IMG/VR virus record: IMGVR_UViG_3300016464_000385
DNA: 26,674 nt
Reading direction: 5' to 3' (one strand)
From: an uncultured virus (IMG/VR IMGVR_UViG_3300016464_000385)
Taxonomy: Duplodnaviria; Heunggongvirae; Uroviricota; Caudoviricetes
Shown here: positions 1-26,674 of the stretch, piece after piece
How positions within the stretch are numbered: position 1 is the stretch's first letter
Layout of the letters: every line of letters begins with the position of its first letter
Program-made: the position numbers and the translations under genes
The notes under the pieces: generated by a model
Database searches by the model: none
What the model saw: the letters and a program-made list of their open reading frames with translations, nothing else
What the model was told of the DNA's origin: nothing

Positions 1-807
1 GAAGAAGGCTCGTTTAATTTAAACGATGCACTTCAAACTGGATTGACCGGATCTATGTTAGGTTCTTTAGGGAAAGATATATCAGAAGGAATAGAAGGCT
101 TTTCGTCATTCAAAGAATTATATTCTGGAGATAGCAAAGAAAGCGAAAGGTTTAGAAAAGAAATCGCAAAAATTGTATCGTTGGATAAAGCAGAACCCCT
201 TATAGACAAAGGGAAAGAATTAATGGCTGCTGGAAAAACTAAACTTGCTGAACTATGGGAATCTTTATCTAATCAATACGAAATGTTTAAAAAGAATCCA
301 TCAGAATCAATAAAAAAATTAAAAGAAACTGCAAAAAATTTATTTGATAAAGGGGAAAAAGAAGCGGCTGAAATATATAATCAGTTTATACAGAAACTTG
401 AAGAATTTAAATCTTCAGGAACTGCGGAAAAAATAAAAGATAAAGCGGTAAATTTCATTACAGGAGATTCTTATAAAACTATTCAAGAAGCATTCGGTTC
501 TGTTGGAGGAGCGCTTTCTTCTATGATGGAAGGAACTGAGGATTTTACTAAAGCAGTTCAAGGAAATTTCCTTTCGCTTCCAATTTCTACATTACCAAAA
601 GGAGCCGAAAACGCTACAGGAAATGCTCCGATAATTAATATGATTGCTGGACAAACTCAAACAGCGCCTCAAACACCTGTAGTAGTCTCAGGGGGGGGAG
701 GAGGATCTTCATCAAATCCAGAATATGCTATTCGTAACGAAGATCCAGCTTTCTTAAAGATTTTATATGCTGACTATAATACTGGGGTTTCTTCTTTACT
801 TGGATAA
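1..807 (+). CDS. 3' part of a helical, probably virion structural protein (baseplate hub/tape-measure-like); runs off the left edge
   Basis: Frame 1 is open from base 1. Lys/Glu-rich helical region followed by a Gly/Ser/Pro tail. Converges on gp32 at a shared hairpin terminator. Confidence 0.4.
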   Translation, partial: EEGSFNLNDALQTGLTGSMLGSLGKDISEGIEGFSSFKELYSGDSKESERFRKEIAKIVSLDKAEPLIDKGKELMAAGKTKLAELWESLSNQYEMFKKNPSESIKKLKETAKNLFDKGEKEAAEIYNQFIQKLEEFKSSGTAEKIKDKAVNFITGDSYKTIQEAFGSVGGALSSMMEGTEDFTKAVQGNFLSLPISTLPKGAENATGNAPIINMIAGQTQTAPQTPVVVSGGGGGSSSNPEYAIRNEDPAFLKILYADYNTGVSSLLG

Positions 808-837
808 AATCGAGGGGGATTTATCCCCCTCGTATTA
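808..837. terminator. Hairpin terminator between convergent genes
   Basis: CGAGGGGGAT-TT-ATCCCCCTCG inverted repeat. Confidence 0.75.
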
Positions 838-841
838 GTTT

Positions 842-1735
842 TTATTCATCTTCTAGAAGTTTAGAAAAGTAATCCAAATCATCATCAGATTCATCCGAAT
901 TAAATACGGATTCTACTTCTCTTTCTTTATCTTCAATCCTTTGAGCCTTAACAGCTTCAAAAGTATTTGACCTAGAAACGGTTGGAGAAGTTACTCCAAG
1001 AACTCTATCTAGGCGAGTCTTCAACTCATCATAAGTCTTGAAATTTTTCTTATCAAGAATATCTTTCAAAGAATGTTCTTTTTTCCATATAGCTTCCATT
1101 TTATCGTCGTCATCAAACAAAGGACCGCTAGAATCAAATTCTGAAAGGTCATAATTTTGATATCCGTCTACCTTACGAATCTTTAGTTTGAAGTTTGCGC
1201 CGTTCCAAAAATCAAAAGGATCAATTGCAGTATCATCTTCGAACTGAGGATTCATTGCCTGAGTAATCTTTTCAAAGATCTTCTTCCCATAACGGAAAAG
1301 TTTAACTTGACCTTCGTTTTCTGGATTCTTAGGATCCTTAATGATATAGATATTAGAAACGTAATGTAAACGACGTTTTTGTTTACGAGCAATTTCTTTA
1401 TTAGCTTCAATACCAGTAGCCCAAAGTTCTGAGTTATACTCACCCAGAGGATCTTTTTCATTAATTGAAGTTAGAGACTTTTCGATATACCAACCACCTG
1501 GACCTTGGAACCCGTGATCATAATACTTAACCCAAGGAAGTCCATCACCTTCATCAACAGGAGGAGAAGGAAGAAATCGGATAACTGCATATCCGTTAGA
1601 AGATTTATCTAGTTCGCACTTCCAGTACTTATCGTCGTCCGAATTATAATTAGAAGAACTCATAGACTCAACTGCCTTAGACAGTTTCTCGAGACTGGAA
1701 CCAGAAGATCTTTTTAGATTAGAAAAACTTGACAT
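842..1735 (-). CDS. gp32: T4 gp32-like single-stranded DNA-binding protein
   Basis: GYAVIRFLP, HGFQGPGGWYIE, DPFDFWNGANFKLKIRKVDGYQNYD motifs and acidic C-terminal tail. Confidence 0.96.
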   Translation of the reverse strand: MSSFSNLKRSSGSSLEKLSKAVESMSSSNYNSDDDKYWKCELDKSSNGYAVIRFLPSPPVDEGDGLPWVKYYDHGFQGPGGWYIEKSLTSINEKDPLGEYNSELWATGIEANKEIARKQKRRLHYVSNIYIIKDPKNPENEGQVKLFRYGKKIFEKITQAMNPQFEDDTAIDPFDFWNGANFKLKIRKVDGYQNYDLSEFDSSGPLFDDDDKMEAIWKKEHSLKDILDKKNFKTYDELKTRLDRVLGVTSPTVSRSNTFEAVKAQRIEDKEREVESVFNSDESDDDLDYFSKLLEDE

Positions 1736-1802
1736 ATATATTTACCTCGTATAACAGTGTATAACAACTTAAAACAACTTATCCAAAAACGCATAATATA
1801 TT

Positions 1803-2390
1803 TTATTTAGCGTACTTTTTAATTTCCATCTTAAGAATTTCTTTCATTTTAGTTTGATCAAATTTCACGAAAGGAAAATATTTGATACATTTCAAACGAA
1901 AGTCTTTCCAAATAAGATCGTCCTTGATCTTATTATCCCACACACCAAAGAATTGTAATATAGAATTTAAAATAAGTAAAGTCTCTATCTTAATTTTGTT
2001 TTGTAGGGTTTTCTTCATCAGAAGAGGGAAATCTTTATCTACAACGAAAAGTTTATTAAAATCATCAGATTCATCAAATAGATATATTATATCGGTTTTG
2101 AATGAATAGGTTAATGACTCTTTTCTTTTAACGTAAGATAGATAAATCTCTCCGCAATCTTCTGATAACAAATCATTGATCCATGTCTTGGGGTTTTCTA
2201 GAAAATTAGAAACATAAAAATCTTCTAAATTATCCCCATACTTTTTATCCAATTTTTCGAATATATAAAATTGATGTTCAGGTATATATCTAGATTTTAT
2301 TTTACCTGAATATTTAAAATAATTATATGATTCGGAATTAAAATGTAATTTTAAACTATTGTATAATCTATATGAATCGTATACTGACAT
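1803..2390 (-). CDS. gp59: T4 gp59-like helicase loader
   Basis: YNSLKLHF...YNYFKYSGK N-terminus, IETLLILN motif, and gp33-gp59-gp32 synteny. Confidence 0.9.
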   Translation of the reverse strand: MSVYDSYRLYNSLKLHFNSESYNYFKYSGKIKSRYIPEHQFYIFEKLDKKYGDNLEDFYVSNFLENPKTWINDLLSEDCGEIYLSYVKRKESLTYSFKTDIIYLFDESDDFNKLFVVDKDFPLLMKKTLQNKIKIETLLILNSILQFFGVWDNKIKDDLIWKDFRLKCIKYFPFVKFDQTKMKEILKMEIKKYAK

Positions 2391-2393
2391 ATA

Positions 2394-2618
2394 TTAAATT
2401 GGCAATACAGGAATTCTTTCTATCATATTTGAAGACATAGCTTCTTCTGAAATTTTAGATCGAACATATGGAGTTATTAACTTAGCAGCAACCTCAACCT
2501 CCAACCCTACAGTTTCGCAATATTCTGTGATTGCATCAATATAACCAATTTTATCAGATTCGACCAATTCTATAATAATTTTTGAGAATTTTTCAATTTC
2601 CTCTAGCTTCGGGTTCAT
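2394..2618 (-). CDS. gp33: T4 gp33-like late-promoter transcription coactivator
   Basis: YIDAITEYCE...EVEVAAKLI...KISEEA pattern and synteny. Confidence 0.88.
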   Translation of the reverse strand: MNPKLEEIEKFSKIIIELVESDKIGYIDAITEYCETVGLEVEVAAKLITPYVRSKISEEAMSSNMIERIPVLPI

Positions 2619-2674
2619 AACATTTCCATTTAATATTTCAATAAAACTTATTATATACTACATTGATAGAAAAG

Positions 2675-3013
2675 TCAACGTATTATTTCTATAGAAACTC
2701 TAGCTGTGCCTCCCATAGAAATTTGTTTTTTAGCAGCATTAGAAAGATCTATAATCCTTCCTCTCCTAAACGGACCTCTATCATTTATTAATACAATTAC
2801 GGATTTATTATTACTTAAATTTGTAACTCTTACTTTAGTTCCTAGTCTAATTGACTTATGCGCTGCAGTAAAAGCGTGCATATTATATAATTGACCAGAA
2901 GCTGTTCGTTTACCGTGAAAACCAGGCCCATACCAAGAAGCAGTACCAGATTGAACAGCCAGTGAAATATTACTCCATGCTAACACGGTTAAAAATAATA
3001 TGGATTTCATCAT
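2675..3013 (-). CDS. rlpA: RlpA-like DPBB lytic transglycosylase with signal peptide
   Basis: GTASWYGPGFHGKRTASG, TAAHK, INDRGPF, RIIDLS motifs. Confidence 0.92.
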   Translation of the reverse strand: MMKSILFLTVLAWSNISLAVQSGTASWYGPGFHGKRTASGQLYNMHAFTAAHKSIRLGTKVRVTNLSNNKSVIVLINDRGPFRRGRIIDLSNAAKKQISMGGTARVSIEIIR

Positions 3014-3148
3014 ATCTTTTCTCCTCTACGAGCAAAATGCTCTTGAATTTGATGATTTTTTGATTACTTTCTTATTGAAAATAGTCTATTACCTTCTAAT
3101 TTTTTAGTCGGTAATTTATTTATAACGGATTATTTTACTATAAAAATA

Positions 3149-3814
3149 TCAAGAAGTAAAGTGATAGTTGTTATAGTAATATTTGATTTTTGATATTAAT
3201 GGTTTGATATAATTTTTTATGGGTTTGATGAACTCTTGAGGTTGTCCATCATCGACTGATATTAGGATTACTATTTCTTTTATAGGTATTCCTGTCAATT
3301 CCAAATAACATAATCCATAAAAAGTTGCTTGTAAAAAATAATCAGTAATCCACTCTTCGTTCTTTTCTTTTGATGAAGTCTTAAAATCTATTATAGAGAG
3401 ATTACCTTTATATTCGGCTACACCATCACACCTTCCAGCAACTTTTAATCTACTTGAATATAAAGGGACTTCCAATTTATGAATATTGTTAATATTATTT
3501 AATAACGGTTTCATAGAATAAAAAGATTGTAAAGCATCAGGCATGAAACTTTTTTTATCTATTTCCTCGTTGTTTAAATAATTCTCGCACAATAAATGTG
3601 TTTTAGTTCCTCTCGAGGCGGCTACTCGGCAAACTCTATTAGCTTCTTCAGCGCCAACTCTTTTTTTCCATTCCATTAATTCTGGTTTAGGAAAAGACCC
3701 CAAAACGGAAGTTATCGAGGGATATTTTCCGTCTGGGGTGACATAATGTCTTTTACCATTAATGGTTTCAGTATGCAATTCAATCAAATTTTTTGGAGGG
3801 CAATGTATAAACAT
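3149..3814 (-). CDS. PD-(D/E)XK (Cas4-like) exonuclease of T4-like phages
   Basis: YPSITSVL, RGTKTH, AGRCD, IIDFKTS, YFLQATFY motifs. Confidence 0.85.
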   Translation of the reverse strand: MFIHCPPKNLIELHTETINGKRHYVTPDGKYPSITSVLGSFPKPELMEWKKRVGAEEANRVCRVAASRGTKTHLLCENYLNNEEIDKKSFMPDALQSFYSMKPLLNNINNIHKLEVPLYSSRLKVAGRCDGVAEYKGNLSIIDFKTSSKEKNEEWITDYFLQATFYGLCYLELTGIPIKEIVILISVDDGQPQEFIKPIKNYIKPLISKIKYYYNNYHFTS

Positions 3815-3830
3815 AATATATTTGTTTTAA

Positions 3831-4613
3831 TTAACTGTATCCTTGTTCTACTCTATTTTTAGCTATTATGTAGTCGTAGACGAATCCGCTTCTCACGATA
3901 TCTTCTACACCAAAATCAACAATTTCAAAATTATCCATAATAGATGCGATTTTAACGAACTTCTTGAATCCGCTTTCATCTCTATTACTACTTAGTAAGT
4001 CTGTTTGATTTACATCTCCACAAAGAACTAATTTAGAATTTTTACCAATTCTTCCCGCGATAGTATCTAATTCATGAAAATTACAATTCTCGAATTCGTC
4101 AACTATAATTATGGTATTATTAAAAGTAATACCTCTTAAAAAAGAAGTATTTTCAAATTCTATGATTTCTTTCTTCTTTAAGATGGAATAAGCATCTCCT
4201 CTATGGAATAGTTCATTACAAATAGCTGAATACGGAGCCTCGAAAGGAGCAGATTTTTCTTCCACGCTTCCAGGCAAATGTCCAATTTCTCTAGTTTTAA
4301 CTAAACTTCTTATAACAACAATTCTTTCATAATCAGTATCTGCATATAATACATCATACAAAGCCAAATATAAGGCCAGGAATGTTTTACCGCAGCCAGG
4401 AAATCCAGAACAAATAACGTTTTTACCTTCTTTGTATGCAGAAAATACTTTTCCTTGATTTTCTGTTAAAGGGTGAATGTCTTTAAGTTCAAATTGCCCG
4501 AAACTATTTTGCGGTTTCTTTTTCGCTTTTTTAATAAAAGAAACATTATCCATATTGTCGATTTCAGAGCCTCTTAAGAATTTTGTATTTACTTTTTTAC
4601 TAGGTCTTGACAT
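3831..4613 (-). CDS. phoH: PhoH-family ATPase
   Basis: Walker A GFPGCGKT, IGHLPGS, FLRGITF, IIVDEFEN, GDVNQTD, DIVRSG. Confidence 0.95.
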   Translation of the reverse strand: MSRPSKKVNTKFLRGSEIDNMDNVSFIKKAKKKPQNSFGQFELKDIHPLTENQGKVFSAYKEGKNVICSGFPGCGKTFLALYLALYDVLYADTDYERIVVIRSLVKTREIGHLPGSVEEKSAPFEAPYSAICNELFHRGDAYSILKKKEIIEFENTSFLRGITFNNTIIIVDEFENCNFHELDTIAGRIGKNSKLVLCGDVNQTDLLSSNRDESGFKKFVKIASIMDNFEIVDFGVEDIVRSGFVYDYIIAKNRVEQGYS

Positions 4614-4631
4614 TTAAATATCCTTTTAAAT

Positions 4632-4664
4632 AAAAAAAGGGAAACGCTGTAAACATTTCCCTTT
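4632..4664 (-). terminator. Probable intrinsic terminator upstream of phoH
   Basis: AAAGGGAAA...TTTCCCTTT stem with a U-tract on the minus strand. Confidence 0.55.
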
Positions 4665-4709
4665 ATGTTGAAGTTTAATAATCTTCAAAAATATTCATAA
4701 TATTTCGCA

Positions 4710-4967
4710 TTACCATTCTCTAGGAGTATCCCAGCGACTTTCTATACAGTGACCAGGATTATTCTTTTTTATCCTATCAATAACGCCTTTCTGGAAATCA
4801 GAAGGGGGTTTGGTTATTCCCAAAGAGATAGAATCTTGAAAATGCATTGTACTAAAATGTCTTTGGATATGAGGATTTTCTAATAAATATTTTTCATAAT
4901 CCGCAATAGACATCATCTTTTCGAACACTTCATTCGTTTCATTATTTTTCAATTCGTATATTGGCAC
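4710..4967 (-). CDS. Small FmdB-like conserved T4-like phage protein
   Basis: MPIYE...NETNEVFEK...YLLENP pattern; usual position next to phoH. Confidence 0.6.
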   Translation of the reverse strand: MPIYELKNNETNEVFEKMMSIADYEKYLLENPHIQRHFSTMHFQDSISLGITKPPSDFQKGVIDRIKKNNPGHCIESRWDTPREW

Positions 4968-5038
4968 GTATTATATCCTCCAAAAAACATTAATTATAAA
5001 TTTATTTATAAATATATAAAACCTTACAGGAGATTTTT

Positions 5039-5656
5039 ATGTCACCAAAATTCAATAACAAAGAAGAAATATTCGTAGAGTTTTTAGAAAATGTATCCGA
5101 ATATTACGATAAACCATCAAGAGAATTATCACAAGAAGATATTGAAATTGTTTCTGCTATGATGGAATATTTTGATGAAAATTATAAAATACAATCATTA
5201 AACGAAAATGCAAAAAACGTTTTAATTGGTTACGATCCAAATCAAGAACTATATGAAGAAATAGTTTCTATCATGATGGACGAAACTTTAGGTTCTGCTA
5301 TAGCTAATGTTGCTTACGGGTTAAAAACTAGAAAAGCTAATAAATTATTAGATAAAGGTATTAAATCATACAGAAAAGGATTAAAATCTGGCCCTCTGAT
5401 GAGGGCGTTTAGATATGCTAAAGCAGGAAAATTAGTACAAAAATCAGACGCTATAATGTCTAAAGTAAATCCTAAAAAAGCAAATTTAGCATCCAAAATA
5501 GATAATTCTATCGTCGGTAAAGTCGCTAATAAAGTCGGTTCTGGCGTTAGCGCTGTAGTAAATGCTCCAAAAAATATAACAAAAGCGGTAAAAAATACTG
5601 CAAAGGGAGCGGCTATGGGAGCAGCCGCTAAATTAGGTAGAGCGTTAGCTTTCTAG
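5039..5656 (+). CDS. Hypothetical late protein (acidic N-half, basic C-half), possibly virion-internal
   Basis: TATAAATA and GGAG RBS upstream. Confidence 0.55.
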   Translation: MSPKFNNKEEIFVEFLENVSEYYDKPSRELSQEDIEIVSAMMEYFDENYKIQSLNENAKNVLIGYDPNQELYEEIVSIMMDETLGSAIANVAYGLKTRKANKLLDKGIKSYRKGLKSGPLMRAFRYAKAGKLVQKSDAIMSKVNPKKANLASKIDNSIVGKVANKVGSGVSAVVNAPKNITKAVKNTAKGAAMGAAAKLGRALAF

Positions 5657-6264
5657 TACAGATTTAATTTTTGACTTTCTTCCGTCAATAAATCCAAAAT
5701 CCCCAAAGAATACCACTTTGGGGTTTCTCTATTTTTCCAGTTTGCCAGATGTTGTTTACTTCTAATGTAATAGTTTCTATATGATTCCAGAGAGCTATTT
5801 TTGATTTTAATTTCATCAGGCATTGCTGGAGTTGGATGAGTGAATAGTTTTACTTTAAGGTTTTTTGGGTGCATAGCCAATACTTTCATTAATCCATCGC
5901 GTTCACATTTGTGAACTTTGCCGTAACGATAAGTATATTCCTTACACAGTTGTACAAATAGTTCATAAAGCCAATCATAATTAGCAACAGATTGCCTTAC
6001 CCAAATAGCAGAGGGATGGTTTATATGAGTTGCTGCATATAAGATTCCATCTCTTTCGTCCGGAAGTTTCCATTTTTTTACATTTCTCCAGCGAACCGGA
6101 AATGATCCTTGGACTGCACGTTTTTCCAAAACTTCCGTTCCATCAAGAAAACGGTGAGCTGTGGACATTAATTGAGCATATTCCAAAATCATCTTAACGC
6201 AATGTTTATCGTTATGCATTTGAGCGCAAATTTTAGGGTCAGAATCTAAGTAAAAGATGTTCAT
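5653..6264 (-). CDS. Pyrimidine-dimer glycosylase (DenV-related) family protein
   Basis: MNIFYLD, DKHCVKMILEYAQLMSTAH, THINHPSAIW, EYTYRYGKVH, PTPAMPD motifs. Confidence 0.8.
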   Translation of the reverse strand: MNIFYLDSDPKICAQMHNDKHCVKMILEYAQLMSTAHRFLDGTEVLEKRAVQGSFPVRWRNVKKWKLPDERDGILYAATHINHPSAIWVRQSVANYDWLYELFVQLCKEYTYRYGKVHKCERDGLMKVLAMHPKNLKVKLFTHPTPAMPDEIKIKNSSLESYRNYYIRSKQHLANWKNRETPKWYSLGILDLLTEESQKLNLY

Positions 6265-6404
6265 TGGTAAAAAATATTCCTAAAAATTGTTAACATTAAA
6301 ATTCTGTAGCGAGGGTTATATATTACCTTACAAATCCTGTTAAGTAAATCTATTTTAGTTAAAGTAAAATAAATCGTATGCTTTAAGATTTTTATCCTCC
6401 TATT

Positions 6405-7406
6405 TTATTTCCCAACTAAACTAACATAAAAAATAGCAGTACACTTTTTCCAGGTCCAGTTATATGACTCATCCTCTACATATTTTCTAGATAATGTTAG
6501 ACAAGCATCTACCTCACCTATACCAAATTCTTCTACCAAAAACCCGCTTCTACCTTCTCTGACAATTTCTTCAGAAACAGTACCTCTATATGCTAATACA
6601 GGAGTACCTGAAGCAATCGCTTCTAGTTGAGTTAATCCAAACGTATCATTTCTTGATGGAAAAACAAAAACGTCTGCATTAGCATAAACGGCAGAAAGTT
6701 TCTTTCCTGTTAATTTTCCATGAAATAAAACGTCAGGATATTTTGATTGAAGTTCTTTCAAGTATGGTCCATCACCAACCACCGTTTTCAAATAATCGCC
6801 CAATTCCATTTTACAAAAATCATCTAATCCTTTTTCTTTAGAAACTCTACTAACGCATAATACAATTTTCATATTAGATTCTTCACATCTAGTTCTATGA
6901 GAAGAATTAAATATCTTTCTATCAACTCCGCGTTTCCAAACAACAAGGTTATTAAATCCTTTAGTTTCTAATAATTTTTTTACTAAATTAGTAGGAACTA
7001 ATATATTTTTTGATTTTGAATGAAACCATTTAAAATATGGATATGTTAAATTTTCCGAAACTCCAAATATATTCTTTATAAATTCAGGGAACATAGAATG
7101 ATAAGAAGTGGTATAGTTATATTTTTTCTTATCACAATATAATTTACCAGCTAAACCTACTGGTCCTTCCGTAGCAATATGAATAAAGTCCGGATTAATA
7201 TCCTCTATCATCTTACCAATTTTCCAGACATTTAATGAAATATCAATTTCTTTATAGAATGGCAGAGAAATAGTTACAAATCTTTCCGGATTGATGAAAG
7301 ATATTTCATTTTTTTCAGAAAGAATTTCCATCGTTTTATTAAGGGTTCTTACAACGCCATTAGTTTGTTTAAGGGTTGTATCAGTTATTATTAATATCTT
7401 CTTCAT
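6405..7406 (-). CDS. GT4 glycosyltransferase, Agt-like
   Basis: QTNGVVRTL, IHIATEGPVG, TSYHSMFPE, DVFVFPSRNDTFGLTQLEAIASGTPV; overlaps the upstream phosphoesterase gene. Confidence 0.88.
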   Translation of the reverse strand: MKKILIITDTTLKQTNGVVRTLNKTMEILSEKNEISFINPERFVTISLPFYKEIDISLNVWKIGKMIEDINPDFIHIATEGPVGLAGKLYCDKKKYNYTTSYHSMFPEFIKNIFGVSENLTYPYFKWFHSKSKNILVPTNLVKKLLETKGFNNLVVWKRGVDRKIFNSSHRTRCEESNMKIVLCVSRVSKEKGLDDFCKMELGDYLKTVVGDGPYLKELQSKYPDVLFHGKLTGKKLSAVYANADVFVFPSRNDTFGLTQLEAIASGTPVLAYRGTVSEEIVREGRSGFLVEEFGIGEVDACLTLSRKYVEDESYNWTWKKCTAIFYVSLVGK

Positions 7407-8151
7407 GCTGTTTTTCCCAAACTATTATTTCAAAAGTGCCATCAAAATGTTCTACTAGAGCAGTACAACTTTCTACCCAATCTCCATCATTCATATAAAG
7501 TATTCCTTCGATTTCTTTTATTTCAGCATGATGTATGTGTCCGCATATAACGCCATCATAGAATTTTCTTCTACAATAATCAATTAAATTTTTTTCATAA
7601 TCAAAAATAAAATCTACAGCCCCTTTTACTTTATGTTTAAGATATTTACTAAATGACCAATATCCAAATCCAAATTTATGTCTAATCCAATTATATTTAG
7701 AATTTATAGATAATAATAAATCATAAGCTTTATCTCCAAGAAAACCTAGCCATGGAGCAATTTTAGATATTCCATCAAATATATCTCCATGTATAACTAG
7801 GTATCTCTTGCCGTTTACTCCTATATGATCAATTCTATTGACTATCTGTATTTTACCAAGAGAAAAATCATAAGATATTAATGGACGCAAAAATTCATCG
7901 TGATTACCCGTTATATATATTATTTTAGAACCTTTTTTTGATTTATTTAATATATGACGAATAACATTAGTATGAGATTTTTTCCATTTCCATTTGTTTT
8001 GTTGTATCTTCCAACCATCAATAATATCACCAATGAGGTAAATAGTATTCGCGGAATTATGTTTTAAAAAATCACACAATAATTCTGCTTTACAATCTCT
8101 AGTACCCAAGTGAATATCAGAGATAAATATAGAACGATATTTATTTTTCAT
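7381..8151 (-). CDS. plcP: LpxH-family metallophosphoesterase, PlcP-type phospholipase C
   Basis: YRSIFISDIHLG, GDIIDGW, GNHDEFLR, HGDIFD, CGHIHHAE, NDGDWVESCTALVE motifs. Confidence 0.8.
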   Translation of the reverse strand: MKNKYRSIFISDIHLGTRDCKAELLCDFLKHNSANTIYLIGDIIDGWKIQQNKWKWKKSHTNVIRHILNKSKKGSKIIYITGNHDEFLRPLISYDFSLGKIQIVNRIDHIGVNGKRYLVIHGDIFDGISKIAPWLGFLGDKAYDLLLSINSKYNWIRHKFGFGYWSFSKYLKHKVKGAVDFIFDYEKNLIDYCRRKFYDGVICGHIHHAEIKEIEGILYMNDGDWVESCTALVEHFDGTFEIIVWEKQHEEDINNN

Positions 8152-8164
8152 ACTAGAATTAAAT

Positions 8165-8602
8165 TTATTTCTCTATAACGTTAAAAGTATAATCAGAACC
8201 TTTAGAAGAAAAATTCAGCATGTCGTAAGGAACGAACGAAATAATTGCCTTTTTATCGAAATCATTATGATAACAAGATCTATAATTATTTTTCGTATAT
8301 ATTTTTATTAAAACGTATACATAATCATATAAGTAAGTCTCGCGTTCGTCCAATTCAAAAAAATCTTCTTCTGGTAGATATTTCCCTGTTTCTGAATGAT
8401 GCCATTGACCTATAGTCAGAGAAATATATCTACCTAAATTATCGTAACCAATATCATCAGATATATTATTAAACAAAAAAGAACCTGAAATAGAAACATT
8501 TATTATTCCATTTTTAGAATAAACTTCACATTTTTTTATTACAGGAAATTTATTATGTAATTTTGGATTATAATTAAAATATTCTATATTAACATTATTC
8601 AT
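8165..8602 (-). CDS. Hypothetical protein
   Basis: 145-aa ORF coupled to the upstream ORF. Confidence 0.55.
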   Translation of the reverse strand: MNNVNIEYFNYNPKLHNKFPVIKKCEVYSKNGIINVSISGSFLFNNISDDIGYDNLGRYISLTIGQWHHSETGKYLPEEDFFELDERETYLYDYVYVLIKIYTKNNYRSCYHNDFDKKAIISFVPYDMLNFSSKGSDYTFNVIEK

Positions 8603-8792
8603 CGGAAGAATTGTCTCTATTCGTTTTTCGAAGGTTTTCGTTTTTACGTTTTTCGTATGTGTGGACAGCTTCGCACATCAATTTGATATAAGTTCTATTA
8701 ACTTTGCCGCCATTTGATATTCCGGAAAGCATTGCAATATCTTTATATATTCCAGGAAGTTTTACTTTAGGTCTACGGATTTTTTGGTTCAT
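8595..8792 (-). CDS. Small basic hypothetical protein
   Basis: GAGG RBS and a sigma70-like promoter upstream. Confidence 0.65.
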   Translation of the reverse strand: MNQKIRRPKVKLPGIYKDIAMLSGISNGGKVNRTYIKLMCEAVHTYEKRKNENLRKTNRDNSSDE

Positions 8793-8823
8793 GATTTACC
8801 TCATTAAAAATAGAATCCAAATT

Positions 8824-8852
8824 ATTGTAATATATATTTCGCAAAAAGTCAA
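8824..8852 (-). promoter_or_regulatory. Sigma70-like early promoter
   Basis: TTGACT-N17-TACAAT on the minus strand; the same TT(G/T)ACTTT motif recurs across the window. Confidence 0.6.
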
Positions 8853-8958
8853 ATAAAAAGGAAGGGGCTTTACTTTTTTTGAAAAAAGGTCATAATAACT
8901 ATGTCCCCCGTTGATGTTTGATTTATTATAAATACGTTTATTTATACGGAATAAACTT

Positions 8959-9861
8959 ATGTCAACTTTAACTAAAATAAAAAGCGTATTAGCAGAAAAT
9001 TCTAAATTGAAAGAAGATAATCTTCAAGAATTTGGTGATACTCCAAGACCGATGACTACTAATACTAGACAATACGATCCAAAAAGTTCTAGAATTGCAG
9101 GAATTCCTTTTAGCTTAACTGGGGAAAGATTGGCAAGAGAAAAAGGTAAAGAATATCAATCAGTTTTAAAACCACCAGCTAATCCTATGAAGATGAATGA
9201 GCCTGGTTCCACGTATTCTAAAACTTCAGGAGGAATTTCAAAATTCCCTACCCCTCCAAATCAACCAACCATAAGTCCTGGAAAAGTTGTCCAGACTCCT
9301 AAACCAGCTTCTGCTCCAAGTTCGCCTGTAACAGCTTCTTTAAAAGGGGGTCCAAATAATCCTCCTCCAGTTTCTGCTGCTAAACCTTCTATTGCACCAA
9401 AACCAACTATAGCTGCCCCCTCAAAACCAGCTAATGCCCCTGTTGTTAGAAAATCTGTTCCTACTCCAGATACATTAAAGCAACAAGTCGGAGTTACTGC
9501 TAGAGCATCTCAGAGTCCTTTAACTGGAAAAATGAATTATAGTAATGCTCCTAGAGGATCTTCTTTTTCTGCCCCTAATGTTGCAAAAGGAAGTACCTTA
9601 AGACAAGATATTGCTAAAGTTGCTGCATCTGAACCGACTATGGGAGCATCAAAATTCCCTGCTGGAGCAAAATTCCCTAATACATCTGCGTTTAATAAAG
9701 TTGCTGCGGCCGAACCTAAAGTTTCTAATATGGGATCTACTGGAACTAGTTCTGCTTTATCTGGTGCAGCTCAAAAAGCAACTTCTGCTACATCAAATTT
9801 AAATAAAGCAACCAGTACTTTTGGCGATATTTCGGCAAAATTAAGTAAGATGGGATATTAA
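8959..9861 (+). CDS. Pro/Ser/Ala/Lys-rich low-complexity late protein
   Basis: 300-aa ORF with TATAAATA upstream; N-terminal ...VLAE resembles a prohead-protease site. Confidence 0.6.
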   Translation: MSTLTKIKSVLAENSKLKEDNLQEFGDTPRPMTTNTRQYDPKSSRIAGIPFSLTGERLAREKGKEYQSVLKPPANPMKMNEPGSTYSKTSGGISKFPTPPNQPTISPGKVVQTPKPASAPSSPVTASLKGGPNNPPPVSAAKPSIAPKPTIAAPSKPANAPVVRKSVPTPDTLKQQVGVTARASQSPLTGKMNYSNAPRGSSFSAPNVAKGSTLRQDIAKVAASEPTMGASKFPAGAKFPNTSAFNKVAAAEPKVSNMGSTGTSSALSGAAQKATSATSNLNKATSTFGDISAKLSKMGY

Positions 9862-9904
9862 AAAAAATTTTACTTTTTTAATTTTTTATATATAATATGA
9901 GTAT

Positions 9905-9979
9905 TGGCGAGTAGCACAGCGGTAGTGCAAATGACTGTTAATCATTGGGTCGGGGGTTCGAATCCCTCCTTGCCAGCCA
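9905..9979 (+). tRNA. tRNA-Asn(GTT)
   Basis: Cloverleaf, loop CTGTTAA, encoded CCA. Confidence 0.95.
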
Positions 9980-10058
9980 ATTTTTCGTCGTGGTGTGTCG
10001 GCCTCCGATAAATTTTAAGTAGAGATCACGACGTTTTATTTTAATATGGAGATATATT

Positions 10059-10220
10059 ATGAGTGGATCAGTAGTTAAAAAGTGTGGATGTAAAGGAAAT
10101 CCGCCTAATGGTTCTGATTTTCAGGATAAGAAATATGGTGATGGTATGAGAGTTTGTAATTTAGATCTTAAGAAAAGTGTTGCTTCTTGTACTGTTTGTG
10201 GAAAAGATCATAAAATTTAG
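10059..10220 (+). CDS. 53-aa Cys-rich putative zinc-binding protein (not in ORF track)
   Basis: MSGSVVKKCGCKGNPPNGSDFQDKKYGDGMRVCNLDLKKSVASCTVCGKDHKI; GGAG RBS. Confidence 0.75.
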   Translation: MSGSVVKKCGCKGNPPNGSDFQDKKYGDGMRVCNLDLKKSVASCTVCGKDHKI

Positions 10221-10263
10221 TATAAATATAATTGTTAAAATTTAATTTTTTATAAATAGAAGT

Positions 10264-10386
10264 ATGAATAAAATAAACAACCTCATGATTAATACAACGA
10301 ATATAATGCCGCTAACATGGCAGATTCGCTCTTGCGCGTTTTATAGTCAAGAATCGTATAAAACGTTTTCTGGGGTTTATAGTTAA
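10264..10386 (+). CDS. Putative 40-aa leader peptide of an attenuator
   Basis: MNKINNLMINTTNIMPLTWQIRSCAFYSQESYKTFSGVYS; ATG lies 5 nt after TATAAATA; its 3' end is complementary to the downstream terminator. Confidence 0.5.
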   Translation: MNKINNLMINTTNIMPLTWQIRSCAFYSQESYKTFSGVYS

Positions 10387-10415
10387 ATTATAATAAAAAA
10401 TATTAAATAAACTTT

Positions 10416-10447
10416 AACCCCAAGCATTAAAAACTTGGGGTTTTTTA
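10416..10447 (+). terminator. Intrinsic terminator (possible attenuator)
   Basis: AACCCCAAG-CATTAAAAA-CTTGGGGTT followed by a T-run. Confidence 0.8.
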
Positions 10448-10467
10448 TTTTTAAGGAAGTAAAAACT

Positions 10468-10518
10468 TTACTTTCTACGAAAAACCCGTATAATAGTTTT
10501 TCGTAAGCTCTTTAACAA
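10468..10518 (+). promoter_or_regulatory. Sigma70-like promoter followed by rrn-type boxA
   Basis: TTTACT...TATAAT, then GCTCTTTAACAA at 10507-10518. Confidence 0.7.
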
Positions 10519-10532
10519 TTTGGAAAAATATT

Positions 10533-10607
10533 TCAGGAATCGTCTAATGGTAGTGACCTCAGCCTTTGAAGCTGAAGATCGTGGTTCGAGTCCACGTTCC
10601 TGATCCA
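10533..10607 (+). tRNA. tRNA-Gln(TTG)
   Basis: Cloverleaf, loop CTTTGAA, CCA. Confidence 0.93.
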
Positions 10608-10682
10608 TATAGAAACACATTCTTTGAGGTCTTGGTCGTTACCAGCGTAGCAAAAACGGCGACAGAGTGTGTTTCTATATGG
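10605..10682 (+). ncRNA. Long-stem structured element (family B, copy 1)
   Basis: CCATATAGAAACACATTCT / AGAGTGTGTTTCTATATGG 19-bp stem enclosing small hairpins. Confidence 0.6.
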
Positions 10683-10683
10683 T

Positions 10684-10781
10684 ATTATATAAAAGTATAT
10701 TCGCTGTCCTATTTGGATGGATAGTCCTGTTAATCGTTACTAGTGCGAGGGATATTGACAAAGAATATACTTCTATATAAT
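10684..10781 (+). ncRNA. Long-stem structured element (family B, copy 2)
   Basis: ATTATATAAAAGTATATTC / GAATATACTTCTATATAAT stem enclosing hairpins. Confidence 0.6.
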
Positions 10782-10787
10782 TTTAAT

Positions 10788-10862
10788 GCCCTTGTAGTGA
10801 AATGAATATCACGAATCGCTACGGACGATTTATTGGGAGTTTGAATCTCTCCGAGGGTGCCA
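10788..10862 (+). tRNA. tRNA-Arg(ACG)
   Basis: Cloverleaf, loop CTACGGA, CCA; atypical D-loop (no GG) and T-loop TTTGAAT. Confidence 0.88.
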
Positions 10863-10870
10863 ATTTAAAT

Positions 10871-10958
10871 GGAGGGTTATGTAACCTGGGATGTTACGTC
10901 TGCCTTGAAAGTAGAGCGAGCCGAAAGGCCAGGAGTTCGATTCTGCCATCCCTCCGCC
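10871..10958 (+). tRNA. tRNA-Ser(TGA), atypical
   Basis: GGAGGG/CCCTCC acceptor, loop CTTGAAA, long variable arm; imperfect T stem, ends GCC without full CCA. Confidence 0.72.
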
Positions 10959-11009
10959 CTTGAGTTATTGTCGAGACTCGAACCTTATAAATAGAACAGA
11001 GGTAAAATT

Positions 11010-11687
11010 ATGTTCTATACAATTTATAAGATAACAAATCAGATAAATGGCAAATTCTATATTGGAAGTCATAAGACCAAAAATTTGAACGACGATTATA
11101 TGGGTTCTGGTAAGTATTTAAAATACGCGCAAGAAAAATATGGTATTGAAAATTTCACAAAGGAAATTTTGTTTGTATTTGATACTCCAGAACTTATGTA
11201 TGAAAAAGAAGCAGAAATAGTTAATGAAGATTTTATTTCAGAAGAAAATACCTATAATATAAAAATAGGTGGTTTTGGTGGATGGGATTTTATCAATAAA
11301 AATGAAATAATGCATAACGGCATGAGTAGAAATGAATTTAATAAAATGGTTTCTCCGTTTTCGAAATTTTCTGAAGAAAAGAGACAGGAAATTTTAAATA
11401 AGGCTTCTATATCCGTTATAGAAAAAGGTTCTTGGAAAAATGGTATTAATACTATAAAAGAAAAATACCCTCAAGGTACATTTTCAGGAAAATGTCATTC
11501 AGAAGAAACAAAACGAAAAATAGGAGAAAAGAATTCTGTAAATCAACAAGGAGAAAAGAATTCCCAATTCGGAACTACTTGGATTTGGTGTAAAGACCAA
11601 GGAAATAAAAAAGTAAGAAAAGATTCGCTACAGGAATATTTAGATAAAGGTTGGGAAAAGAAATATATTCCTGGTTATAAAATATAG
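11010..11687 (+). mobile_element. GIY-YIG (Seg-like) free-standing homing endonuclease
   Basis: YTIYKITNQINGKFYIGSH...YMGSG; NUMOD3-like HSEETKRKIG; TATAAATA upstream. Confidence 0.9.
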
Positions 11688-11772
11688 AAGAAAATATCAA
11701 CTGGTGTTGATACACGCTTGGAAAGCGCTGTGACTCGAAAGGGTTGGGGTTCGATTCCTCTTTCTTCTGACA
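11686..11772 (+). tRNA. tRNA-Ser(GGA), atypical
   Basis: AGAAGAA/TTCTTCT acceptor, loop TTGGAAA, long variable arm, TTCGATT; ends GACA. Confidence 0.7.
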
Positions 11773-11779
11773 ATTCAAA

Positions 11780-11868
11780 GGAAGATTAACTGCTCGGGGT
11801 AGCAGCGCTGTTTGCTAAACAGTTGGAACCTGAAAGGGTTTGGGAGTCGGGATCTCAATTTTCCGCCA
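11780..11868 (+). tRNA. tRNA-Ser(GCT)
   Basis: Loop TTGCTAA, long variable arm, non-canonical T-loop GTCGGGA, GCCA end. Confidence 0.82.
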
Positions 11869-11874
11869 ATATTT

Positions 11875-11948
11875 GCCTCTATAGTTTAACGGTAAAACAG
11901 TTGCCTTGTAAGCATCTGATCTCAGTTCGATTCTGGGTTGAGGCTCCA
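11875..11948 (+). tRNA. tRNA-Thr(TGT)
   Basis: Cloverleaf, loop CTTGTAA, CCA. Confidence 0.9.
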
Positions 11949-11954
11949 ATATTT

Positions 11955-12036
11955 GGTTCAGTGCCTGAGTGGTCTAAGGGGTCGGTCTGCAAAACCGATA
12001 ATTTAATCAGCAGTTCGAATCTGCTCTGAACCTCCA
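11955..12036 (+). tRNA. tRNA-Cys(GCA)
   Basis: Cloverleaf, loop CTGCAAA, U73, CCA; enlarged variable region. Confidence 0.9.
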
Positions 12037-12098
12037 AAATAAAATGCTTGACTTTTATAAAAGAATAAAGTAAAATAGTTACATAAGTTGAATTAAAT

Positions 12099-12126
12099 GG
12101 ACCTGTCGTCTACTTGGTTTAGGATA
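12099..12126 (+). pseudogene. Truncated 5' tRNA fragment (Glu/Asp-type D arm)
   Basis: GGACCTG-TC-GTCTACTTGGTTTAGGAT with no 3' half, immediately before an endonuclease gene. Confidence 0.55.
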
Positions 12127-12183
12127 AATTAAATCAATCTTAAAATTCGGATTCCACTAAATAATATTAAAGTGGAGGTTTAT

Positions 12184-12969
12184 ATGAAAATTTGTCCTAA
12201 ATGTGGAGCGCGACACAATAAAAATGGAATATTTTGTTCTAGGAGTTGCGCCAATTCTAGAGTATGGACTGAAGAGATAAATGAATCTAGAAGAAAAAAG
12301 TTAAAAGACAATCCAGAAGTTATACCTTGGAATAAAGGAAAACATATAAAAGAAAGAATAAAAAAGGTTTGTAAAGAATGCGGAAAAGAGTTTGAAATTC
12401 TTAAATCATATAACGATAAAAATAACCCTAAATATTGTTCAAGCGAATGTGTTTATAAAAATTCTGGAGGATATAGGGAAGGATCTGGAAGATCAAAATC
12501 TGGATATTATAAAGGAATATATTGCGGTTCAACATATGAACTTGCTTGGGTGATTTATCAAATTGATAATAACATAGAGTTCCAAAGGTTTACTGGTACG
12601 TTAGAATTTGATGGAAATAAGTATATCCCAGATTTTATTCAAAATGGTAAAATTATAGAAATAAAAGGATACGAAAAAGAAGAATCTGTCGAAAAGAAAA
12701 ATTTAATAGCAAAAGCGAACGGTTTTGAAGTTTTTGTTTTGAGAAAAGAAAATCTAGAAAAAGAATTTGCTTGGGTTGAATCGAAGTATAAAACTAAAGA
12801 GTTATATACTTTATATGATGAATATAAACCAAAATATGAATATGTTTGTGATTATTGTAATAGCGTATTTCGTAAAGAACGTAAAATAATCACTAAACAT
12901 AAATTTTGTAATAGATTTTGTGCTGGAAAAGGGCATAAAGGTAGAAAGAATAAAGTCCTCATAGATTAA
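12184..12969 (+). mobile_element. Putative homing endonuclease, PD-(D/E)XK core with Cys-rich zinc/TRASH-like repeats
   Basis: CPKC..FCSRSC, CKEC..YCSSEC, STYEL..YIPDF..IIEIKG; GGAGG RBS before ATG 12184. Confidence 0.78.
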
Positions 12970-13032
12970 TTGGTTTAAATCGACAGACTTTCAATCTGTA
13001 GACTCCGAGTTCGATCCTCGGTGGGGACACCA
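12955..13032 (+). tRNA. tRNA-Glu(TTC)
   Basis: Cloverleaf, loop CTTTCAA, CCA; overlaps the endonuclease stop. Confidence 0.9.
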
Positions 13033-13126
13033 ATTTTAAAAATACATTCGCCTACGACGGTAGGTATTGTTGTGGTCCAATATTCTAGACGTAGGGTTCG
13101 ATTCCCTAGAGTGTACTTCTGAAAAT
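13033..13126 (+). ncRNA. tRNA-like long-stem element (family B, copy 3), His-like
   Basis: TACATTC/GAGTGTA stem extended outward, D-like hairpin, TATTG-TTGTGGTC-CAATA hairpin, perfect T arm TAGGG-TTCGATT-CCCTA, no CCA. Confidence 0.6.
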
Positions 13127-13133
13127 AAGTTTT

Positions 13134-13227
13134 GGGTGTCTTGCAGATATGGTGTGTTCTGCTCCGGACTGTAAATCCGGTCCCTCGTTGGTAAACATTC
13201 GCGGTTCGACTCCGTGGACACCCACCA
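13134..13227 (+). tRNA. tRNA-Tyr(GTA)
   Basis: Loop CTGTAAA, long variable arm, CCA. Confidence 0.9.
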
Positions 13228-13233
13228 AACAAT

Positions 13234-13307
13234 CGCGGGATGGAGAAATAGTAACTCAAGAGTCTCATAAGCTCTAGGTCCAGGTGCAATTCCTGGTCCC
13301 GCTACCA
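13234..13307 (+). tRNA. tRNA-Met(CAT), initiator-like
   Basis: CGCGGGA start with C1 unpaired, loop CTCATAA, T-loop TGCAATT, CCA. Confidence 0.82.
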
Positions 13308-13310
13308 ATA

Positions 13311-13530
13311 TGCGTTGCAACTAATGTCGGTGCTCCAGTTCTCCCGACTTAAAATGACTGATGATTTGTAGAAACAAGTTGATAGAGGTTCGAAACTTTA
13401 TCAGAATGCGACTATGATAGGTAATAACTGGGCCAATTTTATCTTGCGCACATCGTATAATTCGGGTAGACTTTTAAATGAGAAAGTCGCGCAAGAAGTC
13501 TAACAGAAAACCGTGACAGTTAGACAACTA
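13311..13530 (+). ncRNA. Unidentified multi-hairpin structured RNA(s)
   Basis: GTCGG/CCGAC, CCAGTT/AACTGG, TGATAGAG/CTTTATCA, TCTTGCGC/GCGCAAGA, GACTTT/AAAGTC, GTCTAAC/GTTAGAC helices. Confidence 0.5.
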
Positions 13531-13535
13531 ATTTT

Positions 13536-13609
13536 GGGAGTATAATTCAATGGCAGAATATCTGGCTTTTAACCAGTCTACGAAGGTTCGATTCCTTCTA
13601 CTCCTACCA
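13536..13609 (+). tRNA. tRNA-Lys(TTT)
   Basis: Cloverleaf, loop CTTTTAA, CCA. Confidence 0.93.
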
Positions 13610-13615
13610 AGTTTT

Positions 13616-13672
13616 AGGATACATACAGCAATTTAAAAAACTTTTATGGGAAAAAGCAAAAAGTATCCTGTT
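13616..13672 (+). ncRNA. Y-RNA-like element (family A, copy 1)
   Basis: AGGATAC-ATACAGCAA...GTATCCT-GTT with a small CTTTT/AAAAG hairpin. Confidence 0.65.
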
Positions 13673-13687
13673 GATTAAGACCATATT

Positions 13688-13804
13688 AGGTTTGTTACAG
13701 CAATATTAATATTTTCTTTGCAACAGAAAAAGACTAGGTTCGAATCCTAGCATAGATTGGTCATCTATGTGGTGTAATGGATAGCACAAAAAAAGCAAAC
13801 CTGT
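13688..13804 (+). ncRNA. Y-RNA-like element (family A, copy 2) with permuted tRNA body
   Basis: AGGTTTG-TTACAGCAA; anticodon-like TTTTCT-TTGCAAC-AGAAAA; T arm; closed acceptor CATAGAT/ATCTATG; D arm; CAAACCT-GT. Confidence 0.75.
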
Positions 13805-13813
13805 ACTTATTTC

Positions 13814-13887
13814 GCCTCATTAATTCAAAGGTAGAATACCGAACTGATAATTCAGAAACAATGGATCGTTACCATTATGAGGCACCA
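13814..13887 (+). tRNA. tRNA-Ile(GAT)
   Basis: Loop CTGATAA, T-loop ATCGTTA, CCA. Confidence 0.85.
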
Positions 13888-13913
13888 ATTTGACACTAAT
13901 AATTAGGTATATT

Positions 13914-14231
13914 ATGTTAGAAAAACAAACTCTTTCTTATTATGATTGGGATGATATTCAACAGTTTTTATCTGAAAAAATGAATATTGATGATGCTAAT
14001 TTTAGAGATTATCCTAAAGAATATAAAGATTTTTGGTATGTTTGGTTAGATATTGTATATGAAGACGTTCGAAACGATTCTTATAAAACATATTGGTTTG
14101 ATATGATGTTAGATAAAAAAGATTCAATAATAGCTAATCGAGGTGAATGGGTTTCTATTTTATTTGATGCTTTAAATGAATTACAAAAAGAAGTAAATGA
14201 AGAATATATAGTAATACGATATTCTTGGTAA
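13914..14231 (+). CDS. Hypothetical acidic, Trp-rich protein
   Basis: AGGT RBS before ATG 13914; ends in YSW. Confidence 0.7.
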   Translation: MLEKQTLSYYDWDDIQQFLSEKMNIDDANFRDYPKEYKDFWYVWLDIVYEDVRNDSYKTYWFDMMLDKKDSIIANRGEWVSILFDALNELQKEVNEEYIVIRYSW

Positions 14232-14234
14232 TTA

Positions 14235-14308
14235 GGTTGTATAGTTAAGTGGTATAACTAGAGATTCATATCCTCTTATCACCGGTTCGATTCTGGTTAC
14301 AACCACCA
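14235..14308 (+). tRNA. tRNA-Met(CAT), probably elongator
   Basis: Cloverleaf, loop TTCATAT, CCA. Confidence 0.85.
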
Positions 14309-14316
14309 AAGTTTAA

Positions 14317-14391
14317 GGTTCTATAGTGTAGTGGTCTGCACGATGCTCTGTCACAGCATAAGTAGGGGATCGTTCCCCCTTAGAACCGCCA
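14317..14391 (+). tRNA. tRNA-Asp(GTC)
   Basis: Loop CTGTCAC, T-loop ATCGTTC, GCCA. Confidence 0.88.
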
Positions 14392-14452
14392 ATTTAGGTT
14401 TAGTGGTAAGGTTTGAAGTTTGAGTTTTTATAAATAGTATAGAGGTAATTTT

Positions 14453-15028
14453 ATGCTATTATGTAAATATTGTAATAAAGAATGCAAAAACGATAATTCT
14501 TTAAGAAATCATGAACGATTGTGTTCTAAAAACCCGAATAAACAAATCGCCAAAATAGAAAATTTAAATAATTATTTAGCTAAGAAAATGTGTAAATTTT
14601 GTTTGAATGATTATTCTCTTGGAAATTTAACCAAGCACGAGAAAAGTTGTAAACAAAACCCCTTAAATTTTAAAGAATGTCCTGTTTGTAAAAAAAATCA
14701 TACAAAGAAAAGCGTAACTTGTTCTTATAGTTGTTCTAATACTTTTTTCCGAAGCGGAAAAAATAATCCTAATTGGAAAGAACATAGTTATAGAACAACT
14801 TGTTTTGAATTTCATAAAAAACAATGTATTGTTTGCGGAGAAGAAAAAATAGTTACGGTTCATCACTTAAACGAAGATCATAGTGACAACAGGCCAGAAA
14901 ATTTAATACCTTTATGCCCTACTCATCATCAATATGTTCATAGTAGGTATAAAGAAGAAGTTCAATCTTATATTGATGATTATATAAAAACTTTTATTTC
15001 CGTTCGTGGGTCATTGGTTGACCACTAG
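14453..15028 (+). mobile_element. HNH homing endonuclease with N-terminal C2HC zinc-finger repeats
   Basis: CIVCG..VHHLNEDHSDNRPENLIPLCPTHHQYVH; TATAAATA upstream. Confidence 0.88.
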
Positions 15029-15074
15029 TTTTGGGAACTAGATTAAGGGAGTTCGAGTCCCTCTACACGGACCA
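15000..15074 (+). tRNA. tRNA-Pro(TGG), chimeric or mispaired
   Basis: Loop TTTGGGA; acceptor CCGTTCG/TACACGG and T stem GGGAG/CCCTC carry mismatches. Confidence 0.7.
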
Positions 15075-15081
15075 ATTTTAA

Positions 15082-15156
15082 TGGCAATTAGCACAGCGGT
15101 AGTGCATCGGACTGTTAATCCGTGGGTCGTAGGTTCGAATCCTACATTGCCAGCCA
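15082..15156 (+). tRNA. tRNA-Asn(GTT), second copy
   Basis: Cloverleaf, loop CTGTTAA, CCA. Confidence 0.95.
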
Positions 15157-15162
15157 ATTTAT

Positions 15163-15240
15163 GGGGAATGGGACTGCTTGGGGTGGTCGTAAGTTTTGCA
15201 AACTTATTTCAGATCGGTTCGAATCCGATATTCTCCACCA
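15163..15240 (+). tRNA. tRNA-Ala(TGC)
   Basis: G3:U70 pair, loop TTTGCAA, CCA. Confidence 0.9.
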
Positions 15241-15290
15241 ATTTATTTTTAATTATTCAGTTTGAAGGCAATTTTATATAAAAAATAAAT

Positions 15291-15364
15291 ATCTCAGTGG
15301 TGTAACGGTAACATGTCACGCTCCAAACGTGGTGTTGAGGGTTCAAATCCTTCCTGGGATGCCA
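15291..15364 (+). tRNA. tRNA-Trp(CCA)
   Basis: Cloverleaf, loop CTCCAAA, CCA. Confidence 0.92.
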
Positions 15365-15402
15365 ATTTAAAATTGGTGTAAAATTATAAAAAAAGTAATG
15401 TA

Positions 15403-15588
15403 ATGAATAAAGAAAAAATTCAAAAACGTTTAAATTTGATTAACAAATCGCTTAATATATTATCAGATTGTGCTCATATGGACCAATTTGTAACAGGTTC
15501 TAAAGAAAGAGATAATACATATATAAGAGCAATTCTTCTATTAAAAGAAAAAAGAGAAAAATTAAATAATATTATTTTAAGAGAATAA
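15403..15588 (+). CDS. Small hypothetical protein
   Basis: 61-aa ORF on the coding strand. Confidence 0.5.
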   Translation: MNKEKIQKRLNLINKSLNILSDCAHMDQFVTGSKERDNTYIRAILLLKEKREKLNNIILRE

Positions 15589-15611
15589 AAAATATGTAAC
15601 AAGAGGTAATT

Positions 15612-16082
15612 ATGCGTACTATTAATGTAGAAGAAGTAAAAGAATATATAGAATCATTGGGTCCAAACACTAAAATATATATCGGCGGAGACTCTGAACG
15701 CTTCAAATTAAACGGTCAATGGTACGCAGATTATACTCTAGTTATAGTAGTACATATTAACGGTAAACATGGTTGTAAAGTTTTTGGTGAAATCCATAGG
15801 GAAAGGGATTTTGATCAAAAGAAACAAAAACCAAGAATGCGTCTTATGACAGAAGTATATAAAATAGCAGAATTATATCTAAAATTAAAAGACGTTCTGG
15901 AAGATAGAGAAGTAGAAGTCCATTTAGATATTAACAAAGATGAAAAATTTGGAAGTTCTTGTGTAGTTAATGAAGCTATCGGATACATTCGTGGTATGTG
16001 TAACGTAACGCCATTCGTAAAACCCAACGCTTGGGCAGCTTCTACCTGCGCTGATAGACTAAAAAGTTTAAATGTTGCATAA
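15612..16082 (+). CDS. RNase H-like YkuK/DUF458 family protein
   Basis: IYIGGDS, RLMTEV, EVHLDIN, VKPNAWAASTCAD motifs. Confidence 0.85.
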   Translation: MRTINVEEVKEYIESLGPNTKIYIGGDSERFKLNGQWYADYTLVIVVHINGKHGCKVFGEIHRERDFDQKKQKPRMRLMTEVYKIAELYLKLKDVLEDREVEVHLDINKDEKFGSSCVVNEAIGYIRGMCNVTPFVKPNAWAASTCADRLKSLNVA

Positions 16083-16090
16083 AAAAATGA

Positions 16091-16118
16091 TTGACTTTTT
16101 GAAAAAGTTTAGTATAAT
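16091..16118 (+). promoter_or_regulatory. Sigma70-like promoter driving the family A array and the DUF2828 gene
   Basis: TTGACT-N16-TATAAT, 10 nt before the first element. Confidence 0.7.
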
Positions 16119-16128
16119 AGTTAAATAA

Positions 16129-16211
16129 AGGATGAATACAGTTTTAAATACTCAATCTCGGTCCTAAGATGCCTATATGGTTGACCGATTTAGTAAAAAT
16201 ACTATTCTGTT
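16129..16211 (+). ncRNA. Y-RNA-like element (family A, copy 3, divergent)
   Basis: AGGATG-AATACAG...TATTCT-GTT with internal TCGGTC/GACCGA helix. Confidence 0.55.
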
Positions 16212-16220
16212 AAGATTTTT

Positions 16221-16332
16221 AGAATCCTTACAGCATAATTATTGCATTGAAAGCCGTTTACATAGGTTCGATTCCTATTTTCCCCACATGGAAATAGCTT
16301 AGTGGTAAAGCAACGAAAAAGAGGATTCTGTT
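16221..16332 (+). ncRNA. Y-RNA-like element (family A, copy 4) with permuted tRNA body
   Basis: AGAATCCT-TACAGCA; T arm ATAGG-TTCGATT-CCTAT; TTTCC-CCACAT-GGAAA; D arm GCTT-AGTGGTA-AAGC; AGGATTCT-GTT. Confidence 0.78.
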
Positions 16333-16340
16333 AAGTTTTT

Positions 16341-16398
16341 AGGTTCGATTCAGCAAAATAACTTTCCGCCACATTTGGAAAAATAAAACGAACCTGTT
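16341..16398 (+). ncRNA. Y-RNA-like element (family A, copy 5)
   Basis: AGGTTCG-ATTCAGCAA; hairpin TTTCC-GCCACATTT-GGAAA; CGAACCT-GTT. Confidence 0.7.
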
Positions 16399-16407
16399 AA
16401 TGATTTT

Positions 16408-16525
16408 AGGGTACATACAGCCAAAATTTTTTGCAATTGTAATGCCGTGGTTGTTGGTTCGAGTCCAACTTTCTCTTAGGAGAAATAGCTCAATCGGTAG
16501 AGCACGTAAAAAACTGTATCCTGTT
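16408..16525 (+). ncRNA. Y-RNA-like element (family A, copy 6) with permuted tRNA body
   Basis: AGGGTACA-TACAGC; GCA-ATTGTAA-TGC; T arm GTTGG-TTCGAGT-CCAAC; TTTCTC-TTAG-GAGAAA; D arm GCTC-AATCGGTA-GAGC; TGTATCCT-GTT. Confidence 0.8.
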
Positions 16526-16533
16526 TAAATGTT

Positions 16534-16597
16534 AGGTTTATTTCCGCATATTAAAATAAACAAACTGAAACTTTGTCTAAAAAACATATAAACCTGT
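16534..16597 (+). ncRNA. Y-RNA-like element (family A, copy 7) with Phe anticodon stem-loop
   Basis: AGGTTTAT-TTCCGCA; ACAAA-CTGAAAC-TTTGT; ATAAACCT-GT; abuts the RBS of the DUF2828 gene. Confidence 0.68.
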
Positions 16598-16606
16598 GAG
16601 GTAATT

Positions 16607-18028
16607 ATGAACGCATTTGTAAACGCTGTTAAAAATCAAGAAGCTTTTACCGAAAATGGTATGAAGGCTCGTAAAAATACTGCAAACGCCGTTGTTGATC
16701 TATTTTATAAAGTTGGTGCTTCTCGCGGTAAGAATATTGTTCCTGACTTTACCGCTGCTTTTGTAGAAAATCCAGAACTAGCAATTCGAGTAGCTCTTTG
16801 GGCTCGCGACGTTCGTGGTGGGGCAGGTGAACGCGAAGTTTTTCGTCAAATTTTACTATATCTAGAAACCACTAATCCAAAATTAGTAGAAAAGATTCTC
16901 CCAAAAGTTCCTGAATTGGGTCGTTGGGATGACCTTCTAACTTTTAAGTCAGATTTCCGTTGGAAGGCATATGACTTTGTTAAGGATGCTATTTCTGCTA
17001 AGAATGGTTTATGCGCAAAATGGATGCCTCGTAAGGGCGAAGTTGCGGTAGAACTTCGTAATGCTCTAGGAATGTCGCCTAAACAATATCGTAAGACTTT
17101 AGTTAATTTAACTAAGGTTGTAGAAACTCAAATGTGCGCTAAAGATTGGAATAACATTAATTTCAGTCATGTTCCATCTGTGGCTTCTGCTAGATATAAG
17201 AAGGCTTTCTGGCGTAATGCTAAGGATACTTATGAATCTTATGTTGCTTCTCTTGTAAAAGGTGACAATCCAAAAGTTAAGGTTAATGCAGGAGCGGTTT
17301 ATCCATATGATGTACTGAAGGGTCTTTCAATTACATCAAGAAGTTATAACAAAACTCAACTTGATCTAATAGTCAAGCAATGGGAAGCTCTTCCTAATTA
17401 TGTTGGAGATGCTAGTATTCTACCTTTGGTTGATGTATCTGGTTCTATGATGTGTAAAGCGGGTGGAGCAGTTTCTAAAAGCGAAACTTCTTGTTTAGAT
17501 GTAGCTGTTTCTCTAGGTTTATATCTAGCAGAAAAGAATACTGGAGATTTTAAGGATACTTTCTTGACTTTTTCTAGTAATCCGGAATTATTACATCTAA
17601 AGGGTAATGTTGTGGATAAAATGAATCAGATGGTAACATCTGATTGGGGAATGTCTACTGATTTACATGCGGCTATGGATAAAATCTTACAAACTGCTGT
17701 AAATGGTAAAGTTTCTGGAGATGAAATGCCAAAAATACTATTGATCCTATCTGATATGCAGTTCAATCAATGCACTAGATTTAATGATTCTGCATATGAA
17801 ATGATCTCTCGTAAGTTTGAAAACGCAGGATATAATATGCCTAACATTGTTTTTTGGAATTTGAACGCGAAAGATAATGTTCCTGTTAAGTATGATACTA
17901 GCGGTGTATCATTAGTATCTGGATTCAGTCCATCTATAGTAAAAGCTATTCTATCTGCGGATACTAAAGACTTTACTCCAGAAGCAATTTGTCTAAAAAC
18001 GATTATGAATACACGTTACGACTTTTAA
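16607..18028 (+). CDS. DUF2828 helical domain plus C-terminal vWA protein (Ro60/TROVE-like architecture)
   Basis: TENG, RDVRGGAGER, GRWDDL, AKWMPR; MIDAS DVSGSM, ILSDMQF, IVFWNL, VSGFSP. Confidence 0.85.
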   Translation: MNAFVNAVKNQEAFTENGMKARKNTANAVVDLFYKVGASRGKNIVPDFTAAFVENPELAIRVALWARDVRGGAGEREVFRQILLYLETTNPKLVEKILPKVPELGRWDDLLTFKSDFRWKAYDFVKDAISAKNGLCAKWMPRKGEVAVELRNALGMSPKQYRKTLVNLTKVVETQMCAKDWNNINFSHVPSVASARYKKAFWRNAKDTYESYVASLVKGDNPKVKVNAGAVYPYDVLKGLSITSRSYNKTQLDLIVKQWEALPNYVGDASILPLVDVSGSMMCKAGGAVSKSETSCLDVAVSLGLYLAEKNTGDFKDTFLTFSSNPELLHLKGNVVDKMNQMVTSDWGMSTDLHAAMDKILQTAVNGKVSGDEMPKILLILSDMQFNQCTRFNDSAYEMISRKFENAGYNMPNIVFWNLNAKDNVPVKYDTSGVSLVSGFSPSIVKAILSADTKDFTPEAICLKTIMNTRYDF

Positions 18029-18032
18029 TTTA

Positions 18033-18057
18033 AGGAGAGTTTCGGCTCTCCATTTAA
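18033..18057 (+). terminator. Hairpin (weak terminator or processing site)
   Basis: GGAGAGT-TTCG-GCTCTCC followed by ATTT. Confidence 0.55.
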
Positions 18058-18071
18058 AATATTACTATATA

Positions 18072-18134
18072 AGGATACATTCAGCAAACCAAAAACACCA
18101 GACTCCTAATCTGAAACGTTAAACGTATCCTGTT
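18072..18134 (+). ncRNA. Y-RNA-like element (family A, copy 8) with Arg(CCT) anticodon stem-loop
   Basis: AGGATAC-ATTCAGCAA; CAGA-CTCCTAA-TCTG; GTATCCT-GTT. Confidence 0.72.
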
Positions 18135-18150
18135 AATTTTGAGGTAAATT

Positions 18151-18756
18151 ATGAAAGAAAATCTAACTGAAATTGTTGTAATTATTGATGCTTCTGGTTC
18201 TATGCATAATTTTTCTTCTGATACCATCGGAGGATTTAATGCTTTTATAGAGGAACAAAAGAAACTTCCTGGAGAAGCTAATATCACTTTAGCTACATTT
18301 AACGGCGTTGACCCTAATAATATTATATTTGATGGAGTAAATATACAAGATTGTCCTGGATTAAGTTCGGATAGTTATAAGCCAGATGGTATGACTCCGC
18401 TTTATGATGCTGTAGGAAATACTATTTCTGTAGTCGGAAAACGATTGGCTCAAATCCCGGAAGAAGAACGGCCATCTAAAGTTCTATTCTTGATTACTAC
18501 AGATGGTTTAGAAAATTGCAGTAAAGATTATACTAGAGAAAAAATTAAGAGTATGATTTATCATCAAAAGACTAAGTATAATTGGGAGTTTGTATTTACT
18601 GGGGCTAATATTGATTCTGCTTCTGTAGCTGATTCTATGAATATTTCATCTTCTGTAAATTACGATCAAAATAATACTTCTAATTTATATAGAGATGTAT
18701 TTAATACAGTTGCTTCTTCTTTCAGAGCAACTGGAAAATTAACTGTGAACGATTGA
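18151..18756 (+). CDS. Stand-alone vWA domain protein
   Basis: IIDASGSM MIDAS, GMTPLYDAVG, ITTDGLEN, WEFVFTGAN. Confidence 0.9.
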   Translation: MKENLTEIVVIIDASGSMHNFSSDTIGGFNAFIEEQKKLPGEANITLATFNGVDPNNIIFDGVNIQDCPGLSSDSYKPDGMTPLYDAVGNTISVVGKRLAQIPEEERPSKVLFLITTDGLENCSKDYTREKIKSMIYHQKTKYNWEFVFTGANIDSASVADSMNISSSVNYDQNNTSNLYRDVFNTVASSFRATGKLTVND

Positions 18757-18790
18757 ATAAATTACTAAATACTTTAATTTAAGGTAATAT

Positions 18791-19186
18791 ATGAAGTCGT
18801 ATAAAAATTTTATAGAAGAAAATATTAATGAACCTAAATTTGGCGATAGCCAATCTTTAAGAGCAGTCAAAAACGCTCGAAAAATAATTGATAAAATGAA
18901 ACAAGAATATAAAGATGGTAAGATTGATTTACCCACTCTTCAACATTCAACTAAACATATAACGCACGCGATTAATTTTGCAGATCAATTTAAAGATGAT
19001 CCTCAATGGAACGATTTAATGCGTAATCATATTGATGGTACAAAATATGTTATAGATAGAACGTTGGAGAGAGGATCTAAATCTTTAAATGTTGATATGG
19101 CAAAACATGCTAAAAAACATTTAACTGATTTACTATATTCCATCGAAGATTATTTTGTCCATGATCAATCTCATCAATATAGATAG
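18791..19186 (+). CDS. Putative internal head protein
   Basis: N-terminus MKSYKNFIEE resembles the T4 capsid-targeting sequence; ACTAAATA late-like promoter upstream. Confidence 0.55.
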   Translation: MKSYKNFIEENINEPKFGDSQSLRAVKNARKIIDKMKQEYKDGKIDLPTLQHSTKHITHAINFADQFKDDPQWNDLMRNHIDGTKYVIDRTLERGSKSLNVDMAKHAKKHLTDLLYSIEDYFVHDQSHQYR

Positions 19187-19234
19187 AATAAAAAGCTTTA
19201 CTTTTTTCTGATATATAGTATAATATATTAAATC

Positions 19235-19269
19235 GCGGGTATCGTATAATGGTTATTACCTCTGCCTTC
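19235..19269 (+). pseudogene. 5' half of tRNA-Gly broken within the anticodon
   Basis: GCGGGTA-TC-GTATAATGGTTATTAC-C-TCTGC-CTTC then unrelated AT-rich sequence. Confidence 0.75.
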
Positions 19270-19300
19270 ACATTTATATAAATACAAATAAGAGGACTAT

Positions 19301-19804
19301 ATGTTTTATTACTTGTATCAAATAAGAAATAATGTGAATGGAAAAATATATATTGGGGTCCATAAAACCAATGACTTAAATGATGGATATATGGGTTCCG
19401 GTAAACGCTTACATGATGCATATAAGCACCACGGAATAGAAAATTTTACCAAAACTATTTTGGAGGAATTTAATAATTCTGATGAGATGTATGCTAGAGA
19501 AAAACAAATAGTCACCGAAGAGTTTTTAAATAGAAACGATACCTATAACCTTCGAAGAGGCGGGACCGGAGGATTTGATTTTATCAATAATTCTGGGATT
19601 CAAAAATTCAAAGGAAAATCGCATTCTGTTGAATCCAGGTCATTAATGGGCCATCCGGGGAATAACCACGCCGTTGGAAATACTGGTGGCAAAAAGAACA
19701 AAGGGAAAAAGAGAGAGCGTATAGAATGCCCACATTGCCACAAAATATGTGGGGTAAATATGATAGTAAGACATCATTTAGATAAGTGTAAAATGCGGGT
19801 ATAA
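19301..19804 (+). mobile_element. GIY-YIG (Seg-like) homing endonuclease
   Basis: YLYQIRNNVNGKIYIGVHKT...YMGSG; C-terminal CPHC..HHLDKC; TATAAATA at 19277-19284. Confidence 0.9.
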
Positions 19805-19869
19805 CTCAGCGGTAGAGTGTCAGCCTTCCAAGCTGTTCGTCGTCGGTTCGATTCCGATTACCCGCTCCA
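19795..19869 (+). tRNA. tRNA-Gly(TCC)
   Basis: Cloverleaf, loop CTTCCAA, U73, CCA. Confidence 0.93.
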
Positions 19870-19880
19870 ATTTTAATTTA

Positions 19881-19965
19881 GGGGATATGGTGAAATTGGT
19901 AAACATAGCAGACTTAAAATCTGCCGCCGAAAGGCTTGTCGGTTCGATTCCGACTATCCCCACCA
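19881..19965 (+). tRNA. tRNA-Leu(TAA)
   Basis: Loop CTTAAAA, variable arm, CCA. Confidence 0.95.
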
Positions 19966-19976
19966 AGTTTTAAACT

Positions 19977-20053
19977 GGGCCTCTAGCTCAATTGGTTAGA
20001 GCATCCGACTCATAATCGGCAGGTTTACGGTTCAAGTCCGTAGTGGCCCACCA
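19977..20053 (+). tRNA. tRNA-Ile2(CAT), lysidine type
   Basis: GGGCCTC start and GACTCATAATC arm as in ileX-type tRNAs. Confidence 0.85.
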
Positions 20054-20088
20054 AACAACGACTATTTGAGTTTAATTGATGATTAAAT

Positions 20089-20165
20089 GCGGCTGTAGCT
20101 CAGTGGATTAGAGCAACGAGCTTCTACCTCGTTAGTCGGGGGTTCGAGTCCCTCCAGCCGCGCCA
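20089..20165 (+). tRNA. tRNA-Arg(TCT)
   Basis: Cloverleaf, loop CTTCTAC, CCA. Confidence 0.95.
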
Positions 20166-20267
20166 TTATGTATAAACTGTTTTGTATAGATAATTCAGAA
20201 AATATATTATAAAATTTATTTTCTATAAATACGTTTATATTATTACAATTAAACCGGAGGTAAATTA

Positions 20268-21242
20268 ATGAAAACGTTTAAGGATTTTTATACAACTCTA
20301 TTAGAAAACATAAAATGGAATGCCCCAGACACTCTTGAAGGAATCGAACAAGTTCTTTCTCTGACACCAACCTCAGACCGTTCAAAAATAAATGAACCAC
20401 ATTTTGAACATAATCATCATGTTGCACTATTAGCTCTAGATCCTGCAAAACATGGAAGAGATAAAGTTGAAGAAATTTTAAGAAGACATCACAATCATTC
20501 TAATAGTTGGATCAGAAGAGCCGTAGCAAAACACCCACATATAGAACAATTCCCTGATCTTCATGACGCTTTGAAGAACGATAAAAATAAGGAAGTAGCA
20601 AGATTAGCTAATGCTCCTAGAAAGGGTACAACACCAAGAAGAACAACAGGTACAACAGGTACAACAGGTACAACTCCTTCTACAAAAACTTCTCTTCCTG
20701 ATTTTGAATATATTTCTCGACTTACAGGACATTCCGTTGAAGACCTAAAAAAAGCTCATGAAAATGAGCAAGCTAAAATGGCTGCCGAGAAAGCTGAAAA
20801 AGATAACCAAGCTGCTCTTGCTGCTCATCACGAAAAGCATAAGAATGCAATTAATGCTCTAAGAGACGCAGGTTTACACGATATGGCTAATGATCTCGAG
20901 AAAAAAGGACCTGGTCCTTTACCCGCAGCTCCTGCTTCAGCTCCTGCTTCAGCTCCTGCTTCAGCTCCTGCTTCAGCTCCTGCTTCAGCTCCTAGAAAAC
21001 GTTCTGCAAAACGTTCTGCAAAACCTGTTTTTACAACAAAAGAAGAAACTCCTACTGACGAACATGAAGCAATTACTCATGTTTATAAAAACGGAGAGCA
21101 CGTAGGTACTGTAAAAACTCCTAGGAATAAAAAACAGCCGCATCAAATATTTAATCCTGACGGCACACCAACCGAAAGTAAATTTGGTAGAGGAGAGCTT
21201 AATCATAAAGATGTTATTTCTATTTTGAAAGACCAGGATTAA
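20268..21242 (+). CDS. Putative internal head protein with low-complexity linkers
   Basis: MKTFKDFYTTLLE N-terminus; TATAAATA and GGAGG upstream. Confidence 0.6.
   Translation: MKTFKDFYTTLLENIKWNAPDTLEGIEQVLSLTPTSDRSKINEPHFEHNHHVALLALDPAKHGRDKVEEILRRHHNHSNSWIRRAVAKHPHIEQFPDLHDALKNDKNKEVARLANAPRKGTTPRRTTGTTGTTGTTPSTKTSLPDFEYISRLTGHSVEDLKKAHENEQAKMAAEKAEKDNQAALAAHHEKHKNAINALRDAGLHDMANDLEKKGPGPLPAAPASAPASAPASAPASAPASAPRKRSAKRSAKPVFTTKEETPTDEHEAITHVYKNGEHVGTVKTPRNKKQPHQIFNPDGTPTESKFGRGELNHKDVISILKDQD
20928..20993 (+). repeat. 12-bp tandem repeat GCTCCTGCTTCA x5.5 (APAS linker)
   Basis: Exact in-frame repeats. Confidence 0.95.
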
Positions 21243-21265
21243 TATTTTTTATATTAAATAAATGT

Positions 21266-21292
21266 AAAGCGGGATTAATTTCCCGCTTTTTT
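21266..21292 (+). terminator. Intrinsic terminator
   Basis: AAAGCGGGA-TTAATT-TCCCGCTTT plus T-run. Confidence 0.8.
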
Positions 21293-21305
21293 ATGGAGAA
21301 TATAT

Positions 21306-21923
21306 ATGAAAGTGAATATCGGCCCTTATAAAAATTGGATTGGTCCTTATCAAATAGCTCAATCTTTTTCGTTTTTGCCCATTTTAGAAAGAGATAGAGA
21401 AGCTTTTGGAGATTGGTTATCAAAAACTTGGGTTGACAAATTTTGTAATTGGGTTTATAATAAGTCTAATAGAAAAATTAAAGTTAAACTAGATTATTGG
21501 GATCATTGGAACGCAGATGAGACTATGGCGATTGTAATTCTTCCTCTATTAAAAGCCCTTAAAATACATAAACATGGCGCTGGAATGGTTGATGATGAAG
21601 ATGTTCCGGAGGAATTAAGATCTATTTCTGCTCCGGTCAAAGAAAATGAATGGGATATTGACGATAACCATTTTAAAAGATATGATTGGATGTTAAATGA
21701 AGTAATCTGGGCTTTTGAGCAATTACAACCAGGTAATGATTGGGAAGATCAATATTATACAACTATTGATTCTAAAGAAAAAAGAACAGATATGGATGAT
21801 TTATTGGATTTACCTAAAGGAAAATTTATAGATTATGATAGAGATGGATATATGGAACATTCTAAGCGTATAGATCGCGCATTAGTAATGTTTGGAAAAT
21901 ATTACAGAAGTTTTTGGGATTAA
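21306..21923 (+). CDS. Conserved hypothetical phage protein
   Basis: 205-aa ORF with GGAG RBS; Trp/Asp-rich, ends FGKYYRSFWD. Confidence 0.75.
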   Translation: MKVNIGPYKNWIGPYQIAQSFSFLPILERDREAFGDWLSKTWVDKFCNWVYNKSNRKIKVKLDYWDHWNADETMAIVILPLLKALKIHKHGAGMVDDEDVPEELRSISAPVKENEWDIDDNHFKRYDWMLNEVIWAFEQLQPGNDWEDQYYTTIDSKEKRTDMDDLLDLPKGKFIDYDRDGYMEHSKRIDRALVMFGKYYRSFWD

Positions 21924-21927
21924 AAGC

Positions 21928-21958
21928 TTTACTTTTATACAAAAATATAGTATAAATA
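21928..21958 (+). promoter_or_regulatory. Overlapping sigma70-like and T4 late promoters for pmoC
   Basis: TTTACT-N17-TATAAA, where the -10 box is also TATAAATA. Confidence 0.65.
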
Positions 21959-22035
21959 GTATTGTTGAATGAATTGAAGGGATTCAATTTACTGAAATGG
22001 ACTTTATTTTTATGTTAAACTAAGAGGTATATAAG

Positions 22036-22815
22036 ATGGCTAGTGTTGTAAAATCAGCTGCAGTAACTGCAGAAGCGCCAGTTCTAAATAAGTCCTGGCT
22101 AACGTTTGCTTTCATGGTTTACACCGTATTCTATATTTGGGTACGTTGGTATGAAGGCGTTTTTGGTTGGAGCGCGGGTCTTGATTCTTTTGCTCCAGAG
22201 TTTGAAACCTATTGGATGAACTTCCTATACACTGAAATTGTATTAGAAGTAACTACGGCTTCTATTCTTTGGGGTTATATTTGGAAATCAAGGGATCGTA
22301 ACCTTGCTGCAATCACTCCAAGAGAAGAACTTCGTCGTAATATGACTCACCTAATTTGGCTATTTGCTTATGCGAATGCTATTTACTGGGGAGCCTCTTA
22401 TTTCACGGAACAAGACGGAACTTGGCATCAAACTATTGTTCGTGATACTGACTTTACTCCAAGTCATATCATTGAATTCTACTTGACTTACCCAATCTAC
22501 ATCATTACTGGATTTGCTGCATTCCTATATGCTAAGACCAGACTTCCTTACTTTGCTGAAGGTCTAAGTCTTCCATATCTAGTAACTGTTGTAGGGCCAT
22601 TTATGATTCTACCAAACGTAGGTCTAAATGAATGGGGTCACACCTTCTGGTTCATGGAGGAACTATTTGTTGCCCCTTTGCACTATGGGTTCGTGTTCTT
22701 TGGTTGGCTTGCTTTGGCTATTGCTGGTGTATTGCTACAGGTATTCTCATCTTTTGCTGGTCTGATTGGAGATCAAATTGTTGAGTCTGTAGACAAAGGC
22801 TTAGTAGCTAAGTAA
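22036..22815 (+). CDS. pmoC: Particulate methane monooxygenase subunit C
   Basis: GWSAGLDSFAPEFETYWMN, EQDGTWHQTIVRDTDFTPSHIIEFY, PNVGLNEWGHTFWFMEELFVAPLHYGFV. Confidence 0.97.
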   Translation: MASVVKSAAVTAEAPVLNKSWLTFAFMVYTVFYIWVRWYEGVFGWSAGLDSFAPEFETYWMNFLYTEIVLEVTTASILWGYIWKSRDRNLAAITPREELRRNMTHLIWLFAYANAIYWGASYFTEQDGTWHQTIVRDTDFTPSHIIEFYLTYPIYIITGFAAFLYAKTRLPYFAEGLSLPYLVTVVGPFMILPNVGLNEWGHTFWFMEELFVAPLHYGFVFFGWLALAIAGVLLQVFSSFAGLIGDQIVESVDKGLVAK

Positions 22816-22836
22816 ACAGTTACGTCAATAGTAACG

Positions 22837-22861
22837 AAAGGGGACTTCGGTCCCCTTTTTT
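22837..22861 (+). terminator. Intrinsic terminator after pmoC
   Basis: AAAGGGGAC-TTCG-GTCCCCTTT plus T-run. Confidence 0.9.
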
Positions 22862-22866
22862 ATTGC

Positions 22867-22924
22867 TTGACTTTTATAGAAATTTAAGTATACTATATAC
22901 AAGTAAGAAGGATAGACCTTCTTA
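22867..22924 (+). promoter_or_regulatory. Sigma70-like promoter plus leader palindrome of the NAD operon
   Basis: TTGACT-N16-TATACT; TAAGAAGG-ATAGA-CCTTCTTA at 22904-22924. Confidence 0.6.
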
Positions 22925-22952
22925 TATCAATAAAAACATAGGAGTTATGTTT

Positions 22953-23978
22953 ATGAAGAAAAAATATGATATCGCCGTCTTTATTGGACGATTCCAACCT
23001 CTCCATAATGCTCATCTTGAAATTATTAAAAAAGCCTCAGAAATATCTGATAAAGTTATTTTGATTATTGGATCGGCTTTTCAACCCAGAACTTATAAAA
23101 ATCCTTTTACTGAACACGATAGGCTAGTAATGCTTAAAGTGATTTGTGATGAACACAAAATAAAAAATGTAATAATTGATTATACTACTGACTCTATCTA
23201 TAATGATCAGGCTTGGGCAATTCGAATTCAAAGAATTGTTGATGGATATTCTAATAATAAAATTAATAAAATTGCTATTTTTGGTCATGACAAAGATGAT
23301 TCTACTTTTTATCTAAGTATGTTTCCTCAATGGCAAAGAGAACATATTGATCTAATTGAACCTTTACATTCTACTGATATTAGAGATCTTTATTTCCGCA
23401 ACGATGTTAATATGAATTTTATTAAGGGAGTAGTTCCTAGTTATACCTTCAAATTTCTGGAAGATTTCAAAAATAGAAGTGAATATTTACAAATTATAAA
23501 AGAAAGGGAGTTTATCGAATCATATAAAAAACAATATGAATGTTTACCTTATCCACCAGTATTCGTAACAACCGATACAGTTGTAATTCAATCGGGTCAT
23601 GTTCTTATGGTAAAACGTAGAGCAGAACCAGGAAAAGGTCTTTGGGCATTACCTGGAGGGTTTCTGGATGTTAATAATGATAAGAGTATGGTTTCGTGTG
23701 CAATTAGAGAACTAAAAGAAGAAACTGGAATTAAAGTTCCTGTTCCTGTATTGATTGGTAGTATTAAAGAGAATAAAGTATTCGATGCTATTAATAGATC
23801 AGCAAGGGGAAGAACTATTACTCATGCGTTTTATATTCAATTACCTGATGGAGAACTACCTAAAGTAAAAGGTCAAGATGACGCAGAAAAGGCGTCTTGG
23901 ATTCATATTGCTCATTTGGATTCTAGTGAAGTGTTTGAAGATCATTATGAAATCATTCAGACTTTTGTAGGAGCATGA
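22953..23978 (+). CDS. nadM: Bifunctional NMN adenylyltransferase / Nudix ADP-ribose pyrophosphatase
   Basis: FIGRFQPLHNAH; Nudix box GGFLD..AIRELKEETG; AGGAG RBS before ATG 22953. Confidence 0.95.
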   Translation: MKKKYDIAVFIGRFQPLHNAHLEIIKKASEISDKVILIIGSAFQPRTYKNPFTEHDRLVMLKVICDEHKIKNVIIDYTTDSIYNDQAWAIRIQRIVDGYSNNKINKIAIFGHDKDDSTFYLSMFPQWQREHIDLIEPLHSTDIRDLYFRNDVNMNFIKGVVPSYTFKFLEDFKNRSEYLQIIKEREFIESYKKQYECLPYPPVFVTTDTVVIQSGHVLMVKRRAEPGKGLWALPGGFLDVNNDKSMVSCAIRELKEETGIKVPVPVLIGSIKENKVFDAINRSARGRTITHAFYIQLPDGELPKVKGQDDAEKASWIHIAHLDSSEVFEDHYEIIQTFVGA

Positions 23979-25333
23979 TTATGAAAAATAATATAATTCT
24001 AAATTCAGATTCGTACAAATATAGTATGTTTAATCAGTATCCAAAAGGTACTGAAATAGTATATTCATATATCGAAAGTCGAGGCGGTAAGTGGGATTCT
24101 ACTCTATTCTTTGGTCTACAAGCATTTATTAAAGAATATTTACTAGAACCAATTACAAAAGATGATATTGACGTCGCTGAAAGTATAATTACAGCGCATG
24201 GAGAACCTTTTTATAAAGAAGGTTGGGAATATATCTTAAAAGAACATAATGGATTGCTTCCGGTAGTTATTAAAGCAGTTCCTGAAGGAACTATAGTTCC
24301 TGTCAAGAATGTATTAGTTACGATAGAAAATACAGACCCTAAATGTTTTTGGTTGACTACATTTCTTGAAACTGCATTGCTTCGTGCTGTTTGGTATCCT
24401 ACTACAGTAGCAACTAATAGTTATGAAAGTAAAAAGATTATTTTAAAATGGTTAAGAAAAAATGGCACTCCTACTGATATTGATTTTCGCTTGCATGATT
24501 TCGGTTCTAGAGGCGTTTCTAGTCTTGAAAGTTCTGCAATTGGTGGAGCAGCGCACCTCGTTAACTTTATGGGGACTGATAACGTTGCTGGTCTTTGTTT
24601 TACACGTTCTTATTACAATGGTGGGATTACAGGCTTTAGTGTTCCAGCAATGGAACATTCAACTGTAACTAGTTGGGGTCGTGAAAATGAAGTAGAAGCA
24701 TATCGTAATATGATTAGAAATAATCCAAATGGTATTATTTCGATTGTAAGTGATAGTTATGATATATATAAAGCATGTCATATGTATGGAACAGTGCTAA
24801 AACAAGACATTATTGACAACAATATTCAATTAGTAGTTCGTCCAGATAGCGGTATTCCTAATGTAGTAGTATCTTCTTGTTTAGATGTTTTAGATTGCTT
24901 TTTTGGTCATATTATTAATGATAAAGGATATAAGGTTATTAATAACGTTAAAGTCCTGCAAGGAGATGGAATTAATGGTAAAACTATTGACTTAATCTTA
25001 GAAACTGCAGATTCATATGGTTATAGTGCAGATAATATTCTATTCGGTCAAGGTGGAGCATTACTTCAACAAGTAGATAGAGATACTCAAAAATTCGCAA
25101 TGAAATGCTCTGCTATTAGAGTAAATGGTGAATGGAGACATGTATTTAAAGATCCTGTTACAGATCCTGGTAAATCTTCTAAAAAAGGTAGAGTAACTCT
25201 ATATAAAGAACATGGTAGGTATTATTCTGGCGTTGAAGATTGGCCTACTCCTGTATTAGAAACCGTATTTGAGAACGGTAAAATCGTTAAAGAATATACA
25301 TTCGAAGAAGTTCGTAAGAACTCTAGGAGTTAA
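23975..25333 (+). CDS. nadV: Nicotinamide phosphoribosyltransferase (NAMPT)
   Basis: DSYKYS, LHDFGSRG, PAMEHST, VVRPDSG, QGDGI, KDPVTDPGKSSKKG. Confidence 0.96.
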   Translation: MIMKNNIILNSDSYKYSMFNQYPKGTEIVYSYIESRGGKWDSTLFFGLQAFIKEYLLEPITKDDIDVAESIITAHGEPFYKEGWEYILKEHNGLLPVVIKAVPEGTIVPVKNVLVTIENTDPKCFWLTTFLETALLRAVWYPTTVATNSYESKKIILKWLRKNGTPTDIDFRLHDFGSRGVSSLESSAIGGAAHLVNFMGTDNVAGLCFTRSYYNGGITGFSVPAMEHSTVTSWGRENEVEAYRNMIRNNPNGIISIVSDSYDIYKACHMYGTVLKQDIIDNNIQLVVRPDSGIPNVVVSSCLDVLDCFFGHIINDKGYKVINNVKVLQGDGINGKTIDLILETADSYGYSADNILFGQGGALLQQVDRDTQKFAMKCSAIRVNGEWRHVFKDPVTDPGKSSKKGRVTLYKEHGRYYSGVEDWPTPVLETVFENGKIVKEYTFEEVRKNSRS

Positions 25334-25362
25334 ATAAATAATTTTATTTGAGGAGTGATAAA

Positions 25363-25434
25363 ATGTGGACTAAACCAACATTCAAAGATATCAGATTAGG
25401 GTTTGAAGTTACTTGTTATATTCTAGTAAAATAA
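25363..25434 (+). CDS. pqqA: PQQ precursor peptide PqqA (not in ORF track)
   Basis: [23 protein letters not shown], 23 aa, with the W-x-K-P and R-L-G-F-E-x-x-x-Y signature; GAGGAG RBS. Confidence 0.92.
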
Positions 25435-25437
25435 AAT

Positions 25438-25460
25438 AAGGGGACCGAAGTCCCCTTTTT
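25438..25460 (+). terminator. Intrinsic, probably bidirectional, terminator
   Basis: AAGGGGAC-CGAA-GTCCCCTT plus T-run. Confidence 0.85.
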
Positions 25461-25461
25461 A

Positions 25462-26232
25462 TTAAGTTGTTATTCCAATCTGAATATTTCCTGACCAAAC
25501 TGCCTGATATATTTCCTCGTTCATACCTTCTCCAAACATAGCACGATACTTTTTGGTATGTTTAGATTCTTTGGTTTTAGCAGTAGCATCTCCCGGAGCT
25601 GGTTCATATGCTCTTGAATCGCTATCTGACATCTTATTAGCTTTTTCCCAATGAGCTGCTCTGGCTTTTGCTGTACTAGGAGATAACCCAGCAACATATT
25701 TCTTAGGTAAACCAGACTCTTTATCTTTTGCTACTCTAGGTAACTTACTAGTATCTCCTTCATGAAGATCTTTATCTGCTCCATGATATGTCCCTTTTCC
25801 TTTAGTAATATAAGAGTTCACTCTAGCCATTCCCCATTGTTGAGGCGTTGTTCCTGGACGATGACCAGAATTCCAAGCAGCAACTCCTCGACGATAAACT
25901 TTACGCAAAGTTCCTATAGAAATACCAGACTTCTTTGCTTTATTTGCTAAACCAGTATCTGCCGCTTCACAAATATCAATCTGGTAATCTTCTTTCATTT
26001 CTGTAGTAAGATAATCGCTGATAGTCTGTAAATAATCTTTAGCAATAGCAATCTTAGATTGACACCACTCTGGCATATTACTATTATCTTCTAACATCCC
26101 AGCAATACGTTGAGCATGCATCATAATAATATGCATATCGTTCTTTGCCATCTCTCCTTCGAAATCATATTCTCTTGGATTGTTTTCTTCCTTTTCTGAA
26201 ATGCTACCGTTAAATTCTTTAAAAGTTTTCAT
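25462..26232 (-). CDS. Putative internal head protein with conserved T4-like modules
   Basis: MKTFKEFNGSISE N-terminus; MPEWCQSKIA and VYRRGVAAW..QQWGMARVNS modules; TATAAATA upstream on the minus strand. Confidence 0.65.
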   Translation of the reverse strand: MKTFKEFNGSISEKEENNPREYDFEGEMAKNDMHIIMMHAQRIAGMLEDNSNMPEWCQSKIAIAKDYLQTISDYLTTEMKEDYQIDICEAADTGLANKAKKSGISIGTLRKVYRRGVAAWNSGHRPGTTPQQWGMARVNSYITKGKGTYHGADKDLHEGDTSKLPRVAKDKESGLPKKYVAGLSPSTAKARAAHWEKANKMSDSDSRAYEPAPGDATAKTKESKHTKKYRAMFGEGMNEEIYQAVWSGNIQIGITT

Positions 26233-26300
26233 GTCTTATCGCCTTCGTTTGAATTGATACTTTTATATTTATAAATACATATTTTCCATCAGGAACTCAA

Positions 26301-26657
26301 ATGCTTTTACTTTTATTTGCATTATTTTTAAAACACTTTATCGCTGATTTTGTTTTCCAGACAAAATATCAATGGTCGAATAAAGGAACATTCCTACACC
26401 CAGGCGGTCTACTCCACTCAGGAATCCATGCTTTACTTACTATAGTTGTATTAATGATATTTGATGTATGTTATATCGAACTGGTATTATTAGATTTCTT
26501 CTCGCATTATATAATAGATTATAGTAAAGTTAATATTAATAGAATATTAAAATATACTCCAGATTCATATGGTTTCTGGGTTATGACAGGACTAGACCAA
26601 TTTCTACACTACTTGACTTATCTTTATATTTCGTATATAATATACCTCTTAAATTAA
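26301..26657 (+). CDS. DUF3307-like membrane protein
   Basis: KHFIADFVFQ, HSGIH, HYIIDYSK, GLDQFLH motifs. Confidence 0.85.
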   Translation: MLLLLFALFLKHFIADFVFQTKYQWSNKGTFLHPGGLLHSGIHALLTIVVLMIFDVCYIELVLLDFFSHYIIDYSKVNINRILKYTPDSYGFWVMTGLDQFLHYLTYLYISYIIYLLN

Positions 26658-26674
26658 GAAAGAACAAGAGATAT

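Follow-up and report, generated by a model that had tools for sequence, protein, structure and literature searches.

Nuclease and tRNA genes in the cluster

The window, the whole stretch of 26,674 nt that was analysed, comes from an uncultivated T4-like phage of freshwater or estuarine origin and carries its tRNA gene cluster; gp32-, gp59-, PhoH- and NAMPT-like genes provide T4-like surroundings. Default ARAGORN called 20 tRNAs in the window, and the spacers between neighbouring tRNAs measure 6, 6, 8, 7, 6, 11 and 11 nt. Four ORFs are set among them, each directly ahead of a tRNA (Table 1). Their stop codons lie at 11685-87 (ORF1), 12967-69 (ORF2), 15026-28 (ORF3) and 19802-04 (ORF4), and the ORF list and the sequence thereby confirm the positions given in an earlier note on this DNA. 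The same note had placed all four stops within tRNAs, which holds for the overlaps of ORF2 with tRNA-Glu (15 nt), ORF3 with tRNA-Pro (29 nt) and ORF4 with tRNA-Gly (10 nt), the tRNAs beginning at 12955, 15000 and 19795 by default ARAGORN with concurring Rfam matches. For ORF1 the outcome depends on the tRNA model: the Rfam match gives an overlap of 2 nt, whereas relaxed ARAGORN leaves a gap of 1 nt. The borrowed stop is often the conserved U8-A9-G10 of the tRNA, read as TAG.

Table 1. Nuclease genes, tRNAs, tRNA remnants and promoter-like matches along the cluster
Feature	Position	Strand	Evidence or remark
Weak tRNA-Ser(UGA)-like gene of class II, 5' of ORF1	10871..10958	+	Rfam tRNA-Sec 28.8 bits, below cut-off
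TATAAATA motif, 24 nt 5' of ORF1 ATG	10986..10993	+	Motif scan
ORF1, 225-aa SegB-like GIY-YIG homing endonuclease	11010..11687	+	phrog_314, E 1.8e-48
Non-canonical tRNA, Sec-like fold, anticodon GGA; 5' end touched by ORF1 stop	11686..11768	+	Rfam RF01852 (tRNA-Sec) 37.0 bits, below the 47-bit cut-off; E 1.7e-4 and 1.7e-5
Sigma-70-like promoter match (TTGACT, 17 nt, TAAAAT), 5' of tRNA-Glu remnant	12048..12076	+	Consensus match only
Decayed tRNA-Glu remnant (outer bounds drawn by eye)	12100..12160	+	Core 12105-12124 = acceptor/D arm positions 6-26
ORF2, 261 aa from ATG 12184; zinc ribbons and probable PD-(D/E)xK nuclease core	12184..12969	+	phrog_1271
Intact tRNA-Glu(UUC)	12955..13032	+	First 15 nt = last four codons and stop of ORF2; ARAGORN, Rfam
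Decayed tRNA-Pro 5' remnant and conserved left end of cassette	14394..14428	+	Homologous to L046, L047 and L048 upstream regions
TATAAATA motif, 24 nt 5' of ORF3 ATG	14429..14436	+	Motif scan
ORF3, HNH homing endonuclease of 191 aa, with zinc-finger modules	14453..15028	+	Pfam HNH_3 20.8 bits (cut-off 24.8); several HNH PHROGs
tRNA-Pro(UGG)	15000..15074	+	First 29 nt read by ORF3, stop in anticodon stem; ARAGORN, Rfam
Sigma-70-like promoter match (TTTACT, 16 nt, TATAAT), 11 nt 5' of tRNA-Gly stump	19197..19224	+	Consensus match
tRNA-Gly(UCC) 5' stump, broken inside anticodon, 35 nt	19235..19269	+	Local alignment
TATAAATA motif, 24 nt 5' of ORF4 ATG	19277..19284	+	Motif scan
ORF4, 167-aa GIY-YIG homing endonuclease, C-terminal Cys/His motif	19301..19804	+	Pfam GIY-YIG, E 9e-8, 32.8 bits
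Intact tRNA-Gly(UCC)	19795..19869	+	First 10 nt = last codons and stop of ORF4; ARAGORN, Rfam

The assignment of the four genes to three nuclease families, likewise made earlier, stands for GIY-YIG (ORF1 and ORF4) and HNH (ORF3), while ORF2 yields leads to PD-(D/E)xK only. ORF1 shares 43-44% identity with the annotated segB of RB32, RB33 and PP01 across 97% of its length (tblastn), its Pfam GIY-YIG and NUMOD3 matches remaining below cut-off. ORF4 also matches phrog_314 (E 2.1e-41) and is 55% identical to ORF1, an identity confined to the first 100 aa. The HNH_3 cut-off missed by ORF3 is passed by its homologues in L046 (24.9 bits) and L047 (25.2 bits). ORF2, the longest frame of which opens at GTG 12172, has no above-threshold catalytic domain; sub-threshold Pfam matches (DUF790, 1.2e-3; Phage_endo_I, 0.027), atlas leads to TnsA_N, DUF7487, endo I and DUF559, and 55% identity to an ORF in L063 accompany its assignment as a probable PD-(D/E)xK nuclease. 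The motif scan located TATAAATA, which we take to be a T4 late-promoter-like motif, exactly 24 nt 5' of the ATG in three of the four nuclease genes.

The tRNA behind ORF1, with its 8-bp acceptor stem and 6-bp D stem, was missed by default ARAGORN and by Rfam at the gathering score, and was read as tRNA-Ser(gga) at 11689-11769 by ARAGORN -ps90. This setting also called the tRNA-Ser(tga) at 10871-10958, for which default ARAGORN made no call. In an estuary-metagenome variant (run X4), ORF1 (with 60 differences over 707 nt) and ORF2 are both present and show junctions identical to those of the window. The tRNA-Pro entered by ORF3 has the lowest Rfam score in the cluster (38.9 bits) and, by our reading, two acceptor-stem mismatches. 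Sigma-70-like matches are not in excess in the region as a whole; the TTTACT/TATAAT pair occurs again with equal spacing at 9869 (9 nt 5' of tRNA-Asn) and at 10467.

tRNA remnants upstream of the nuclease genes

Upstream of ORF4, the best local match of the tRNA-Gly stump covers positions 0-34 of tRNA-Gly(tcc), with a score attained by 0/200 and 0/100 shuffles. Group I introns of tRNAs are known to sit in the anticodon, where this stump breaks, as an anticodon-loop intron bearing a nuclease gene would require; however, Rfam searches matched no intron family and the ORF is followed by a complete tRNA rather than a 3' half, leaving such an intron a negligible probability. For the tRNA-Glu remnant upstream of ORF2 the best three local alignments are all to tRNA-Glu(ttc), and the score was attained by 1/200 and 2/100 shuffles. 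The tRNA-Pro remnant upstream of ORF3 is weak alone, its score being reached by 9/200 and 15/100 shuffles. Taken singly, the tRNA-Pro stump is non-significant in the window, L046 and L048 and is clear in L047 only, where tRNA-Pro positions 0-30 are matched with a score of 55 (0/100 shuffles).

The arrangement of tRNA-Pro stump, nuclease gene and tRNA-Pro recurs in three of five relatives of the ORF3 family (L046, L047 and L048), behind upstream tRNAs for Thr, Met and Lys. The order in all three is the homologous upstream region, TATAAATA, the nuclease gene and tRNA-Pro, with overlaps of 24, 15 and 24 nt, respectively. In L046-L049 the conserved protein end is flush with +1 of the tRNA, be it tRNA-Pro or tRNA-Asn, and in the window it falls 4 nt short of +1. 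The L050 homologue, which follows an intact tRNA-Pro and has no tRNA behind it, ends at its own stop four codons past the conserved protein end.

Same-isotype tRNAs on both sides of a nuclease that reads into the second could also result from SegB-type segmental amplification, in which a tRNA-nuclease unit is duplicated in tandem via microhomology and the upstream tRNA copy then decays. Such repeats, made of tRNA-Tyr and truncated segB joined by microhomology, are described for T6 escape mutants in PMC13096335 (2026). However, the tRNA-Gly stump and the intact tRNA-Gly agree at only 20/36 positions and are therefore not recent duplicates; both are equidistant from the tRNA-Gly of 13 relatives. 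Moreover, the nucleases of the window are untruncated, as evidenced by the alignment of ORF1 along SegB and by the conserved terminal residues that the ORF3 family shares with L049 and L050. We consider amplification improbable.

Read-in of nuclease genes in related phages

The survey comprised 61 non-redundant tRNA-adjacent ORFs from the window and from loci L001-L066 of related metagenomic phages. The next tRNA was overlapped by 19/26 nuclease-like ORFs and by 2/33 others (Fisher 7e-8; 18/26 and 5e-7 with ORF1 scored as non-overlapping), so the overlap of nuclease ORFs with tRNAs exceeds chance. Among ORFs ending within 15 nt of a tRNA, 19/20 nuclease and 2/14 other ORFs overlapped it; non-nuclease ORFs usually end 1-12 nt before the tRNA, and seven of the 26 nuclease ORFs terminate 8-239 nt before it. 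All 19 read-ins stop no more than 38 nt past tRNA +1, with a joint probability of 3e-5 given that a stop occurs within 40 nt in 58% of the tRNA/frame combinations of 393 tRNAs. These borrowed stops, being closer than chance, appear to be used.

The earlier note had proposed that RNase P cleavage at +1 removes the stop and yields non-stop mRNA and tmRNA tagging, a built-in limit on nuclease expression. Read as a design, this would restrain a toxic enzyme. The geometry would permit removal of the stop in all four genes, and a cost in expression would predict the rarity of such stops among flush ORFs of other kinds. RNase P stop removal is itself not a new idea, as Brok-Volchanskaya et al. 2008 proposed for T4 segB that processing at the downstream tRNA-Arg would part the ORF from its stop and so limit expression (PMC2330249); the tmRNA tagging was the note's own addition. 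Unused stops should, however, be randomly spaced, and the short distances of the 19 read-ins argue against a strict non-stop design. Overlap length and partner tRNA vary within families, and both the seven nuclease ORFs terminating ahead of a tRNA and T4 segB retain a stop outside it, so that a designed limit appears rather unlikely.

Alternatively, the overlaps may be a by-product of packing, with cassettes lodged in very short spacers, deletions trimming the stop, and stumps representing unrelated decay of redundant tRNAs. The 6-11 nt spacers of the window, the 143/363 tRNA pairs at most 15 nt apart in the window and relatives pooled, and the non-nuclease ORFs that are also flush (+1 to +12 nt) agree with packing, as does the natural protein end in L050 just four codons past the junction. 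Tandem same-isotype tRNAs are, in addition, common in relatives: L015 has Asn-Asn, L023 both Pro-Pro and Asp-Asp, and L003 Glu-Glu together with three tRNA-Pro. Packing nevertheless leaves unexplained why flush nuclease ORFs, and so few flush others, lack a stop of their own, and the stump is of the downstream isotype in the Gly and Glu cases and in the Pro family, for which chance would be about 1 in 20 per case by our estimate. Packing by itself is thus an unlikely explanation.

The claim that a replacement tRNA accompanies each element is supported in part: the Gly and Glu stumps and the recurrence in the ORF3 family agree with it, but homologues of the same nucleases also precede other tRNAs (Asn, Gln, Asp, Cys and Thr). 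The nuclease genes of L001, L003, L049, L061, L063 and L065 begin 28-63 nt downstream of an intact tRNA, which is a tRNA-Ser or has the isotype of the stump. Among 15 further nuclease genes of relatives, four (L018, L055, L004 and L065) have a significant upstream tRNA-like fragment, with scores attained by 0/60 shuffles in the first three, and none has a clear same-isotype 5' stump. In L018 the downstream isotype, tRNA-Leu(taa), ranked only second for the fragment, and in L057 a tRNA-Asn remnant is present, yet the ORF runs into tRNA-Cys. No close relative was found in INPHARED, IMG/VR or JGI contigs (best JGI protein identity 67%), and all tRNAs of the window are about equally distant from those of the relatives (65-84% identity).

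Known systems and a proposed model of co-mobility

The layout is a further example of an arrangement already known from phage T4. SegB of T4, encoded in the tRNA cluster, is a free-standing homing endonuclease of the GIY-YIG family; it cleaves tRNA genes and brings neighbouring ones into recipients (PMC2330249). Both segB and ORF1 follow one tRNA at a distance of about 40-55 nt and abut the next, whereas the segB stop in T4 and RB32 is outside the tRNA, 3 nt before tRNA-Arg. No tRNA stump is described for the T4-type arrangement, and the window holds four such genes of three probable families, with predicted homing and cleavage. In animal mitochondria, tRNA processing makes mRNA 3' ends (tRNA punctuation), ORFs lack a complete stop of their own, and polyadenylation completes the stop codon. 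This likeness is by analogy only; completion of the stop by polyadenylation is not known from phages. In T5, F-TflI, F-TflII and F-TflIV are tRNA-region endonucleases for which lowered expression through processing has been suggested, as mentioned in PMC2330249; by that description they resemble the nuclease ORFs of the window in lying within a phage tRNA cluster. According to PMC13096335, segB homologues are widely associated with tRNAs of many isotypes, and SegB drives amplification of tRNA-Tyr and segB in T6. The T6 junction of nuclease 3' end and tRNA 5' end, formed by microhomology, resembles those of the window, but in T6 a truncation has removed 28 aa from the nuclease and the repeats are identical, whereas the window has full-length nucleases and differing tRNA copies.

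We regard it as probable that four SegB-kind free-standing homing-endonuclease cassettes colonised the cluster, nuclease and tRNA being copied jointly and the stop lying beyond the RNase P site. Besides a nuclease ORF that has lost its own stop, such a cassette would comprise a short leader and a ribosome-binding site, and its right edge would lie at, or no more than 2 nt from, +1 of the next tRNA, so that the ORF would read to the first in-frame stop inside the tRNA. Like SegB, the nucleases may cut tRNA genes of nuclease-free phages in co-infection, with repair copying the nuclease plus adjoining tRNA sequence. The upstream tRNA-Gly, -Glu and -Pro stumps would then be leftovers of the displaced or redundant copy. 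Homing is something we infer, since no nuclease-free allele was recovered and no Logan contig spans an empty site. With the stop located past the RNase P cleavage site, normally terminated nuclease would be obtainable only from unprocessed precursor transcripts. Expression is thus probably lowered, which selfish nucleases may tolerate and other genes of the cluster would avoid.

New here are the tRNA-Gly stump and the decayed tRNA-Glu and tRNA-Pro upstream of nucleases that enter intact tRNAs of the same isotype. Together with the unit of stump, HNH gene and tRNA-Pro that recurs in three other phages beside differing upstream neighbours, these remnants favour co-mobility of nuclease and tRNA.

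Nuclease genes of the tRNA cluster

PHROG and Pfam scans of the window revealed a gp32-like SSB, a gp59-like helicase loader, PhoH, a Ro-like RNA-binding protein and NAD-salvage enzymes, a set of genes which indicates a T4-like phage. A set of 50,697 phage records, where megablast matches were short tRNA pieces only, yielded no close relative, and neither did IMG/VR or the JGI contigs. The Ro-like anchor protein shares 67% identity with its best relatives in the latter two collections, which leaves no basis for comparing the window at the nucleotide level with sisters that lack the nucleases. DNA near-identical to the window occurs in metagenome runs from freshwater, lakes and estuaries. All tRNAs of the window are 65-84% identical to their best counterparts in relatives, a range that does not discriminate foreignness of the nuclease-linked ones.

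Features of the tRNA cluster in the window and of selected related loci
Feature	Position	Remarks
tRNA cluster	9905-20165	20 tRNAs by ARAGORN default, 22 at -ps90, 18 at the Rfam gathering score
Promoter-like pair TTTACT, 16 nt, TATAAT (plus strand)	9869-9896, 10467-10494, 19197-19224	each copy precedes a tRNA or tRNA stump
ORF1	11010-11687	non-canonical tRNA partner; 2 nt overlap (Rfam) or stop 1 nt short (relaxed ARAGORN)
tRNA partner of ORF1	11686-11768	Rfam tRNA-Sec model, 37.0 bits, under the 47-bit cut-off; relaxed ARAGORN: tRNA-Ser(gga) at 11689-11769
tRNA-Cys	11949-12066	interval around tRNA-Cys, which is replaced in one contig of run X4
ORF2	12172/12184-12969	15 nt shared with tRNA-Glu
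tRNA-like fragments between intact tRNAs	13040-13120, 13330-13410, 13690-13760	T-arm-like or tRNA-like; T-arm matches by blastn-short; ARAGORN at -ps80 calls tRNA-Leu(caa) at 13047-13116
ORF3	14453-15028	29 nt shared with tRNA-Pro
tRNA-Pro	15000-15074	Rfam score 38.9 bits
RNase H-like ORF	15612-16082	PF04308, phrog_11311
YrlA (Y RNA-like family) matches	16255-16317, 16445-16509	27.3 and 42.4 bits, sub-threshold (cut-off 69)
Ro-like ORF	16607-18028	DUF2828/DUF7788, phrog_850 'RNA-binding protein'
ORF4	19301-19804	10 nt shared with tRNA-Gly
Possible suppressor tRNAs and tmRNA genes in relatives	L015 2265-2341; L029 5134-5210 and 4070-4444; L014 376-739	

The ORF list bore out the four homing-endonuclease ORFs of the earlier note (ORF1-ORF4) together with their stop codons. 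The tRNA partner of ORF1 combines an 8-bp acceptor stem, a 6-bp D stem, a long variable arm and the anticodon GGA in a selenocysteine-tRNA-like shape, and resembles the metagenome-derived 'allo-tRNAs'. ORF1 is flanked by two Ser-like tRNAs, the upstream one weak; a third, suspected by eye at about 11790-11870, was found by no tool and was dropped. The deepest overlap is that of ORF3 with tRNA-Pro, the least canonical tRNA of the cluster and the lowest in Rfam score, whose acceptor stem, read by eye, carries two adjacent mismatches; the tRNA-Pro genes behind homologous nucleases in three related loci (L046-L048) have perfect stems, and the tRNA-Pro of the window may be decaying. The motif TATAAATA, which we take to be the T4 late-promoter consensus, lies exactly 24 nt before the ATG of ORF1, ORF3 and ORF4, and also 31-44 nt upstream of four other plus-strand genes.

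The nucleases had been assigned to three families, two of which are supported by our searches. A GIY-YIG catalytic domain is predicted for ORF4 (Pfam 32.8 bits, over the 22.6 cut-off) and for ORF1 (19.9 bits, below the cut-off; phrog_314, E 1.8e-48), which share this domain alone, with 55% identity over 100 aa. The similarity of ORF1 to the annotated segB of RB32, RB33 and PP01 (43-44% identity) extends over 97% of its length and includes the predicted C-terminal DNA-binding part, whereas in ORF4 only the N-terminal 100 aa are shared and a different Cys/His C-terminus follows. ORF3 is predicted to be an HNH enzyme: its HNH_3 score of 20.8 bits lies under the 24.8 cut-off, its homologues in L046 and L047 reach 24.9 and 25.2 bits, and HNH families account for five of the eight PHROG matches that it has with E values up to 1.1e-4. 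The third family, PD-(D/E)xK for ORF2, is probable but not proven. An E...PD...ExK pattern, recognized by eye and conserved with L063, lies in the core of ORF2, Pfam gave DUF790 (1.2e-3) and Phage_endo_I (0.027) below cut-off, and an Atlas search offered leads to restriction-endonuclease-like families. The PDB sequence search returned a single chance-level match for ORF2 (an adhesin, E 0.27), its AF2 model was too poor to use (mean pLDDT 37), and with ORF3 it shares a zinc-ribbon module alone.

Several further elements accompany the cluster. The several tRNA-like fragments between intact tRNAs may be further decayed tRNAs. In one estuary-metagenome contig of run X4, 30 other letters take the place of tRNA-Cys on the stretch from tRNA-Thr to the promoter-like site that precedes ORF2, which would represent a tRNA presence/absence variant. 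Both YrlA-like matches lie directly upstream of the Ro-like ORF; of the 13 IMG/VR relatives scanned for tRNAs, the majority have this gene inside or adjoining a tRNA cluster. The RNase H-like ORF is kept in the tRNA clusters of L015, L016, L019 and L023, where it stops 5-70 nt short of a tRNA. Relatives further contain phage-encoded tmRNA genes and putative suppressor tRNAs with the anticodons tta and cta.

Stop codons inside tRNAs and a possible role of RNase P

Comparative analysis of the window and 66 related phage loci (L001-L066) was based on all 61 non-redundant ORFs of at least 100 aa on the tRNA strand that end no more than 70 nt into, or 250 nt short of, the next ARAGORN tRNA, classified by PHROG, Pfam or homology to the window nucleases; two zinc-finger ORFs of uncertain class (L052 and L054) were dropped from the count. 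Overlap with the tRNA was found for 19/26 nuclease-like ORFs versus 2/33 others (Fisher 7e-8), the former figure being 18/26 if ORF1 is not scored against the Rfam tRNA. Among ORFs ending at most 15 nt from a tRNA, 19 of the 20 nuclease-like ones overlap it, against 2 of the 14 others (2e-6), and the stops of the remaining non-nuclease ORFs in this flush set lie 1-12 nt before the tRNA. Junctions of common ancestry (L046 with L048, L051 with L055) are not independent, and 15 of 22 independent nuclease junctions overlap by our count. ORFs that contain an entire tRNA, at least eight in number, were left out; judged by position rather than by family, none of the eight is a nuclease 3' end reading into a tRNA, and one of them is the L029 NADAR protein with a 10 nt tRNA overlap. 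The tRNA overlap is real and statistically supported, and full-text literature searches, with the supplements of PMC13096335 outside their scope, found no survey of stops inside tRNAs.

The earlier note had suggested that RNase P cleavage at tRNA +1 would remove the stop codon and thereby restrain the nuclease. This expression limit is already in print for T4 and is not new: in the 2008 Discussion of PMC2330249, cleavage of segB between its last codon and its stop codon during tRNA-Arg maturation is proposed to limit expression, and the T5 nucleases are mentioned alongside. That RNase P processing at the tRNA would limit nuclease expression is plausible for the window as well. In its favour, stops inside tRNAs are avoided by ordinary genes and hence seem to carry a cost. 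A strict form of this limit is opposed by the length of the read-ins, since none of the 19 exceeds 38 nt, whereas in 393 tRNAs no more than 58% of the tRNA/frame combinations contain a stop within 40 nt; the joint probability is 3e-5. This suggests that selection acts on the borrowed stops, and part of the translation must be completed on precursors that are still unprocessed.

tRNA stumps and homologous elements

Remnants of tRNAs, here called stumps, lie upstream of two of the four nuclease genes and probably of a third. Upstream of ORF4 lies a 35-nt 5' part of tRNA-Gly(UCC), broken inside the anticodon and starting 11 nt after a TTTACT-16 nt-TATAAT promoter match; its best local match covers tRNA-Gly positions 0-34, with a score reached by 0/200 and 0/100 shuffles. 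The decayed tRNA-Glu upstream of ORF2 has tRNA-Glu genes as its top three matches (score reached by 1/200 and 2/100 shuffles). For ORF3 the upstream region gives a weak signal by itself (9/200 and 15/100 shuffles) and is homologous to the regions upstream of its homologues in L046, L047 and L048, the L047 copy being a clear tRNA-Pro 5' stump (score 55, 0/100 shuffles). Local alignment with shuffles detected no tRNA remnant in the spacer of ORF1. Rfam gave no tRNA match on two stump regions, as expected for internal half-molecules, and in a MAFFT alignment of stumps and tRNA-Pro genes the four upstream regions aligned mutually and not reliably with the tRNAs. An interrupting group I intron in a tRNA anticodon loop was considered and rejected, as Rfam matched no intron family and a complete tRNA, not a 3' half, stands behind the ORF.

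Stumps are not general among the nuclease genes of relatives: 4 of 15 further genes have a significant upstream tRNA-like fragment, and none of the 15 has a clear same-isotype 5' stump. A tRNA-Asn remnant lies upstream of the L057 nuclease, yet this ORF runs into tRNA-Cys. Stump and intact tRNA-Gly of the window did not differ in their similarity to 13 relatives (mean 21.4 versus 21.7 of 36 positions). The two copies have only 20/36 positions in common, which argues against a recent duplication of the type described for T6 (PMC13096335). The stumps fit tRNA replacement, or redundancy, after SegB-like homing events. Full-text searches, again outside the PMC13096335 supplements, found no literature on tRNA stumps beside homing-endonuclease genes.

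Overlaps are not confined to the window and are present in relatives of the ORF2 and ORF3 families and of the GIY-YIG nucleases, so that their absence from homologous elements, which would have spoken against the earlier note, was not observed. Five ORF3 homologues cover the nuclease domain. Three of them (L046, L047 and L048) share the order of homologous upstream region, TATAAATA, nuclease gene and tRNA-Pro, with a clear tRNA-Pro stump in L047 only, overlaps of 24, 15 and 24 nt, and Thr, Met and Lys tRNAs upstream, respectively. The L049 homologue is separated by 63 nt from an intact tRNA-Pro upstream and shares 21 nt with tRNA-Asn, and that of L050 has an intact tRNA-Pro before it and no tRNA behind. 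The conserved protein end is flush with tRNA +1 in L046-L049 and lies 4 nt before it in the window, while L050 has its own stop four codons past that end; hence, the junction looks like a stop codon lost at the tRNA boundary. Members of the ORF2 family in L063 and L065 lie 56 and 58 nt after an intact tRNA-Glu and overlap the next tRNA by 10 nt each. GIY-YIG relatives lie 28-45 nt after an intact tRNA-Ser or tRNA-Gly; their ends fall either 4 nt within the next tRNA or 57-166 nt ahead of it. The tRNA partner of a nuclease is thus not fixed across homologues, which are linked no less strongly to an upstream tRNA of the stump's isotype than to the downstream tRNA. The proposal that each nuclease travels with its tRNA is partly supported: the stumps and the stump-nuclease-tRNA-Pro units of the ORF3 family speak for it, and the varying partners and the restricted occurrence of stumps against it.

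A search of IMG/VR with the conserved left end of the cassette matched 116 stretches; the motif was followed by an ORF in 10 of the 80 examined, and resemblance to ORF3 was limited to three of these, all known before. No contig bridging an empty nuclease site was found in four metagenome DNA runs, in which ORF3 is uncovered in X3 and ORF1, ORF2 and ORF4 in X7, so that these give no evidence. Among the contig joints listed, sides measure 20-39 nt apart from a single one of 73 nt, and the majority resemble cross-matches that stem from tRNAs of other organisms. Nuclease homologues are patchily distributed among distant relatives, which would fit a mobile gene. The anatomy and its recurrence were observed directly, and from them we infer that the window nucleases may home in a SegB-like manner.

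Comparison with SegB and implications

As described in PMC2330249, tRNA genes are recognised by SegB through their T-loop motif and cleaved at the 3' end, and the segB gene is thereby driven into T2L together with neighbouring T4 tRNA genes. The segB stop of RB32 precedes tRNA-Arg, as placed by ARAGORN, by 3 nt. Compared with ARAGORN, the RB32 record (NC_008515.1, L045) annotates all eight tRNAs with a rightward shift of 15-17 nt (mostly 16 nt), and this shift produces a 19-nt gap between segB and tRNA-Arg in the record instead of 3 nt. The window is an ordinary though well-preserved example of a known arrangement.

Homing endonucleases in phage tRNA clusters have precedents in T4 and T5, and since 2026 a link has been made between them and escape from tRNA-targeting defences; the window adds four in one tRNA cluster. 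Together with its relatives it provides a countable rule, that nuclease genes borrow tRNA stops and other genes do not. The tRNA stumps are physical scars, suggesting that nucleases and tRNA genes jointly replace resident tRNAs. A broader scheme, which we consider rather unlikely as a whole, would hold that in phage tRNA clusters selfish nucleases as a rule have lost a stop of their own and terminate inside the next tRNA while every useful gene keeps its stop just before the RNase P site, that translation racing against tRNA processing determines nuclease dose, the losers being cleared by ribosome rescue, and that stump-nuclease-tRNA units are replacement cassettes swapping tRNA alleles between phages. 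If it were true, tRNA-allele swapping by such cassettes could matter for escape from tRNA-cleaving host defences, and a processing race that truly limits nuclease dose would tame a selfish gene by simple and general means.

What the first reader, a model, noticed from the sequence alone, without database searches (positions are those of the whole stretch)
16534..18134. Isolated anticodon stem-loops as cargo: a possible decoy library
Seen: cargo hairpins have 7-nt anticodon-type loops with U33 and purine 37. They are ACAAA-CT GAA AC-TTTGT (Phe, 16560-16576), CAGA-CT CCT AA-TCTG (Arg, 18099-18113), TTTTCT-TT GCA AC-AGAAAA (Cys, 13712-13730), GCA-AT TGT AA-TGC (Thr, 16433-16445) and a weak GC-AT TGA AA-GC (Ser, 16244-16254). 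Phe(GAA) and Arg(CCT) have no intact tRNA in this window. Known: anticodon nucleases (PrrC, RloC, VapC, PARIS AriB) act in anti-phage defence. Inference: the loops titrate such nucleases or tRNA-modifying enzymes, with anticodon identity varying like a memory of host pressures.
Basis: partly seen in the sequence, partly recalled or inferred. Interest (0 to 1): 0.85.

Follow-up and report, generated by a model that had tools for sequence, protein, structure and literature searches.

The report
Anticodon-loop mimics on phage Y-like RNAs
A freshwater phage encodes a row of small RNAs that share one conserved handle and display tRNA parts, some only an anticodon hairpin, around a gene for a Ro60-like RNA-binding protein, which points to a new kind of Y-RNA particle aimed at proteins that bind tRNA.

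Summary
All five hairpins lie at the stated coordinates. Three are solid (Cys 13712-13730, Phe 16560-16576, Arg 18099-18113) and two are weak, with 3-bp and 2-bp stems.

They are cargo of seven tandem small-RNA units. Each unit has a covarying 7-bp terminal helix, a single-stranded WCAGCAA-type motif after the 5' strand, and GU after the 3' strand.

In 86 distinct short cargos from related phage contigs, 48 carry a 7-nt loop with U33 and R37. Dinucleotide shuffles give 5.3 +/- 2.4.

ORF 16607-18028 (DUF2828/DUF7788) has a Ro60 fold. Three window units carry YrlA-like tRNA domains. In 78 of 94 related loci a unit ends within 120 nt of this gene's start codon.

Best reading: a distinct family of Y-RNA-like partners of a Ro60 paralogue, displaying whole tRNA mimics or single tRNA arms. 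A decoy role against anticodon nucleases is plausible (Thr-UGU and Lys-UUU dominate; a Felix-O1-like homologue counters the Ppl defence) but unproven.

Verdict: a new variant of a known kind, and interesting.

The parts
13616..13671 (+). Unit a. Handle AGGAUAC/GUAUCCU, motif AU-ACAGCAA, cargo a 5-bp hairpin with a 6-nt loop (not anticodon-like).
   Evidence: Pattern scan. Model R1 70.4 bits. Rfam Dicty_Class_I_RNA 29.7 bits, below its gathering score of 41.5.
13688..13804 (+). Unit b. Handle AGGUUUG/CAAACCU. Cargo is a circularly permuted tRNA mimic: anticodon arm Cys-GCA (13712-13730), T arm, closed acceptor hairpin, D arm.
   Evidence: 6-bp stem, loop UUGCAAC. The fold shows the T arm, acceptor hairpin, D arm and terminal helix (z = -2.40), but not the Cys anticodon hairpin, which rests and the sequence. 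Partial tRNA match 13703-13750.
15612..16082 (+). RNase H-like gene (PF04308), a frequent neighbour.
   Evidence: Pfam E 6.3e-18. phrog_11311. tblastn finds it in 39 of 105 related loci, mostly 0.7-5 kb upstream of the Ro-like gene.
16091..16118 (+). Best sigma-70-like promoter match of the region (TTGACT, 16 nt, TATAAT), upstream of units c-f and the gene.
   Evidence: 11 of 12 consensus positions. This is a consensus match only.
16221..16331 (+). Unit c. Handle AGAAUCC/GGAUUCU. YrlA-like tRNA domain, preceded by the weak 2-bp 'Ser' hairpin 16244-16254.
   Evidence: Scan. Rfam YrlA 16255-16317, 27.3 bits, model positions 23-87. R1 30.1 bits.
16341..16397 (+). Unit d. Handle AGGUUCG/CGAACCU. 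Cargo is a 6-bp hairpin whose loop reads like an acceptor end (GCCA).
   Evidence: Scan. Fold. R1 53.1 bits. The acceptor-like reading is mine, from the sequence.
16408..16524 (+). Unit e. Handle AGGGUAC/GUAUCCU. YrlA-like tRNA domain, preceded by the 3-bp 'Thr' hairpin 16433-16445.
   Evidence: Rfam YrlA 16445-16509, 42.4 bits, E 8.7e-7, below the gathering score of 69. Fold z = -2.49.
16534..16597 (+). Unit f. Handle AGGUUUA/UAAACCU, motif UU-UCCGCA. Cargo is only an anticodon-type hairpin, Phe-GAA (16560-16576). The unit ends 10 nt before the start codon.
   Evidence: Scan. Minimum-free-energy fold = handle + hairpin. R1 56.1 bits. An RNA-library contig covers 16419-16611 with no differences (not proof of transcription).
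16607..18028 (+). Ro60-fold protein (DUF2828 + DUF7788; helical ring plus vWA domain with DxSxS).
   Evidence: Pfam. phrog_850 'RNA-binding protein'. AlphaFold2 pLDDT 89.4, pTM 0.89. The 13 best Foldseek PDB matches are all Ro60. D276, S278 and S280 are invariant.
18072..18133 (+). Unit g. Handle AGGAUAC/GUAUCCU, motif AU-UCAGCAA. Cargo is only an anticodon-type hairpin, Arg-CCU (18099-18113).
   Evidence: Scan. Fold. R1 68.7 bits. An RNA-library contig covers 18005-18200.
18151..18756 (+). Small downstream gene (phrog_7371, function unknown). Its N-terminus reads like a vWA metal site by eye. Rarely conserved here.
   Evidence: PHROGs. No Pfam match. Found in 3 of 105 related loci.

Best explanation
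The finding lies inside an operon-like block of a large freshwater phage. It reads: promoter, four tandem small RNAs, a gene for a Ro60-fold protein, one more small RNA. Two further units lie 2.9 kb upstream among the tRNA genes.

Every unit has the same handle. The 5' and 3' ends pair in a 7-bp helix whose sequence covaries. The 5' strand is followed by a single-stranded WCAGCAA-type motif, and the 3' strand by GU. Between the handle strands sits a variable cargo taken from tRNA:
- a whole permuted tRNA body (T arm, sealed acceptor, D arm, with or without an anticodon arm), like the Y RNA YrlA; or
- a single arm, in two window units only an anticodon stem-loop with a canonical 7-nt loop on a generic A/U stem.

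I infer that the handle is the docking site for the adjacent Ro60-like protein, as the stem of a Y RNA is for Ro60. I also infer that the cargo brings the particle to proteins that read tRNA shape or the anticodon loop.

The most likely targets are host factors in the phage-host conflict over tRNA: tRNA-cleaving defence nucleases, or repair, modification and decay enzymes.

Shown here: the units, their covariation, the anticodon-loop signature, the Ro60 fold and the tight linkage to the gene.

Inferred: protein-RNA binding, processing into about 60-120-nt RNAs, and the target.
For: - The handle helix is paired in 99.8% of cells in 135 distinct sequences. Six of 7 pairs show changes on both sides. 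The covariation score is 0.669, against 0.152 in shuffles and at most 0.105 with slid partners (the alignment is fitted to the model). The hand-picked set A1 gives the same picture.
- The strict pattern hits 283 times on the gene strand and 9 times on the other strand in 956 kb. All 167 of 167 model R1 matches with E <= 0.001 are on the gene strand.
- In 78 of 94 loci a unit ends within 120 nt of the start codon. 174 of 279 units start within 500 nt upstream of the gene.
- The protein has a Ro60 fold.
- The tRNA-like cargo matches YrlA positions 23-87. Full-length weak YrlA matches occur in a Klebsiella phage and a mycobacteriophage.
- The anticodon-loop signature is enriched.
- Handle units lie next to the homologous gene in distant phages. 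By model: Klebsiella KP2025 (E 1.7e-7), Felix-O1-like FO1a and Bas63 (E 0.003-0.36), Mycobacterium LeBron (0.022), Campylobacter Los1 (0.49). By eye: three units in a Listeria phage.
- Literature. Y-like RNAs bind a Thermus phage Ro60 and PNPase (PMC12135203, abstract and passages). Abundant non-coding transcripts lie upstream of the Rsr-like gene of Listeria phage CKA15, and that protein is found in virions (PMC12282133, passages). Bas63 gp130 counters Ppl (PMC11482910, passages) and is 38% identical to the window's protein.
Against: - No call shows that the protein binds these RNAs or that the RNAs are processed and stable.
- The handle does not resemble the Ro-binding module of the YrlA consensus. 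All YrlA scores are below Rfam's gathering score (at most 42.4 against 69).
- The anticodon-only units fold weakly (-4.8 and -8.1 kcal/mol; z = -0.19 and -1.36).
- In the Bas63 study the protein alone, from a plasmid or inserted in T7, sufficed against Ppl. The RNAs are therefore not needed for that effect.
- The last unit abuts the ribosome-binding site, so a cis-regulatory role is also possible.
- The units were found with a pattern that demands perfect pairing, and many loci come from related phages. Counts of distinct sequences are therefore not independent events.
- 38 of 86 short cargos are not anticodon-like. They include a subfamily with 9-nt loops.
Confidence: 0.6

Rival explanations
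1. The anticodon-only units are decoys or competitive inhibitors for host anticodon-directed nucleases (PARIS AriB, OLD, PrrC or RloC type) or for modification enzymes. The set of anticodons tracks the defences a phage lineage meets. The Ro60-like protein would stabilise or present them.
For: - The loops are canonical anticodon loops on generic A/U stems, so selection seems to act on the loop.
- Commonest anticodons: Thr-UGU 10, Lys-UUU 6, Ser-UGA 5, Ser-GGA 4, Arg-UCU 4, Asn-GUU 3.
- AriB targets tRNA-Lys(UUU), Thr(UGU) and Asn(GUU). P2 OLD targets Thr(UGU) (abstracts).
- 11 of 13 distinct U36 cargo loops keep UAAU at positions 36-39, against 55 of 209 real phage tRNA anticodon arms. AriB recognises UAAU, and U39-to-A abolishes cleavage (section 22).
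- The identity at the position next to the gene differs between relatives.
- A homologous protein is a counter-defence factor.
Against: - No cleavage or binding data exist.
- The sample for the UAAU contrast is small, and A/U-only stems favour U39 by composition.
- AriB also needs D-loop contacts.
- P2 OLD needs a CNG motif in the stem, which the A/U-only cargo stems shown lack.
- Position 36 is U or A in 45 of 48 loops, in cargo that is 77% A+T. Composition could therefore shape the anticodon list.
- Ppl is not known to cut tRNA, and gp130 acts without phage RNAs.
- 39 of 72 anticodon-only instances sit in a locus that also has a real tRNA with the same anticodon. This neither helps nor excludes the idea.
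Confidence: 0.2
2. The units are mainly cis-acting. The handle in the 5' leader is an operator through which the Ro60-like protein represses its own translation, or a processing signal that separates tRNAs and mRNA in a long transcript. The cargo would be incidental.
For: - The nearest unit ends 10-26 nt before the start codon in most loci.
- In the window the tail after the handle runs into the ribosome-binding site.
- A promoter-like site lies upstream of units c-f and the gene.
Against: - There are up to seven units per locus, with a median of 3.
- Some units lie kilobases away among tRNA genes. Some lie downstream of the gene, as in the window's unit g and in the Klebsiella, Felix-O1-like and mycobacteriophage loci.
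- The conserved anticodon-loop and tRNA-like cargo would be unexplained.
- Abundant non-coding RNAs are reported upstream of the homologous Listeria phage gene.
Confidence: 0.1
3. They are split or permuted tRNA genes, matured by cutting and joining at the handle into working tRNAs. The anticodon-only units would be halves or remnants of such genes.
For: - In the tRNA-like units the order is anticodon arm, T arm, acceptor, D arm.
- In Cronobacter phage S13, Synechococcus phage BUCT-ZZ01 and several close relatives, the same handle appears as a closed hairpin. It is inserted between the D arm and the anticodon arm of otherwise normal tRNA genes with CCA ends.
Against: - The acceptor stems are sealed by loops of 2-6 nt, without a regular discriminator-CCA, as in YrlA.
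- The anticodon-only and acceptor-only units cannot give a tRNA.
- I saw no splicing endonuclease in the window.
- The anticodon stems are A/U-only, unlike the real tRNAs of the same loci.
Confidence: 0.05
4. They are decaying debris of tRNA genes, broken by the homing endonucleases that crowd this region, and have no function of their own.
For: - HNH and GIY-YIG endonuclease genes lie among the tRNAs.
- A truncated 5' copy of tRNA-Gly sits at 19234-19271 beside a GIY-YIG gene.
Against: - The handle covaries.
- All hits lie on one strand and next to one gene.
- The same short anticodon hairpin recurs on many different handles.
- The family spans phages of Gram-negative, Gram-positive and mycobacterial hosts.
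Confidence: 0.03

Closest known systems
YrlA-type bacterial Y RNAs with Rsr/Ro60 (Rfam RF02553; Chen et al. 2014, PMC4201824: passages and supplementary table S2 read)
   Same: Both are small RNAs encoded beside, and on the strand of, a Ro60-fold gene, often in tandem. Both have a terminal helix formed by the two ends and a cargo that is a permuted tRNA mimic with a sealed acceptor stem.
   Different: - The handle has another consensus (a helix plus single-stranded WCAGCAA). It does not align with the YrlA stem, and scores stay below the gathering score.
- The partner is a DUF2828/DUF7788 paralogue, not a Pfam TROVE protein.
- Many units carry only an anticodon arm. I found this described for Y RNAs in none of the papers I read.
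- The phages in that paper's table are cluster-C mycobacteriophages, Bacillus phage G and CcrColossus.
Thermus phage phiLo phiRo60 with Yrl1/Yrl2 (PMC12135203; abstract and passages read; PDB 9KOP, 9L5Y)
   Same: A phage-encoded Ro60-fold protein with Y-like RNAs encoded just upstream. It is proposed to take over a host enzyme (PNPase). Its structure is among the best matches to the model.
   Different: Those RNAs were picked by a CGAA motif and predicted folds. The passages I saw mention no ACAGCAA-type handle and no anticodon cargo.
   Same: It is 38% identical to the window's protein over the full length. It lies directly upstream of the tRNA cluster. I find three handle units within 1 kb downstream of it. 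The authors guessed that some 'tRNA genes' might be Y RNAs.
   Different: The RNAs were not identified there. The protein alone gave protection when moved to a plasmid or to T7.
Dictyostelium Class I RNAs (Rfam RF01414; Kjellin et al. 2021, PMC7919456; passages read)
   Same: The architecture and size are the same: about 60 nt, a short terminal stem whose structure but not sequence is conserved, and a conserved motif ending in UACAGCAA directly after the 5' strand. The interior is variable, and a short UG/GU tail follows the 3' strand. Phage units score up to 38.6 bits against this model.
   Different: - All scores are below the gathering score of 41.5.
- No match appeared in the five distant phage loci.
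- These are eukaryotic nuclear genes with their own promoter element.
- The known binder is an RRM protein.
- I could not check whether dictyostelids have a DUF2828 protein.
Phage tRNA variants that escape tRNA-cleaving defences (T5 tRNAs against PARIS AriB, PMC12409363, abstract and sections 22-23 read; phage tRNA-Thr against P2 OLD, PMC12445682, abstract read)
   Same: Both are phage-encoded RNAs with anticodon loops of Lys-UUU, Thr-UGU and Asn-GUU, set in the conflict over tRNA.
   Different: Those are full, working tRNAs that replace cleaved host tRNAs. The units here cannot be charged, and they keep rather than lose the UAAU element.

Membership tests
Y RNA / YrlA (RF02553) | Encoded near, and on the same strand as, a Ro60-family gene | tested here: met
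   Ro60 fold. A unit ends within 120 nt of the start codon in 78 of 94 loci. 167 of 167 model matches lie on the gene strand.
Y RNA / YrlA (RF02553) | 5' and 3' ends pair in a terminal stem | tested here: met
   7-bp helix, 99.8% paired, 6 of 7 pairs with changes on both sides.
Y RNA / YrlA (RF02553) | Ro-binding module with the family's consensus; score at or above Rfam's gathering score | tested here: not met
   Best score 42.4 bits against 69. The handle region aligns poorly to the YrlA consensus, and that consensus has no ACAGCAA-type motif.
Y RNA / YrlA (RF02553) | tRNA-like domain (T arm, D arm, sealed acceptor) | tested here: met
   Met in 3 of the 7 window units. Two (16221, 16408) match model positions 23-87. 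The third (13688) is shown by its fold. The anticodon-only units 16534 and 18072 lack this domain.
Y RNA / YrlA (RF02553) | Physically bound by the Ro60 protein | not testable with these tools
   No protein-RNA tool is available. This needs a pull-down or gel-shift.
Ro60 / TROVE protein | Ring of helical repeats plus a vWA domain with a metal site | tested here: met
   Model pLDDT 89.4. Full-length matches to Ro60 structures, E 4e-9 to 1e-5, TM 0.48-0.63. D276, S278 and S280 are invariant.
Ro60 / TROVE protein | Sequence match to the family | tested here: not met
   Pfam gives only DUF2828 and DUF7788. phmmer against PDB finds nothing. A profile gives E 0.13 to a TROVE protein over 44 residues.
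tRNA (RF00005) | Cloverleaf with an open acceptor end, in normal order | tested here: not met
   Neither ARAGORN nor Rfam at its gathering score calls any of the seven units. The order is permuted, or only one arm is present.
Anticodon stem-loop (as a structural element) | Stem of about 5 bp, 7-nt loop, U33, purine 37 | tested here: met
   Three of the five window hairpins have at least 4 bp. 48 of 86 homologous cargos meet the rule, against 5.3 expected.
Dictyostelium Class I RNA (RF01414) | Short terminal stem plus the conserved 11-nt motif next to the 5' strand; score at or above the gathering score | tested here: inconclusive
   The architecture and the last 8 nt of the motif are shared. 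Scores are 38.6, 31.0, 29.7, 22.4, 14.9 and 13.9 bits against a gathering score of 41.5. No match in five distant loci.
Decoy for anticodon nucleases (functional class) | Bound or cleaved by the nuclease; protects the phage | not testable with these tools
   Only indirect evidence: the anticodon list and the UAAU contrast.

The most novel reading that the evidence does not exclude
The ACAGCAA handle is a universal docking tag for the DUF2828 branch of Ro60 proteins. Phages use it as a plug-in display system. Any tRNA part (a whole body, an acceptor end, or a bare anticodon loop) can be mounted on it, or the tag can be inserted into a working tRNA between the D and anticodon arms. The anticodon-only units act as decoys or sensors for tRNA-cleaving immune nucleases, and they turn over with the defences of the host. 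The same tag in Dictyostelium Class I RNAs would mean that these long-unexplained eukaryotic RNAs are the Y RNAs of the DUF2828 proteins.
Probability: 0.15. Interest if true: 0.9.

Novelty: new variant of a known kind. Interest (0 to 1): 0.75.

Why it matters
Homologues of this protein occur in 710 of 50,697 phage records. They include Felix-O1-like, KVP40-like, Listeria P100-like, staphylococcal, campylobacter and mycobacterial phages. The family has 6,400 representatives at E <= 0.001 in the 50%-identity cluster library. Its RNA partners had only been guessed at.

A defined handle makes those partners findable in any genome. It also explains odd 'tRNA' calls: the 113-nt and 121-nt 'tRNAs' in phage S13, and a 432-nt 'tRNA-Arg' in phage KP2025.

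It gives a direct experiment for what phage Ro60-like particles do.

Bare anticodon loops displayed on a protein-binding tag would be a new way for a virus to engage the machinery that reads or cuts anticodons. This would add to the current picture in which phages answer tRNA-cleaving immunity only with replacement tRNAs and repair enzymes.

Tried and rejected
- **Rfam at gathering scores.** It finds only tRNAs in the window. No catalogued family covers the units.
- **Whole genome.** It is not held, so I could not test the full tRNA set or the genome-wide distribution of units.
- **Sequence search of the protein against PDB.** It found nothing useful. The fold search was needed.
- **Thermodynamic stability of the anticodon-only units.** It is not significant, so I do not use it as support.
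- **A regular-expression scan for the closed-handle form inside tRNAs.** It was not specific (67 hits on the gene strand, 78 on the other). Only the individually inspected cases are used: S13, BUCT-ZZ01, and L001, L007, L009, L028, L063 and L073.
- **The idea that the cargo anticodon pairs with the ACA or UCA triplet of the unit's own motif.** I dropped it on inspection. Thr-UGU cargo sits on UCAGC handles as well.
- **Metatranscriptome run X20.** Its contigs cover units a/b, f and g. The tool warns that DNA may be present and that contigs show no ends. This is at most a hint of expression.
- **Link to Dictyostelium.** I could not establish whether dictyostelids encode a DUF2828 protein. The atlas search returned only viral clusters. 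The DUF2828 literature search (5 papers) listed only plant papers and a tardigrade gene-transfer paper.
- **Earlier notes.** There were none for this genome and none for this protein sequence.
- **Literature searches for the family and for anticodon decoys**. None of the listed papers describes these units. Papers outside the held library could.
Full report
**What is there.** The window is the tRNA region of a large A+T-rich phage. ARAGORN finds 20 tRNA genes, all on the + strand, interspersed with HNH and GIY-YIG endonuclease genes. Near-identical DNA occurs in freshwater, lake and estuary metagenomes of 14 studies. No close relative is in the phage collection at the DNA level.

Three have stems of 4-6 bp. 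The 'Thr' hairpin has 3 bp and the 'Ser' hairpin has 2 bp (and direct reading).

**The hairpins are cargo of a repeated unit.** Seven units lie on the + strand: 13616-13671, 13688-13804, 16221-16331, 16341-16397, 16408-16524, 16534-16597 and 18072-18133. Each unit has these parts in order:
- It begins A-G-(G/A)-NNNN.
- Two bases follow, then a WCAGCAA-type motif.
- A variable cargo comes next.
- The exact complement of the first seven bases follows the cargo.
- The unit ends with GU.

The handle pattern occurs 6 times in the window, against 0.96 expected.

The cargo differs between units:
- Two units carry only an anticodon-type hairpin: Phe-GAA in unit 16534 and Arg-CCU in unit 18072.
- Three units carry a circularly permuted tRNA body (T arm, acceptor stem sealed by a short loop, D arm), preceded by an anticodon-type hairpin that is solid in one unit and weak in two.
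- One unit carries a hairpin whose loop reads like an acceptor end.
- One unit carries a hairpin with a 6-nt loop.

Rfam places two of the tRNA-like cargos on positions 23-87 of the YrlA model, the tRNA-like domain of a bacterial Y RNA. The scores are 42.4 and 27.3 bits, below the gathering score of 69.

**The gene in the middle.** ORF 16607-18028 matches Pfam DUF2828 and DUF7788 and phrog_850, 'RNA-binding protein'. Sequence searches against solved structures give nothing usable.

I built an AlphaFold2 model from 32 aligned homologues. It has pLDDT 89.4 and pTM 0.89. Foldseek aligns it over its full length to Ro60 from Xenopus, human, Deinococcus and Thermus phage phiLo. These are the 13 best matches, with E 4e-9 to 1e-5 and TM 0.48-0.63. 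After them come only vWA domains. The DxSxS metal-site residues are invariant.

So the finding's span holds a Ro60 paralogue flanked by small RNAs. That is the layout of Ro60 with its Y RNAs (Chen et al. 2014, passages).

**Relatives.** The protein has homologues in 710 of 50,697 phage records and 6,400 cluster representatives at E <= 0.001. I fetched 95 viral-contig loci with proteins 58-81% identical and ten loci from named phages.

In 100 sources (956 kb) the strict unit pattern hits 283 times on the gene's strand and 9 times on the other strand. This gives 231 distinct units.

I built a covariance model from 14 short units. In 96 sources it finds 167 matches with E <= 0.001, all on the gene strand.

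In the model-fitted alignment of 135 distinct sequences the handle is paired in 99.8% of cells. Six of 7 pairs show changes on both sides. The covariation score is 0.669, against 0.152 in shuffles and at most 0.105 with slid partners.

A unit ends within 120 nt of the start codon in 78 of 94 loci, mostly 10-26 nt before it. Of 279 units, 174 start within 500 nt upstream of the gene.

In the window the best promoter-like site of the region lies just upstream of units c-f.

Among 86 distinct short cargos (20-55 nt), 48 have a hairpin of at least 4 bp with a 7-nt loop, U at loop position 2 and a purine at position 6. Dinucleotide shuffles give 5.3 +/- 2.4, with a maximum of 13 in 200 shuffles. 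At 5 bp or more the count is 42 against 1.7 +/- 1.25.

In the 64 hairpins with 7-nt loops, position 32 is C or A in 56, position 33 is U in 50, position 37 is A in 56 and position 38 is A in 48. This matches the real tRNAs of the same loci, which are mostly C/U-U-NNN-A-A.

The 48 loops meeting the rule have these anticodons:

| Anticodon | Count |
|---|---|
| Thr-UGU | 10 |
| Lys-UUU | 6 |
| Ser-UGA | 5 |
| Ser-GGA | 4 |
| Arg-UCU | 4 |
| Phe-GAA | 3 |
| Asn-GUU | 3 |
| Cys-GCA | 3 |
| Others | 10 in total |

The stems are generic A/U helices, unlike the G+C-rich anticodon stems of the phages' own tRNAs. In 39 of 72 instances the locus also has a real tRNA with the same anticodon. The units are therefore neither copies of the phage's tRNAs nor fillers for missing ones.

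Not all cargo is anticodon-like. 38 of 86 short cargos fail the rule, among them a subfamily with 9-nt loops. Longer cargos include tRNA-like bodies and modules of 140-270 nt that match no Rfam family.

**Breadth.** The same handle lies next to the homologous gene in distant phages (sequences read):
- Klebsiella KP2025: model E 1.7e-7 and 0.008.
- Felix-O1-like FO1a and Bas63: E 0.003-0.36.
- Mycobacterium phage LeBron: E 0.022; three units by eye.
- Campylobacter Los1: E 0.49; two units by eye.
- A Listeria P100-like phage: three units by eye, not found by the model.

The marginal E-values and the readings by eye are weaker evidence than the results for the close relatives. The common core is a helix of 6-8 bp followed after 1-3 bases by ACAGCAA.

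In Cronobacter phage S13, Synechococcus phage BUCT-ZZ01 and several close relatives the handle also occurs closed by a 4-6-nt loop. There it is inserted between the D arm and the anticodon arm of otherwise normal tRNA genes with CCA ends. Annotators called the S13 cases 'tRNA-Ser' (121 nt) and 'tRNA-OTHER' (113 nt). The window's tRNA-like units are the circular permutation of that design.

**How it relates to known Y RNAs.** The tRNA-like cargo is YrlA-like, but the handle is not. The YrlA consensus stem has no such motif, and the handle region aligns to it with many non-pairs.

The phages in Chen et al.'s table are cluster-C mycobacteriophages, Bacillus phage G and CcrColossus. A Thermus phage Ro60 binds two upstream Y-like RNAs and host PNPase.

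For the DUF2828 branch the RNAs have only been guessed at:
- In Listeria phage CKA15 three highly transcribed non-coding regions lie within 2 kb upstream of the Rsr-like gene. Its protein is found in purified virions.
- In Bas63 the authors suggest that some annotated tRNAs might be Y RNAs.

Four literature searches listed no paper that defines this handle or describes anticodon-only cargo. Papers outside the held library could.

**Function.** The units, their covariation, the anticodon signature, the Ro60 fold and the linkage are shown. Binding of the handle by the protein is inferred by analogy.

The best experimental lead is Bas63 gp130. It is 38% identical to the window's protein. Its deletion sensitises the phage to the Ppl defence, and its transfer to a plasmid or into T7 restores plating. 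That makes the protein a counter-defence factor, but it acted there without the phage's RNAs.

The decoy idea gains from two points:
- The cargo anticodons overlap the reported targets of AriB and P2 OLD.
- 11 of 13 distinct U36 cargo loops keep the UAAU element needed by AriB, against 55 of 209 real phage tRNA arms.

It loses from three points:
- The sample is small and the stems are A/U-biased.
- AriB needs D-loop contacts.
- P2 OLD needs a stem motif that the A/U-only cargo stems shown lack.

I rate 'Y-like partners of the Ro60 paralogue that present tRNA parts' at 0.6. I rate the specific decoy mechanism at 0.2. Cis-regulation, permuted functional tRNA genes and debris rank lower.

**An unexpected resemblance.** Rfam's model of Dictyostelium Class I RNAs hits several units: 38.6, 31.0, 29.7 and 22.4 bits, against a gathering score of 41.5.

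Those RNAs are about 60 nt long. They have a short terminal stem conserved in structure only, a conserved 11-nt motif next to the 5' strand whose last eight bases equal the phage motif, and a variable interior. One of these RNAs associates with four proteins, of which the passages I read name only one, the RRM protein Rnp1A (passages).

The literature search for DUF2828 returned plant papers, so the domain occurs in plants. I could not check dictyostelids. This may be chance in A+T-rich sequence, so I keep it as a lead.

**Verdict.** The feature is real, widespread and uncatalogued as an RNA family. It is a new variant of the Ro60/Y-RNA theme, whose anticodon-only members are the surprising part.

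Noticed in passing
L018 7896-8138 (Cronobacter phage S13); L016 about 7590-7860 (Synechococcus phage BUCT-ZZ01); L007 about 687-814, L001 about 2547-2674, and also L009, L028, L063, L073: Otherwise normal tRNA genes with CCA ends carry an insertion of about 40 nt between the D arm and the anticodon arm. The insertion is the same handle closed into a hairpin, plus the UCAGCA/UCUGCA motif. Annotators called the S13 cases 'tRNA-Ser' (121 nt) and 'tRNA-OTHER' (113 nt).
   Followed up: partly
window 13617-13670, 18073-18132, 16535-16596; L005 920-974; L015 3852-3906: Units match Rfam's Dictyostelium Class I RNA model at 15-38.6 bits (gathering score 41.5). The stem, the UACAGCAA motif and the size are the same. 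This could be chance, or a shared protein partner.
   Followed up: partly
L004 473-691, L006 26-191, L002 3562-3744, L016 5651-5830, L017 2433-2615, L019 2989-3261: Handle units with large cargos of 140-270 nt. They contain T-arm-like hairpins but match no Rfam family at E <= 1. The strict-pattern scan counted 27 distinct units in the 140-149-nt cargo class.
   Followed up: no
window 16341-16397: This unit's only cargo is a 6-bp hairpin with GCCA in its loop. It looks like an isolated acceptor-stem mimic, matching the sealed acceptor of the neighbouring unit 16221-16331.
   Followed up: no
window 19234-19271 and 19301-19804: A truncated 5' copy of tRNA-Gly (the intact gene is at 19795-19869) lies just before a GIY-YIG endonuclease gene. 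It is probably a scar of homing-endonuclease insertion.
   Followed up: no
L103 3463-4014 (Listeria phage vB_Lino_VEfB7): A ROOL RNA match (87.4 bits, gathering score 99.1) lies about 1 kb upstream of the Ro-like gene and its three handle units. It may be one of the 'highly transcribed non-coding regions' reported for the related phage CKA15.
   Followed up: no
L101 4905-5336 (Klebsiella phage KP2025): A 432-nt 'tRNA-Arg-TCT' is annotated across the start of the DUF2828 gene. Rfam places a normal tRNA at 4905-4976, so the long feature is an annotation artefact.
   Followed up: partly
L015 1517-1855: A permuted (two-piece, alpha-proteobacterial type) tmRNA gene lies in a related viral contig, 2 kb upstream of the Ro-like gene (89.4 bits, above its gathering score).
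   Followed up: no
window 15612-16082: An RNase H-like (PF04308) gene accompanies the Ro-like gene in 39 of 105 related loci. It may be a third component of the system.
   Followed up: partly

Follow-up and report, generated by a model that had tools for sequence, protein, structure and literature searches.

A stand-alone phage copy of pqqA near pmoC in a cyanomyovirus-like phage of a likely methanotroph host

Organization of the locus

The window, by which we mean the whole 26,674-nucleotide stretch analysed here, is phage DNA with a G+C content of 32.8%. Its genes include those for gp32, the gp59 helicase loader, the gp33 late-transcription co-activator, PhoH, an exonuclease and several homing endonucleases, together with 20 tRNA genes at 9.9–20.2 kb, 18 of which were confirmed with Rfam. 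The gp32 protein is closest to those of cyanomyovirus-type T4-like phages (53–57% identity), and the window comes from a cyanomyovirus-like phage of the T4 type. No close cultured relative was found when the window was compared by blastn with 50,697 phage records; 12 records gave partial matches to nadM/nadV only, none of which reached 80% of the query, and the published pmoC-phages were not among these 12.

As shown in Table 1, the genes pmoC, nadM, nadV and pqqA follow one another in this order on the + strand and are met by a convergent DUF5824 gene on the − strand. The reading frame of nadM-Nudix is open from a TTG codon, but its true start is probably ATG 22947 or 22953; the homologue in the related record L002 starts near there. 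The slot between nadV and a DUF3307 gene differs among close relatives, and it is pqqA and the DUF5824 gene that fill it here. The hairpins that follow pmoC and pqqA are related, the 20-nt core of the former being the reverse complement of the latter. We take TATAAATA, present upstream of pmoC, to be the T4 late-promoter consensus; the window contains 14 copies where 6.4 are expected, and none of 100 shuffles reached 14. Promoters of the sigma-70 type showed no clear excess (26 in the window, 22.8 expected).

Table 1. Features at the pmoC–pqqA end of the window
Feature	Position	Strand	Details
Candidate late promoter TATAAATA	21951..21958	+	78 nt before pmoC ATG
pmoC	22036..22815	+	Stand-alone, full length, 259 aa; AmoC family 3.1e-122
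Terminator hairpin 3' of pmoC	22836..22859	+	−18.4 kcal/mol, z −4.5
nadM-Nudix (NMN adenylyltransferase + NUDIX)	22863..23978	+	Open from TTG 22863
nadV (nicotinamide phosphoribosyltransferase)	23975..25333	+	NAPRTase 3.2e-52, NAMPT_N 2.5e-27; phrog_448 4.7e-157
Candidate T4/cyanomyovirus-type late promoter AATAAATA	25333..25340	+	22 nt before pqqA ATG; hint only
Shine-Dalgarno-like GAGGAG	25350..25355	+	ATG 7 nt further on
pqqA	25363..25434	+	23 codons + TAA; ATG 25363–25365, stop 25432–25434
Two-way terminator AAGGGGAC-CGAA-GUCCCCUU + T-run	25438..25462	Both	Common to pqqA (+) and convergent DUF5824 gene (−)
DUF5824 gene	25462..26232	−	Convergent with pqqA

Identity of the pqqA gene

A sequence-only reading of this DNA had described a 23-codon ORF with a strong ribosome-binding site and a terminator at the end of the nadM-nadV unit, and had named it pqqA. 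The ORF is present and its translation is exactly the peptide that had been noted; GAGGAG provides the ribosome-binding site, and the gene begins 29 nt past the stop codon of nadV, which is itself preceded by nadM-Nudix. The terminator is likewise borne out. The hairpin at 25438–25457, which is followed by TTTTTATT, was called terminator-like on both strands in a terminator scan, and it folds at −12.9 kcal/mol (z −3.6), with none of 200 shuffles as stable.

The proposed family membership was examined with two curated models, both of which the peptide passed at about twice their cut-offs. The Pfam PqqA model PF08042 gave 39.4 bits against a cut-off of 21.1 (E 5.5e-10) and was matched at all 19 of its positions, and the NCBIfam equivalog model TIGR02107 gave 40.5 bits against a cut-off of 20. 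The E-x-x-x-Y motif that had been claimed is found as E15-V-T-C-Y19. A longer reading of 28 amino acids, started from a TTG codon at 25348, scores slightly below the 23-residue form, and the homologues start at the ATG.

The genes pqqB-pqqC-pqqD-pqqE, which typically stand behind pqqA, are absent from this position, and pqqB-E were not found in the window. This missing context does not exclude membership of the family, since stand-alone copies of pqqA are known in bacteria (PMC9851590). Judged by its sequence, the ORF is a true pqqA gene, carried by a phage and standing alone, and its identity is secure.

We also considered a chance ORF or an artefact of assembly, for which one could point to the mere 23 codons of the gene and to the many ORFs of 20–30 codons in such AT-rich DNA. 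We rejected this explanation, and its probability is negligible: the peptide passes two curated family models with E values of about 1e-10, homologues were found at 80 further viral loci, and the same arrangement is present in a contig of another study. This DNA contig (X3) covers positions 21,900–25,500 unbroken; it shows 47 differences, and the single indel listed lies at 22,856, outside pqqA. As X3 runs from pmoC to pqqA, the gene order is no accident of assembly. In all, 20 listed sequencing runs contain the stretch or part of it. Seven of them hold at least half of the sampled words, and these belong to freshwater, estuary, aquatic and aquaculture metagenomes from five studies. One of the runs may be that from which the stretch itself was assembled.

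The neighbouring pmoC and the likely host

The AmoC-family gene that had been read as a nearby pmoC is intact and of the methanotroph type. Its 259-residue product matches PmoC of Methylococcus capsulatus in the solved pMMO structure (PDB entry 7ev9_C) over the full length with an E value of 3e-147 and about 85% identity, whereas ammonia-monooxygenase (AmoC) chains match far more weakly, in the range of 1e-70. We take the metal ligands of PmoC to be D156/H160/H173 and N227/H231/H245 (1yew numbering); in the printed alignment all six residues are kept in the window protein, as D127/H131/H144 and N198/H202/H216.

The best cellular PmoC loci lie in Methylococcaceae genome bins (84–92%), and the named genera that come next are Candidatus Methylumidiphilus, Methylotetracoccus and Methylocaldum at 80–81%. 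Because the best cellular loci are those of Methylococcaceae, the host is likely, on the likeness of PmoC, to be a type Ib gammaproteobacterial (Methylococcaceae) methanotroph. Within the 26.7-kb window pmoC is flanked by genes that are not of pMMO and lies on the same DNA as the phage hallmarks, as in a pmoC-phage. The orphan pqqA, in turn, combines viral hallmarks with a C1-oxidising host type, as in a viral auxiliary gene. We note that the very best cellular PmoC loci come from short binned contigs that may be of phage origin themselves.

Comparison with PqqA of methanotrophs

A search with PF08042 found PqqA in 24 of the 26 methanotroph genomes that were reached via PmoC loci. These host peptides are nearly uniform, following M-[KRQT]-W-[ES]-[TK]-P-[ST]-[YF]-x-D-[LM]-R-F-G-F-E-V-T-M-Y-I-[YC]-N-R, and their scores of 38.6–43.2 bits bracket the 39.4 bits of the window peptide. 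An ORF of about 300 amino acids stands directly after the host gene and is followed by a further ORF; from their position and length, and from the usual layout of the operon, we take these two to be pqqB and pqqC. The window copy differs from bacterial pqqA in being an orphan on a phage, without pqqBCDE behind it.

The window peptide and those of the Methylococcales are alike in length (23 and 24 residues), in the frame W-x-x-P...D-x-R-x-G-F-E-V-T-x-Y-I and in the placing of Glu and Tyr four apart. Identity to seven aligned host peptides is 52–65%. In an alignment of seven phage and seven methanotroph peptides the invariant columns are M1, W2, P5, D9, R11, G13, F14, E15, V16, Y19 and I20, all of which are kept in the window peptide; W2, P5, D9, R11 and G13 belong to the conserved N-terminal part, by which PqqD holds the peptide (PMC10906245). 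The differences lie at Ile10, Leu12, Cys18 and the tail ILVK, which depart from the Methylococcales type D[LM]RFGFEVTMYIYNR and where the host peptides have Leu/Met, Phe, Met and IYNR, respectively. A degenerate core pattern matched in 137 of 151 sampled Methylococcales genomes, and none of the 150 matches listed from these 151 genomes, when read by eye, encodes Ile10 or Cys18. Four of the 150 are second copies of the type D-L-R-L-G-F-E-V-T-L-Y. One of the 137 matching genomes (G147) is flagged as unpublished and bears on no claim made here.

A divergent peptide of this kind could conceivably act as a decoy, occupying the host PqqD/PqqE, yielding no PQQ and so shutting down host synthesis, and it would suit such a role that positions 10, 12 and 18 and the tail of the phage type are unlike those of all the host peptides listed. 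We consider it very improbable, however. A blocker would not need Glu15 and Tyr19, and yet these residues and their spacing are invariant in all 81 viral copies. Furthermore, pqqA travels with genes that support rather than block methane oxidation, and the PqqA of huge phages is close to the host form, matching the commonest host peptide at 22 of 24 residues in a hand count.

Distribution of pqqA among phages

The pairing of pqqA with pmoC was followed across PmoC-bearing phage records, for which the best 80 of 121 IMG/VR stretches were taken, and it recurs in eight of these. An earlier strict peptide pattern had found pqqA at only four of the 80 PmoC loci; a whole-record HMM search raised the count to 8/80 over the cut-off, made up of 8/50 and 0/30, the latter being the 30 records in which PmoC is about 60% identical. 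Four of the carriers are T4-like fragments with a PmoC that is 85–91% identical to that of the window. In three of them (L007, L008 and L014) pqqA starts 73–82 nt after pmoC with a hairpin between the two genes, and in the fourth (L013) it lies about 2 kb away. The other four carriers are large phages of 172, 188, 259 and 372 kb in which pqqA is far from pmoC; the 372-kb genome is complete, with terminal repeats. A ninth record (G250) carries pqqA together with a truncated AmoC-family gene at the end of the record.

The gene is not a constant companion of pmoC. It is absent from the six records with the most similar PmoC (G001–G006, 91–95% identity), one of which is 76% complete, and among the five PmoC-bearing records that are at least 90% complete it is present in one. 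In L002 three unrelated small ORFs follow nadV, after which synteny resumes at the DUF3307 gene. Since G001–G006 lack pqqA and the slot in L002 is filled by other ORFs, pqqA and the DUF5824 gene are, going by gene content, variable cargo in this phage lineage.

To gauge how widely the gene is spread, the pattern D[IL]R[FL]GFEV was run against 2.9 million IMG/VR contigs, giving 137 stretches; confirmation reduced these to 111, and 80 were kept. The figure of 111 viral copies is a lower bound, as the pattern misses the E-M-R-F type of the OM43 phages. The 80 kept copies correspond to 50 distinct peptides of 23–36 residues; in one record (L202) the stop codon of pqqA has been lost and the frame reads on to 42 amino acids. 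Neither PqqB nor PqqC was found within 6 kb of pqqA at any of the 80 kept loci, and PmoC was found within that distance at five. The enrichment of pqqA in PmoC-bearing records is very large, at 8/80 against about 111 in 2.9 million contigs, both counts being lower bounds and both genes tracking the type of host. In the records with the most similar pqqA, PmoC was present in 0/5 and 1/5, an absence that means little because these records are only 4–30% complete.

The five records with both pmoC and pqqA that were searched for the remainder of the pathway, including the complete 372-kb genome, contain no PqqC and no PQQ-dependent alcohol dehydrogenase. PqqE was not found over its cut-off in these five records, where the sole match was a generic one of 26 bits against a cut-off of 381 bits.

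A tblastn search with the peptide found 12 phage records, nine of which are phages of Methylophilales/Methylophilaceae. The cultured phages Melnitz-1, Venkman, MEP402 and P19250A each contain a pqqA ORF of 23–24 codons that is unannotated, and in Melnitz-1 a hypothetical protein is annotated over it on the opposite strand. All 13 of the peptides tested, namely those of the four cultured phages and nine hand-picked from the 80 IMG/VR copies, passed PF08042.

It could be argued from this distribution that the peptide is a real PQQ precursor put to another use, whether for other quinoproteins or for PQQ in a redox or protective role, and that its link to pmoC reflects nothing more than a shared host. 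Some matches to pqqA do come from records named Acinetobacter phage, many viral contigs with the gene have no PmoC nearby, and no result ties the peptide specifically to methanol dehydrogenase. Against this, pqqA directly adjoins pmoC in three records; nine of the 12 tblastn records are phages of methylotrophs, the four that were fetched all pass PF08042, and the central enzyme of those hosts is PQQ-dependent (PMC7678222). We regard this explanation as rather improbable.

Sequence constraint and upstream signals

Over 55 distinct DNA versions of viral pqqA we obtained a pN of 0.22 and a pS of 0.71, a ratio of 0.30 (uncorrected), and viral pqqA is, on this measure of its sequences, under purifying selection. 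Positions 9–16 were set by the search pattern, and their invariance is therefore partly circular, although they are written with two to eight different codons (4–5 at R, G and V). All 81 copies keep the residues W2, P5 and Y19, which lie outside the pattern; proline is encoded by up to four codons and tyrosine by two, while tryptophan has one codon only.

These results bear on the possibility that pqqA is passenger cargo, that is, a functional-looking gene acquired in a hypervariable region without measurable benefit to this phage. The variation of the nadV–DUF3307 slot between close relatives, the lack of pqqA in the records with the most similar PmoC and the lost stop codon in L202 are all in keeping with such a history. 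The constancy of the functional residues and the pN/pS ratio over the 55 versions argue against it, as do the gene's own ribosome site and terminator. Moreover, pqqA recurs in at least two very different types of phage (the T4-like fragments and the genomes of 172–372 kb) as well as in cultured methylotroph phages, and the phage peptides form a sequence type of their own, unlike fresh host copies. We think passenger status unlikely.

Of 54 distinct regions upstream of viral pqqA, 47 have a core at −18 to −4 that resembles a ribosome-binding site. For the late promoter we take NATAAATA as the consensus. ATAAATA occurs 22–37 nt upstream in seven of the 54 regions, including that of the window as part of AATAAATA, and three more copies abut the ATG, giving 10/54. 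Over 1000 shuffles the count averaged 2.0 and never exceeded 8, and 1.8% of 60-nt tiles contain the motif as background. Because the carriers share ancestry, the count makes them look more independent than they are. The motif is a hint, from sequence, that pqqA may be transcribed late in some lineages.

Metatranscriptome coverage was one of the checks that had been suggested. One RNA library (X16) yielded near-identical short contigs on pmoC, on nadM, at 25355–25395 and at 25425–25500, thus reaching both the start of pqqA and its terminator. The contig at 25355–25395 covers the first 33 nt of the gene, and its 116 letters upstream are unlike the window, with AATAAATA appearing again among the 30 upstream letters that were printed. 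We take these contigs as a weak hint of transcription of the pqqA region, since they are contigs rather than reads and DNA may be carried over into RNA libraries. In two further RNA libraries (X18 and X20) coverage is confined to conserved stretches of pmoC, mostly at 90–95% likeness and at very high depth, which fits transcripts of host pmoC and not of this phage; nadV and pqqA are uncovered in both, an absence that proves nothing.

Proposed role of the phage peptide

PqqE cross-links the Glu and Tyr of PqqA with the assistance of the chaperone PqqD, which grips the N-terminal part of the peptide while PqqE holds the Glu/Tyr end (PMC10906245). PMC9851590 calls PqqA a 'necessary precursor', describes the other Pqq proteins as ones that 'might be reusable elements' and reports that methylotrophs carry extra stand-alone copies of pqqA that are highly expressed.

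In our view, the best explanation of the window gene is that the phage supplies a PQQ precursor peptide which is processed by the host PqqB–E and sustains the host methanol dehydrogenase. We give this reading a probability of about 0.7; expression of the gene, acceptance of the peptide by the host and benefit to the phage are the parts of it that we infer. As no PQQ-making enzymes were found in the window, those of the host would have to process the peptide: it would be bound by the host PqqD and cross-linked by the host PqqE at E15/Y19, and the host PqqB, PqqC and a protease would finish PQQ. One PqqA peptide would be spent for each molecule of PQQ. Using its own ribosome site and perhaps a late promoter, the phage gene would thus furnish only what the pathway consumes; the phage would bring pqqA alone much as it brings only pmoC of pMMO, with the rest coming from the host. 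After a takeover of the T4 type the short pqqA message of the host would presumably no longer be renewed, and for that reason the phage copy would keep PQQ synthesis going. PQQ would then stay available for methanol dehydrogenase, the step after pMMO, as host expression fails, while pmoC may support the preceding step and nadM and nadV the NAD salvage/redox supply.

Several observations weigh against this reading of a host-processed precursor. The absence of pqqA from the nearest relatives by PmoC and the other ORFs in the L002 slot suggest that the gene is dispensable, and the phage peptide type was not seen in the order to which the host is assigned. Methanol dehydrogenase itself is not supplied in the phage records that were checked. 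PQQ is a reusable and tightly held cofactor, and a need for its new synthesis during a single infection is therefore not obvious.

More tentatively, and with a probability that we would put somewhat below even, the results may be drawn together as follows. The genes pmoC and pqqA may form an old two-gene cassette of cyanomyovirus-like methanotroph phages that is split here by NAD-salvage genes; pqqA may be one of the most frequent auxiliary genes in viruses of methane and methanol oxidisers, and one that mostly goes unannotated; and the phage-specific peptide type may be tuned for the host PqqD/PqqE after shut-off. If the cassette reading is true, these phages assist methane oxidation at two successive steps and provide in each case only what is consumed.

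Relation to known systems

The sequence-only reading knew of no report of pqqA in pmoC-phages, which puts the novelty too high. Viral PqqA was published in 2020 for methylotroph viruses of Lake Baikal (population VP_266; Coutinho et al., 2020), where pqqA was suggested to act as an auxiliary gene, increasing the PQQ available for the oxidation of methanol (PMC7678222). Both systems have a phage-borne pqqA. The Baikal viruses differ in that they are assigned to Methylophilaceae methylotrophs as hosts, carry a methanol dehydrogenase and have no pmoC. The window has a methanotroph as its likely host and pmoC as the partner gene, and no dehydrogenase turned up among the five pmoC+pqqA records.

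PqqA also appears in Supplementary Table S7 of the pmoC-phage paper (Chen et al., 2020; PMC7674155), as singleton PF08042 families of 43 and 36 residues in LM_6 and TP6_1, which are gamma-type pmoC-phages with Methyloparacoccus as their predicted host. The main text of PMC7674155 contains none of the terms pqq, pyrroloquinoline, methanol dehydrogenase or xoxF. Our phage resembles those of PMC7674155 in being a large phage with a stand-alone gammaproteobacterial-type pmoC, a G+C content of about 33% and many tRNAs; the difference is that the pairing, the adjacency and the peptide were left uninterpreted there. Discussion of pqqA in pmoC-phages was not found in full-text searches of the literature, and preprint supplements may hold further annotations. 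In the Melnitz paper PQQ appears only as a medium additive, at 1 nM (PMC9004378), a plastisphere virome paper has pqq and pmoC as unrelated mentions only (PMC12397222), and an amoC-phage preprint (10.64898/2026.06.18.733297) has no pqq term.

Bacterial parallels are the extra pqqA copies of strain FJNU-6, which has five, and of Methylovorus sp. MP688. According to PMC9851590, these too are orphans away from pqqBCDE that add precursor, and some are highly expressed; they are chromosomal and under the control of the host, whereas the window copy is viral. In logic only, the present case also resembles that of the cyanophages. Their psbA gene encodes the D1 protein of photosystem II, so that the phage carries only the part that is consumed fast, and the benefit has been shown experimentally. 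Likewise, pmoC alone and pqqA alone would be consumed parts that come from the phage, with the rest coming from the host; protein and pathway are unrelated, and the benefit is experimental for psbA only.

The novelty of the present results is thus modest, viral pqqA being already known. We add to this that pqqA repeatedly adjoins pmoC, that unannotated viral copies are widespread and that cultured systems exist for testing. Most gene callers overlook a gene this short, which is why it is missing from annotations and why viral contributions to C1 metabolism are undercounted. Much of the methane in lakes is consumed by aerobic methanotrophs and so does not escape. If phages keep both the methane step (through pmoC) and the methanol step (through PQQ) running, infection would alter the fluxes of methane and methanol and not simply stop them. 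The four cultured methylotroph phages that carry the gene (Melnitz, Venkman, MEP402 and P19250A, which are phages of OM43 and LD28) make the hypothesis directly testable.

pqqA in other phages and in methanotroph genomes

Each of the four cultured methylotroph phages that we checked carries an unannotated pqqA of 23–24 codons, and all four products passed the Pfam PqqA model (PF08042) at 37–43 bits. Their positions are listed in the table below. In Melnitz-1 an annotated hypothetical protein on the opposite strand overlaps the gene.

A variant copy lies 75 nt behind pmoC in one IMG/VR locus (L202:5995-6120; L008 contains the same gene), in which the stop at the usual place is absent and the reading frame extends to 42 aa. 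In L002, the closest syntenic relative of the window, the slot of pqqA and the DUF5824 gene is occupied by a segment (L002:13986-14874) with three plus-strand ORFs of 138, 78 and 74 aa, none having a family assignment; additional ORFs are found between nadM and nadV.

Among the matches listed, four Methylococcales genomes (G132, G137, G164 and G167) contain, in addition to the usual D-[LM]-R-F...T-M-Y gene, another pqqA whose product has the motif D-L-R-L-G-F-E-V-T-L-Y and is nearer to the phage type at positions 12 and 18.

Surroundings of pqqA in the window

The 20-nt hairpins located 3' of pmoC (22837-22858) and 3' of pqqA (25438-25457) are reverse complements of each other, and nadM-nadV-pqqA is thereby bracketed by an inverted repeat. 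The UUCG loop is on the plus strand in the former and on the minus strand in the latter.

The window contains 14 copies of TATAAATA against 6.4 expected, one of them at 21951-21958. These sites are frequently found immediately 5' of ORFs, with divergent pairs at 5003-5014 and 26266-26277. Their interpretation as candidate T4-type late promoters fits these observations, and gp33 is also encoded in the window.

The tRNA array

Twenty tRNA genes, 18 of which were confirmed by Rfam, form an array at 9905-20165, interspersed with homing-endonuclease ORFs of the GIY-YIG and HNH types. A gene for a DUF2828/DUF7788 protein is placed between tRNA blocks.

Coordinates of pqqA genes in cultured phages and of selected genes in the window
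Feature	Location	Remark
pqqA, Methylophilales phage Melnitz-1	L275:2495-2566	
pqqA, Methylophilales phage Venkman	L276:2501-2569	
pqqA, Methylophilales phage MEP402	L277:621-689	
pqqA, Methylophilaceae phage P19250A	L278:2501-2569	
gp33 gene	window 2394-2618	
GIY-YIG homing-endonuclease ORF	window 11010-11687	inside tRNA array
HNH homing-endonuclease ORF	window 12172-12969	inside tRNA array
HNH homing-endonuclease ORF	window 14453-15028	inside tRNA array
DUF2828 + DUF7788 protein, 473 aa	window 16607-18028	phrog_850 ('RNA-binding protein'), 4.7e-145
GIY-YIG homing-endonuclease ORF	window 19301-19804	inside tRNA array
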